From Antedon mediterranea (lineage: Eukaryota; Animalia; Echinodermata), in assembly GCF_964355755.1 (NCBI RefSeq), contig NC_092670.1:39420388-39484387 (forward strand): 64,000 nucleotides of DNA. Direction: 5' to 3'. Numbering within the stretch: the stretch's first letter is position 1; every line of letters begins with the position of its first letter. Of this stretch, positions 1 through 64,000 are shown one piece after another. The position numbers and the translations under genes are program-made. The notes under the pieces are model-generated. The model ran no database searches, was not told the origin of the DNA, and saw only the letters and a list, made by a program, of their open reading frames with translations.

Positions 1-200
1 ATTGTAATATGTTCATTTTAATACTGTATGTTCATTTTAATACGTTCATTGTAATATGTTCATTTTTTATATGTATATTGTAATATGTTCATTGTAATAT
101 GTTCATTTTGATACTGTATGTTCATTTTAATATGTTCATTGTTATATGTTCATTGTGATATTTTCATTGTAAATACGTTATATGTTTAATGTAATACATT
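1..200. repeat. Degenerate ~14-bp minisatellite (aatatgttcattgt) in the last SDHA intron
   Basis: Repeated atatgttcattgt/atatgttcatttt units read directly. Confidence 0.8.
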
Positions 201-222
201 CACATCATTGTTTTCTTTTCAG

Positions 223-309
223 GTTAAATTAGATTATAGGCCAGTAATTGATGAGACGTTAGATCAAGAAGATTGTGCAACGGTTCCACCAGCAGTTAGA
301 TCGTACTAA
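223..309 (+). CDS. SDHA: Succinate dehydrogenase flavoprotein subunit, last coding exon (gene begins upstream of the window)
   Basis: Acceptor ttttcttttcag at 211-222, then [28 protein letters not shown]-stop, which matches the conserved animal SDHA C-terminus ([24 protein letters not shown]). Confidence 0.93.
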
Positions 310-3300
310 TTGCAGCATATAAATATCATAACGGTTCCACCAGCAGTTAGATTGTATTAATCTCAGCAGATCGACAACACAAGCATGCACTCCCTATGAT
401 ATGGTAGCGTTTTCATTGTTAGATATTAATGACCTTTTTGTTTTCACGTCATGCCACTAGACTATGCCGCTATTGAGTCTAAAATCATATGGTCCTAGAT
501 GTCTGCAGTGTGACCTTTTGACTCAACAGCTGTGTAGTCATGGCACATGAAAGCAAAAGGTTGTTATATGTTATGGCAACCAATTTACTGTTTCCTTCTT
601 ATTTGTGTGTGGGTGGGGCGGGGTTGAGGAAGGGATAGTTTGTTGTGATTTGATCAATTATCAGGAAAAAATTTGATTTATTTTGTGTTTATCAGGTTTC
701 AATACAACAATAATGTTAGATTGAATATTTTGCTTATAAATTAACTAATGTTAAAAACAGAATAGTAGATTTCACAAAATATAATAATTATTATGTACAT
801 AATATGAGTATCATAGGGGGGAAATATCTGTTTTTAGTCGCTGTGGGTGTGAAATGTACAGTATATACAATTACTTTATGAATAAATTAAGACGTTAAAT
901 ATTATTTCTTCCTTCCTCAATCAGCCTTGTTTGTCTACACTATCAAACTTTATGTGACAAAAAAATGTGATGTGCCCATATATGGACATGATGTCATATC
1001 ACTACCATATTTGAGCATATCACTACCATATTTGAGCATATCACTACCATATTTGGGCACATCACACTGTTTTTGTCAAACTAGTTTAATAGTGTTTGTC
1101 ATGATTTATACTTTGTTTCTAAACCATCAACATACAAAATATAAAGTATTTCTGAAAATGAACAAGTTGAATGGTTAATTGACACCAAACCATCGTGTTA
1201 TGCTATGTCTACACTATCAAACTTTACGTGACAAAAATGTTGATGTGCCCATATATGATCATATTTTGGCATATCAGTACAATATTTGGGCACATGAAGT
1301 GATAGTTTAGACAGAGCTTAACAGCGGTAGTAACGCGTTTCATATCGTGTAGAAAACACGAAAAATGTTACTACAAAAATGGAAATTATTGAAAATAGTT
1401 GATATAGCATATTTATAACCTGAGCTGTAGTGTATGCTTTCCATTGGCATGCACGGTTTCGTCTTAATTTGCCGTCTTAAAAAATTGCTGACTAGCGTAT
1501 TTCTTTACCAGCCTGTAGTGTACGCTACAAAGGCCTACATAATACCACATTTCTTAATATTGTATGGTTTTATCATTTTCAGTCATTATAGTTTGCACAA
1601 TTAAATGATATTGAAATGTCTATTCACCCTTCTGATAGGAAGTTGGTCCTTAGGAACCATGCGCCCTGTGTCACCTGGAAACACAGCCACGTTCTTCTTC
1701 CTTTTTACGTCTAAACTCCATCCTGCCGTTTGACATATCGTTTCATTCTCTCGGGTTAAAAAATGTGTGTCACGAGCTATCTGCCGGTGTTATTAGGCCT
1801 ACAAGTAAAATACCATCAACGACTAAAGTGGTCTAAATCGGGCATTAGTTGAAGGTTTAGCCATCGACTATAGTCATTTTGGAGATAACTCAATTTCCTA
1901 GGATCAAATATGATATAGTACTTCACTGCAATGTTAAAGGATGTATCGTTAAGCTAAGGCTAAAAAACAATAGCCGTTAAATCATTGATAAAATAAAGGA
2001 AAAAACTTCAAAAGCCATGGATTGGGAATGACCAGGATCTGAGCAAAAACATACGTAATAGTTTAACCTTGCTAGAAAACAATTAAATTAATCCTTTTAT
2101 ACCGTTAATATCTACGATAACTGCATTCCCTTATAATGATTATAAATTAACCAGTGGCGAATCCAGGATTTTTTAAATATAGGTGAGGCGTGGTTAAAAA
2201 AAAATGTGATGGACCGGTTGAGTCCCCCAACTTCACTTTGATCCGCCTGTACGGTAGTAGATCATGTGTTCATGACACTAAAGTAGTCTGCCAGCAGTCA
2301 CGTGGCTGATTGATGTTCTGTTGCTTCATGTCATCACTTCATGTGACACTTGTGTTCGTCAAACCACGAACATTAATCAAACGTGATTAGTATAATAGAT
2401 ACATTTGTGACATTTTGTTTCTTGGAATTCTATTAATGTATTTCGTTCCGTCCTGCATCCAGTATCCGTAACGTCCGTTAAATTACTAATAATATACTTG
2501 GTTCCAAAAATCATAAGTAATTAATAATAATCATACGTGATTAATAATAATCTATTCATATTATTGTGACGTGATTAATCTGTCATTGAAGAATACGTAC
2601 TTCTTAGAATCATGCATATATATGACTAATTAGAACCAGTGCTTTCCAAACAAAATAAAGAAATGAAAGCTATACAGAATATATGTTGGTTCCCGGTCCC
2701 ACTAGTGACGCAACGCAATGACGTGACGCAACGCAATGACGTAGACGTAAAGCAAGCAATTGAACCAATCACAAGCGACAGTTCGAATAATCCATCGCTT
2801 GTGATTGGACATATCACTATATCGTTGCGCTTACATCCTTAAGCCTTGTCTACACTACCAAACTTGATGTCATATCACTACCATGTTTGGTCATATCACT
2901 ACTATATTTGGGCACATCACATTTTTTTTGTCATACTAGTTTAATAGTATAGACAGGGCTTGCGTCTCTAGTGGAAACCAAGACTGAATTGAATTTGTAT
3001 ATTATTTAGAAATACGAAAAACTTAATTTTAAAATCGACACCAATTACCACGGATTCAACAACTTAACATCGTTGTTGTAATCTCGAGAGCGATCTCGTT
3101 GTAATTATCGGATTCTTGTCCGAATTCCGATATGATCATTATCATTTTGCATCATAATTAATCCGGAATGTTTGAAATTCCTTGTGACAGGGCTTGGTAT
3201 ATTACCGTGGGGAATACTTAATACACCGGTGGCACTAGAGAACTGCCAAATTCAATGTACCTAAATGCAGTAGTAATTAATTAACGTTAATTACTTACTT

Positions 3301-3551
3301 TATAAGTATGGTTACGACGATTAATCCATCGCTTGTGATTGGACATATCACTACTTGTGTTGCGCTTACACTACACTACTACACTATCAAACTTTATGTG
3401 ACAAAAAAATGTGCTGTGCCCATATGGACATGATATTATTTATCCACCATATTATACACCATATTTATACACCATAAGCATATCACTATCATATTTAGGC
3501 ACATCACACATTTTTGGGTCAAACTAGTTTTATAGTGTAGACAGAGCTTAA

Positions 3552-3730
3552 AGCGTGGTTCCCACTAGCGACGCAACGCAAGGACGTAACGCAACGCAAG
3601 TGAATTGACCAATCACAAGCGATGAATTATTCGCTTGTGATTGCTAACTGTCTATAACTTTGCTTGTCATTGGTTAAAACGCTTGTGTTGCGTTTACGTC
3701 CTTGCGTTACGTTCTAGTGGGAACCAAGCT
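3552..3730. mobile_element. MITE family 2 (AGCTTGGTTCCCAC termini, Harbinger/Tourist-like)
   Basis: Long imperfect palindrome flanked by TAA on both sides. Other copies at about 2685-2985 (interrupted), 16819-16975, 23674-23829 and 24901-25080. Confidence 0.85.
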
Positions 3731-5714
3731 TAAGGCACATCTTCTATAACATCTTCACCCTATTACTAACATTAATGTTCTTTTACTAGTAATGGTTGCG
3801 GTGCACCACATCCCCTCTTCTTCCCCCCTTCTCATCACATACTCACTTTTCCCCTCTTCACACTCTGAGTCAGTCGTCGAGTATAGGCCTATGCCTCCTT
3901 ATCTTAACCTACATTATTTATAATCGTCCGGTTCATTCCTCGATAGATTGATAGAGGAAATTATTAATCGTCTGTAATTGCAATAATGATTTGACAGGAA
4001 AAATGAACATTTAGACCTAAAGGGTGATTGAATACGTTCTTCTAACTTTTATGAATTATAATTATATGATTAATGTATTAATGTTGGCTAGCCTATATCA
4101 CGTGTTTGTTTAAAATATTTTGGTATTGTTCAAAATACGGCTCTTAAGCTCTGTCTACAGCGGTTTCAAACTAGTTTGACAAAGAAAGTGTAATGTTCCC
4201 AATATGGTGGTGATATTCCCAAATATGGTAGTGATGACATCATCATGTCCATATATGAACACATCACATCACATAAAGTTTGATAGTGTAGACAGAGCCT
4301 TACGTTCCAAAAACAGAGTGCCTACAGTATACGTCGATTATCGTTCATTTCCATAAATTGATTATGTTTTATCGCGTGTTATAATCCATGCCTTGTCGCG
4401 GACAAGTGTAGCATATGATGTTTGCATACGTTTGTGAATAATTTATTTTTCATTAAATCGATTGTGTTGCACAATTTGTTACCATTTGATTATTCCCAGG
4501 TATGATGATCTTTCCCAGGTGCCCAGAAGGTGATTCAATCTGGGGGACTTAATTTACACCCCGCGGTCTCTCTTTCAACGCCTAATATACGATGACGTTT
4601 CCAGATACTCAATGTAAGAGATTATCTATATATAAATTGTCATAAAGAATTAAGCGCGCCACCAGGCCTTGTCTTTTTTCTAATAGGGCTAATTTTAATT
4701 CGCATGATCGGATGTGATTGCCCTTTTACCTAAATAATATAATAATTAGATATATATCAAAATGAAAAACACAGTTGTTGACACGCAGACAGGTAATTTG
4801 GGGAAACAACACGATACTGAGAGGAAGTCATATGGAACGCCGAAAAGGACAATTTGATCGATTTTCCCGCTCACCGCGCGGCCAACTGGTAAAATATTAA
4901 TATGATAAATAATTATTGTATTATAAGGTTAATTTATGTGTCATATCCATTTTATTTTTTTTATGCTGAACTTCATTTTGCATTTAGAAGCACCGAAGCA
5001 GTTAACTTAAATTTCGTATGCCCTACGGATGCAAGGAGAATATACTAAGCAAATGCGCTGACATTAAGTTTATGTTGCCCCAAAACGCTTCTTGAATGTA
5101 GAGAGATGAATGTATTTTCAAACATACTTTATTTGCATACATTTATGTTATTTATGTTTAAACACAATCTTGAAGAGTTTCCTGTGACAATGTTATTGAA
5201 TGATTTAGACAACAGTGTATACGTGCGCAATGTGGGCGTCCTGATCCAATTGGGTTAATTAACCGTAACACCACTATAACAAGAATCACTTTACTCAGTA
5301 GATTTAAAACGAAACTTTAATTTAGTTGGTGTTTACTTGCTATTATGTGTCAATTTCCATCTATCATGACCTTGAGAATTGCTTTCAACACTTACCAGAT
5401 GGTCATCACACGCCCATTTTGGCGCCAAAACTTATTTATAAAAATAAATAAAACTAATATATTTGATTTCGCGTGATTAAAGTCATTCAAGATCACTAAG
5501 GATTCTTGCTGGTATCGTTGTTTACATATAAATACATTGTCAAGAGTTTATATAAGATCAATACAATGACAAGGGGTACTTGATGGGGAACCTAGAGTGA
5601 CGTCACACCAGTTATTGATACTCGTTAGGCCTATTCTTCAATAAGCATTCTTCGTCAATGCAATAAGTTGAGTCTTGAAATGTATGACACGATTTCCCAA
5701 TGTGTATATATAGT

Positions 5715-5985
5715 CGGTCATCCCCACTACTAGGGGCCACACTTAATTGATCTTATTTGTATTAGTCGATCCCCACTACTAGGGGCCGGCCTACACTAAC
5801 CAACGGCAATTGATCTTATTGTATAGTCGGTTCCCCTTACTACTACTAGGGGCTTACACTAACCAACGGCAATTGATCTTATTTGTATATCGGTCCCCAC
5901 TACCAGGGGCCTACACTAACCAATTGAATTGATCTTATTAGTTGGTCCTCCCCACTAGGCTACTAGAGGCCTAATGTACACTAAC
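5715..5985. repeat. Tandem repeat, ~55-65-bp unit, 4-5 copies
   Basis: Unit resembling gtcggtccccactactaggggcctacactaaccaacggcaattgatcttatttgtata repeated with variation. Confidence 0.8.
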
Positions 5986-7377
5986 CGTTTTGTGGTTGCG
6001 CGCGCATAAAAACGCGCGCCATAACATTAATCAATTGATACATGTGCCTAAATGCACCTGACACCATAGTATTTCAATTGCTTCCAGTAACCCTACACGT
6101 TGTAGTTTAATAAACGCAATATGGTATGTTTACATCCGTCATACCTTCAGGCGAGGTATTCAAGTTTACAACCCGACGACCGTGAATCATTCATACCTCA
6201 GAGACAGGAAACCCATATTAGGTTTGTCAGGTATCTCAATCATAGTTTGCAACAGCTCGCATTTATTTCTTGACAAGCGTGAAGCTTAGCACATCATAAG
6301 AATGTGTAATATGATATTAGTTCATTCATGATATTAAAGCTGTGACACTGTTAACATTGAACGCGCGCGTAACATCACAAAATATAGACACGCGCGTAAA
6401 ATACAAAATGTAGACGCACGCGCGTAAAAGAACAAAATGTAGACGCGCGCGTGTAAAAGTCGTACCATGATTTATCAACATTTAAATTCGTGTCTCAAAA
6501 TGTGTTTGATTCAGCCGCCATATGATAGGTCACTCTTATTTGTTTTTCCCACAGTATTATTTACAGTAAACGCAATTGGCTTCCTCATCATCAATTGGAC
6601 GTTATAAATCAAATGTTGTCATTTTGAAAAGTCACCATACCTCGTTAATCAAACTGAAGTAATTAACTCGTTCTTACAATGATTGTTCACATCACCACTG
6701 TTGTGATATAGTGGCATTTTAATATTGATAAATATTGAATTAAATTAACCTATTTGAATACTGTACATCGTCAGTAACGATGTAGGCCCTATAGAAAAAG
6801 TTAACACGCGCGCGTACAAAATCTGTACCATTATTATCACAATTTGGACGTGCATAGTATCCTTGCAATGCTTCTAAATATGGCATGAAAGTAAAATCAA
6901 GCATGAACAGTATTCACGTTTGCTTTAAATAGACGCACAGACGGTTGTTGATTTTTTATTTCCTTCCTTTTAAACAACACTAATTAATTTGTTTGCGAAT
7001 CTTTGTTCCTAAAGTCATTTAGGAAATAGGTTTTTGCGCATGCCCATAAGTCATCCCATGGGTATGTGCGCCGAACGCGACAGATGATGTTGTATTACGC
7101 GATGACGTCGTGACTAAGCTATTATAAAGTTTGTTTTCAACAGAAATATGAGTCATTCTTCCTTAAAACTAAACAGATATATTTTTCTTCAATAATTTAC
7201 TTGTATCAATCACTAAAGAAATGCAATAAGACATTTTTTCTCGAGTATATGTAAACAACACATCATTTTACAGAGAGTTTTTGCAACATGATTCTGCAGC
7301 CACAGACAGGTTCTAAAAAGAAACATAAACAACCCCTAATACTATGAACATTTAGAAGACAAATAATTTACTGTCAT

Positions 7378-7770
7378 TTTATTCTATAGTACCAATAGTC
7401 AAGTTGCTTTAAGTACAATAATAAAACCACTTATTTCTACAGTACAAATAGTCAAGTTGCTTATATTCAATAGTACTAATAGTCAAGTTGTTTATTCTAT
7501 AGTACCAATCGGCAAGTTGCTGTAAGTACATTAATAAAAGCTGCTTACTTCTACAGTACAAATAGTCAAGTTGCCTATATTCGATAGTACCAATAGGCAA
7601 GTTGCTGTAAGTACAGTAATAAAGCTGCTCATTTCTACAGTACAAATAGTCAAGTTGGTTATATTCTATAGTACCAATAGTCAAGTTGCTTCAAGTACAT
7701 TAATAAAACTATTTATTTTCTACAGTACAAATAGTCAAGTTGCTTATATTCTACAGTACCAATAGTCAAT
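7378..7770. repeat. Compound minisatellite (tattctatagtaccaatagtcaagttgct core)
   Basis: Core repeated about 9-10 times with periodic spacer units. It explains the repetitive ORFs 7409..7684 and 7571..7765. Confidence 0.85.
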
Positions 7771-8120
7771 TTGCACAAGGTTAATGAATAAACTTTTAAT
7801 CAACACACAATATTTAATGCACCAGTGATATATTTTATGTTTATATAAAGTTATATATTAATCTCAGCCAATAAATATTGGCAAAAAAAGTGTATTTTAA
7901 ATAATCATACATAATATATTAATAAATTAATTATACTGTATTTACATTTATAATATAGTAAAAAATAAATAAATATATTTATTTTAATCTGTATAATATT
8001 TTACTATTTCACACAACTTCATCTGAAAGAATGTGTAACCCTGTAAATGTTGGACTATGCTATAAAACAATTTGACTTAATATATAGGATATTACATGAT
8101 AATACAAACAACAATTTGGA

Positions 8121-10559
8121 CTACTTGACACTCTCTAGAAGTTCAAGATATTTTTGCACCGTGTGAACCGCTTTTTTACGGGCGGTCCTAATGTCAATTT
8201 TACCGTTTGTCTCTATTTTGTCAAGTTCCAGAAGATTTCGCATTAGCATCTCTTCCAACCTAAGATATTCCTTATCGGATTTACTTCCGCTCAAACCAAC
8301 AACTTGTTTACCGAGGTTGTCAGCGTCCGCTTGAATTTTGCCGATGCTAACAAGTATGGGATGCACATCCTTCGCTGTATCAGATCCTGAATCGCTAGTA
8401 GTTGATTGGCTGTTTTCAGCAGAACTATTTTTCGTTCGTCTTGGTAAATTTGAACCTTTTGGATTCGGGCTGGAAGGCTCTGTAGTAGTTTTTGTACTAT
8501 TTCTTGGTATGTCTGCAGTTGACAAAAATGTTTTACTTTTTGGAGATTTTGCCCTGCGAACCTCTAAAGGTATACTTTGGGCACTTGGAGGTATGTGAGC
8601 TGACGAGAGAAAGGATCGTCTTTTGTTTGACATTGGTGACACTGGTGACATGGGCTCTGGTGTCGATTGTTTGTCAGTCTTTGGTGACGAAGAAGAATGT
8701 CCATTTGAAAACAAATAATTGGAATCGACTGGAGGGCGTTTTGGAATATGCAATGCTCCGCTACGTAATTTCCTCGACAATGGCGGAGACACTATTCCTT
8801 CTGTTTTATCAAAACCATTTCTTTGTTGTTTATAATCGTCTTCAACTTCGGGAAAAATAGTACTGTTTTTACGTTCGTGAAATTGAGCATTTGAATAGAC
8901 TTGAGATTGGTCATCTCCACCGTTTCTTTGTTTGGATTTTGGGTTCATTTTTTTCCAGTTTCTATCTTGAAGAACGTTATTTGAAAAAATATCACATTCA
9001 GGTATTTTTCTATCCTTACTGCGCATTCCCCTTTCATGTTGGGTATGTCCATGATGACTTTTATAGTTTCCGTTTGGTTTGAAAGGCATACTGAATCTAA
9101 CGTCGTCCAACACCATACCACGCCTACGTAATTCAGGGCTTTCCACGCGGAGTGGCGCTGGCGTTTCATTGCTATAAATCGCATTTGGAGATTTTGCATT
9201 AGCTTGTCTTCTGTGAACAAGCGGATTATTCGTCGTGTTCCTATCTTCTTTCGATCTTGTTATTGGTCGATTTTTCCAATGGAAAGAGTCGGAAAACATA
9301 TCCTCAAATATGTCATTTTTATCACTGAGCATTGTCTGAAAAAAAAAAAAAATTGATGATTTAAAGAGACAACTAATAAATATTAAAACTAACATTAGTA
9401 CTAGGTAGGGCATACCTAATACTGTAGGTCTATTATACTCTATAGATAGGGCCTAGGGCTAAGCAAACCAGTAGTACTAATTTTAACAATACACTTAATA
9501 CTAACAGGCATAGGTTTTAACTGATCTATTTCGCCAACCATCAAAGGTCTATTCAACAATGCAGTCATGATGAATATAAGGTTCACTAACTAGTTAAGCA
9601 ACTGATTGGAAAGTTCTAACCACACTTTTATATAAGTTTGTCATGCCCGAATAAGTTTAATAGTTGCTGTTTACTGATTGGTTGAGGAGAAAAGTGGGTG
9701 TTATCACTGCACTTTCTGGAACCATAAAGTTACATACAGTACTACCCAATGTTTGTTTTATTCCAAAAAACTTTAAAAAATGTTATAAATGGTCTTTGAA
9801 ATGGGTTTAGGGTAGATTTTGGTATTATTTATTGACATCATTCTTGTTTGGCCTTGAACTAGTATATGGTATTCATCAAATCATAAACCTTCCTTACGGT
9901 CATACAGATAGCAATTCAAATACTTTGAACAATAGCACTTTGTGTTGTTTGTTAATTCTATAATATTGCATTATTGTGTGGGCATGGATCAAACAAAAAT
10001 TCAGCATTTTTATACCTCCTACACCCGGGCCATGGTAAATATATGGTTTAGGCTATAGTATGAGTATGGAGCTTTTGTATTCGATAATATTAATATTATT
10101 ATTATAATTTAATATTATAAATAACATGTTTTATTTTCTTCTTTTTTCTTTTACTTACTACTAGTACTAGGCTAGTACTGCTAGCCTAGGCTAGGCCTAT
10201 TCTACTAGGCTAGAACTATAGACTTTAATAGTGTAGACAGATAAATCACAATATTTTTTATTTTATCAATAGCGATTTATGCCTAGGCCTAGGCTAGGCC
10301 TCTATTAAATCCTGGGCCTATATTAGCTAGCGTATGAAACTAAAACAAAATGAGAAAAAACGTGACAACCTACCTTGTCTGAATGTGATCGAGGGTCTTC
10401 CCACGATGTTGTTTGCGAGTTGTGATCAACAAAAAATGGGCAGTTCGTTTTCTGATCAATTAGCATTTCCCAACCGGAAGGTAGTGGATCTCGTACAGAT
10501 ACTGGTCTGTGTAGCTTTGCTTCACGAAGATTTTGATAAACCGATTCATCATCACTCAT
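8121..10559 (-). CDS. BAG3: BAG family co-chaperone with N-terminal WW domain and C-terminal BAG domain (BAG3-like), 466 aa
   Basis: Exons 10559-10374 and 9335-8121, phase-0 GT-AG intron. WW domain [36 protein letters not shown] domain [48 protein letters not shown]. Pro/Ser-rich linker. WW+BAG is the BAG3 architecture. Confidence 0.88.
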
Positions 10560-11223
10560 TTTTTATACGTTTTAGCCTCTGAAGTTGAGAACATTCAAGA
10601 AACTTCGTGGTACCCTCAGCTGTTTGTGGTAATTCGAGAATCCACTGGATTAAACTCGAGCGGATGTTTATGTCGAGCGTATAAAATATAGCACGTGTGC
10701 GATTACCAAGTTGGACGAATAAAAAAACTGTGCGAACAATAATATTTTCTGTTTGTCGCCCTCTCAATATTTGAAAGATTAAGTTTTCTGGCGATTCGTA
10801 TTTTTTATGATTAATTATTAATTACAGTAATAATAATTTTCTTTTTGTAAGTTTAATATTTCGTTAATAGGAATCTATTTGTCTAATAATTAAAACAGAG
10901 GTTAGAATAAATAACTGTACGTGACACTATACGAGGTAGAAACTAGGGCTAGGCCTAGGCCTGGCCCTCCTCTACTCTAGCAAGGCTACTACCGGAGCTA
11001 GCTAGGCCTTAGGCCGCGCCGGGTAGCAATTCTGGCTTTGCGGAAGTCTTATGCACTGCCAATAATAGTGTAGGGGTGTTGCTGTGGACTCTGCAGATTC
11101 ATATTCCTACGTTATGGTAGGGTAGGCCTAGCTAGGGCCCTATTCCATCTAACTAAATAATAAGAAAATGATTTGTGATGATTGAATGAAGTCACTTTTA
11201 ATTTTCAGGAATAAAACTCCATA
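10560..11223. promoter_or_regulatory. Probable bidirectional promoter and 5' UTR region between BAG3-like and MFF
   Basis: Divergent start codons 664 bp apart, with locally retained CpG. Transcription starts cannot be seen from sequence. Confidence 0.55.
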
Positions 11224-12882
11224 ATGACTGCGAGTTTAGATTTATCCATGTCAAGTTCATTTGACGACATGGACCATCAATATAGTGCTGACTTCAGTGA
11301 AGAAATCAACACTAAAATGAGGATACCAGATCGGCTTAGCATGGGAGCTGGAGATGATTCAATGAATATGTACGACATGGACAATGATCATCACACAGGT
11401 GGCGGGATGGAGGTACCTGATAGGATCATTATAGCTGGTAAGAATGGTGGTACTCTAGCCCATGTACTGTGTGCAGCCCATGTCATGATGATGGTTTTAC
11501 CAAGGCAATCTAACAACAGGACTCGGAGCTCACCCTGCCAAGATAGGAAGCCGTAACAGTCCTTTGATCTTATGTCTGGCTGCGACAAATACCAATTTCC
11601 TAATTTCTTTATTCCAATTTCAGGTTCAGATGAACATGTAGGTTTGAAGCGCCCTCCGAAGTTATTAGACTTTGATACACCGAATCCAGGTAAAAACGTT
11701 AAAGTTTAAAAAAGCAATAGCGTCTACTCAACCAATACCGGAATCTCTAAAAACCGGAAAAAACTGTCCAAAATCCTGAATTTTCATGAGGTCGTCCAAA
11801 AACACAGAATTTCAGAAAACCAGTATCAGGCCAGCCAATGTTCAGTATTGGAAAGGGTTGACTATACTTGTATACTATTCATAATTCAAGCCTTATATTA
11901 TTCCATATCACAAATAATATCTGTGATATGGAATAATATTCTATTACAAAATGTGTGAGCTGTTTCTGCTGTTTTGTTTATTGTAACTTTCATGTTTTTA
12001 TAGTGCACACTGTTGTCGGTTTAACCACTCCACCTCGGACGCTAACGTTAGATGAATTCAACTTTCCAACAGCAGGTGAAACTACCACCAAATCAAAACC
12101 TTCAGAAAATCAGAGTAGACTAATACCGTGAGTGACATTATTATAATCTGTTTAAGTTCTGTCTACACTATCAAACTAGTTTGACAAAAAAGTGTGATGT
12201 GCCCAAATATGGTGGTGATATACCCAAATATGGTAGTGATATAACATCATGTCTATATATGGGAACATCACATTTTTTTTGTCACATAAAGTTTGATAGT
12301 GTAGACAGAGCTTTAGTGTTCCTTTGCCTTTGTATTCAGGACTTATTACTGTAAAGTGCTCAGTAAAAGATCAGGGCTGGCATTTATCAATAAGGTTTTA
12401 TTTGTCGAATAAACCTCACGTTACAGATATAAAATGAGGAAAAATCTTCATTTTGTAGACCACTACGAAACCATGTATTTTACCTTGACAGTACTGAGGC
12501 CGAGTGACCAAGCAGGGAAACAAAAACAAAAATGATTTTATCTAAGTTAATACTTATCTAAGGAAGCCTTAAATATTGTATTGACTTAAGCAAAAAATAC
12601 ATAGTATTTAAGAGAAATGTCACACTTACGTGTGATTGGTGAATTTTAATATTATTATCATAATTAGTATTATTAATATTTATTGAATCTAATTACAGCG
12701 CTGTTGAAGAAGCCAGTATCGACACAAGCCAACTACATCAACACATACTACTTCTCTCGCACAGGTTATCGCAGTTAGAATGTGAAAACAACCAGCGCCG
12801 CCAACGGGAAAAATACCTCTACATAACTGGTGCTGTATATCTAGTATATAAAGCAATGAAATATCTCTTTGCGTCAACTTGA
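11224..12882 (+). CDS. MFF: Mitochondrial fission factor (MFF/Tango11-like), 195 aa
   Basis: Exons 11224-11437, 11624-11689, 12004-12127, 12699-12882, all phase-compatible. Repeats KMRIPDRL and MEVPDRIIIAG, the TPPRTLTL motif, a coiled coil LSHRLSQLECENNQRRQRE, and a C-terminal tail anchor YLYITGAVYLVYKAMKYLF. Confidence 0.9.
11720..11866. mobile_element. Degenerate Tc1/pogo-type MITE
   Basis: Terminus ...ggaaagggttgactata. A related copy at 47879-48050 has cagtcaactctccc...gggaaagtttacta termini flanked by TA. Confidence 0.5.
12155..12312. mobile_element. MITE family 1 (TIR AGCTCTGTCTACACTATCAAACT, TWA target duplication), representative copy
   Basis: ~23-bp TIRs, TTA on both flanks, internal 21-bp repeats. 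About 30 full or partial copies start near 925, 1203, 2842, 3376, 4146, 12987, 15850, 17865, 24005, 25872, 27067, 34298, 34831, 37180, 39724, 40645, 42820, 43325, 44761, 45507, 46352, 48270, 49998, 50698, 51900, 52527, 53065, 54493, 58810, 61580 and 62229. Confidence 0.92.
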
Positions 12883-13336
12883 AATCTGGCTTTTACAGTG
12901 TTTGCTTACTAATGGACAATGGTGTATAATTTATGATTTTGAAATCAAAATATATTGAGACAGTCTGGTAGATGTATCTTCAAATTAGCTCTATCTAACT
13001 TTATGGGGAAAAAAAGTGTGATGTGCCCATGTATGGACATGATGATGTCATATCACTACCATATTTAAGCATTTCACTACCATATTTGGGCACATCACAC
13101 TCTTTTGTCAAACTAGTTTGATGGTGTAGACAGATTTTTTTTTTTTTGCATTTAAAATGTTTGATGTTTTTGATTATATTGAAATCATTTCTGTGTATTT
13201 GGTTTTTTACAAAAAATATGAGTATGTAATATTTGAATATATGTAAACAATATAACAGGGTTCTTTACTATAGCAGTGGAAAGTTTATCCTAACATGTTT
13301 GGGCCCATTTCTGTGATGCGTTGCCCTTAAAAATGC

Positions 13337-13690
13337 TACCTGATCCCAGGCCACGAAATTGTTATTCCTCGACGTCTCAGACAGAAATCACGAATAATGC
13401 ATGAGATCTGCTTCCTAAATAGCCTACCTACTACCTAAATATACTACTAAACCTAACCCTCTAAATAATCAACTATTAAAATGAAAGAACTCGGAAACCG
13501 AGTGAAGTACTTGGCAAAATATTTCCACAGAGGGCGCATATTGTTATCGTGCTAAACAAGCAAAGCTAGTACTGCTGTACTATATTTGTTATAGCGCCCT
13601 CTCTAATGTCCTAATTTATCTCATGATTTCTGCGGCTGCCTCCTCGGACGTCGAGGAATAAAAATGTCGCGGCCAGGAGTATACTATCAG
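13337..13690. mobile_element. Non-autonomous TIR element
   Basis: Inverted arms ggccacgaaattgttattcctcgacgtc and gacgtcgaggaataaaaatgtcgcggcc around an AT-rich core. Superfamily not assignable. Confidence 0.6.
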
Positions 13691-15428
13691 CACTTCTCAT
13701 CCATCTGGCTGAGTCGGCCACTGCAGGAAAGTGGTTACATACACACATAATTATAATCATAATGTATGGTAACGTGTGATACAATACTTAGTAATTGATG
13801 TTTATAATTAGGAAGAGTTTGTTGTTCTGAAATTCCATTTTATATTCCTGAACCGTCATTGATTATTATAATTAAACCAAACTTTAAACTCGTTCTTTTT
13901 TTATACAATTTTTCCTTTCTGAACAACTCATTTATTCACTTTAAGCCTTGTTTATTCATTCGACATTAGTATACACTTTAAAATAAATCCTGGTGCAATT
14001 TTACCAGGAACTGGTACGTTAAATTGTCACCATGATGCCTGGGCCCAACCACAACATAAGTCTGGTTAATTTCACCAGAAAATCCCGGTAAGTTAAATCC
14101 AACGACTATCCTGGTGATAATAACCAGAATACAACGGTACTACTATACCAGGAAAGTCATAGTACTATTACTGGGTATTACTGTTCATATACTGGGCCGT
14201 GATATTTCTTCGTCCGTAAGTTGGGGAACCCTCGTGAAAAGTCATCAAGCCGCCTAGGTAGTCGATGGATTAAGCTTGTCCTGAATAGGGTTCGAATTTC
14301 ATGAGCAACTTCTTTTGAGAGAGAGATTATTAAAGGGTTGGTTATTGAAGATATATTTAGGATGTAGTTCACGTAAGGAGTCCCCAACTTATGATGTACG
14401 AACAATCACGATCGGGATCTTTTTTAGAATAGCGGATTCGCCGTTATATAATGGTATGATACTATGTTGATGGTGATAATGCCGACAATTGTGACCAGAG
14501 TGATGATTTTCATCATGATATTGGTGTTCTTTAAAACTTTCGAGTGCGTAATAATATTGTTATGATCCAACGCCTATATCGCGTAATGTATCAACAATGT
14601 GTGTATCGATTGCTTAACCAGAAAAAATACAAACAATTTAAATATCATTTAGAATTAGCTAAACCGAGATTATATCAACAATAAATAACATCGATTTTAA
14701 CACCTATCGACGTGAATGCCTTTTTGTATTACATTGGATTATAATCATTTCGCCCTTCGGATTCTTTTATGTGTCAATAATAATCGATAGTAATCAATAG
14801 GGTAAAATATTGTCATTTTTTCGAATTTGGGTTCCAGTATGGGAATGCTTAGATTCAAGAGGAATTTTAAATGGACATGCTAGTTGGTTCCTGTGAGGTG
14901 GATTGATAATGACCTTATTTCCGGTAAGTTTTTGTTATCAGTTTGATATTTAAAAAATTCTATCTTGCGCATTTTAAATTAGTTTGCGCGGAACGTGAAT
15001 CAGATGCGTATTACAGGAGCGTCATGTAACCAGCTTTTTTGCCCTCGGTGCAGTTAAGGGGAATTGGCCATTTTGCGCACAGATGATTTGAGGACATGTT
15101 GTTGCTTCTACATATATAAAACAAAACTATGATATACTAAGTTTATATCATACTTAGTTTTGTTAAAGAAAGCAAAATATACAATGTCTGCTGTCAGACA
15201 ATGATATTTTTGTTAAAATTAACCGTTTCTTTTGTCTTTTTAAAAGTGAAATAACTATTTTTGTTGATTTTTTTTCTATACAGAAGTGAATAACTTTATT
15301 TGCAAAATGGCCTACTCAATCTCATTTTATCTTTATTTTCATGTTTTTGGGACACAATACATCTTTAATGGTTCGAAATGGTACAAACATAAACGACTAG
15401 TATTTCTTTTTTATTTTACTTCCAGAAA

Positions 15429-18400
15429 ATGGACTCGGAAACGACTGACAAAGATGATAAACCGGATAATACGTCATTGAAAGGGGTCACTGACCGAACC
15501 AAAGAAGAGGACGAAGAGTACAAAGTTATACAGCTTTTTCGAGAAATAATCGCAAAGTTTTCAAGTGAAGATGATAAAAAGGAGGAAGGAGAAGCATCGA
15601 AAAATGATGACGTAACGATGTCAGACGATGTGTTAAGTCCTGATGGGTCAAGGGTCAACAGCCCTGTGCCTAACGTGGGAGGGGACGGGCAGTATGGGGT
15701 GGCCATGCCCGATGATAACACAATGGGACAAGATGAAACCGCTATTGATTCAGGTATGTTTTGTGTTCTCAATTTTAAATAGACGTGTCATAAGCTTTTA
15801 GAATAAAACAGTGTTCTGTTTAAGTGGGAGAGCCAATTCTTTTGAGTTTGACAAGTTTGACAAAAAAGTGTGATGTGGCCAAATATGGTAGTGATATTAC
15901 AACATAATTTTTTTTACATAAAGTTTGATACGGTGATACTGTGAGACAGAGTTTTACATGATTAAATATTATTCACTATCAAGGAACATATATTGTAAAA
16001 GAATGTCCCTTTCATTAACATATATTAACCATTTTTCGCAGAAATTAAACAAACGGAATACGTAATGCCCAATATTCTACCGGATAAAATATTAAACTTC
16101 CTGAAAGGTAGGCTTGGTGGTTTGCCGTTAGAGGTTATCCCCCCCCCCCCCCGCCGCACCTCCTATTTACCATGGAGGTATTGTTTTTATACCTCCATGG
16201 TTTTACTCACCAGTTGAAGCTTATCGCATCTGCACTCTCGGTGGTATTTTATTTCACCTTTCACCATATCTACGCTTTACTACCCAATCCATCCTTCACC
16301 CATTTTCCACATTTTTTGTATCATTCCGAATGCTTCCATTCCAATATTTTCTTATTTTAATAAAAGAAAAATGTTATTTTGTTGTTTTTTTGATAATCTG
16401 ATGATCAAGCATTTCAAGCAATCTTTGCGCGGCTGATGATTAAAGTTAGTGTGCTGTAATAATGTATGTGATACTTTGTGTGTATTCATGTAATTCACAC
16501 AACATCATACAGACCACCGTCATCATAGTCATCATCATTATCGTCTCATATTATAATGACTTAGTTTACGATTGTTTCAGCTGAAGATGGCGGAATTAGT
16601 CTAGTGTGCGTCATTTTAAACGCATCCATAATGCAACTAATATTCGGTGTAATATGCATCAGTCTTGGAATAGCGGCAATCGTCATCAAAATTCCCGCTT
16701 ACCACATTGGTGACCCAATCTGGACCGGATTTCTTGTACGTATACTTTTTGTATTAAACATTCAATGATTTATTGGACGAATGTCGCATTTCATGAAATT
16801 CAAATAAGATAACAATTCAGCTTGGTTGTCACTAGAGACGCAACACATGGAGACGTCATAAGCGCAACGTAAGTGATTTGGCCAATCACAAGCGATGGAT
16901 TATTCGAACTGTCGCTTGATTACGTTGCGTCTACGTCCTTGCGTTGCGTCCTAGTGTGGGTGGTAACCAAGCATTAGAAAGAAAATTCACTTAATGATTA
17001 GCATGAATAACCTAATTCTATTTTCCAGTTCTACGTAGTAACTGGACTAATTGGAGTTGTCACGTGGAGATTTCCAAAAGATGGATTGGTAAGGTCTTAA
17101 TAATTTAACATACTCTTTACCATACCGTGAGTGACGCGCGACACGAAAGCACGTTGGTGCGGGCATCCATGCGTCAACATCCGCGATCATCATTCGTATA
17201 CGCGCGTCATCATCATATGACGCTAATCGAATCAAACTGTGTGATATCATGATTGATAGGTATAAATTAGTCTTTTCTCCTTTATCCAAAGATGGTTTTA
17301 TATTTATGTTGCTTTACTATAGCCTAAGCCTGTTTTCCTCTAGGCGTCGAATTTGTGTGTGAATATTTTTCAATCTTGTGACGCGAACAAATGCGCTACC
17401 AATCAAAAATTCGCGCGAATGCATAGACCTATAGTGGAAAACAGGCCTTAAAGTTGTCTTTCTTTTCGGCGTTCTATAGGTTGCTTTTATTTAAGTGATG
17501 TCCATTGTCGCTCTACCTAGTAATGCCCTTCTTATCGGCGTTCCATAGGTTGTAAGCTATCTCGTTAATGCCCTTCTTATCGGTGTTCCATAGGTTGTGA
17601 GCTACCTAGTAATGTCCATCTTGTCGACGTTTGCTTCGATTCAATTGATGTCCATTGCGGCATTTTCTATGAGAATGGAAACTTTTTTCGACGGTGAAAA
17701 CAACAGTGGGAGCGCTGAGCAATTGATTCGATATCAACTATATGGTCAACAGATATCAGATAGCAATGCAGATGGGTTTTCAGTAAGTTTTTATAGATTT
17801 TTCAAAAGAGAGGATTTTACTTACAGTAGAGAAAGCGGACGCGGTATACGTCATCTTATGGCATAAGCTCTGTCTACACTATCAAACTAATTTGACCAAA
17901 AAAAAGTGCTATGTGCCCAAATATAGTAGTGATGTACCCAAATATGGTAGTGATATGACATCATTATCCATATATGGGCACATCACATAATGTTGTTGTC
18001 ACATAAAGTTTGATAATGTAGATAGAGCTTTACTTACCGGGGCGGATTGCAATAAAGGTCTTAACCGCGGTCTTAGACTTAAGCCTAGGCTTTATACCGC
18101 CCTCAATGGAGGTCTTAGAATAAAGCCTCTTGCAATATTAAGTCTAAGCCTACGAGAGGACGTTTCGCGGTTTTAGATTATAAGCCTCCTCGTAGCAGGC
18201 TCAGAATTCGTCGCGAAGACAAAAAAAATGGCGAACTTTATCGCGGTGCAAGACTATCTCGAGAGAATAGGTCGTATTTTTCGCGATAGATTGCATCCGC
18301 TTGATAAATATGATGACAACGAATTATATAGAAAATTTCGGTTCAACCGGCAAAGTATAATGACGCTCAGCGATAATCTAGCAATTGATTTGAATGTAAC

Positions 18401-21400
18401 GAATAGGAATAATGCAGTGCCACCGGTCCTCCAAGTGTGCACAGCAAGTGGGTCAATGCATAGCATTTCCGGCGATCTTTCTGGTAAGTATTAATATTAA
18501 TAATTAGCACAACTACAATAATAATATTGTTTAGTTTTTAGTGATAATAATGAAGGTATAAAATTAGTAAATTATAATTATTTATACCTAGGCCTAGCTA
18601 GACTATGACTATCGCGCCGGCGCTAGTTTACTCTTGCACCTAGCTTTACCCATTTAAAAACATTCACTCGCTGCACGGCGGCGGTATGGTGAGTGAGCGG
18701 AGTCAACAAGCCAACTAGTAAATAGGCTGGGATATGACCGGTTGGGCCGCCGACAAGTTGAGCCGCCGGTAATTTCTATGAAACGCCCAGTGCGTCTTTT
18801 ACGACATTTCGCGTAGTGATAGAGGGGTGTCCTAGTACATAAGTTCATGGTCTTTAGGTTTATTGTGTCATGAAAATAAATAATAATTACATACTACAAT
18901 TTTGTTGGTTTGAACCGCCATAACAACACAGCAAAGGAAAGTAGTCATATTTAATAATTTAATTGTTTTTAATCTTTCAAATCTTTCAAATTCTTTCAAG
19001 TGCAGTGCACTCCATAATATTTTTCTTGCGTAAAATCATGTTGTCTCTCAGGACTAATAGAGTATTGATACTCTTCGAATGAGGTTAAATAATAATTATT
19101 TTTTATCTACTATCTTTTAATATCATATTTTATTGAATTTTACAATGTTAATACACAAAATATTTTACTAAAAAACGGTGATTTTATGCAATTATTTTAC
19201 CGAAAAATGGAGTAGGCCTAGTTCATACAACTGCCGCCTAAGGGGGCAACATGTTTACGTCATTTTTGGATAAAAACGATCATTTTCGGTCATGTTTTAG
19301 GCCTTATATTTTGGAATCTACAAGTCAGATATTCATAATTATTTCTCTTTAATTATAATATTTAATAATATATACTAAAAACCGTGATATATAAACTTTG
19401 GAATATACATCGTTATATCTAATAATTAATATAAATAGAACTTCTATTAAATAGAAACGAGCACCGGCGAAAGTAAGCATTTGGCGTTTCATAGAAAATA
19501 ACGTTTTTCTGGCGGCGGCTCAACTTGTCGGCGGCTCAACTTGGCCTAATCCAAAATGCTGCTTGTTTTTTTTTTGTATCTTTTAAGTTTTAGTTTTTAA
19601 TAAAAATAAAATCATGGTAAAAATATCTATAATTTTGATATATAAATTAAGTTACATTTTTCTTTTTCTAAATAAAATTTACACATATTTATTCTCTATT
19701 ATCAATTGTTATTTAATACTCTTCAGGTTAATTCAAGATTATAAAATTTTGTATTCCTTTGTTTGTAGGAATTCATGAATCGACAGCTTGCCGAATTGTA
19801 AGGCAAGTTTCACTGGCCTTACAGAGACATATGAACGAGTATGTGTTTTTCCCGATGGATGCAGCAAGCATTAGGGAAACAAAAATTAAATTTCATGACA
19901 TATCTGGTTTCCCTAATGTCATTGGAGCGGTTGATGGCACTCATGTCCGGATACAAGCTCCAACAGTCGACGAATTTGTTTATGTGAACAGAAAAGGATA
20001 TCATAGCCTGAACATCCAAGTCGTCTGTGATGCAAACATGCGATTCACAAATTGTGTAGTGCGTTGGCCTGGTTCAACGCATGATTCCAGAATTTTTAGG
20101 CAGAGTGGTCTTGGTGTAGCATTTGAAAATGGTGAAATGCCAGAAGGATATTTGTTGGGGGATTCTGGGTATGCGTTACGGCCATTTCTGTTGACACCGT
20201 TTATAACGAACGAAGGTATAACAATGTACATTCCATAACAAGAAGTATTGTCGAGAGGACAATAGGTGCTTGGAAAAGGCGGTTTCAGTGCATGCACGAA
20301 GAAAACCGTATGCAGCCTCACAGAACCTGCGCTGTGGTAGCAGCAACAATGGTCCTTCATAATATGGCCCGTAATTTAGGTTTACCAGAAATTGAAAATG
20401 AAGAGGATATTGATATAGGGGATGCAGGGCAGCGCAATGAACACATTGAAGACAACAATGGACGTGCAATCAGGCAGATGGTTGCAAATGCGTCTGACGG
20501 AAATCCTTAGCAGTACCCAAAATGCAATGGGTACTGGCGGACAATTCAAACATTACTGCAGTGTACTGTAGTTCACAGGGTCAGCGTCTGTCAATCAAAT
20601 AACCATTATTTTGCATTTCAGCTAAAAGTTGCACAGCAATAACCGGTTAAATCAAAGGAACACTAAAATCAAAAAAGAAATTTATTCTGAAAGGCAGAAT
20701 TTCACAAAAAAACAAACTTCAAAACGGAAAATACAGATACAAAGTACAATTTCTACATCCGGTAACGAATAAAAATGTTGAAGATTGGATTCCCGTAGAA
20801 AACATTGCCACAAAGGAACGGGAAGAAACAAAGACATTAAGTAAACGAAAGAAATTGAGGGAAAAACTGTACATTCCATTAAGAGGTCATGATAAATTTA
20901 TTGAAAGGGATTTCTCTGAAAAGGGTATATCCTTAAGGTATAACCCACCTGGTAATGGGAATTGCCAGTTTGATTCAGTAAGGTTCGCGCTACAAGATTT
21001 AGGAATTTTCCGAACGGCCTACCAGCTATGTGCTGAAGTAGTTGGCCACCTTCGGGATAACCCCGATAATATAGACGGCATGCCTCTCGAACTGTTTGTC
21101 GGAATGCCGTGGTCCAATTATACGGACCAAATGGCAAACGCAGGAACGTATGGGGACCACATCACACTACAAACACTGTCGAATATATATAGTATTCAAA
21201 TAGTAGTTTTGTCTTCTTTGGGTTCTGATGCAAGAACTGTAATAAACCCTTTACATAGTTTTCCGTTTGGCACAATTCATCTTGGACACTATGGAGAGGA
21301 ACACGGCGAACACTATATTTGTGTGAGTGAACCCACTGACAATATTGAACAATCGCAAAAGGATTTATCCGATTCACAATCCAGTGACTTTGAGATTGAT

Positions 21401-24310
21401 GCCTCACCTCCGATATATCGAAGCTCGCTCAAAGATTCAGGTGAAGATAATATCTTTACACTACAATTAAATGAAAATGATCGTCAATCTACAGTTGGTA
21501 TTAACAATGTCCCTAATGAAATTCTTGAAAAAATAATTTCAATGGCAATATCTTCATCGGGTTATGATTGGCCTAGCCATGTTTGTAAATCTATTCTAGG
21601 CCTATATAAGAATAAAATCACCGTTATTATTTGATTTAACACTTAAAACTCGTTCAATTGGTTATCTTTGACGATAAATAATACGTAAAAGCAACAAAAA
21701 GAGAGGTTTAAGACTGTTTTAAGACTCCTTTGAGTAGGCTTTAATTTTAAAGACCGTTTACAGGTTAGACCGCGGTATAGCAATGGTCTATAATATAAGA
21801 CTACTTGCTACGTCACGAATTATAGCCGGCTAAGCGCTAAGACTGGTTATAGACCGCTTATAGCAATCCGCCCCTGGTCTCCTCTCTGAGCTAGACTATA
21901 AATAGTAGGCCTAGCCTAGCTAGAAAGGGTTAGGTTTGTTAGTAAGTTAAATTGCTCAGCCAAATTTGGAATTGAATCTACATAATTCATTAATCATTTA
22001 ATATAAACAATAACTGTATTCCACCCAGCAAGAAAAAAATAAAATACCTAAAATTAAAAATTCTACAATATGTTGATAGAATAATAAGCGAAGATACGTC
22101 GACTCGAAAAAATACCGGCTTCGTTCCACATGATTGACTTTCATGCTTTCGTTTATGAATATAGTACGCTGCAATTGCCTTTTTTTAAAAGCATTAACAA
22201 ATTTTTTTTCGAGAAATTATGCAACCTTAAAAACCGTATCATCACATTTCCGAAACACTATATACTACTAGTATAATTCGTTGTTTTCCATCTTTATATA
22301 TTCTCCGACTGTTGAACTTGTTGAAGTAGTAGGCCTCATACACCTTTGTCTGAAAAGGAAAGCATATAAATTATAATAAATATTATATAGTTTAGCCTAG
22401 TCCTAGGTATACTCTAGGCCCTACTATCGTATTACAGTATAATATAATGTGAAATATTATTAATTGGCCAGTCTATTATTATACTATAGGCCTATATACT
22501 CTTACAGGCTAGATAGTACATTTGCCGGCCGGATACACATGCAAAAGTGGAATTTAATCTTGAATGAAAGGTTAGGCCTACACTCATTAATTAGGCCCGC
22601 CTAGCTAGGCCACGGGCTGTATTATCTTATATGCAGTACAGTACTACTAATAATACTACTAGCTTTAGGCCTACTAGATAGAGAGGAGCCTAGGCCTAGA
22701 GTAAAGTAGTAGCAATAAACAATATAAAACTTACTACAGTAAATGTAATTAATATTCAGCCGTCAGTGGTATAAAAATGTGTTTCGATTTCGTTCTAATA
22801 TTTCGTTTACACACACCTCCTTATTAAAATCCACACGTGCAATGTACACGGTTGCGGGGTCTCATAAATATTCATAAATCATCCCTTGTTTGTAGTAAAT
22901 GGCGTGTTGTTATTGGTTGTTAGAAAAGTCATTTAATGATTGATAGCACTTTCTCGCGGAGTTTTACCCACGTGTTATTGTGTCTATAGCTTGAGGGCGT
23001 TTATCTATTTACGATAGCTTTTATTATTTTTGTACATACAAATAATGCCCTCAACGGTGGTAACTAGGGTTTTCTATCGGGCTTAGCTTAGACCGCGATA
23101 TTGCAATCGACTTTGCTGAGAGGCTTAGCTAAGACTTTCGCGAGGGGTCTTAGGCTTAGATCTAAGCCTAAGACAAAGTCTTTATATTGCAATCCGCCCC
23201 GTGTTCGAGTTGTTGAAGATCGGCGCTCGCGTACAAAAGCAGGCCTACAATCAATTCATTAGTAATTTAACGCACGTACGCGCGCGTACACGCAGAATAA
23301 ATGATGTGCTAAATGAGTCCTAATGACGATGTTATTTATGACGGTGGCTGCAACATTAATGCCAGAGCGTATTTATAATATTTATATCTTATTATATTAC
23401 GTATTTATAATTATTCATTTCAGAAATCTGAACGTTTGGCACTAGAGATTCTAATTTTCTTCATAGCTTTTGTAGAGACGGTATTCGTAATCATAATGGC
23501 AGTTGCTACGTGTAGTTTGTGGCCAACAAAATCCACAGTAAGTAAGATATATATCTTATGACGTTTCTTCGGTAATATGCCTACTTACTTGCCAAGTCCC
23601 CAAAAGTAAAATACCACCTGTAACAATATGTTAATTATACGTAGCCTAACTTGACAAACACATTGCCTAAAGCAGCTTGGTTCCTAGGACGCAGCGCAGG
23701 ACGTTGACGCAACGCAATCGAATTGACCAATCACACGTGACTGTTCGATTAATTTATCGCTTGTGATTAGTCAAATCACTGTGCGTTGCGCTAAGTCCTT
23801 GATTTTGCGTCCTAATGAGAACGAAGCTTTAAACAGTATAGCGTAACAGTATTATTGCATTGATTGCGGTGACGAAGAATGAATTACAGTATTGTTTAAT
23901 ACCAAGTGTAAGGGCAGGCCTAAGACTAAATCCCTGGTTAATTTAAAATTGAAGTTACTTGCCATATAGAGATATTAAGTTGTATCGTGTATTGTATTGT
24001 GTATAAAGCACTTTATGTGACCATGGAGAAATAAGGAACTTATTTCTCCATGATGTGACAAAATGCGATGTGACCATATGGACACGGTGACATCATATAA
24101 CTACCATATTTGGGGATATCACTACCATAGTTGGGCATAGCACAACTAGTTTGATAGTGAGACAGAGCTTTGTTGTTCTGTTCATAATAACATAATTTCG
24201 TTTTATTCCAGAACGAGAAAAAGGATGAAAATCATGCTGCTATTGATGATAAGAAAAATGATTTCGATTTAAAAGGCGACACCATAGAAAAACCAGCATT
24301 CATTTATTAG
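15429..24310 (+). CDS. MS4A/CD20-like four-transmembrane protein with long acidic N-terminus, 335 aa
   Basis: Exons 15429-15753, 16042-16107, 16581-16735, 17029-17088, 17594-17782, 23424-23537, 24212-24310, all phase-compatible. Four hydrophobic segments with CD20-family motifs QLIFG, GDPIWTGFLFYVVTGLIGV, YLVMSILS and ILIFFIAFVE. Confidence 0.82.
18228..20510 (+). pseudogene. Harbinger (HARBI1-like, DDE_Tnp_4) transposase pseudogene
   Basis: Exons 18228-18483 and 19769-20510. Motifs FRF, IGAVDGTHVRI, NRKGYHSLNIQVVCD, WPGSTHDSRIF, LLGDSGY. After a frameshift near 20205 the reading continues RRYNNVHSITRSIVERTIGAWKRRF...VLHN. The usual LRF/Y motif before SGS in exon 1 appears deleted. Confidence 0.92.
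18729..19552. mobile_element. Non-autonomous TIR element inserted in the transposase intron
   Basis: Left gccgccgacaagttgagccgccg...tttctatgaaacgcc is mirrored by ggcgtttcatagaaa...cggcggctcaacttgtcggcggc at 19483-19552. Confidence 0.75.
20651..21634 (+). pseudogene. Transposon-borne open frame: chromo/SH3-like segment + OTU-like cysteine protease + F-box-like motif, probably a 5'-truncated fragment
   Basis: Frame is open from 20651, upstream of the listed TTG start at 20855. OTU motifs PGNGNCQF (Cys), GTYGDHITL and HLGHYGEEHGEHY (His). INNVPNEILEKII resembles an F-box start. No in-frame ATG precedes the catalytic Cys. Confidence 0.75.
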
Positions 24311-24354
24311 TACAATTCAGGAAAGTTGTATTACAAAGAAAGTAGGGAAGTTAT

Positions 24355-24600
24355 AGGGTGGGGTGGGCCTGTGTATAGTGGCCTGTCGGTGGGCCTAGGT
24401 TATGTGGGTCGTTGTGGGGTGGGCCTGTGTATAGTGGCCTGTCGGTGGGCCTAGGTTATGTGGGTCTGTGTGGGGTGGGCATGTGTGGGGTGGGCATGTG
24501 TGGGGTGGGCATGTGTGGGGTGGGCCTGTGTGCGGTGCGCCTCGGTTATGTGGGCCTGTGTGTGGTGGGCCTCGGTTATGTGGGCCTGTGTGTGGTGGGA
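24355..24600. repeat. G/T-rich tandem repeat (tgtgtggggtgggca-type 15-mer and derivatives) downstream of the MS4A-like stop
   Basis: Read directly. It explains ORFs 24412..24612 and 24451..24645. Confidence 0.85.
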
Positions 24601-24900
24601 AGGTACCGGTAAGTGAAGAATAGCAGAAATTACTGTCATTAACACATCTGCTTTCTATTTTAAACGGGAACTTCTTTCTTCATAACGTTCTGAACATATG
24701 TATATAGTTTAAAACATTTGATCAAATTCATTTATGCAAACCAATTATCGATTACAATCGATAAATATCGATTAATCATTGATTGATTTAATTACTTAAT
24801 CGATTGATTTCGAAGTGGATAAACTTTTCGAATCGAAGAGATCATAAAGGAATTATTTTAATTCCTCCATGATCTGGGTACTACCGTGGTTCACCAATTA

Positions 24901-25080
24901 AGCTTGGTTCCCACTGGGACGTAACGCAAGGACGTAGACGCAACGCAAGTGAATTGACCAATCACAAGCGATGGCTTATTCGCTTGTGATTGCTAACTGT
25001 CCATAACTTCGCTTGTCATTGGCTAAAACGCTTGCGTTTCGTTTACGTCCTTGCGTTACGTTCTAGGTGGGAACCAAGCT
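24901..25080. mobile_element. MITE family 2, intact copy
   Basis: agcttggttcccac...gtgggaaccaagct flanked by TTA on both sides. Confidence 0.88.
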
Positions 25081-25737
25081 TTAGAGGTGAATAGTCATCG
25101 GTCAATGACGTCATTGATATGACACATGCATTCTCCCATATTCATACTACGTTTGTATGGAACGCCGTTTAAGCAACAATTCGATGCGTTTGCGTGATTA
25201 AACAAAAACATACACATTATCTGATAAAAAAGTAACCAATTAATTACATTTGTGCAATATTACTTTATTAAAAATAATGTGTTACCCATTATTTAACATT
25301 TTATGAAAAGTACTGTTAAATAAATTAAAACCCTTTGTGCAATATTACTTTATTGAAAATAAGTGTATTACCCGTTATCTAACACGCTATAAAAAGTTAC
25401 TGTTTATTAAATGAAAGAGATGTTAACGAATATTTTTAATTAGATTAAAGTTGCTAAACATGAGTGTACCTATGATATAAATATTATTTAAAAGTGATAC
25501 CAAGTCTGTGTATAGTACATACTGCATTATAGTATTTATAACTAATTATGTTGCGTTTATTTACCATTGTGCTATAAGATAAATGCATAAAATCATGAAG
25601 GCATAATTAATAATCAAATATTCGTCAATGATTAAAGCTGCTACTTAATGGAATGTTGTTTCTGAATGTTATAACCATGGGCCTACGAGGTCATAGGTCA
25701 TAACCACAGTAGTGCATAATTGTCTGCTTGTTTGCAT

Positions 25738-28394
25738 TCAAAAGAGCATCATATCACTGCACTGGTAAAATGCTGGTGGGGCCTGCGGGTTGTTGGTTTC
25801 ATAGACAACCTAAATGAAGATTAAGTAGATTAGAAATAATAATAATTCAGTTTTTTTTTAAATATTTTTCAAAGCTCAGTCTACACTATCAAACTTCATG
25901 TGACAAAAACATGCGATGTCATCATTACATATTTGGGAATGTCACTACCATATTTGGGCACATCACACTTTTTTGTCAAACTAGTTTGATAGTGTAGACA
26001 GAGTTTTATTTTGATCAAACAGACTCTGTCCAACTAATGTTGTTATAATAATATAATATACAAAATTAAAATTGCAACAATATTGAATTATGATGATATG
26101 TGGAGATGAAAAAATGGTAGATAATAAACCTACCTGCATTATCACTTTAGTATTTGGTGGTCTGTGAAAAGAAGAAAATTATTTTTTTAAATTAAATCAG
26201 TACATGTTTTCCATTCCAATTCACTAATGTGCAAACATCACACCGTTAAATCCACAAAAAAAACAGTAAGTTTTGACGTTAAATGTGCAAAAGAAATCCT
26301 ACAAATGATCTAAAAATTATTTGCACATTTTGTAGATTTTGCACATTTAACATCAAAACTGATCGCTTATACATTAAACAGCGTGATGTTCGCACATCAG
26401 TGGATTATGAATTTCTACAGATTTGTAAATTTGAGAGTGTCATGTTTGCACATTTGAGTGTAAAATATATGTACAGATGTGGTTGTTTGCACAAATGCGA
26501 CTTTTTGCAATTTTCACGTGCCTACTGTTTTATTATAGGAATACAGAAGATTTAATAGAACTAAAACAACCACATGAAATATTTCTTTTTACCTGGTTGG
26601 CAATGTAACATTGACAGAGTAGACTGTTAAAGATGGCTCCCCCTTATCGGCTACTTTTGCCAAGAGTTTGAAATCCATTGTCTTGCTATCACTCATCATC
26701 ACTGTAAATTGACCCTAAAAATTAAAAATGTTGAATAAACATTAAGCAAAAGATGAATGTAATGATTGTACTGGGTAGAAATGGGTGGGGACACTTATAC
26801 CCAGCAAACTATTTTACTATTTTTCTAAATTGAAATGTTAAGATTATAAGATGAATGTATTGAATATATTTACTGGTGTTGCAGCTGTCCAATGGTCAAG
26901 ATTCTTCTGAAAGGAGACCGTGTAGTTACCACCAGATCTGAGTGTATAAAAAAAACAAACTTGAATTATTGATATTTAAAGAAATTTGACAAAACTTGAG
27001 ACATCTTGGGAATTTACATAAAAAAGGGATACTGACGTAGAGGTCTATATGAGATACACTGCCTTAAGCTCTGTCTACACCATTAAACTTATGTGACAAA
27101 AAAATCTGATGTGCCTATAATATAGACACGATGTCATATCACTACCATATTTGGGCACATCACTACCATGTTTGAGCACATCACTACCATATTTGGGCAC
27201 ATCACTACCATGTTTGAGCACATCACTACCATATTTGGGCACATCACTACCATGTTTGAGCACATCACTACCATATTTGAGCACATCACTACCATGTTTG
27301 AGCACATCACTACCATATTTGAGCACATCACTACCATGTTTGGGCATATCACTACCATGTTTGAGCATATCACTACCATGTTTGAGCACATCACTACCAT
27401 ATTTGGGCACATCACTACCATATTTGGGCACATCACTACCATGTTTGAGCATATCACACTTTTTTTTGCCAAACTTGTTTGATAGTGTAGAGCTTTATAG
27501 TCTGCACTTTAGGTGAGCTTATATAATTATTATTATTTATTATTTATTCAGGCGAAAGATACATTTTACAAAATATAATACAAATCAACAAATTAAACAA
27601 ACACAACGCAAAAGAAAATATAAAATCATAGTCACTAGCTGCCAGTAAAGCACAAAAGCAGCCTAAGCCACTGTCACCAATTAGGTGTGTACCTCCAACC
27701 AGTGACTAATTATTACAAATAATAATATATATATATATGATAAAGTTAATATCTTATAAAGAATAACTTAATTATATTAAGCCTATAGTTTATACATGTA
27801 AATGCTAAATTAAATTATAAATAAACTATTATAAGACACATTTAAATCAGTTTTAGATATGTACATACTTGGCTCCATATTGTGGAGACATTGGGTTGCG
27901 TCCTCCACATGGTCCTTGTTCCAAACCACAGTCGCTTGCCGCTAAAAATATTAATAAATAAATAATAATCTAAAAAAATTAAAATAAAAAGTATACCGAT
28001 CATTTAATTAATTCAATTGCATTGATGTCTTCCAATCCAAACTTCTTTGGGTTGGTAATATTTAGGCTACCTGCCAGCCATATATTTAACACATAAGAAA
28101 GCTTGCATGAGTGCTGTCGTGTAAGACACATAACAAACGTCGATACTACTGTTAGTTAGGCCTGCAGTACTTTTCATTCAGCCAGGCCAGTGGGCCTGGC
28201 TGTGTGAGCTAGCTGGAGGCGAATCATCCAGAACGCTGCAGCTGCAGCACAGGCCTGACAATTTACAAACAAAACACAACCAAACCTTTGTTGTTGATGC
28301 CTATCAATGACCCCCGTTGTGGAGGACTTAACATGCACATATGTGCAGTTATACATCCGATAATTGTGCAAAGTATTACAAGCACACGAATCAT
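25738..28394 (-). CDS. Secreted N-terminal-histidine protein, LPMO-like (X325/BIM1-type fold predicted), 155 aa
   Basis: Exons 28394-28286, 27941-27869, 26937-26874, 26714-26593, 26161-26134, 25809-25738, all GT-AG and phase-compatible. Signal peptide MIRVLVILCTIIGCITA is followed by HMCMLSPPQRG...GPCGG...FQKNLDHW...PPAFYQCSDMMLF-stop. Confidence 0.85.
27067..27494. mobile_element. MITE family 1 copy with internal 21-bp unit expanded to about 15 copies
   Basis: TIRs and TTA flanks retained. Array of acatcactaccatatttgggc variants at about 27136-27455. Confidence 0.9.
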
Positions 28395-29859
28395 GTTTTC
28401 GTTTTCGTTCTTGCAAAGTACAGAAATAAAATGAGTGACCGACAAACGTTGTGTACAGTAGTTTGTTTTGATAAACTACTGGTCAGGTGCTAAATTACAT
28501 AACGTAAGTCCACGTGCCACGACATTAGATCGCTGATTGGATGAAAAGTTTCTGTTATGTAATGAGAAATTTCCAGGTACCGTCCCTGCATGCCCCCCAC
28601 GTGATGCATGTTATCGTACTTTATTGTGATTTACTATGAAAATTATATAATTAAATGAATGATGAAGAGAACATATGAAAATAATCATTAAATGAATGAG
28701 AACATAACATGAAAATAACGAAAAGAAATTTAAAAAAAAGTAAAGCAGATGTTTTATTTCATAAAACGTTGTAATTGACATCAATAATAATATGAATATT
28801 AACATATGTGATTATAAGTACAGTAATTCTGTTGGTCGGTGTCTTGTCATAGAATGACATTCTAATGTCTGATTGGGCAGTTATGGCTGTTCCAATTTAC
28901 CCCCTGGAGTGAAATATTGCCATTGTAGTGACAAAAAGTAACTAAAATCTCAGTTTTCAGCTTCAAAAATTTTAAAGAATTTTTTCCTTAATATGTTATT
29001 AACAATTATATTCTTCATTTGTGTATAAAGAAATTTGAATTCTTTCATGTCAACATTAATTTAAAATTGGCAAACATGTACACACCATGCTCTACTTGTT
29101 TCACTCCAGTCAGAGGGAGTAAGTAAGTCATATTCAACCATCCCCGACCAACAGAATTATGACAAAAGAAAATATGTTACAAAAATATATAAAGAAAATA
29201 TCTGAAAAGATAATATATACAATTCATATTAAAAAAGTCCATTGAAAGCCATACTCAATATGGTCAGTTTCTCAATTCAGCTCAGTTAGCCTAATTAGGT
29301 GGGTTTCAGATGGAAGACATTTTTTATCTACCAAATTTTTCTTTTTTTTAAATGCACCATAATTAGTTATCTCCTATAATAAACAAATTTATATCCACTT
29401 ATAATAATTTGTCAAAAAAATGTGTGTTTAATAAAAATGATTAATGGATATTTGTATTATTATACAGTTACATATACAAATTTAATTTAAAAATACCTTA
29501 TTTATATTTTGTCCATAACTTTAGTACTGAGTAAACTTTATGTCCTAAAGTCTTGTTTTATGTTTTATGTCTTTTATTATTTTTAAAACGGCATATCACA
29601 TAAACATTCTTACAATAATTACTTATTATGCAATTAAATTCAGTTAAATAAGTTTAATTTAACAAGCAGAAAAATGGTGTATTTTATATTACAATATATA
29701 TTAAAATAAACATGTGTTTTTAAAACTTAAATAAAAATATTAAGTCAACATAATATTCCTTTTTATTTCTTTTCACAGGCTTCATCTTTCACACTTCAAA
29801 TGTTTATTTTTGCATCAAAATTTTGCTCGAACAAATTTTTAATTTAAATCATTTTCAGC

Positions 29860-32185
29860 AAATGAATATTCAACGAGCTAGAGTACTGAATCTTAATGTG
29901 TTTACACATTCACTTTCCTCATGAATATTCAACAAGCTGCTGAAGTACTGAATCTTAATGTGTTTACACATTCACTTTTCTCATGAATATTCAAAAGCTG
30001 CTGGAGTACTGAATCTTAATGTGTATACACATTCACTTTCCTCATGAATATTCAACGATCTGCTAGAGTACTGAATCTTAATGTGTTTTCACATTCACTT
30101 TTCTCATGAATATTCAACAAGCTGCTGAAGTACTGAATCGTAATGTGTTTACACATTCACTTTTTTCATGAATATTCAACAAGCTGCTGGAGTACTGAAT
30201 CTTAATGTCTATACACATTCACTTTCCTCATCATGAATATTCAACAAGCTGCTGAAGTACTGAATCTTAAAGGAAAGGAACACCCTAATATCTTACCTAA
30301 CTATTATAAAAGTAACCCTACCAACTTAATATTCAGCACAATTTATGTTTAAATCGGATTTGTAGTTTTCTAGTAAACAGGATTTTAAAGCTGTTTTCAA
30401 GACATTTGAAAATCGCCATCTTGTGCTCATGGCAGCCTGTTTGTGACGTCAGATACGGCCGACGAAAATTTTAAGATTCGCGGTTGCATTCAGCGCTTCT
30501 ATTGGCTAAGCGAATCCGCTAATATGATTGGCTAATAACGCGACATGCGGTCATGCAGGACGGCGATGACACGGTATGAGCATGCGCTGGCTTGGTAAAC
30601 AAACCTTCGATCGATCTTTTCTTCTGCAAGCCAATTCGTAAATCTTTCAGCTATTGTTAATCTATTGTTACTTTTATTGCCTAGCTGTTTCAAACGGGAT
30701 TTGGTAGGGGAATTAACTAGCAAACCTTCGAAACGGAGGCTGTTGGTTGACGATGCAGTGTCTACTTTATTTTCGTTCAACACGAGTTCTAGGCCTAGTA
30801 AGGCATACAGTACAGATACACTGGCCGAAAGTACACCATTCTTCGACGGCTTGTTATGCTCGAGAATGTTCTTCTTCTATTCTTTTTTCCTCATCAGCAC
30901 GACGCAAAACTAACTCTCTTTCTGTATATTCTGGTTCCAAATTTTTTGAATTATAAAAACTCCAAGCCATATTCCGAAAATATTAGGTATGTTAGGCTAT
31001 TTAATTGATTTTATTTATGGTTATATCCCGCACTTCCATATTGAAATACTGTACTAAGACGATGGGCGCTTGGATTTGCTTGAATGCGTCCACCTAATCT
31101 GACGTCACATAATTGCTCTTAACCTGTCAAAATGGCGCTGTTCAATTTCCGATATTTTGTCGTTTAAAAGTCTATTTTTTAACTAAATTGCTTACTATTG
31201 TACCTTGAACCATTGTAATCATGTTTTTATTACATTTATCTATAAGCACAGTGGCACATTTAGCCCAGGGTGTTCCTTTCCTTTAATGTGTATACACATT
31301 CACTTTTCTCATGAATATTCAACAAGCTGGTAAAGTACTGAATCTTAATGTGTATATACATTCACTTTCCTCATGAACATTCAACAAGCTGCTGAAGTAC
31401 TGAATCTTAATGTGTGTACACATTCACTTTCCTCATGAATATTCAACAAGCTGCTGAAGTACTGAATCTTAATGTGTATACACATTCACTTTTCTCATGA
31501 ATATTCAACAAGCTGCTGGAGTACTGAATCTTAATGTGTATACACATTCACTTTCCTCATGAATATTCAACAAGCTGGTAAAGTACTGAATCTTAATGTG
31601 TATACACATTCACTTTTCTCATGAATATTCAACAAGCTGCTGGAGTACTGAATCTTAATGTGTATACATTCACTTTTCTCATGAACATTCAACAAGCTGC
31701 TGAAGTACTGAATCTTAATGTGTATACACATTCACTTTTCTCATGAATATTCAACAAGCTGCTGGAGTACTGAATCTTAATGTGTATACATATTCACTTT
31801 CCTCATGAATATTCAACAAGCTGGTAAAGTACTGAATCTTAATGTGTATACACATTCACTTTTCTCATGAATATTCAACAAGCTGCTGAAGTACTGAATC
31901 TTAATGTGTATACACATTCACTTTTCTCATGAATATTCAACAAGCTGCTGGAGTACTGAATCTTAATGTGTATACACATTCACTTTCCTCATGAATATTC
32001 AACAAGCTGGTAAAGTACTGAATCTTAATGTGTATACACATTCACTTTTCTCATGAATATTCAACAAGCTGCTGGAGTACTGAATCTTAATGTGTATACA
32101 TTCACTTTTCTCATGAATATTCAACAAGCTGCTGGAGTACTGAATCTTAATGTGTATACGCATTCACTCTCCTCATGAATATTCA
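29860..32185. repeat. 62-bp minisatellite, about 21 copies, derived from the final codons and stop of the PRKCSH-like gene
   Basis: Unit tcatgaatattcaacaagctgctggagtactgaatcttaatgtgtatacacattcactttcc. Its reverse complement reads HEESECVYTLRFSTPAAC-stop. The array is interrupted at 30271-31282. Confidence 0.95.
30271..31282. mobile_element. Kolobok-like non-autonomous DNA transposon, 1012 bp
   Basis: TTAA duplicated at 30267-30270 and 31283-31286. Perfect 16-bp TIR AGGAAAGGAACACCCT with AG...CT termini. The interrupted repeat unit resumes exactly after the element. Confidence 0.88.
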
Positions 32186-35100
32186 TTACATGGTCATTAA
32201 GCCCACATAAAAATTCAACCTGTAAAGAAAAAAGAAATTGTCAATGTCAGAATGATTCATATAATGTTATTTAAAAAAAATATTTTTCTTTTTTTCTGTT
32301 AAGAGTTAGTCATTCAACTCCAGTACTAAGCAAATGCAAAGATTAATATACAGTATTGTATAATATCAAAGAATATATATCACAAGAATGAGTAATCCGC
32401 GAAAGTGATTAAACACTAGTTTGTTAATAAATATGTATTATAAAATAGTTTACAATTGCAAAAACTATTATCATAATTCTATTTAATGTGACATGTATCA
32501 TGTCTATTAAATCAAGTCTTATTTAGTATGTATACATCCGCCCTTATGAGGGCGGGCATCACTCTCTGGAGCTCTCTGTTACAAATTTCTCATGCAAAAA
32601 TCGCGGAATACTCATTCTTGTGATATATATTCTTTGATAATATGAAGAATAATTCGTTTTTTGTTGAATATGCCATTTTATTGTCACCTAATAGTTATCC
32701 ACTGTTACCAAAAATTTGATCGAAAAGAGAAATTTAATATGCTATTTGTTTGTGTATTATGTTTAAGTAGTTGTGGTTTTCCTTGTTTATTCTGTTATAT
32801 TTGTTTAGGACCACAATGGAAATAAGTTTGCCGTCTCGGTACTTTTTTGTGTTTTTATCCTATTGATTTTATATCAGAATAAAGAAATAATAAATAAAGA
32901 AAATGTATTTATCTAAAAAACTGTAAATTTAAAGCAAAAAATAGTCAAATTGGCTGCCACGAAAGTGATTAACGTTATATTTAAAATACAAAATAATCTA
33001 TTCAAAGTCTGATTTTATTAATCTTTATTTATCATGTTTTTGGGGGGACAATACATCTTTAATGTATCCTAATAACAATTCTACAGTCCCTTATTCCATA
33101 ATACTCACCTGTGTTTTTCTTTGTACTCCCTCAGGGCAATGTCTAGAATCACCATTGACCATTACAACTATATTAGTACCATCTTTCTTATTTCCTTGGA
33201 CGACCGTTCTACGTCCCATGTTATAGTAGAACTCCCCATTATCTTCTCTAACATACCGATATGGACACACAAGATAGTTACTTTTTGCAGTGTTATACTG
33301 GAAACACTCCTTACTTAACCTATAAAACTCTCCTTCTTTTCCATAAATCTGTTTTAAATATAAGAAAAAAACGTAATATTTTGTATTACCAGGATAGGAG
33401 ATTTTTAAGTCCAATAGTTAGCATTTGAATTGTGATGACCTATGACCTGTTAGGCCCTGTTAATTCATTATGTGCATGTGTAGACACGACCTATGAACTG
33501 TTAATTCATTGTGTGCATGTGTGGACATGACCTATGAACTGTTAATTCATTGTGTGCATGTGTGGACACGACCTATGAACTATTAATTCATTGTGTGCAT
33601 GTGTGGACATGACCTATGAACTGTTAATTCATTGTGTGCATGTGTGGACATGACCTATGAACTGTTAATTCATTGTGTGCATGTGTGGACATGACCTATG
33701 AACTGTTAATTCATTGTGTGCATGTGTGGACATGACCTATGAACTGTTAATTCATTGTGTGCATGTGTGGACATGACCTATGAACTGTTAATTCATTGTG
33801 TGCATGTGTGGACATGACCTATGAACTGTTAATTCATTGTGTGCATGTGTGGACATGACCTATGAACTGTTAATTCATTGTGTGCATGTGTGGACACGAC
33901 CTATGAACTGTTATGCACTGTTAATTCATTGTGTGCATGTGTGGACATGAAGAGCTTGCTTACTGGATTCTATGACACAGTTTTGGCAGATTCTAGGTCC
34001 AGACGACGAACACAATAATGGGTAGGTCAAAAGTCGTCAGCTTTCACCCATTGAAAGCTTTCTACTGTTGTAACCATCAATGAGACAAGTCCTGTGATTG
34101 GTTAACTTACCCCATCTCTGTGTCCTTTTCCAGCCTCAACATACTTTTTCTTTAGTCTCATACCCAGTCGTTGTTGTGCACTTATATACTTGTGTTCAAA
34201 TAAGTCTTTACACACGTTACCACATGGTGAGATTTCCAGACCTTTTACTGTTGGATTACCTAAATAAAGGGTGAACAAAATATAGTAGAATCCATCTTAA
34301 GCTCTGTCTACCTTATCAAACTAGTTTGATAAAAACAGTGTGATGTGTCCAAATATGGTAGTGATATGCCCAAATATGGTAGTGATATGATGTCATCATG
34401 TCCATATATGGGCACATAACATTTTTTTGTCACATAAAAGTTTGATAAGGTTGTAGACAGAGCTTTATATAATAACCTGCTCCAAAAAGTCTGGTTGTCA
34501 GTAGCATAAGAAATGAATGAACAAATAGTAAGTAATTAATAACTATATAGAAATGAGACCGGCGCTATATAATGTCATTGGTACATGCTAACCTTTGACC
34601 TTGTTAAGACTAAATGGTCTGTCCCACTCATCAGAACCATCACAACAGTCGCATATCCCATCATTCACTCTGCTTGCTACGATATACTCACCACTCCCTT
34701 GGCAGTAAAACCTGAAACATAATAAAAATTTATGAAATGAATTTAGAATGAAGTATTTTTTGGAGGGAACCCAATGATCCCCAAATACTAGACCACATTC
34801 GGTTTGTGATGACCTGATGACCTAGGAACTAGGCTCTGTCTACACTATCAAACTAATTTGACAAAAAAAGTGTGATGTGCCCAAATATGGTAGTGATATG
34901 CTTAAATATGGTAGTGATATGACATCATCATGTCCATATATGGGCACATCACAGTTTGTTGTCACAATTGAATGCTCCCTACAAGTGACTTATTGATGGC
35001 TGGTACTTTGCAGTGCAATAAGATTTCATTGGCTTCATTACCTTCCATTGGAGCAGGCTGATGTACCAGGCTCATCCGAACCGTCTTTGGTACAATCGCA

Positions 35101-35388
35101 ATAATCATCATTTACACTTGCCCATGGTACAGTCTTACCATCAACAAAACACTGAAACCCACGGTTTGACTTGGGTCTATACAATTCTTTATCTTCTAAG
35201 CGAATTCCTCTCGGTACTTCAAAATCAAGTTCTGCCTTCCTTTGGTTCATCAATTCCAATTGTTTCTTGGAGTCCTTACTGATAATGCGCAAGATTAAGG
35301 CTTGGAATATGAAGTAGCAGATGGCCAGACCTAACAGCAAAGTGAGCCATTGAAGAGATCGACTTTTTTTACGTACAAATTTCATCAT
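32121..35388 (-). CDS. Glucosidase II beta subunit-like (PRKCSH-like) protein, short form with N-terminal membrane anchor and MRH domain, 317 aa
   Basis: Exons 35388-35042, 34711-34593, 34259-34111, 33348-33109, 32219-32121, phase-compatible. [28 protein letters not shown] and SRVNDGICDCCDGSDE form the G2B/LDLa-like domain. YGKEGEFYRLSKECF...NGDSRHCP...RKTQVEFLCG...ECVYTLRFSTPAAC forms the MRH domain. Confidence 0.87.
33457..33950. repeat. 41-bp intronic minisatellite, about 12 near-identical copies
   Basis: Unit gacctatgaactgttaattcattgtgtgcatgtgtggacat. Confidence 0.93.
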
Positions 35389-35939
35389 TCATCTAAATAC
35401 AGTTCCTTCCATTGATAAATGATAACTTTGTCATAACTGTAAAATGAAATAATTATTTGTGATGAAACAATTACTGTATGGTTTTATTAAACATAAACAT
35501 TCACAGAACAGATTTTGTTTAGAAAGATATTTAATTAAAAATGTCTATAATTATTATTAATCTAATCTTATTCTTAATGAGGATAAATAAAAAGGTTTTA
35601 ATTATTTGTTTGGCTATATGAAATTATATTTATTAAAAGACAAATAGTCCATCCCTTTTTAGGCTATCTAGGGGTGGGACGGATTACTACTAAAGGCTTT
35701 TACCCTAGTACAAGGATCAGACTAGGCTATGTAGGCCTAGGCCCAGGCCTGGTGGGGGGGGGGGGGGCTGGGGTAGTAAGTAGCAGGCAAGCTAGCTATC
35801 CGAGGATAGGAGGCCTAACTTTTTAAAATTATAGCTCTGCTAAATTGATTAGTTTACATGGATTTCGTTTAGTTTTTATAATTGTATAAAATAAAAAGAT
35901 AGGTATTAAAAAATCAAAAGAACATTATAAATCACATTA

Positions 35940-36575
35940 TAAGCGCATACACGTCACGTACGTTGTTTACGTCGTCGAACCTCCTGTGCGCCGCCATATT
36001 TTATTAAGAAGTTCTGCCGTTTTTATATGCAACAACCATATAATATATTATAATTCGTAATATTACTTTTATAACTAACTAAGATATAAAATATTAACAA
36101 AAATATATATTAATATATTAGTAAATATTTTTTTTTAAAGATAGCAGTCTGATTTGTAATATATATTAGACATTTTCAAGTAAGAAATACAAATACAAAC
36201 AGATCCTGATTTATGATTGATTGTTGATGACGTCATAGTACTCCCACAACATTATCAAGGTTACACAAAATCGGATGACTTTTAAAACAGGTTTTCCGTA
36301 TTTAAATCATCACTTAATGGTGGTGTACCGGTATTGTATATAATAAATATTACATCAATTAACTTCACTGTAACAAATGTAAGTATACACGATTTATCTA
36401 ACGGTATTATTAGTCCAAAATATAATTGCCTGTTCGGTTTAGAAAGGATCATATGCCAAATACCCTATCATGATGATAGTGATGCCGCCGCCTACCTAGC
36501 CTGTCTCTCTCTCTCTCTTGCTCTGCTGCTGACCTAAATGTGAGTGACCAAACAAGCCTAGGATATGTAAGTGCA
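35940..36575. promoter_or_regulatory. Probable divergent promoter and first non-coding exons for the PRKCSH-like gene (-) and RNF19 (+)
   Basis: CpG-retaining patches, YY1-like gccgccat near 35990, palindromic atgacgtcat near 36227, and donor-like gtaagt near 36567 on +. Assignment is inference. Confidence 0.4.
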
Positions 36576-37179
36576 AGACTAGGCACCTAGGCCTATTATT
36601 ATTACTAACCTAGAGAATGAGGCGTAGAGGCCTAGGCCTAGCTAGTCTAGTTACTTTAGCTAAGGAGTTTTAGCAAACGGTTTTATATGGTGCTCTACTA
36701 ATTTAATAAATAATTAATACTAATTTCAATAGTGAATACAAAAATAGTCTGCTATCTGCTTGTAAAAATGAAACGTTATCCTAAAAAAACAACTAACTAG
36801 TAACAGTAGTAGCTTAGTTTATTTAATATTTGTGTAAGTAAATTGTCATTTTGTCATTCATTGAAGAATACAATACTTATAATACGGTAGAGTAGGTAGC
36901 ATACAAATAGGCCAGTACCAGGAAATAAATATTTGTTGTTTTTAATAAATTTTATAATTTATGCAAATAAATAAATAAACAATAGATGTTAAATATGCTT
37001 TAAACACTACCAGTAAATAGTAGTACCCAAAGTCTTCTTTCATAAAGAAATGATTCAATATTTAGAATGAAAATTTGTTTACAGAAATTATGTTTAGTAA
37101 ATGTTGATAATAGTCCCATCATCAATCAGGTAATAAAACATAACTTTCAGTTTCTTACTACAGTATTAAACAGTATTAA

Positions 37180-37416
37180 TTAATATGGTAGTGATATTGC
37201 CAAATATGGTGGTGATATTGCCAAATATGGTGGTGATATTGCCAAACATGGTGGTGATATTGCCAAACATGGTGGTGATATTGCCAAACATGGTGGTGAT
37301 ATTGCCAAATATGGTGGTGATATGCCTACGGTAGTAATTATAATGACATCATCATGTCCATATATGGGCACCTCACATTTTTTTTCACATAAAGTTTGAT
37401 AGTGTAGACAGAGCTT
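37180..37416. mobile_element. MITE family 1 partial copy with 21-bp unit expanded to about 7 copies
   Basis: atatggtggtgatattgccaa units followed by the family TIR. Confidence 0.85.
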
Positions 37417-40400
37417 AAACTACTGCATCTACAGTTTTTTGAAAAACATTCAGACAATTTCCTTAGTAGATTTTCATTATCATTAAAACTAGTTTTTTTA
37501 GTTAAATTGTCACATACAGTAATGTATAGTCATAAATAACATACAATTTACTCAAAAGTCATATGATATTGATAATGACTAGTAGTACAGTGGAATGTTG
37601 GTCAACTCATTAAATATGGTAAACAAAAAACTGTCATCATACAGTGGCCATTCAGTATTCACCAATTCACAATAAGGGACACAGAAGGGAAAAGCATTTT
37701 ATTATATTATTAAGTGAATTTAAGGATAATCATTAAATTAAATACTATTATTGACGTTTTGCGTCCCATTTCGAAGGTTACTTTTTTTTATAGAATTGTA
37801 TTGTAGTGCTTTTGTCAAATGAGTAAATTTAAATACTGTATACACTGATGTGATAAGGAAATTGAAAATAGATACTAAGCCAGTAGACTTAGTATTTGAA
37901 TGTCTATTGTGTATATGAATTGATCCAACAAATACAAGTTGTGGTGTGATCTGATACATGAGGTACTGTACAGTATGGTGTGAGGTGATGCAACAAATAC
38001 AAGTTGTGGTGTGATCTGATACATGAGGTAGTATACTGTACTGTACAGTATGGTGTGAGGTCATGCATCAAAATAATCATATATTTTCAAAAGAACTATG
38101 TATACAGTTTAAAATATAAATTTTCATTTAATTTCATTCTGCTGTGATTACTATTCTTGCATTTGATTTCAATATGAAACTGTATACAATACAAAAATGA
38201 AAGCCATTTTTATCTGAATACAAAATTTACTATTAATTCCTAGTACTGTATTTCCTTTTCCCTCCAATAATATCCAACAATTCAAAAACAACAATTCAAA
38301 AATAATGATTTTTTTTTTAATGGTTTGTATAATAGTACAGTACAGTAGTATTGTCAATTATACGAATGTTTTGCAAACTATGGGCTGCAATCCAATTTGG
38401 GCCACAATCCATTTTTAAGCGCCGTGGAGTTTTTTAAGTCGTAAACACTTTCATATTTAACAATATGAATTGATCTTGCCGAAAATGATTGTAAACATAC
38501 CAAATTGAATGCGGACTCTTTTATTATATTAACTTATTATGGCTGAGTAGTTGGACTACAGCGTGGTACCGGATTTTAGGCTGCGAAATAAATAGTTTGC
38601 GGAATGCTGTGCCCACTATAATAAATGACTTAATTTTAACATTATTACATTTCAAGAATCTGTCTTTGATAATAATAATATTCAATTTCAACAACTCGAT
38701 TTAGGAATTCCTTTCTACCTTCAGCAGTCAGTGTATTTAATAATGTCCGGGTGGTAAACATCCGGGGATAACTGTCTAGGGGGTACAGTAGGTGTCCTAG
38801 AACCAACTGGAGAATATACTAGTCAAATACCATAGACCATGTGGCCGCCAAGAAGGGCTTGCGCTGGGGGTACGGCGGTCAGCAATCGTGCGTATAACTA
38901 TAAATAAATACTACTAGGCTAGGCCTAGACCTATTCCAATCGTAAACGTTTACAAATGAAATTTTATCGGAGCGCCTAAAAAAATAATGAACAAATCTTT
39001 TCATCATATTTAATAGTATAACATCATGCTAAAATGCCTTGCAAAAGCAGGTTGCCGTTACGTTAGTACACTGTAGCTAGCCTAGGCTAGGCCTAGCTAG
39101 CCAACGAGGTGACAATATGTAGGTAGGCTACAATCTGTGTGGTGTGAGGCATAATATTCGGTGTATACTTATTTTAGAGGTCAAATTTGCGTGTCAAAAG
39201 TGCGACTTATACACCGAAATATACGGTAGATAAGATAATTAGAATTTTCATTGGTTGGAAAAATTTTAAAATTTTGCAAGTGTTGTAAATTTTTTTCTGC
39301 TAATTGAGTGTATTCTTTTTCGCAACAAGAATACAAATTTCATACTGTACTATGTTGGTTTGTATGCAAATAAAAGATCTGTAACTGTATCTTTATTTAA
39401 CATAGCGCTGAACAATCAACAGAAAAAAGAAAAAGGTGAAAATTAAAAATGCATGTTTATTTAGTTTGAACTCGACTCCATGAGGATGTTTATGAAAATA
39501 TGTAAAAGATGTAAAACATTTTAGGCATATAAACAGTAATGTTTGTTTGTTAGTATAAGCAATTTTATGCTAATCATGCCAGCAGTTTTACAGTGTACAT
39601 AGCAAGCATACTGATTATAAAGCATCTCATTAAAAATATGCAAATATTTATTTACTGTACTGTACATATTCTGTTCTTTCATAATTGCTGAGTAAGTGTT
39701 TATTTTATAATAAGCTCTAATAAACTCTGTCTACACTATCTATCAAACTTGATGGCAGGGAGATGTATACATCTCCCTGCTTTATGCGACAACAAATGTA
39801 ATGTGCCAATATATGGCCATGGAGATATCATATCACTACCAAATTTGGGTACATCACACTTTTTAGTCAAACTAGTTTGCTAGTGTAGACAGAGCTTTTT
39901 TTTATTAAAAATAAAATGATCAAATTGATGCATTGCCCACTTTGATTAGTTGTGCAATAAGGTAAAGTACGGAATGTAACATATTGTCTGCATTGATGGA
40001 CTTTACTATTTACCCATGCTGTATAATGGTCACTCTGGATATCTTGTGTAAGCATCGTATTTAATTAAAAACATGTCATGTCAGAGTTATTAATCATTTT
40101 GTACGGCCTAATTTAGATTAATGAAATGGTAAGTGATGTATTCTGTCTGATTAAAATATACATGAGCCTTAAGATGCTGATTTAATTTTTTGTTGGGCCT
40201 AGCCACTTTGCGATTTTGTAGTTACATTAACTGTAAGTGCGAGGCAGACAAGATGAACCGGTGTTGCCTCATCTGAGCATTTAAATTGTTTATATTTACG
40301 AGACCTTTTCATAAAACAAATCTGTGTAGCTACCATCTCTATGACCCTGGCTGACTGACTGACTGTAGTACTAATACTACTACTAACTAGTAGCAACCTT

Positions 40401-41452
40401 TATAAACCTGGACAATATTTATTTTAAGCTATACTGTACTGTAGCTACAGTATTACTATACACTAACTATTCAAATACAAATAAGGTATACAGTAGCAAT
40501 TCTCATATTATTAATGTTTTGAAAACCGATACAGCTGTGTATAACAATCATTGCAATAGGGTTGGTTGTCTATTGTGTATTTATCTGTCACTGTGCTTGC
40601 AGATTCATATTGGTAGGCACAATATTAACAAATCTAAAGCTGCAATGCTCTCTCTACAAACTTTATGTAAACTGTATCAAACTTTATATGACAACAAAAT
40701 GTGATGTGCCCATATATGGACATGATGATGTCATATCATTACCATATTTGGGCATATCGCTACCGTATTTGCCAAACTATTTTGATATTGTAGACAGAGC
40801 CTTACTGTAAGCCTCTTATGTGATCGTACAATAAGATTCCTATTGTTTCGTTCATTTGAGTGAACATCTTCCATCTTGATTGGTGTGGACAGTAACAAAT
40901 TCAAATGCTATAAAATAAGAATAAACGAATGACCATGTTTTTATTGACCATTTCACTTACTTGGTCATGCTTACATTATACTGTTAGTAATAAAAATGCT
41001 AGTAAAATTGATTAAAATTTTCTAAGAAAGACCTGAAGGTATGTTTTTTTCAGACTAAATTACGTAAGCATTGGAAAAAAGGATGTGACAAAAATAATAA
41101 TAAGTGGTAAATGACCAATAGAATAATTATTTAGATAATGACAAGATGCATTGATACTATTTTTGTACATCATCATGTAAAAACATTAAATGCTGCGTGG
41201 TGCTAATCAATCTATTTTCTTGTTTTAGCAGATGTAGAATTGTTTGAAATTCAACTATGGCCTAAATTTACTCAATCAATCAACGGCTCTCATTTTAATC
41301 TACGACGTCAGCGACTAGTTCTTTGAAAACTACTAGTTGTAACGCTAACTGTATTAGCTGGAGTCAAGAATATTCAATCAAACATTTTAAAGAGATTATA
41401 TCGTAGCAAAACAACTAAAACATTTATTAATTTGTTCTTGAACCGAATAAAT

Positions 41453-44400
41453 ATGGGTAAAGGGGAGCCAGATACGAAGTCGATCCAGTCGACCGCCTCG
41501 CAGACTACGACAAGTTCTGTGCATAGTAAAAAGCAAGGAGGGTTTTTAACGAGGATGATGTCACGTCGATCCAAGTCGCGCGGCAGCTTCGACATTGAGA
41601 CCGGTAACGGTACCCCGGCTCATATACGCAAAGGGGGTTCCAGCAAAGGCGCAGGAGAGTACATCAGTTCGTCATCTAAACGAGGAAATGCGATGGAGTG
41701 CCCGCTGTGCCTTATGGAAAGACCGAAAGATCAGTTCCCGGAGATAATTACATGCGAACACCGGTCTTGTCAGGAGTGCCTGCGTCAATATTTAAAGATT
41801 GAAATCACAGAAAGTCGCGTGAACATTGCGTGTCCGGAATGCGCAGAAGTTTTCCATCCTAACGACATCAAGAGAATTCTTAACGATAATATGCTAATGA
41901 GTAAATATGAAGAGTTTGCGCTTCGCCGCGTACTTATGATGGATCCAGACTGTCGGTGGTGTCCTGCTCCAGACTGTGGGTAAGTAAACATTAGATAATT
42001 GTAGTCAATTAATTTTCGTGCCAAGCGTACCTGGATAAACCAACAATAGCCCATGTTCTCCAAAAGGAGGGCTTAGATTAGAAAATAAAGAAAGCAGAAC
42101 ATTAATATACATTAAAATATCACACCCCATCAGATAATGGTATAATACTATTACAGTTAGTATTACTGTATTTCCACATTCCATAATACAGAGTTTAAAC
42201 TCTTCAAATACCAGAAGATCCACAGAATAATTTAAAATGGAATAAAACAAGATTCAAACAAATGCTTTGTTAAATAGTTTTCCTTATGTTTACGATGCTG
42301 TATTGCAGATATGCTGTGATAGCTGCCGGCTGTGCAAGTTGTCCAGAGGTAGCCTGTGAGAGGAGTGGCTGTAACACTAGCTTCTGTTACCACTGTAAAC
42401 AAACCTGGCACCCAAACCAGACTTGTGATGCTGCAAGACAACAGAGATCTGGACGGGCTAGGAAGTCATCACTTTCGTGCAGCCAAGGTTCCATATCTCG
42501 TAAGTTAAACTTTAATTAATAAAAGTTGTCCACAGCACCATGTCGCGTTTAAAGCACCATGGCGCGTTCATATCACTGTATTTTTTTGATGCTTTGCATT
42601 TAAAATATGCTTTTTAAAGGTGGGTTAAAGGTGTTTGGTAATTGTTTTGCAATTTGTAGTGCAGACAGACTTAAAATGGGTACAGTACAGTGCAGTCAAC
42701 TCTCCTTTGAACCTGAAGTGTGGTTACTGTATCTTAAACGTCAGAATGAATTGAATCCTGTTTAGCCTACATCCTTGTCACCTTTCTACTACTATCCTTT
42801 ACTGTAGTACATTCTCCTTTAAGCTCTGTACAATATAGTATCAAACTTGTTTGACCAAAAAATACCCAATACAGTATGGACATGATGACATCATATCACT
42901 ACCATATTTGGGCATATATCACATTCACACTTTTTTTGGTCAAACAAGTTTGATCTGTAGACTTCACTTTAATTTTAATGTGTAGACTTTTTCTCAAATT
43001 GTTCATTTAAATTTTGTAGACATACCTGTACAGTATATAGACATTATTCAACAAGGAAGTACTGAATGTTATTACACTGCCTCATACTGTAGGCTTCTAT
43101 AAAAAAGCATGATCAATTTAGATTTATAATAAGATAAGATAGTTATTATTGCTATGAACACAAATATACAGTAGGCAAACACAAAATTGTGTTACATTCT
43201 GCTGCTTAAAAACACAAGTAACCTACTGTGATAACAGTTATTTACACAGATAAACAAATTGTCTAATTGTTGTAGAAATGCACATGATGGTTTGCTGTAG
43301 TATTAATCTTTTTTCCAAAGAGTTAATGCTGTAGATACAGTGTGATGTTCCCAAATATGGACACAGCACATAAAGTTGAATAGTGTAGACAGGACTTTAC
43401 AATCGTACAATAGGCTTTACTTTATAAACACAACTAATGTATTTTATTTTGATTACGTTTTTATCTACGCTTGCTATTTTTATGACCAACATAACTGGTA
43501 TTTTGATTACCTTTTTATTCGAGGTGAAAATAATATTATATTTCATGAATGACTAGCATATTGTTGTTTTTATTACTTTTTACCAACTAGTGGATACTTT
43601 TAATAGTTGAAAAATACACCATTGAATTCTTTGAATGCTGTGTCATAATACATGAGCTGCTAGATGCTATTTGTCAATGAGAATGTATATCATCTTGTAT
43701 GCAATGTTCTTAATGTATTTTGACGCCATAATCTATTTAACTTCACATTCAAAATAATCTAGCCAGTCATCTGACTATAACAGTAAAAGTAAATCAAAAA
43801 GATCTTATATTTATCTGCAAACATACAGTAGTACTCTATATTCTTTAAAATGGACCTGAAATGGATTTTCGATTTTTTTCATTTTAGAATGATGTTTTGG
43901 GGGCTATTAGGTGTTGCTAGAATGTATATTGTTACAAAATATAAATTGGCCCTTTTGGGGAAAGCCCCATTTGAAAATCAAAAAAATTCGCGGGTGACGT
44001 CACTTTGCGAATATATTCCTATCCCTCCAATGGAAAATTTGCAGTTTTTTGGCTATAACTCTTGAAATCTATGGAGTATTTTCTAAAAAATGCTTGTGCA
44101 TTTGCAGAAACGTATTTAGAATTTTTTTAGATAAAATTATTACCGTATAATTATTAACGTTGTCCAGGATACAGCTCCGTGCGCAATGATGCGTATCCAT
44201 ATTTTCCGTTCGTGTATTTTGTATATCGTTCGTAATTTATACTGTTAAAATGTGTTAGTTTCTTTAGTTTTTAGTTTAGCAGAATTAAATTAGTAATATG
44301 AGATGATAATTTTTTTGTCACGAATCAGGCAGTTCGAAAACGAATTTTATTCATTCGTGAATATAGAGGCTTCCGACGGCCGTTGAAATAGAATATTGCA

Positions 44401-47400
44401 ATGGCGTGAGTAATTTTCGCTAATTTACCATGGTATCTTAAAATTTCGTTTTTACTCAAAATACTATACATTTTTTTTTTATTTGTATGGGTTTGTGTTA
44501 ATTTGATACATTTAAATAAGATGTGTGAATTTCTTGGAAATCGAAATTCCATTTCAGGTCCATTTTAAAAATGACTTGCTTGCAAACAATATCCAGGTAA
44601 AATACTGTGCCGTATATGTTGAATATAATTGTAAAATCTATTGAAAAAACTTCAGAATGAAGTCAGTGTTGCTGCATACACATTTCACACTAAAACAAGA
44701 TTACAATTTTAAAAGCCATATTCTTCGTGGCACCACGCTTTTTGAAATCTTATTGTTTTAAGCTCTGTCTACACTATCAAACTAGTTTGACAAAAATAGT
44801 GTGATATTCCAAACATTGTAGTGATATGACATCATCATGTCCATATATGGGCACATCACATTTTTTGTCTCATAAATTTGATAGTGTAGACAAAGCTTTA
44901 CTGTTAGTCTTGTTGTTTTACAATAGAACCACTCTTCTTAAGGGGTCATGTTTCCCTCTTAAGGGGTCATGTTTCCCCCTTAAGAAGAGTGGTTTCCACT
45001 GAATAAGTCTCAGCCGTAGTGTTATAAACATATTTTCCCTCATTCGTTTCGGGGTGTCCCCCCTAATTATTGGTGTCCCAATGTAGGAGAGTTCTACTGT
45101 CTCTGTATCCTGACATTTTAAGCTAGTCAAATTTGTAGAGAGTGGAATGATAGAACATTTGTACAGTAAAATATAGATAGTTTATAAACTATCTATACTT
45201 TATCATACAAAATGTTCTATCATTCTACTCTCTACAAATTTGACTAGCTTAAAATACAATATGGTAATTGTACAGTAGACATCATTTGCATTGAGTCATT
45301 TGTGAGAGATACAGGCTTTGTTGTACAAATCAGGCGACGACGACGATGTTTAATATTTGATTAGTGATAACATTGCAAGGTTTATGTAATAAAGGTGTGT
45401 TAATTATGCCATTGCATCATGCATCGCGGCATGCTTATCTATTCCTCCCTATTTTGTAAAATGGTATGATCCTTATACCTCCATGGTATGATATAATATT
45501 TGTATAAAGCTCTGTCTACACTATCAAACTAGTTTGACAAAAAAAGGTGTGATGTGCTAATAAAATATAGTAGTGATATGCCCAAATTATGATAGGGATA
45601 TTACATCATCATGTCTATATATGAGCACATCACATTTTTTTTGTCTCATAATAGTGTAGACAGAGCTTGAGGTTCAAAATGGAATAGTTTTCATTTGATA
45701 TTCCTTGTTTAATGTTATACTGAATTTATAATTTGTCCAGTAATCATAGCCAAATGTAATAATGTGTCGCATACATGTATGTACTGTATTGTAATTGTCA
45801 CACGTGATGCCTATATCGTAGGCCATGCCTAAACTAAGTTTAACTATAAACATACAGTAATACTAATAATATATTAATATTGCTGCCAGTAAAACTGTAT
45901 TAATAAATAATTTGTCTTTAATACTAGACAAATTAAGCCAGAATTGGCTAGTTATGCACTGGAATTTTTTTTTTTCAATAATGGAATTTTTCTGGGCAGC
46001 TGTCTATACAGTCCCAACACTTGAATGTGTAGCCTACAGTACTTGACCATGCATATGATGTTCGCCTATATAACATGGGGCAATAACCTTACAGTACATT
46101 TACACAATGGAAGAGAGTAGCCACTATCTGTCTTAGTCATTTTTGTTTCTGTATATAAGTTCATATTGAGGATAACAAACTATAGATTGTTGTGATCAGG
46201 TGCAGTGTTAGTCATATCATATAATGATGAGCTGTCTGTTTCAAATAATTATGTTGACCATATGAGTGGAAACCATCTTATCTTAATTGAAATCTTACTA
46301 GTAACAACTAAGTTAAAATCAAAAGTTTCAGGAAATGTTACAACGTGTAAAACTCAGTCTACACTAGCATATGTGACAAAAAATGTAATATGCCCATATA
46401 TGGACACGATGATGTCATATCACTACCGTATTTGGCCATATCACCACCATATTTGGGCACACGACACCTTTTTATCAAACTTGTTGATAGTGCAGACAGA
46501 TTTTCTGGTTCTATTCTACACAAAAATATGTTCTATAGAAATAGCACATTAAAAAATCTTAAAAGCATATCACTGTGGTATTTCACAGTTACTCTTAGAA
46601 ATGTGAAATTATTTAAAATTTGTACTATTCTTTGCCAATTTAGATCAAGTAAAACCCTGCCCACGATGCACTGCTTTGATAATCAAAATGGACGACGGTT
46701 CCTGCAATCATATGACTTGCGCTGTGTGTGGTGCCGAATTCTGTTGGTTATGCATGAAGGAGATATCAGACCTACATTACTTAAGGTATGTTGTTTACTT
46801 GGCTGTTCTATTGTGTATTATTATTTTGTATTGTGTATAGGTTGTGTCTAAAGAAAAATAACAAATAAATTGCATGCATCCTTACATAATGGGGTATGAA
46901 AATCAATAAACGCAATTGTGGGAATGTTTTAAACTATATACAGTATACCTGTATATATAAATAAATCCAAAGGCAAATTACTGAAAAAATGACAATGCTG
47001 TGGGTATCAGTGGCTGGATCTCAATGGAGATACAAATAAAATAAGCTAAATCAAAACGATAAATTAAAACTATATTTAATTTATATTGTTAGCATGTGTG
47101 TACAGTGGTTGGTGGGGTGGACATTTCTACTAATTTAGGGGCTTAAATTATATCCAAAACTGTCTCAAAATATCAGGAATTTCCCGCAATAACCAACACT
47201 GCTGATCCACTATCTTTTTTTAAATAAGATTAAGAATAAATCATACTTTTTGAATAGAAGATGCTACAGTATCATATCATTGAAAAGTTTGACATTTTGT
47301 TGTAGAAAACAGAAGCTAATAAAGTAACATTCTGTGTACCGTGCTTAAAATAACAGAATAAATAACATAGACAGACTTAGTACAGAGAGTGGTGAATATT

Positions 47401-50400
47401 TAAGTATGTAGCCACATGACAGCATAAGCACTTGAGTAGCTTATCGGCAAACCACTTTGTACTAAATCCCTCAAATTTTACATCAAATACATTATCAGTA
47501 AATCTTCTAACAATCAAATTGTTTCCCTGTCATTTTTATCCATCGTAGCTAGGCCTAGATCATTTTTGTATGTAACTATACATAGTACTTAGTAGAGTTA
47601 CCGTATTTATTTGAATAAATTCCTCCATAGAACATCATTTTGAATAAATGCCCCGGCCTATATTTATTACTACTGTAGTAGCAAGAAAGCAAATGTTTTC
47701 TAATTTTTATACATGTATATATTAATTATTATAAAATTGAATACAGTAATTAGCACATCAAGATAGATCATTTGCTAGACTAAACAAACATTTTTTTTGG
47801 TCAAAAATTACAACCAGCAAATATTACAGTAGCTATAATTAATATTTATTTTGACATGTTGTCAGGTCATAAATTATACAGTCAACTCTCCCAACACCGG
47901 ACACCTTTGGGCTGGCCCAATATGTCTGATTTTCTGGAAAGTCTGGTATTTGGAATGTGTTTTTAATGGTAAAAACATATTTGGTACCTTTTGGACCTCC
48001 AGAAAAGTCTGGTTTTTCAGCAAGTCCAGGTATTGGGAAAGTTTACTATACACTACTAATAATTATTGTGTAATAGGAATGTTTTGTTTTTTTTTATTTA
48101 GCCCTTCTGGTTGTACTTTCTGGGGTAAGAAGCCATGGAGCAGGAAGAAGAAGATTTTGTGGCAACTTGGCACATTAGTTGGTGCACCAGTTGGCATTGC
48201 ACTGATAGCTGGCATTGCTGTACCTGCTATGGTCATTGGAATACCAGTTTATGTTGGACGCAAGGTAAAGGCTTGTCGAATACACTATCAAACTTTATGT
48301 GACAGAAAAATGTGATGTGCCCATATATGGACATGATGATGTCTTATCAATAGCATATTTGGGCACATCATACTTTTTTGTCAAATTAGTTTGAGAGCTA
48401 AAATTGTGTTTATTACTGACTTATCAAATCAAATGCTACATTTACAATCATTTGTCTAAAGTCCATAAATCATGCGTAGTCTTATAAAATATATAAAAAT
48501 GGAAATATTTTGTTGGTCGAGTCTAGATGAGTTAATTTGTTACTACAGGAGCTCAGTGGGTAAAAACGTAGAGAAAGCAAAGAGACCTACAGTGGTGTAA
48601 TGGCTATGATTGCCCAGAGAAAAAAACAGGCATTAAAATATGTCAAAAGGGGCTAAAAATGCCTGAGGCCTCCAGTGTTTGAGGGCCACTTAGAGTTCCT
48701 AAACCAGGGGCCTCAGACCTCTGCATTACAGCTAGTAGTACTGAAGCCTACTATTAGCCTACCCTGTAGTATGTGCTTAGCAATTTGCAATCATTACAAA
48801 CGTTGTCAACAACATTGAAAATCTGAGGTTAAGATCCGTTTGATCCGTAACATGATGTTAATGTCCGTTGTAACAACTTTTAAATTCCATAATGTGCTTG
48901 CTGTTGTCACTATTCAATGTGAAACACATAAAAGCTTGTATGCGCTAAAAACTGTAAAATGCAGTCATGATTTAAACGAATGTATTACTGTCATGAGCCG
49001 AGGAACCCATTGAAGCTTAAGGGTTAATGTCTTGGGAAAAAAACGATTGTTTATGAACGTTAGACATTGTGATTACAAAAAAAAAAAAAATACTAGGAAA
49101 CTTGAAAAATTAAAACTTAATGTATTTGAATTGGGGAAATTTATCTAGATCAAACAGAACTATAATTAATTTCATTCTTTCATCTTTTTATTTCGGAATA
49201 CCATGATGACATAATAATATATCCATAGCAAAAAAGAAGCTTAATCTAAGAAATCATTGTACAAAAAAATATATATATATCCAAAGGCAAATTACTGAGA
49301 AAATGACAATGCTGTGGGTATCAGTGGCTGGATCTCAATAGAGATACAAAAAAAAAAGCGAAAAGATAAATCAAAACGATAAAGTAAAACAGCCAGAAAA
49401 GTAAGCAGAGCTTTCGGGCAACACTAGCCATTCATCAGTGCAAGTGAAGGAATTTGGATAACGTCATAATAACTGGCAAATACTGCCTGGGTGAACAGGA
49501 ATAAAAGAAATACAACAAAAGGAGACAGGGTGGAGTCTGAATAAGAGTAGAAAACAATATAAACACAACAGGCAGAACATTAATTCTAAACCTCACGGTG
49601 AAATACTCACAGATTTCCTCATCTTATCGTTTCAAATTATATATATATATTATATGCATTTTTTTTTATCTATTAATGTTTCCGGTGAGTGTTAACATCA
49701 ATTATTACTCTGTAACATTAATATATAACAACATTCTGTACATTACAATTTAATGGTGTATCTTAAGTGAACTTGTGTACACATCAATGACATTGATGAC
49801 AGAACAGGCTAATCCATCTAGCACTATTTGAATTCTACCATGTCTCATCTAAAGGTCATTCCATCTGCCTCATCATGACCTCTAAAGGTCATTCCATCTG
49901 CCTCATCGTGACCTGTAAAGGTCATTGAGTACAGTAGTTCAAAGTCTGATTGATATAAATTTTTAAGCATTTGATTGCTTTTCAAAAGGTAGCATTAAGG
50001 CTTATGTACACTATCAAACTTGACAACACAAATGTGATGCACCCATATATGGACATGATGATGTCATATCACTACCATATTTGGACATATCACTACCATA
50101 TTTGGGCACGTCACACTATTTTGTCAAACTAGTTTTATATTGTACAGTCAGTAGACAGAGCTTTAAAAAGTCGTCGATGTCAATGTCTTATTTATTTCAA
50201 TTTCAGAACATTTATTAAACCATGCATAGTTTAGGTTAAGAGGATACTGTACTGTAACTCCCATTATAACCCCAATCATACTACTGTATACCTAGTGTAA
50301 ATACACTGCACAAGCATACATCAAGAATAGATCAGAGTTTTCTTCATTTTCTAGATTCGTTTGTGTGTGTACTTAATTGATTTCATGTCATCACATCTCT

Positions 50401-53400
50401 ATAGAGAACAAGACAATTATTACTATGGGAACATATTATTAATCATTAAGTAACATTGAAATTACTTCAGCATTTGCAGACTTAATCATGCATCATCTCT
50501 TCTTACAGGTGTATTGGAAATATAGCAATGCCTCAAAACATAGGCGAAATCTAGCAATTGTTGGTAGCGTGTCTTTATCTATAGTAGCAGCTCCTGTATT
50601 GGCAGCATTGACTGTTGGTAAGTACCGTAGCCTGGACAATTACAATAATATTACAATATTGTTTAAAGATGTGCATGACATATCTACTAGTAAACTTAAG
50701 CTTTGTATAGACTATCAAACTTAATGTGACAAAAAAAATGTGATGTGTCCATATATGGACAATATGATGTCATATCACTAACATATTTGGGCATATCACT
50801 ACCATATTTGGGCACATTATTATTATGTTACAACCATCTTCTGGAGAAGAACTGTCAGTGAAGTTGTGGCTTGGTGGTTATGATGCTTGTCTACCAATCC
50901 AAGGGTTCTGGGTTCAAGCACTGTTATAATATGTCAGGATTTTTTGTAATGAGAATTTACATCTCCACTTCCAAAGACTTGTAATAAGACTTTGCTTATA
51001 TAGAGCATCTTGTGTATGTTTGTCTTGTGAACAGGATTGCCACCTTTAAGAAGGATAGTGAATGAATTTGCTTATGGTTATCCTTGGCAATTTGCCTAAA
51101 TACTAAAAAAACAAAAGTTCATTTACATTGATTTTACATTATTTTATTGGATTTTTTCTTTTTTTGTAGGTATTGGTGTTCCTATTATGCTAACCTATGT
51201 CTATGGTGTGGTACCATTCTCTCTATGTCGTAGCGGTGGGTGCGGCGTAACAACTAGTCAAGGAGGAGGTGTCCGAATTGAATTTGACGATGATGATAAT
51301 GCCACTGCAGGAGTTACTAATGCTTCTGGTAAGCTTAATCACTTTGTGTTGTGAAATTTGATCATGTTGCCACTTTTGGTAATTTCATGGAACAGTGCAA
51401 TTGAATAATGTAATTGTATGCTGTTAACTTTTAGTGATGTTTTTTTTTTGGTTCTTGTGGATGTTCTTTTGTCTTGTTTTTTATGTATACCTGTCTGTAA
51501 ATGGCGCACTCCGTGCTGTTGATTGCGAATTAAAATAAAATAAATAAAATTATAGAAAAAATGCTTACATAACTAAAACTAAACAGAAGAAATAAAAATG
51601 TTAATACAGTAGTACAGCTAAAATCATCAGACCTCATCAAGATTTATAGCTGTGACATTCCTTTCTATGACTTGTGATCTATTTTTATCTGCTGCGCTTC
51701 CCTGCCAGATATCCAAGGTCAAATTGCATGCCTCACTGCACAAGGGCATGAACGCTCACAGTATGATTAAGACTAGAGTACCTTAGTCATACTATATTGC
51801 ACATTATGTGTCTTATTGGTGAATAATATTAATAGCATTGTGCTGGGATACTACTACTAGGGTGAAATGACAAAAAGGAAGTACCCGGAGTAGTCCTGAA
51901 TATTTGAAATATGGTAGTGATATGGTCAAATATGGTAGTGTTATGACATCATCATGCCCATATATCATGGGCACAACACATTTTTTTGTCACATAAAGTT
52001 TGATACTGTAAGTGTAGACAGAGCTTATACCACTCATGATTGGCAGTCAATGTGTAAAACTCATGATCATCTTTTATGCATTCACTCTGTACTATGATAG
52101 AATCTTGTCTGTTATAGTAATTATTGTTATGTGTAATGCACTAATTTCTTAGGAAAACAGATAAAATATGTATATGTCACCATTATTTTGTTATCTATAT
52201 TTTATAGAATGCCTATAAATAAAATGAAGAATAAATAATGGTTAAGGCTTAGGTCAAAGAAAACTAAACCTATAATAATATATTCCTAAAAGGGTAGTGC
52301 ACAGATTTAACCTTAAAGTTATACTAAATGTTTTATTGAGGAGGAGTAGAACAGATGCCAACATACAGAGAGATGTCATCGGCCTAAACCAGATGATAAC
52401 TAATTAATACATTATGTAACACATCTGTATAAACAATAAAGATATTTTTATTTACAATACAATATATATTTATAGGTGACCCATCCATTTTTTAAAACCT
52501 CCACCCACTAAATCAGCTCTATCCTAAAGCTCTGTTTACTACACTATTAAACTAGTTTGACAAAAAAGTTTGATGTCCCTAAATATGGTATGGTACTAGG
52601 TAGTAGTGATATGCCCAAATATATTAGTTTTATGACATCATCATGTCCATGATATATGGGCATATCATATTTTTTTTGTCACATAAAGTTTGATAGTTTA
52701 GACAGAACTTAAGTATAAATATATATATATAATAATGAAACATTTCTCTTGTATTCTCCTTACCCTACAGATATAAATGCAGAAGTCAACAGTGCTGTTG
52801 GCAACCCAAGTATAGGAGAAGCAAGCGTAGCCCGTGAAAGCCATCTAGAGGTTGTAGGAGTCCTACACGATGACACAGTAAGTGACAGCGCTAGTACCAG
52901 AGCCATTGCTGGTTCAAGTCTTACTGGTAGTCTGTCTGGAAGTGGTGGTATTGGACCAAGCGTTATTGGACAAAATAAGTAAGTCAAAGTTTATTCATAG
53001 AAATTCAAATAAATGTTGGGATTGCCATTTGGAGGTCGTGGGTTCATTCCTAAAGCGTGTCTAGCGTGTCTACACTATCAAACTTTATGTGACAAAAAAT
53101 GTGATGTGCTCATATATGGACATGACGATGTCATATCATTGCCATATTTGGGGATACCACTACCATATTTGGGCACATCACACTTTTTTTTGTCAAACTA
53201 GTCTAATTGATAGTGTAGACAGGACTTGAGTGAAATAAGGAGAGAAAGAGTATTACTCGTATAGGCTGCCTCCTCTCACACAACATTTAATGTTATGTGT
53301 GAGTCATGTTTGTGTTCGAACAATGTGATAAGGTAATGTGTTTATCATACGTATATCGAGGAAAGAAGCTCTACTGAAGGTATTAAACCGAGATTTAATT

Positions 53401-56400
53401 AAATTTGGAGGTCATCGGTTCATTCCTAAGAACAAATGTAGAATTGTTTTAAATCGTATGTTTAAAAGTAGCACATGGCAAGTGTATGTAGACTTAACTT
53501 TATGTAGTTGAAATGGTTTTTTACCAAGTTGCAATTATTTCGTTGTCACTGCTAGCATTTTTAATTAGAATTAAGTGCTGCACAGGTACTGTAACACTAC
53601 CTTAGCGTATCTAGGATGCATAGACAAGAAGTATGAAGTATTTCAGTCATGTTAATTTGCATTTGTTGCTGATATTGTTCAAAGTAAAGACTAAAGAAAA
53701 CATAATAGGACTAGATATATAGAACATTTGTATACAATCTTAAAAGACATCCATCTCTTTTGTACTTTAAATAATTTTATAATAATAATTAATAGAGGTA
53801 TTTTTGGGATCCTACACGTGACAAGAAATTCTGTTTTCTTTTAATACTGGATACCCACTAATGTCTTTAAAATGTCTTAATTATATTACTGTATATGTAT
53901 TGTTATTTTGCCATTATTGAAAGTAATGTTCTTGATAAATTTCAAAACTCATATTTCATTCACAATGGAATATTTTTGCTCAACATAAGGGCAACATGTC
54001 ATAGTGCATAAGACTTGTAATTGGCTATCTGATTGGTCTACGTGCAACAGCTACAGAATTTTTATATAGTCTCCATCGACATTGAATTCATTTTTTAAGG
54101 ATTGATTGCATTAGAGTTGACCATTGTTGTCTATTGTTGTACTTCATCTATTTCTACCTCATTAAGTATGCTTATTAAATATTGCCAACTAATTCAGAGT
54201 GATCAGTCTTGCTAAAAACCTCACATTTAATGAATGGTGTGACATGGAGTAATTACATGGATATTTATAGCACATTATCTGTCAATTTCAATAGAAGATG
54301 TACAAGAATACTACTGATTACATAATTCACATCATGTCTCTGTTTCCTTGTTACGTATTGCGTAAATCACAAATAGTGACGTACGTTGAAAGTGCAGTTA
54401 AAATACCCATAAATCAATCCATTATTATATTTTCTGACACGGTATTCTGTGAATATACTGAAGAACTTTTACTTTGAATAGCAACCTAAATCACTGTCTA
54501 CACTATCAAACTAGTGTGATGTGATGTGTCCAAATATGGTAGTGATGTAATACCTAAATATAGTAGTGATATGATAATGTCCATATATGGACGACACATA
54601 TTTTTTTTCTCGCATAAAGTTTGATAGTGTAGACAGAGCTTAAGAATAGGATGGGTTTGTGATGCTAAAAACGATTGTTTAGTTTTTGATATGAATTTTT
54701 ATATCTATCATCTAATGCCGCACACTTTTCCATAATTTTATTCCATCCATATTTATCACTATTTTTTGGTTCTATTCGATTCTTCAATACATCTCTTTAT
54801 CCTATTCAAACTCACAATTCTCAATAGGCATACAATACAATTATTTTATAAAAGTGAAAAATGCTGGGCATGGCAGCTTAAAAGCAAAATACAATGCTTC
54901 AACTCAAATTTGTTAGCTACCCCTCGTAGGTTCCACAAGTCTGTAGTTCCTAAAACCAATTTGTATTGTAAACTGTATTTTACCCATTTTATCATATTTT
55001 AATGTTTTATATACGTGACAAGCAAGACAATTTTTGAGCCAGAGTGATTTATTTAATTAATTATTTAATTTATGAATTTTATTTTAATTTTTTTTTTTCG
55101 TTTTGCAGGTTGGATGTGCACTTTGAAGTGAGCAGTAAGCGATGCAGCGTGAGCAGTGAGAGTACGTCATTAAACCTGCCAGACAACGCGAGTATGACCG
55201 CCATGGCAGGATCAATTAGCGAAGAAAAAGGTTAATTAATATTCTTATTTTTACGTACACTTTGTTTCCCTTTCATTATGTATTACAAAATTTGTTTCAA
55301 TGTCGTCATTGCTAATTATTTTTCAATTTGATAATCATTAGTTTTTGTTGCTTACGTATTTATAGTTAATGCAGAAAATTATTTGTTTTTCATTGAAATT
55401 AAATTCACATCTTCTACCTCATCATTTGAATAATAATAGTTCATTCTTATATAGTGCATATAAGCAAGCTCTCAATGCATTGCACATTATTGGCCCAGTA
55501 ATTGTTTGGGTCAAACATGTATAGAAACATACTCCCATAATAAGGCAGCTAGTAATCAGCGCAAAGTTGTGTCTTGATCTAAACCGGGTACCCATTTAAT
55601 ACACCTGGGTAGAGAGAGGCAAATGTAAGTAAAGTGTCTTGCCTAAGGATACAAGCAATCTCACGATGAGTAATCCAAACACACTACGCTACACACCCTC
55701 ACAAGAAGTTGTAATAATAGTTAATTAAAGATGTATTGTTCCCCCCAAAACATGAAAAATGAAGATTAATTAAATCAGACTTTGAATATGTTATTTTGTA
55801 GTTTTAATAAAGTAAAAAACTTCCATAGAAAAAAAAAATTAAAAAATAATGTTTCACTTATAAAATGACAAAATGAATTGTTAAATTCAACCAAAAAAAC
55901 ATTGGCTGGCAACCAATTTGACAATTTTTTGCTTTAAATTACAGTTTTTTCAGGTAAATAAATTTTTTTTCGATCCAATTTGTGGACAAAGTGGATAACT
56001 ATTATGTTACATTAAAATGGCATATTCAACAAAAATGTTGTTAAGAATTATATTTTCAGGGGACAATACATCTTTAATATAAATTTAAAGAAATTTTCAA
56101 CTTTCTATTGATCTTCAAAACGTATTGATTGATTGATATTTCTTGTCGATACCAGTATGTTAAAAATATCATAAATTAAATTATTTCATCATAGGTATAA
56201 CTAACATTTCATCAATTGTCCATGGCCCATTCGACATGCACGCTGAGGTGGTCGATAGAATCACTAAGTCACGACATTCCAGTGGAGGGAGCAGTAACGT
56301 AGACGTTGGCCAAAGTGGACTCAATCCGTGGGAACCACACAAAGGGGACCGAGTGGGAGCAGGCGACAGAGTAGGGGCAATAAAGAAAACTAAAAGTAGA

Positions 56401-56781
56401 TCCAGAAACAGTAAGAAAAATACTGTCAAGATCAGTGACCACGTCACGGAGACGTCATACCACGATAACGATAGCATAAATGATTCGATCCATTCGGAAT
56501 TGAGTGGTAATATAGCCGATTGCGAGACACCGTCGGAGTGCGGCTCGATCGTGGTCGGTGACGTCACCACCGGGAACGAAGATAAGCTATCTACCGGTGT
56601 GATCTCTCCAGCGGATAAACTGCGTAGTAATTCGGTTGACTCAACGAATTCAGCGAGCACCAATCACCAAACGTATGTGCAAGAACCGATCTCAAGTATG
56701 ACCGAAGTCGAAAATGACAAACCAACAAACCATATTTTAACAATCGCACCAAAACAAAAACTGATGTCCACTGATTTATAA
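41453..56781 (+). CDS. RNF19: RBR E3 ubiquitin ligase RNF19 (Dorfin-like), about 735 aa
   Basis: Exons 41453-41979, 42309-42499, 46644-46785, 48102-48264, 50509-50617, 51170-51328, 52771-52978, 55109-55230, 56195-56781, phase-compatible. RING1 (ECPLC...[15 protein letters not shown]), IBR ([14 protein letters not shown]), RING2 (KPCPRC...[10 protein letters not shown]) and the family signature [30 protein letters not shown], then transmembrane segments. Confidence 0.95.
43849..44564. mobile_element. Kolobok-like non-autonomous element, 716 bp
   Basis: TTAA on both flanks. ~27-bp TIR AATGGACCTGAAATGGAWTTTCGATTT. Confidence 0.85.
45115..45255. repeat. Near-perfect ~140-bp palindrome (fold-back)
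   Basis: attttaagctagtcaaatttgtagagagt...gatagttta|taaactatc...actctctacaaatttgactagcttaaaat, centred at 45184/45185. Confidence 0.9.
49280..49445 (-). mobile_element. Probable Penelope-like retroelement terminal fragment
   Basis: Contains a minimal hammerhead motif. About 100 bp is repeated at 46966-47070, and both copies abut (TA)n-like tracts. Confidence 0.5.
49405..49441 (-). ncRNA. Minimal type I hammerhead ribozyme motif, possibly decayed
   Basis: Minus strand reads GCA-CUGAUGA-A-UGGC-UAGUGUU-GCCC-GAAA-GC-UC-UGC: both core boxes, stem II, a palindromic AGCU in place of stem III, and a 3-bp stem I. Confidence 0.6.
50860..51110 (+). mobile_element. tRNA-derived SINE relic
   Basis: A-box-like tggcttggtgg and B-box-like ggttcaagc at tRNA-like spacing, with an A-rich tail. 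Confidence 0.5.
55450..55700 (-). mobile_element. SINE relic with conserved central domain
   Basis: gggtacccatttaatacacctgggtagagagaggcaaatgtaagtaaagtgtcttgcctaagga resembles the reverse complement of the body shared by many invertebrate tRNA-SINEs. Confidence 0.55.
55729..56073. mobile_element. Kolobok-like MITE (TIR AGATGTATTGT.CCCC)
   Basis: TTAA on both flanks. Second copy at about 60992-61300, and isolated ends near 15330-15367 and 33020-33062. Confidence 0.82.
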
Positions 56782-59700
56782 ATGTACATTTTTTTATTTA
56801 TGATAATGTCAAGATATATAATGTTATGATGTAATTAACTTGCTATTTTAGCTATATTTGTAGATAATAGTTGTAAATCAAACATTTATTTAATGAGAAT
56901 TGATTGTGTAGTAAATTGTATATTCTGTCGGCGGCGGGGAAAACAAAATAAAGTTAATGTTTCAAAATTTATATAGAAGAAAAAAAAATTATTTATGTTG
57001 CCGCTTTACTGTAAGTGTAAGTAAAATTCCCAGTTACTACAAAAAGGTATTCAGTGTAGAGATAAAATATTAATATAGTAGATGCCCCTTATTTAGGATG
57101 GTTCAGGTATTAAAGTAAACAGACACAAAAATGCGTATTAATGTAGATTACAAAACTATCCATTTATGATGACGTGTATGACTTAAATTATGCATTTAGT
57201 TGCTTTTCAGTTTGTAAACTAAAAAAAAAATTGGTTTTTCCACGGCAAACATGCACCCAAAAATTATTAAAATGTCTGATGACAGAATCCAAGACCATCG
57301 CCAGGAGCAGAAAATCGACCAGGTTAGGTCTGATGACATGCTAATAGTACCGTACCTACATGACGTCATAGGTCATGCTAGGTCATCCAAAGCTCCCATG
57401 TACTGCTTTTTATTTTGATCCTAAAATCAATTATTCATTAATCAAAGTGTGTTGAATTGAATTTAATCAGGGAAGAAATATTATACACGTTTAATCTAAT
57501 ATTTTAAAATCTAAAATAGGAATCTTAAGACAATCAAATAAAATAGCATTCATTAAATATTATAATAGCAACAAAATTATAAATATAATTTTTCGGCATA
57601 TATTTTGTTTTATTTGTAAATTTATCTTAATTCTTAAACATTAAAAAAATTAAGTTGAGTTCTTTTTCTAATAGTTTTATTTTCACACTTTTTTTCCCAA
57701 CACCTTTAGTCAGTCAGTCAGTGTAAACCTTAATTAAGAATAAATATAAATAAATATAAATAAATATAAATAAATACAATTATTATACATTAATGTAATG
57801 AAACTAGCTAGTTGTACCATAATATTTTGAAGTAAAATTTGGTGATGGTTTTATTCATAATTATATTGGGTGTATATGATACAATAATCAATTCCATATG
57901 ATGTCCCTGCATTTCATAACTTTATCTGGAATTAATGCAAGGGATCATGACAAATTTATTCTACTGCAGTTACTGAAGTAATTACATTTGTTAAGCAATA
58001 ATGTATTTACTATTATTTTAGTTTGTTTCAATCTCAAAGATTCACCACAAAGGTGTTAACTAAAATAAACAGTGTGTATGATCACACAAAAAGGGTTTGC
58101 TAAATACATTGCATAAAGAAGTTGAGTAAAGCAAAAATAGTAGTAGTTGACATATTGTCCTTAATATTCAAATATTGTATATTATAATAAATATGTCAAC
58201 ATACAACAGGATTAATATTTATTTATTAAATTAAATATAACAAATCTGTCCTCCATTGAGTAAAGACGTAGATGCTTAATATTCAAGCACGTACACCTCC
58301 ACGGACGTGTTGTTTATATTTACCACGCTAATGACGTACTTAAAATAAATTCACGACAAAGTTGTGTTTATACGTCATCTAATGATGTGACACTAGAACA
58401 CATATAAAACACTCCACATAATATTATCTATAACACCATTAATAATGGTTGTATAACACTGGTTAAACACTATGGCTATCACTATAGTTTAAAATGTATA
58501 ATGACATGTTTGTCTGTGTATATTTTTTTTTGTTTGAATTGTTTGCTGTGTTTAATTTTGGTTTCCTTTTATTCAGTCTTGTGTTTATGTCATCTTTGTC
58601 TTTACTTTTCATTTATTTATTTTTATATTTCTTAACATACATCCTTTATTACCATACTTAATAAATAAAATATCACATCATTTATACAATAATTATAAGG
58701 CTACTATTACAAGCTAAGTCTATACTATTTTCCCAAAGAACATGACATACCCTATTTGATATATGTCCATTTCTTCATTACGCATTATTCCTAATATGTG
58801 TTCCCTATTAAGCTTTATGTGACAAAAAAGATGTGATGTGCCCATATATGGACACAATGATGTCATATCACTACCATATTTGGGTATATCACTACCATAT
58901 TTGCACATATTCACACTTTTTCTTAATTTCTTGTGTGTTGTTTACTGTCATGTGTAAATTATTATAATATGCCGTGCCTTTTGTTGTTATCAATAAAAAA
59001 ATAAATAAATTCAAACGTTACAGATGGTTGCAGTATCAAACCTACAATGTATGTTTTAAACCAATTATAATTCATTGTATTCTAAATACACAGTAGTTAT
59101 CAAAAGAATGGATTCCATTAAATATAAATATCAGGTTATTTTTTAATTTTTTCCAAAATATACACAGTAAAACATATACTGTACCACTAAATGAATCTTC
59201 AATTTAAAATATGAAAGGTATAATACAGAAATACCTTGATTGGCGATTGAAGAATGTTTGATTTTGCTAGGTAGATTCAAGTATAGTTGTATTGGACTTT
59301 AGTTTGTATAATTTGGGTTTATTATTATTATTTATATATTAGTTGAATCATGAGAATTCCTCTATAATAATATGGAGTTTTTTTAAAATCTCTATGTGGA
59401 ATTTTTTATAACCTCTATGGTAATATTTAGACATGATTCAGGAACGTTTATTCTACTACACCTTGTATTGCTCAATGGTTACATTGATGTAATACTGTAA
59501 TTGGAAACCACTCATCACATTTTAAATATTTTCAGTACTGTATCTAGGCAGATGGCATAATATGTTTAGGCAGTATCTAGGGAAATGCTATGATAGGCGT
59601 AACAGTGCATGTCAGATGACCAATTTATCAAGAATTTCTTAAATAAGTACTGTGTCACTGAGTACTGTATGTGGCACACAATAGTATGGAAAACACATAT

Positions 59701-60707
59701 TTTGCTGTATCAATGAATTTGCCCAAATATAATTGCTGAAAAATCTAGATACAGTACTGAGAATCTTGTAAAATCAATTAATTTGTGAGACTTGCTTACT
59801 GGTATACTTTGTGTAGGGACTAACCATTCCTTGTTCCATGGTTGTTATTGCTGCATTGTCAAATTACTATTGAGAATTCTATTAATTAACTTTTTAAGTA
59901 AAGAAAACAGCTCAACCTTCATTTCACAATTGATGCATTTAGCGCATTTAGTTTCCATGGCAACTGCATCTTAATGGAGAATGTATTAATAGGTTTCAAG
60001 ATTGTGCACACACAAAATGTCCTAATTGTAGGGGGGGGGGGGGGCTGGATCTGTGCCTCCTGCTAATATGCCTACCTTTTGTGGCAATAAATGTTTATTT
60101 TTATTATCCAATATACCTTTGCACATTGATTTAAAAATTAGAAGAAAAAAACATGTTTTGGACAAAACAAATTAAAAGATATATAAAAATATATTATAGT
60201 TTTTTGCATTTATTTTATATATTTCTCATAGATTTTGAAATAGTAAGACTGATATTACATGAATCATTTAAACATGATTGACGTTGACAATAAAACTGCA
60301 CCTGTCCTGACTACGTTTGATCACAGAAATCCTGGCAGAAATCAAATGATTGACAGAAATGATATAATTTCATTTACCGAAACTAGAAGTTAATTCAGCT
60401 TTGAATAATCTACGTTCTTTTGTTAATCATTATCTTATCAGTTTTGTTGTTACAAAATATTAAACCGATTTCCCTGAAAGGAATAGATAAATCGCGACCA
60501 TTGAACGACGTGCCGCGTCGAAAATCGGGCCATAGTTACAGTTGCTAGGGAATTGTTGTGGAGTCCACATGCTTGTGTTGTTATGGTGGTAAAGGATCGT
60601 ACTCTGTTTGCTACTTAAAAAAAGGTGTAACAAATATTTATTAAAACACTTTTGAAACCCAATTAACGTCGGCTGTGTATGTTTAACATCGGACACGACT
60701 GTACGAA

Positions 60708-63658
60708 ATGTCCAGTGAAGACAATCAGCAGGTAAGTATCGATTTTAGTCCCAATTTTAATTAAATTCTAACTGAATACATACTAAGTTGTCGGTAGTGT
60801 TTGTTACACTGTATTGCATTGTTAGGCCAATTGTTTTGTTACAATACGTAGTGTATAGGGTATGTTTACCGCACCTACTGAGGCTGGAAAGGGTTCTAGT
60901 GGGCCTGCTGTTTTTGTTGTAGACCTACCACAATGGCTTAGAGTTATAGGCATGAAAAACAAATATTTGTAAGCAATTTTTTGCCTATTAAAGATGTATT
61001 GTCTCCCAAAAAACATGAAAAATAAAGATTAATTTTAAAAAAGACTTTGAATAGGCCATTTCCATAGAAAAAAATTAATAACATTTAAAAAAATAATAAA
61101 TAATATTTTTACTTATAAAAAGACAGAAGAAACAGTTAAATTCAACCAAAAACTTTTTGCTTTAAATTACATTTTTTTCAGGTAGGCCTAAATAAATTAG
61201 TTTTTAACCAATTTCTGGTCAAAGTGGATAACTATTATGTGACATTAAAATGGCATATCAACAAAAACATTTTTTTAATAATTTTTTCAGGGGAACAATA
61301 TAGCTTGAAGCATTGTGTTATTGAGTGTTTTATTTTAATTATTTCAGGTGCAATCAAATGAAGGGGAAACTGAGGAACCAACACAGGAGGAACCAGCAGC
61401 ACCAAGTGAGAAAAATGATGGTACAAATTCAAAATAATATATATATTTTTAAATAATACAGCAAATTTGGACGATATTAGAATTTTTTCATATTTTAGTA
61501 AAGTACAAACAATTTGTTACAATACATTTTTAGATATTGTATGTGAATCAGGTAATAGAATGTTTTTTATGACTTAATAAGCTCTGTCTACACTATCAAA
61601 CTAGTCATCATCATGTCCATATATGGGCACATCATAAACATTTTTTGTTGCATAAAGTTTGATAGTGTAGACAGAGCTTAAGAAAGATTTGCTTTGCTTT
61701 CCTAGATTCAGCTCAAAATTCACCAAAAGATAAGAAGATGGAGCAACAATTCTTAGCCGAAATGAAAAGGTTGAAAACAAGTCTGGAAAGAGAGTCTACC
61801 AAAATTATCAAACCAGAATTGTAAATATTGTTTTAAATTTCTTTCACTCCTTTTTGTTAAGTGTATTGTTTTTTTGGTTTTTTATTTCACGAGATGAACA
61901 AAAAGATATTAATTTGATGTTATTATGTTTTTCAGTAAGCCATATTCACCTTTTATCTGGAGTAGTTTGGAACCTTATTACAATACATATCTGATGCAGT
62001 ACATGGCAGACATGGTAAGAGAGAAAACACCTGTAGGCCTACGGTTCATAATTCAGTAGCAATTTAACATTCTTTGCTCGTTTAAAATATTTATAGTAAT
62101 TCATACTATTTCTGCAATTGCATTTAGCCTCCTGCAGTGCGGCATGGGTATATCACAAGAAAGACGGCAATAGGCCTTGTTGATCCAGAGGTCTCGCATT
62201 CAATGGACATGTAAGTCAACTCATTTATAAACCTCTGTCTACACTATCGAACGTGATGTTCCCATATTGGACATAATGATGTATCATATCACTACTATAT
62301 TTAAGCATATTACTACCATATTTGGGCATTTCACACTTTTTTTGTCAAACTGGTTTAATAACATTAATTATCATGAAGTTTATACTAATGGTTTCTACTT
62401 TATTAACAATATACTTTGGTCCTTTTTAAATTGTAATAATTTGGTGTTTTTCTTTTCAGAGTGGTAGACCCAGTTCCTGCATCAGTTCCATGTCCCACAA
62501 GACCAGACATTAAGAAAATGTAAGTTTATTTTTAATGTGACTTGGGATAGGATTAGATTATTACCATATTTATTCAAATAAACGCCCTATTCATTTAGAA
62601 TTCATTGATTGGCATGATTTACAATTTTCAAAGCATTTTGAGCAATCAAGTTTGACTGTCCTTTATCTCGATATTAATTGTATTGTATTTTATTTCATAT
62701 ATAGGGGTATTTGTTTGATTATACATGTTACCATATTCACACCCCAAAAAATAAATGCCTCCCCCGAATAAATACCGTATATACTGAAAGTATTTTTCCA
62801 AATAAACGCAAAAGAAAACTACCATACTTTAGACTAAACTGCAGGAAATTATTTTTGTAGCGTGTTGACAAGAAGCAGTGATAACAAGGAGGGTAGTACA
62901 CGTCTTCCAAGGTGGCCAGTTGTTTCGTACAAACGACCTGTCCCAAATAACACAGAATTAAACTGGGGAGATGTTCCTTCTCTCAGGTAAGCTTATCATC
63001 ATACTGTTGTGGATAATAAATTCATTCAAATTTACAGTACTTTTTTTAGATATTGTTTTAGAGTTATATTGGTTTACTATTGTAGAAAACCCTTATAATG
63101 GAGGAGACACCGAACAAAGCTCTTAATTAAGGGTCTTTTATTCTTTTTGTTCCGGCACAGCTCCAATCCAGAGCCGGCAAATCAAATTGAACGTCAATGT
63201 TCCGTTTTACGTGACTATGTACCAATTGATATGCGTGTAGTTGCATGAAAACAAAATATTGACGTTTGATTTGATTTTCCACCGCTGGACCAGATCCGTG
63301 TCGGAACAGGTGTGAAAGAACCCTTAGGGGTGTGCACTGAATAGTAATATATATTTCCTTTTATTTGTAACACAGGAATAATTTATAGGGGTATTTTTGA
63401 TTATACTTTTATCTTTATTCAAAATCATTTCAATATATTAGGAGTGAACTTGGCACCAAGTACAGCAGCAACGCTCATGAGCGTAAACAGAAAGATTACA
63501 CAAGGACAAAACAAGATTGGAGCCGAATGGAATTATTTAAACTAAAAGAACTGCACGAAATCAACCGCGAACACATGCGAATGACGTGTAATGCTTATCT
63601 GGGAACTTCCCCGGGATCAAGGAAGGCGGTAGAAGAGCTTGCCCAAGTGTTAGAATGA
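60708..63658 (+). CDS. Uncharacterised protein, 253 aa, 8 exons
   Basis: Exons 60708-60731, 61348-61405, 61706-61820, 61936-62014, 62128-62210, 62460-62519, 62861-62986, 63442-63658, all GT-AG, phase-compatible and stop-free. Runs MSSEDNQQ...DWSRMELFKLKELHEINREHMRMTCNAYLGTSPGSRKAVEELAQVLE. No domain recognised. Confidence 0.8.
63131..63323. mobile_element. Degenerate palindromic MITE with TWA-like flanks
   Basis: gggtcttt...aaagaaccc termini with internal inverted arms aaatcaaattgaacgtcaat and attgacgtttgattt. Confidence 0.55.
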
Positions 63659-64000
63659 CAACGCCGCCATTTACTATGCTTTACTTGCGTTAAATTGTTT
63701 GCAAGACAGTGTGTGAAATAATGGACTTTCTATCTAATTGAAAGACTGGATGTTAGAAAGGGATTATATATTAAAATACTGTAAATATGATGTTTTCATT
63801 CTTACTAGATTCAAGGGCAGTATTATTTTTTCATAACTGGTTATCTAATGTGACCTGCGCTGAATAACATAATCGTGTTTTGCGCATGTTACCTGCATAC
63901 TAAGTTATTTTGGGAATTTTTAGTAAGTAAAAAAAATGTGACATGCGCAAAAATGTTAGCTCAATACATTTTATAAAGTCAATATTTTGAACATTTTTTC

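Follow-up and report, generated by a model that had tools for sequence, protein, structure and literature searches.

A separate, widespread family of small predicted histidine-brace proteins represented by a six-exon gene of the crinoid Antedon mediterranea

Among animal families of lytic polysaccharide monooxygenases (LPMOs), only AA15 was found to be characterised in the literature, and X325/Bim1 is listed as fungal. In the excerpts of the articles cited, every functionally characterised LPMO carries Gln or Glu in the second sphere (PMC10472438), chitin-active AA10 enzymes and TdAA15B typically have Phe at the axial position (PMC5823890), Trp151 of SmAA10A is a copper-proximal hole-hopping residue (PMC12818417), and a free equatorial position sets TaAA9A apart from Bim1 and CopC (PMC7529816). 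An Asp carboxylate is the fourth copper ligand in X325/Bim1 (PMC10952591). The BIM1-like members studied cut no polysaccharide, as stated in an excerpt of PMC7924993. According to the excerpt of PMC10088020, MtAA16A oxidises small compounds, boosts AA9 enzymes and keeps a second-sphere Gln. AA18 is named in an excerpt of PMC13353379, which gives no definition of it there. The literature search returned no study of the family described below; the founding X325 and Bim1 papers were outside its reach.

In this study, one gene in a 64-kb window (the whole stretch of Antedon mediterranea DNA analysed, 64,000 nucleotides) was compared with these systems. The gene consists of six GT-AG exons on the minus strand, and the spliced frame encodes 155 amino acids plus stop (Table 1). 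All five introns are GT...AG in the window sequence, with acceptors rich in pyrimidines. Contigs of sequencing run X1 omit exactly 324, 431, 159, 931 and 344 bases, each stretch reading CT..AC in plus-strand orientation, with a depth of 942-2150 at the splice joints; X1 is RNA by an automated guess, is not recorded as RNA, and its contigs carry no strand or expression level. None of the five splice joints was present in X2, X3 or X5, which are DNA-like runs from one sample; splicing was thus visible in one of the four runs compared with the window. The X1 contig with joint 27941/28286 extends to 28432, and the contig at 25046-25807, joined to exon 5, is the basis of the 3' untranslated region. 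The open frame, the GT-AG introns and the five joints in this probable RNA run confirm the six-exon gene proposed in the initial annotation. None of the 37 listed substitutions between window and runs is exonic, which is weak support because many lie in repeats.

The spliced protein was identical, letter for letter, to database protein P0001, an NCBI "uncharacterized protein" of this crinoid. The gene is therefore already in the NCBI annotation, only unnamed, and calling it hidden was overstated. Exons searched singly gave no Pfam match of note, and a motif scan of the window gave no second copy. In the phylogenetic tree, the protein paired with that of the crinoid Anneissia (support 1.0), and the pair was nested in a clade of echinoderms, hemichordates and scallop (support 0.95). 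Contamination and retrocopy were rejected on the basis of the introns and this placement, in agreement with the earlier argument from introns against contamination. The neighbours in the window were housekeeping genes and a transposon, which are uninformative on function.

Table 1. Positions in the window of the gene, its key codons and the elements in its introns
Feature	Position	Strand	Remarks
Exon 1, coding part, 109 nt	28286..28394	-	start codon, signal peptide, His1, Cys3, conserved Pro7-x-Gln9-Arg10
Predicted signal peptide, 17 residues	28344-28394	-	within exon 1
His1 codon	28341-28343	-	within exon 1
Exon 2, 73 nt	27869..27941	-	Cys24 and Pro30-Cys31-Gly32 motif
Exon 3, 64 nt	26874..26937	-	strand ends Gln54-Lys55-Asn56-Leu57-Asp58-His59-Trp60
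His59 codon, predicted second copper ligand	26892-26894	-	within exon 3
Exon 4, 122 nt	26593..26714	-	core strands and invariant Asp88
Asp88 codon	26646-26648	-	within exon 4
Exon 5, 28 nt	26134..26161	-	from read contigs and open reading frame
Exon 6, coding part, 72 nt	25738..25809	-	Tyr118, last loop, axial-position Phe129, Cys132, Asp134, stop
Phe129 codon	25768-25770	-	within exon 6
Probable 3' untranslated region	25046..25737	-	several AATAAA; contigs do not reveal the true end
MITE-like small inverted-repeat element, intron 5	25871..26007	.	outside the protein
Related element, intron 2	27066..27491	.	enlarged by 21-bp tandem array; outside the protein
21-bp tandem array, 15 copies	27138-27457	.	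inside the intron 2 element

Signal cleavage after residue 17 is predicted to expose His1. The remaining 138 amino acids contain His at 1 and 59 only, Cys at 3, 24, 31 and 132, and sequons at 48 and 100, in agreement with the initial annotation, and the chain terminates four residues past Asp134. The layout of signal peptide and His1 recurred throughout 204 complete homologous domains: His was first in 202, Ala/Gly/Ser/Cys directly preceded the domain in 199, and a hydrophobic stretch lay within 20 residues upstream in 200. Disulfides Cys3-Cys24 and Cys31-Cys132 are predicted because of which Cys the bacterial relatives keep. In 157 of 170 subfamily members the chain ends at most 15 residues beyond the domain and therefore has no anchor. 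A hydrophobic tail was found in only four; the absence of a GPI tail thus extends from the Antedon protein to 166/170 members. A search of 36 long relatives gave no carbohydrate-binding module. Since the domain has only 138 residues, its binding face would be small.

Residue conservation was counted in an unselected alignment of 170 proteins, with denominators varying by column. The two His of the proposed brace were conserved (His1 in 152/155 homologues, His59 in 165/169), as were Asn56 (167/169), Asp88 (168/168) and Tyr118 (157/161). Position 129 was Phe in 152/164 homologues and Tyr in 9/164, and an aromatic residue directly followed His59 in 161/169. Position 58 was Asp in 103/156 and Asn in 47/156. 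Pro127, two residues before the axial residue, was variable (Pro 51, Ala 38 and Gly 18 of 156). The last loop had no conserved acid: any Asp or Glu occurred in 58/156 homologues and at no fixed place. Nor was any Glu of the N-terminal loop invariant in the homologue alignment.

The AlphaFold2 model (pLDDT 86.3) was compared with 48,161 solved chains. The best ten matches (Z 10.1-12.8) were nine LPMOs or LPMO-fold AA-family proteins and LaX325, at rank 2. Nine of them align from model residue 18, which is His1, and the tenth from residue 16. TdAA15A (PDB 5MSZ) gave the best Z (12.8, rmsd about 3.0-3.1, 129 aligned, 22% identity) and is joint best match with LaX325 (PDB 6IBH-6IBJ; Z about 12.0-12.2, rmsd 2.7 Å, 117 aligned); AA13 (Z 11.3, rmsd 2.6, 128 aligned), AA16 (Z 11.0) and AA10 (Z 10-11) were also matched. 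The model agrees with the supposed LPMO fold, and an LPMO-type beta-sandwich with residue 18 on His1 of solved LPMOs is predicted. His59 falls on the second His of both AA10 5FTZ and the bacterial SCE4755 proteins. Phe129 matches the axial Phe of AA10 in the alignment; like Tyr184 of TdAA15A, it is nine residues away from the end of the domain. The AA10 counterpart of Tyr118 is a Trp that precedes the axial Phe by nine residues, which we take to be the register of Trp151 in SmAA10A, assuming the Phe number used for that register. Judged from alignment register, His1, His59 and Phe129 would converge at a metal site. His1 and His59 would very probably bind one copper, which could be capped by Asp88 or by Asp/Asn58.

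The Antedon protein shares with AA15 an animal host, an intron-bearing gene, predicted secretion, a predicted His-brace and an axial aromatic in the same register. AA10 was the best sequence match among solved structures (SlAA10E 5FTZ, E 0.0005), and the second His, the Trp/Tyr position and the axial Phe correspond to those of SlAA10E and SmAA10A/CBP21. P0001 barely passes the LPMO_10 cut-off (23.5 vs 23 bits). With the axial Phe and TdAA15A as top structural match, these likenesses suit an ordinary divergent AA10/AA15 member that acts on chitin, for example by remodelling or digesting chitinous food. The LPMO_10 match, however, spans just positions 62-182 of the 183 in the profile, and the cut-off is passed by only 6/24 homologues. 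TdAA15A was missed by the 113-sequence family profile at E<=10, and a mixed profile reached it at E 0.38. Its domain has about 190-195 residues, about 55 more than the 138 here, and five disulfides compared with four Cys. TdAA15A has Ala two before the second His and Glu two before the axial residue, where the Antedon protein has Leu57 and Pro127; the latter place is Gln in PcAA9D. Compared with AA10, the N-terminal loop is much shorter and has no conserved Glu, the conserved Ala in front of the second His is replaced by Leu, and Asn56 and Asp88 are invariant. SCE4755 proteins scored up to 54 bits, far above the best AA10 structure at 23 bits, compared in bits because the database sizes differed. 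Membership of AA10 or AA15 is therefore very unlikely. The separation from AA15, which the initial annotation had anticipated, is drawn from size, cysteine count and profile score, though TdAA15A ties structurally with LaX325.

The SCE4755 polysaccharide monooxygenase-like proteins of myxobacteria (NF043005) were the nearest bacterial kin found. Profile-profile comparison gave a probability of 99.6% (E 1e-24, 149 columns), and language-model features also placed SCE4755 clusters nearest among bacteria (0.85-0.88, at lead level). Both groups have His1, Pro7, Arg10, Pro-Cys31-Gly, His59, Asp88, Gln115, Cys132 and Asp134, and Asp88 was invariant in 25/25 bacterial relatives. Although 22/24 homologues matched NF043005 at E<=1 (best E 1.8e-8), P0001 scored 24.4 bits against the curated cut-off of 75, which 6/6 bacterial proteins tested passed. 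A long branch (1.69, support 1.0) divides the two groups. The bacterial proteins differ in an axial Tyr (25/25) and in Asp two before the axial residue (21/25). They lack Cys3/Cys24 and the aromatic insert that follows His59, and a C-terminal sorting tail is present in most members. Glu at position 55 of the bacterial set was imposed by the search pattern. The literature search found no functional study of SCE4755 proteins. Their gene neighbourhoods varied: 266 ORFs fell into 183 clusters, and the two largest neighbour clusters, with 10 loci each, were kinases.

Kinship to X325/Bim1, proposed from the first residues of the mature protein, was borne out in the homologues: 23/24 matched PF20238 (BIM1-like_dom), seven of them above the cut-off. 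P0001 itself had no PF20238 match; UniRef auto-labels some animal homologues with BIM1-like_dom. LaX325 is of similar size, has the same small LPMO-like fold and had the smallest rmsd among the three best structural matches, and X325/Bim1 proteins likewise have His1 after the signal peptide. No Gln or Glu occupies the common catalytic position, and Asp88 is invariant in both eukaryotic and bacterial relatives. These data are consistent with a redox-quiet protein that carries or scavenges copper in the manner of Bim1/X325 or CopC. With Asp88 or Asp58 serving as the fourth ligand, it would take up Cu(II) in the food vacuole or extracellularly and then either buffer the metal or deliver it to a transporter. 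In LaX325 the Asp ligand is presumably Asp122, in the last loop. By end register its place is Pro126 here, with no conserved acid, though Asp88 or Asp58 might serve; the alternation of Asp and Asn at position 58 is a poor fit for a ligand. Bim1 is GPI-anchored, unlike the Antedon protein and nearly all subfamily members. The axial aromatic, a difference from X325/Bim1, and the Tyr at the hole-hopping register are retained, and no copper gene was present among the 26 of 38 recurrent neighbour clusters of the bacterial relatives that were scanned. X325/Bim1 is listed as fungal, and no fungal protein was among the named family matches listed. A carrier is the main alternative to the preferred reading given below, though rather unlikely.

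The family comprised 700 clusters, and its named members come from marine invertebrates and microbe-eating protists. Sponges, bivalves and echinoderms were among the animals; Amoebozoa, Foraminifera, a cercozoan (Cercozoa) and a euglenid (Euglenozoa) were also named. The label "metazoan family" was too narrow because of these protists and the bacterial sister family. No arthropod, nematode, vertebrate, cnidarian, fungus or plant was named among the 150 of 700 clusters listed, where most matches are nameless, so that these groups may still be represented. Pattern scans with the eukaryotic motifs matched 97 stretches in GTDB genomes and 103 in viral contigs, none confirmed as a relative; such scans overlook distant kin, as the SCE4755 proteins demonstrate. 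An ependymin-like domain occurred in 2/36 long relatives, below the Pfam cut-off; an excerpt of PMC6363788 reports lysosomal members and cathepsin fusions for the ependymin-like family. The predicted fold of an amphioxus fusion (P0159) matched only a generic beta-propeller. These proteins form a separate, widespread family of small His-brace proteins between the AA15 and X325/Bim1 Pfam models, the contrast with AA15 being drawn through TdAA15A.

Overall, the earlier LPMO-like interpretation is partly supported, with copper binding and oxidative activity as predictions. The reading preferred here, to which we give a probability of about 45%, is a soluble, redox-active copper enzyme that digests the glycan coats of ingested microbes. 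The secreted 155-residue protein would be cleaved to expose His1, and an LPMO-type sandwich would bind one copper via His1 and His59. With no Asp of the last loop as a cap, the copper site would stay open. Copper reduction, followed by use of H2O2 or O2, is somewhat favoured; a glycan substrate in the gut lumen or food vacuole is proposed tentatively, at slightly under even odds. Organisms named among the matches either feed on suspended matter, deposits or films or are phagotrophic protists. The link to feeding concerns these named matches, most matches being nameless.

The usual position has no second-sphere Gln or Glu, which counts against classical LPMO catalysis and went unnoticed in the initial annotation. 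Gln9, Gln54, Asn56 and Asp88 are conserved polar residues, and in an enzyme the second-sphere role would have to fall to Lys55, Asn56, Asp88 or Gln54. A stronger proposal is a new LPMO family across animals, Amoebozoa, Rhizaria and Euglenozoa, with a myxobacterial sister, that opens the walls of prey microbes without the Gln/Glu regarded as essential in LPMOs, by means of Lys55/Asn56/Asp88. This is rather unlikely; if true, oxidative glycan cutting would for the first time be linked to phagotrophy and suspension feeding. A copper oxidase without polysaccharide substrate, like Myceliophthora AA16, would produce H2O2 or oxidise small phenols, killing ingested or invading microbes or feeding other oxidative enzymes. 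The open-looking His-brace, the small surface, the lack of a common gatekeeper residue and the close AA16 match suit such an oxidase. It is quite unlikely, since the second-sphere Gln of MtAA16A is absent from that position here and the conserved aromatic after His59 suggests a sugar-stacking site.

If active, the preferred glycan-digesting enzyme would supply an oxidative step in microbe digestion by sponges, bivalves, echinoderms, amoebae and foraminifera, and a 138-residue oxidase scaffold. In a sister subfamily, Glu125 was present in 27/27 members. Two natural versions of the active site thus exist, one with Lys55 and no acid in the loop, the other combining Gln55 and Glu125, and this pair makes the question of enzyme versus carrier in His-brace proteins directly testable.

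Splicing by coordinates in the region 24500–29500 joined six exons into an open frame of 155 aa. The five introns were all of the GT-AG type (344, 931, 159, 431, and 324 bases), and the GC content was 44% in the coding part versus 34% across the region. Among the four sequencing runs compared, contigs of X1, which is RNA by the tool's guess, jumped all five introns precisely; X2, X3, and X5, from one sample, gave no contig skipping any of them. Exon 1 as query retrieved a single protein, P0001, which NCBI lists for Antedon mediterranea as an "uncharacterized protein" and whose sequence is identical to the spliced product. The gene is real, and the six-exon structure proposed in the initial annotation was borne out by the introns, the open frame, the X1 contigs, and P0001. 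The gene had been called hidden, which does not hold, since it is already in the NCBI annotation and merely lacks a name.

Conserved residues were counted in mature numbering (His1 follows the predicted signal peptide) in an alignment of 170 proteins. Both histidines of the proposed brace were conserved among homologues (His1 in 152/155; His59 in 165/169). High conservation was also found for Cys3 (152/155), Cys24 (165/165), Cys31 (167/168), Cys132 (160/161), Pro7 (154/156), Gln9 (150/156), Arg10 (152/156), Asn56 (167/169), an aromatic at position 60 (161/169), Asp88 (168/168), Tyr118 (157/161), Phe129 (152/164), and Asp134 (153/160). The domain was complete by motif in 204 of 248 homologous proteins; 202 of these domains had His as the first residue, and 200 had a hydrophobic stretch upstream. 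The histidine-brace assignment is sound.

The AlphaFold2 model, built from 24 sequences (pLDDT 86.3, pTM 0.82), was a beta-sandwich, and its top Foldseek matches were LPMOs, as the initial annotation had anticipated. Full structural alignment gave Z 12.8 for TdAA15A (rmsd 3.0, 129 aligned), 12.2 for LaX325 (rmsd 2.7, 117 aligned), 11.1 for EfAA10A, and 11.0 for MtAA16A; AoAA13 reached Z 11.3 in a wide structural search. TdAA15A and LaX325 were tied as the closest matches of the model. In each case the alignment opened by pairing model residue 18, which is the predicted His1, with the matched structure's first residue. When aligned with AA10 5FTZ, His59 fell on the second His and Phe129 on the axial Phe; Phe129 also lay nine residues before the domain end, as does Tyr184 in TdAA15A. 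From this register, His1, His59, and Phe129 are predicted to converge.

P0001 matched only LPMO_10 in Pfam, where it barely cleared the cut-off and aligned to just a portion of the model. Pfam divided the family: among 24 members, LPMO_10 was passed by 6, BIM1-like_dom by 7, both by none, and neither by 11. UniRef automatically labels some animal members "BIM1-like domain". NCBIfam SCE4755 was matched by 22 of the 24, with a P0001 score of 24.4 against a cut-off of 75, and the profile-profile probability between the family and SCE4755 was 99.6%. Bacterial relatives were sought with an SCE4755-type motif. The scan gave 67 loci, nearly all labelled myxobacteria or deltaproteobacteria. Proteins were recovered from 65 loci and all scored against the profile of the family, the highest at 54 bits; NF043005 was passed by 6 of 6 tested. 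Asp88 was common to both groups (25/25 bacterial), whereas the bacterial proteins had an axial Tyr instead of Phe129 and were separated by a long branch. The myxobacterial proteins showed the His-brace layout, most with a C-terminal sorting tail. Gene neighbourhoods of these relatives were not conserved, and the 26 neighbour families scanned included no copper gene. By these comparisons, the window protein would work like an LPMO-fold histidine-brace protein, but it did not show the features tested for AA15, X325/Bim1, and SCE4755. An ordinary AA10/AA15 chitin enzyme seemed very improbable.

No study of the family was found in the literature searched, which was largely that outside subscription journals. 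Neither SCE4755 nor PF20238 occurred in any of the 13 papers listed from 15 matches, and no paper naming the myxobacterial SCE4755 proteins was found. Within that scope, the family is provisionally regarded as unnamed and unstudied.

With P0001 as query, 24 of 27 candidates were accepted. Against 1.84 billion representatives, their profile matched 700 clusters at E ≤ 0.001, with 359 remaining at 1e-10 and 95 at 1e-30. The listings covered the best 150 of the 700 and 120 of the 149 matches from a separate word-based search. Host range was read from the named matches, a minority of all matches. The animals named among the matches listed were sponges, Trichoplax, many molluscs, an annelid, a brachiopod, bryozoans, rotifers, crinoids, urchins, a sea cucumber, hemichordates, and amphioxus. 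Non-animals among them were Phalansterium, Cavostelium, Clastostelium, Rhizamoeba, Polysphondylium, two foraminifera, Lapot, and Entosiphon. Judged by these sequences, the family reaches beyond animals, and the metazoan family first suggested was too narrow. The window protein paired with that of the crinoid Anneissia (support 1.0), nested in an echinoderm, hemichordate, and scallop clade (0.95), which fits vertical descent.

The family tree split into two subfamilies (support 0.997). The window protein belonged to the Lys55 type (170 members; stand-alone 157, hydrophobic tail 4, sequon 160); a smaller joint tree recovered this type as a single group at a support of just 0.42. The Gln55 type (34 members), of which 31 had a long C-terminal part, carried Glu125 in its last loop in all 27 non-redundant members; its active site can be set against that of the window protein as a naturally occurring contrast. 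Its hosts included amphioxus, Owenia, rotifers, and Polysphondylium, and its partners were mostly an ependymin-like domain or a beta-propeller of about 360 residues. The predicted fold of the amphioxus fusion was the same domain plus a beta-propeller. A weak ependymin match was found in 2 of 36 long proteins. P0184 (Tegillarca, a bivalve; 311 aa) scored as two tandem domains, and P0049, an unnamed relative, had a Cys-rich tail, disintegrin-looking by eye and with no Pfam match.

A glycan-attacking digestive enzyme was the leading reading, at a probability of about 0.45. The axial aromatic, the conserved aromatic beside His59, and the absence of an anchor were counted for an enzyme. So was the last loop, where the Asp ligand of LaX325 presumably sits and where no conserved acid was found in the window protein's subfamily. 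The missing anchor and axial aromatic argue against a copper carrier. A free equatorial site sets TaAA9A apart from Bim1 and CopC (PMC7529816). Tyr118 coincided, by alignment, with the AA10 Trp that precedes the axial Phe by nine residues, also counted for an enzyme; this is the register of the hole-hopping Trp151 (PMC12818417). Against an enzyme, a second-sphere Gln or Glu is present in all functionally characterised LPMOs (PMC10472438), and its common position is taken by Pro127 here; TdAA15A has Glu at that place and PcAA9D has Gln. Pro127, and the invariant Asp88, which might cap the metal, favour the carrier, the main though less likely alternative. The small domain and the lack of a binding module among the 36 long proteins also counted against an enzyme. 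An oxidase without a polysaccharide substrate was considered improbable. For the enzyme, a digestive role is suggested by the lifestyles of the hosts and by the weakly matching ependymin fusions.

Features of the histidine-brace gene and the rest of the window
Feature	Coordinates	Strand	Observation
WW + BAG domain gene; mitochondrial fission factor (Mff) gene	8121–12882	−; +	Head to head
Exon-like frames with hydrophobic segments	15393–17866	+	MS4A/CD20-type membrane protein look by eye; no Pfam match in two pieces scanned
Probable mobile element	18177–21634		DDE transposase in pieces (DDE_Tnp_4, Harbinger-like), then 327-aa frame with OTU-like protease domain
G-rich tandem array	24358–24599		Periods 15, 30, 56; lies past the stop codon of the histidine-brace gene, some 1.1 kb downstream
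Histidine-brace gene, six exons	28394–28286, 27941–27869, 26937–26874, 26714–26593, 26161–26134, 25809–25738	−	
MITE-like short inverted-repeat element	25871–26007, 27066–27491		Very abundant in the window
Glucosidase II beta-subunit-like (PRKCSH-like) gene	30532–35388	−	Upstream of the histidine-brace gene
RING-IBR-RING ligase gene	41327–56781	+	RNF19 likeness by eye

The 14-base end motif of the MITE-like element occurred 30 times in 64 kb versus 0.04 expected, and some copies held an internal 21-bp tandem array.
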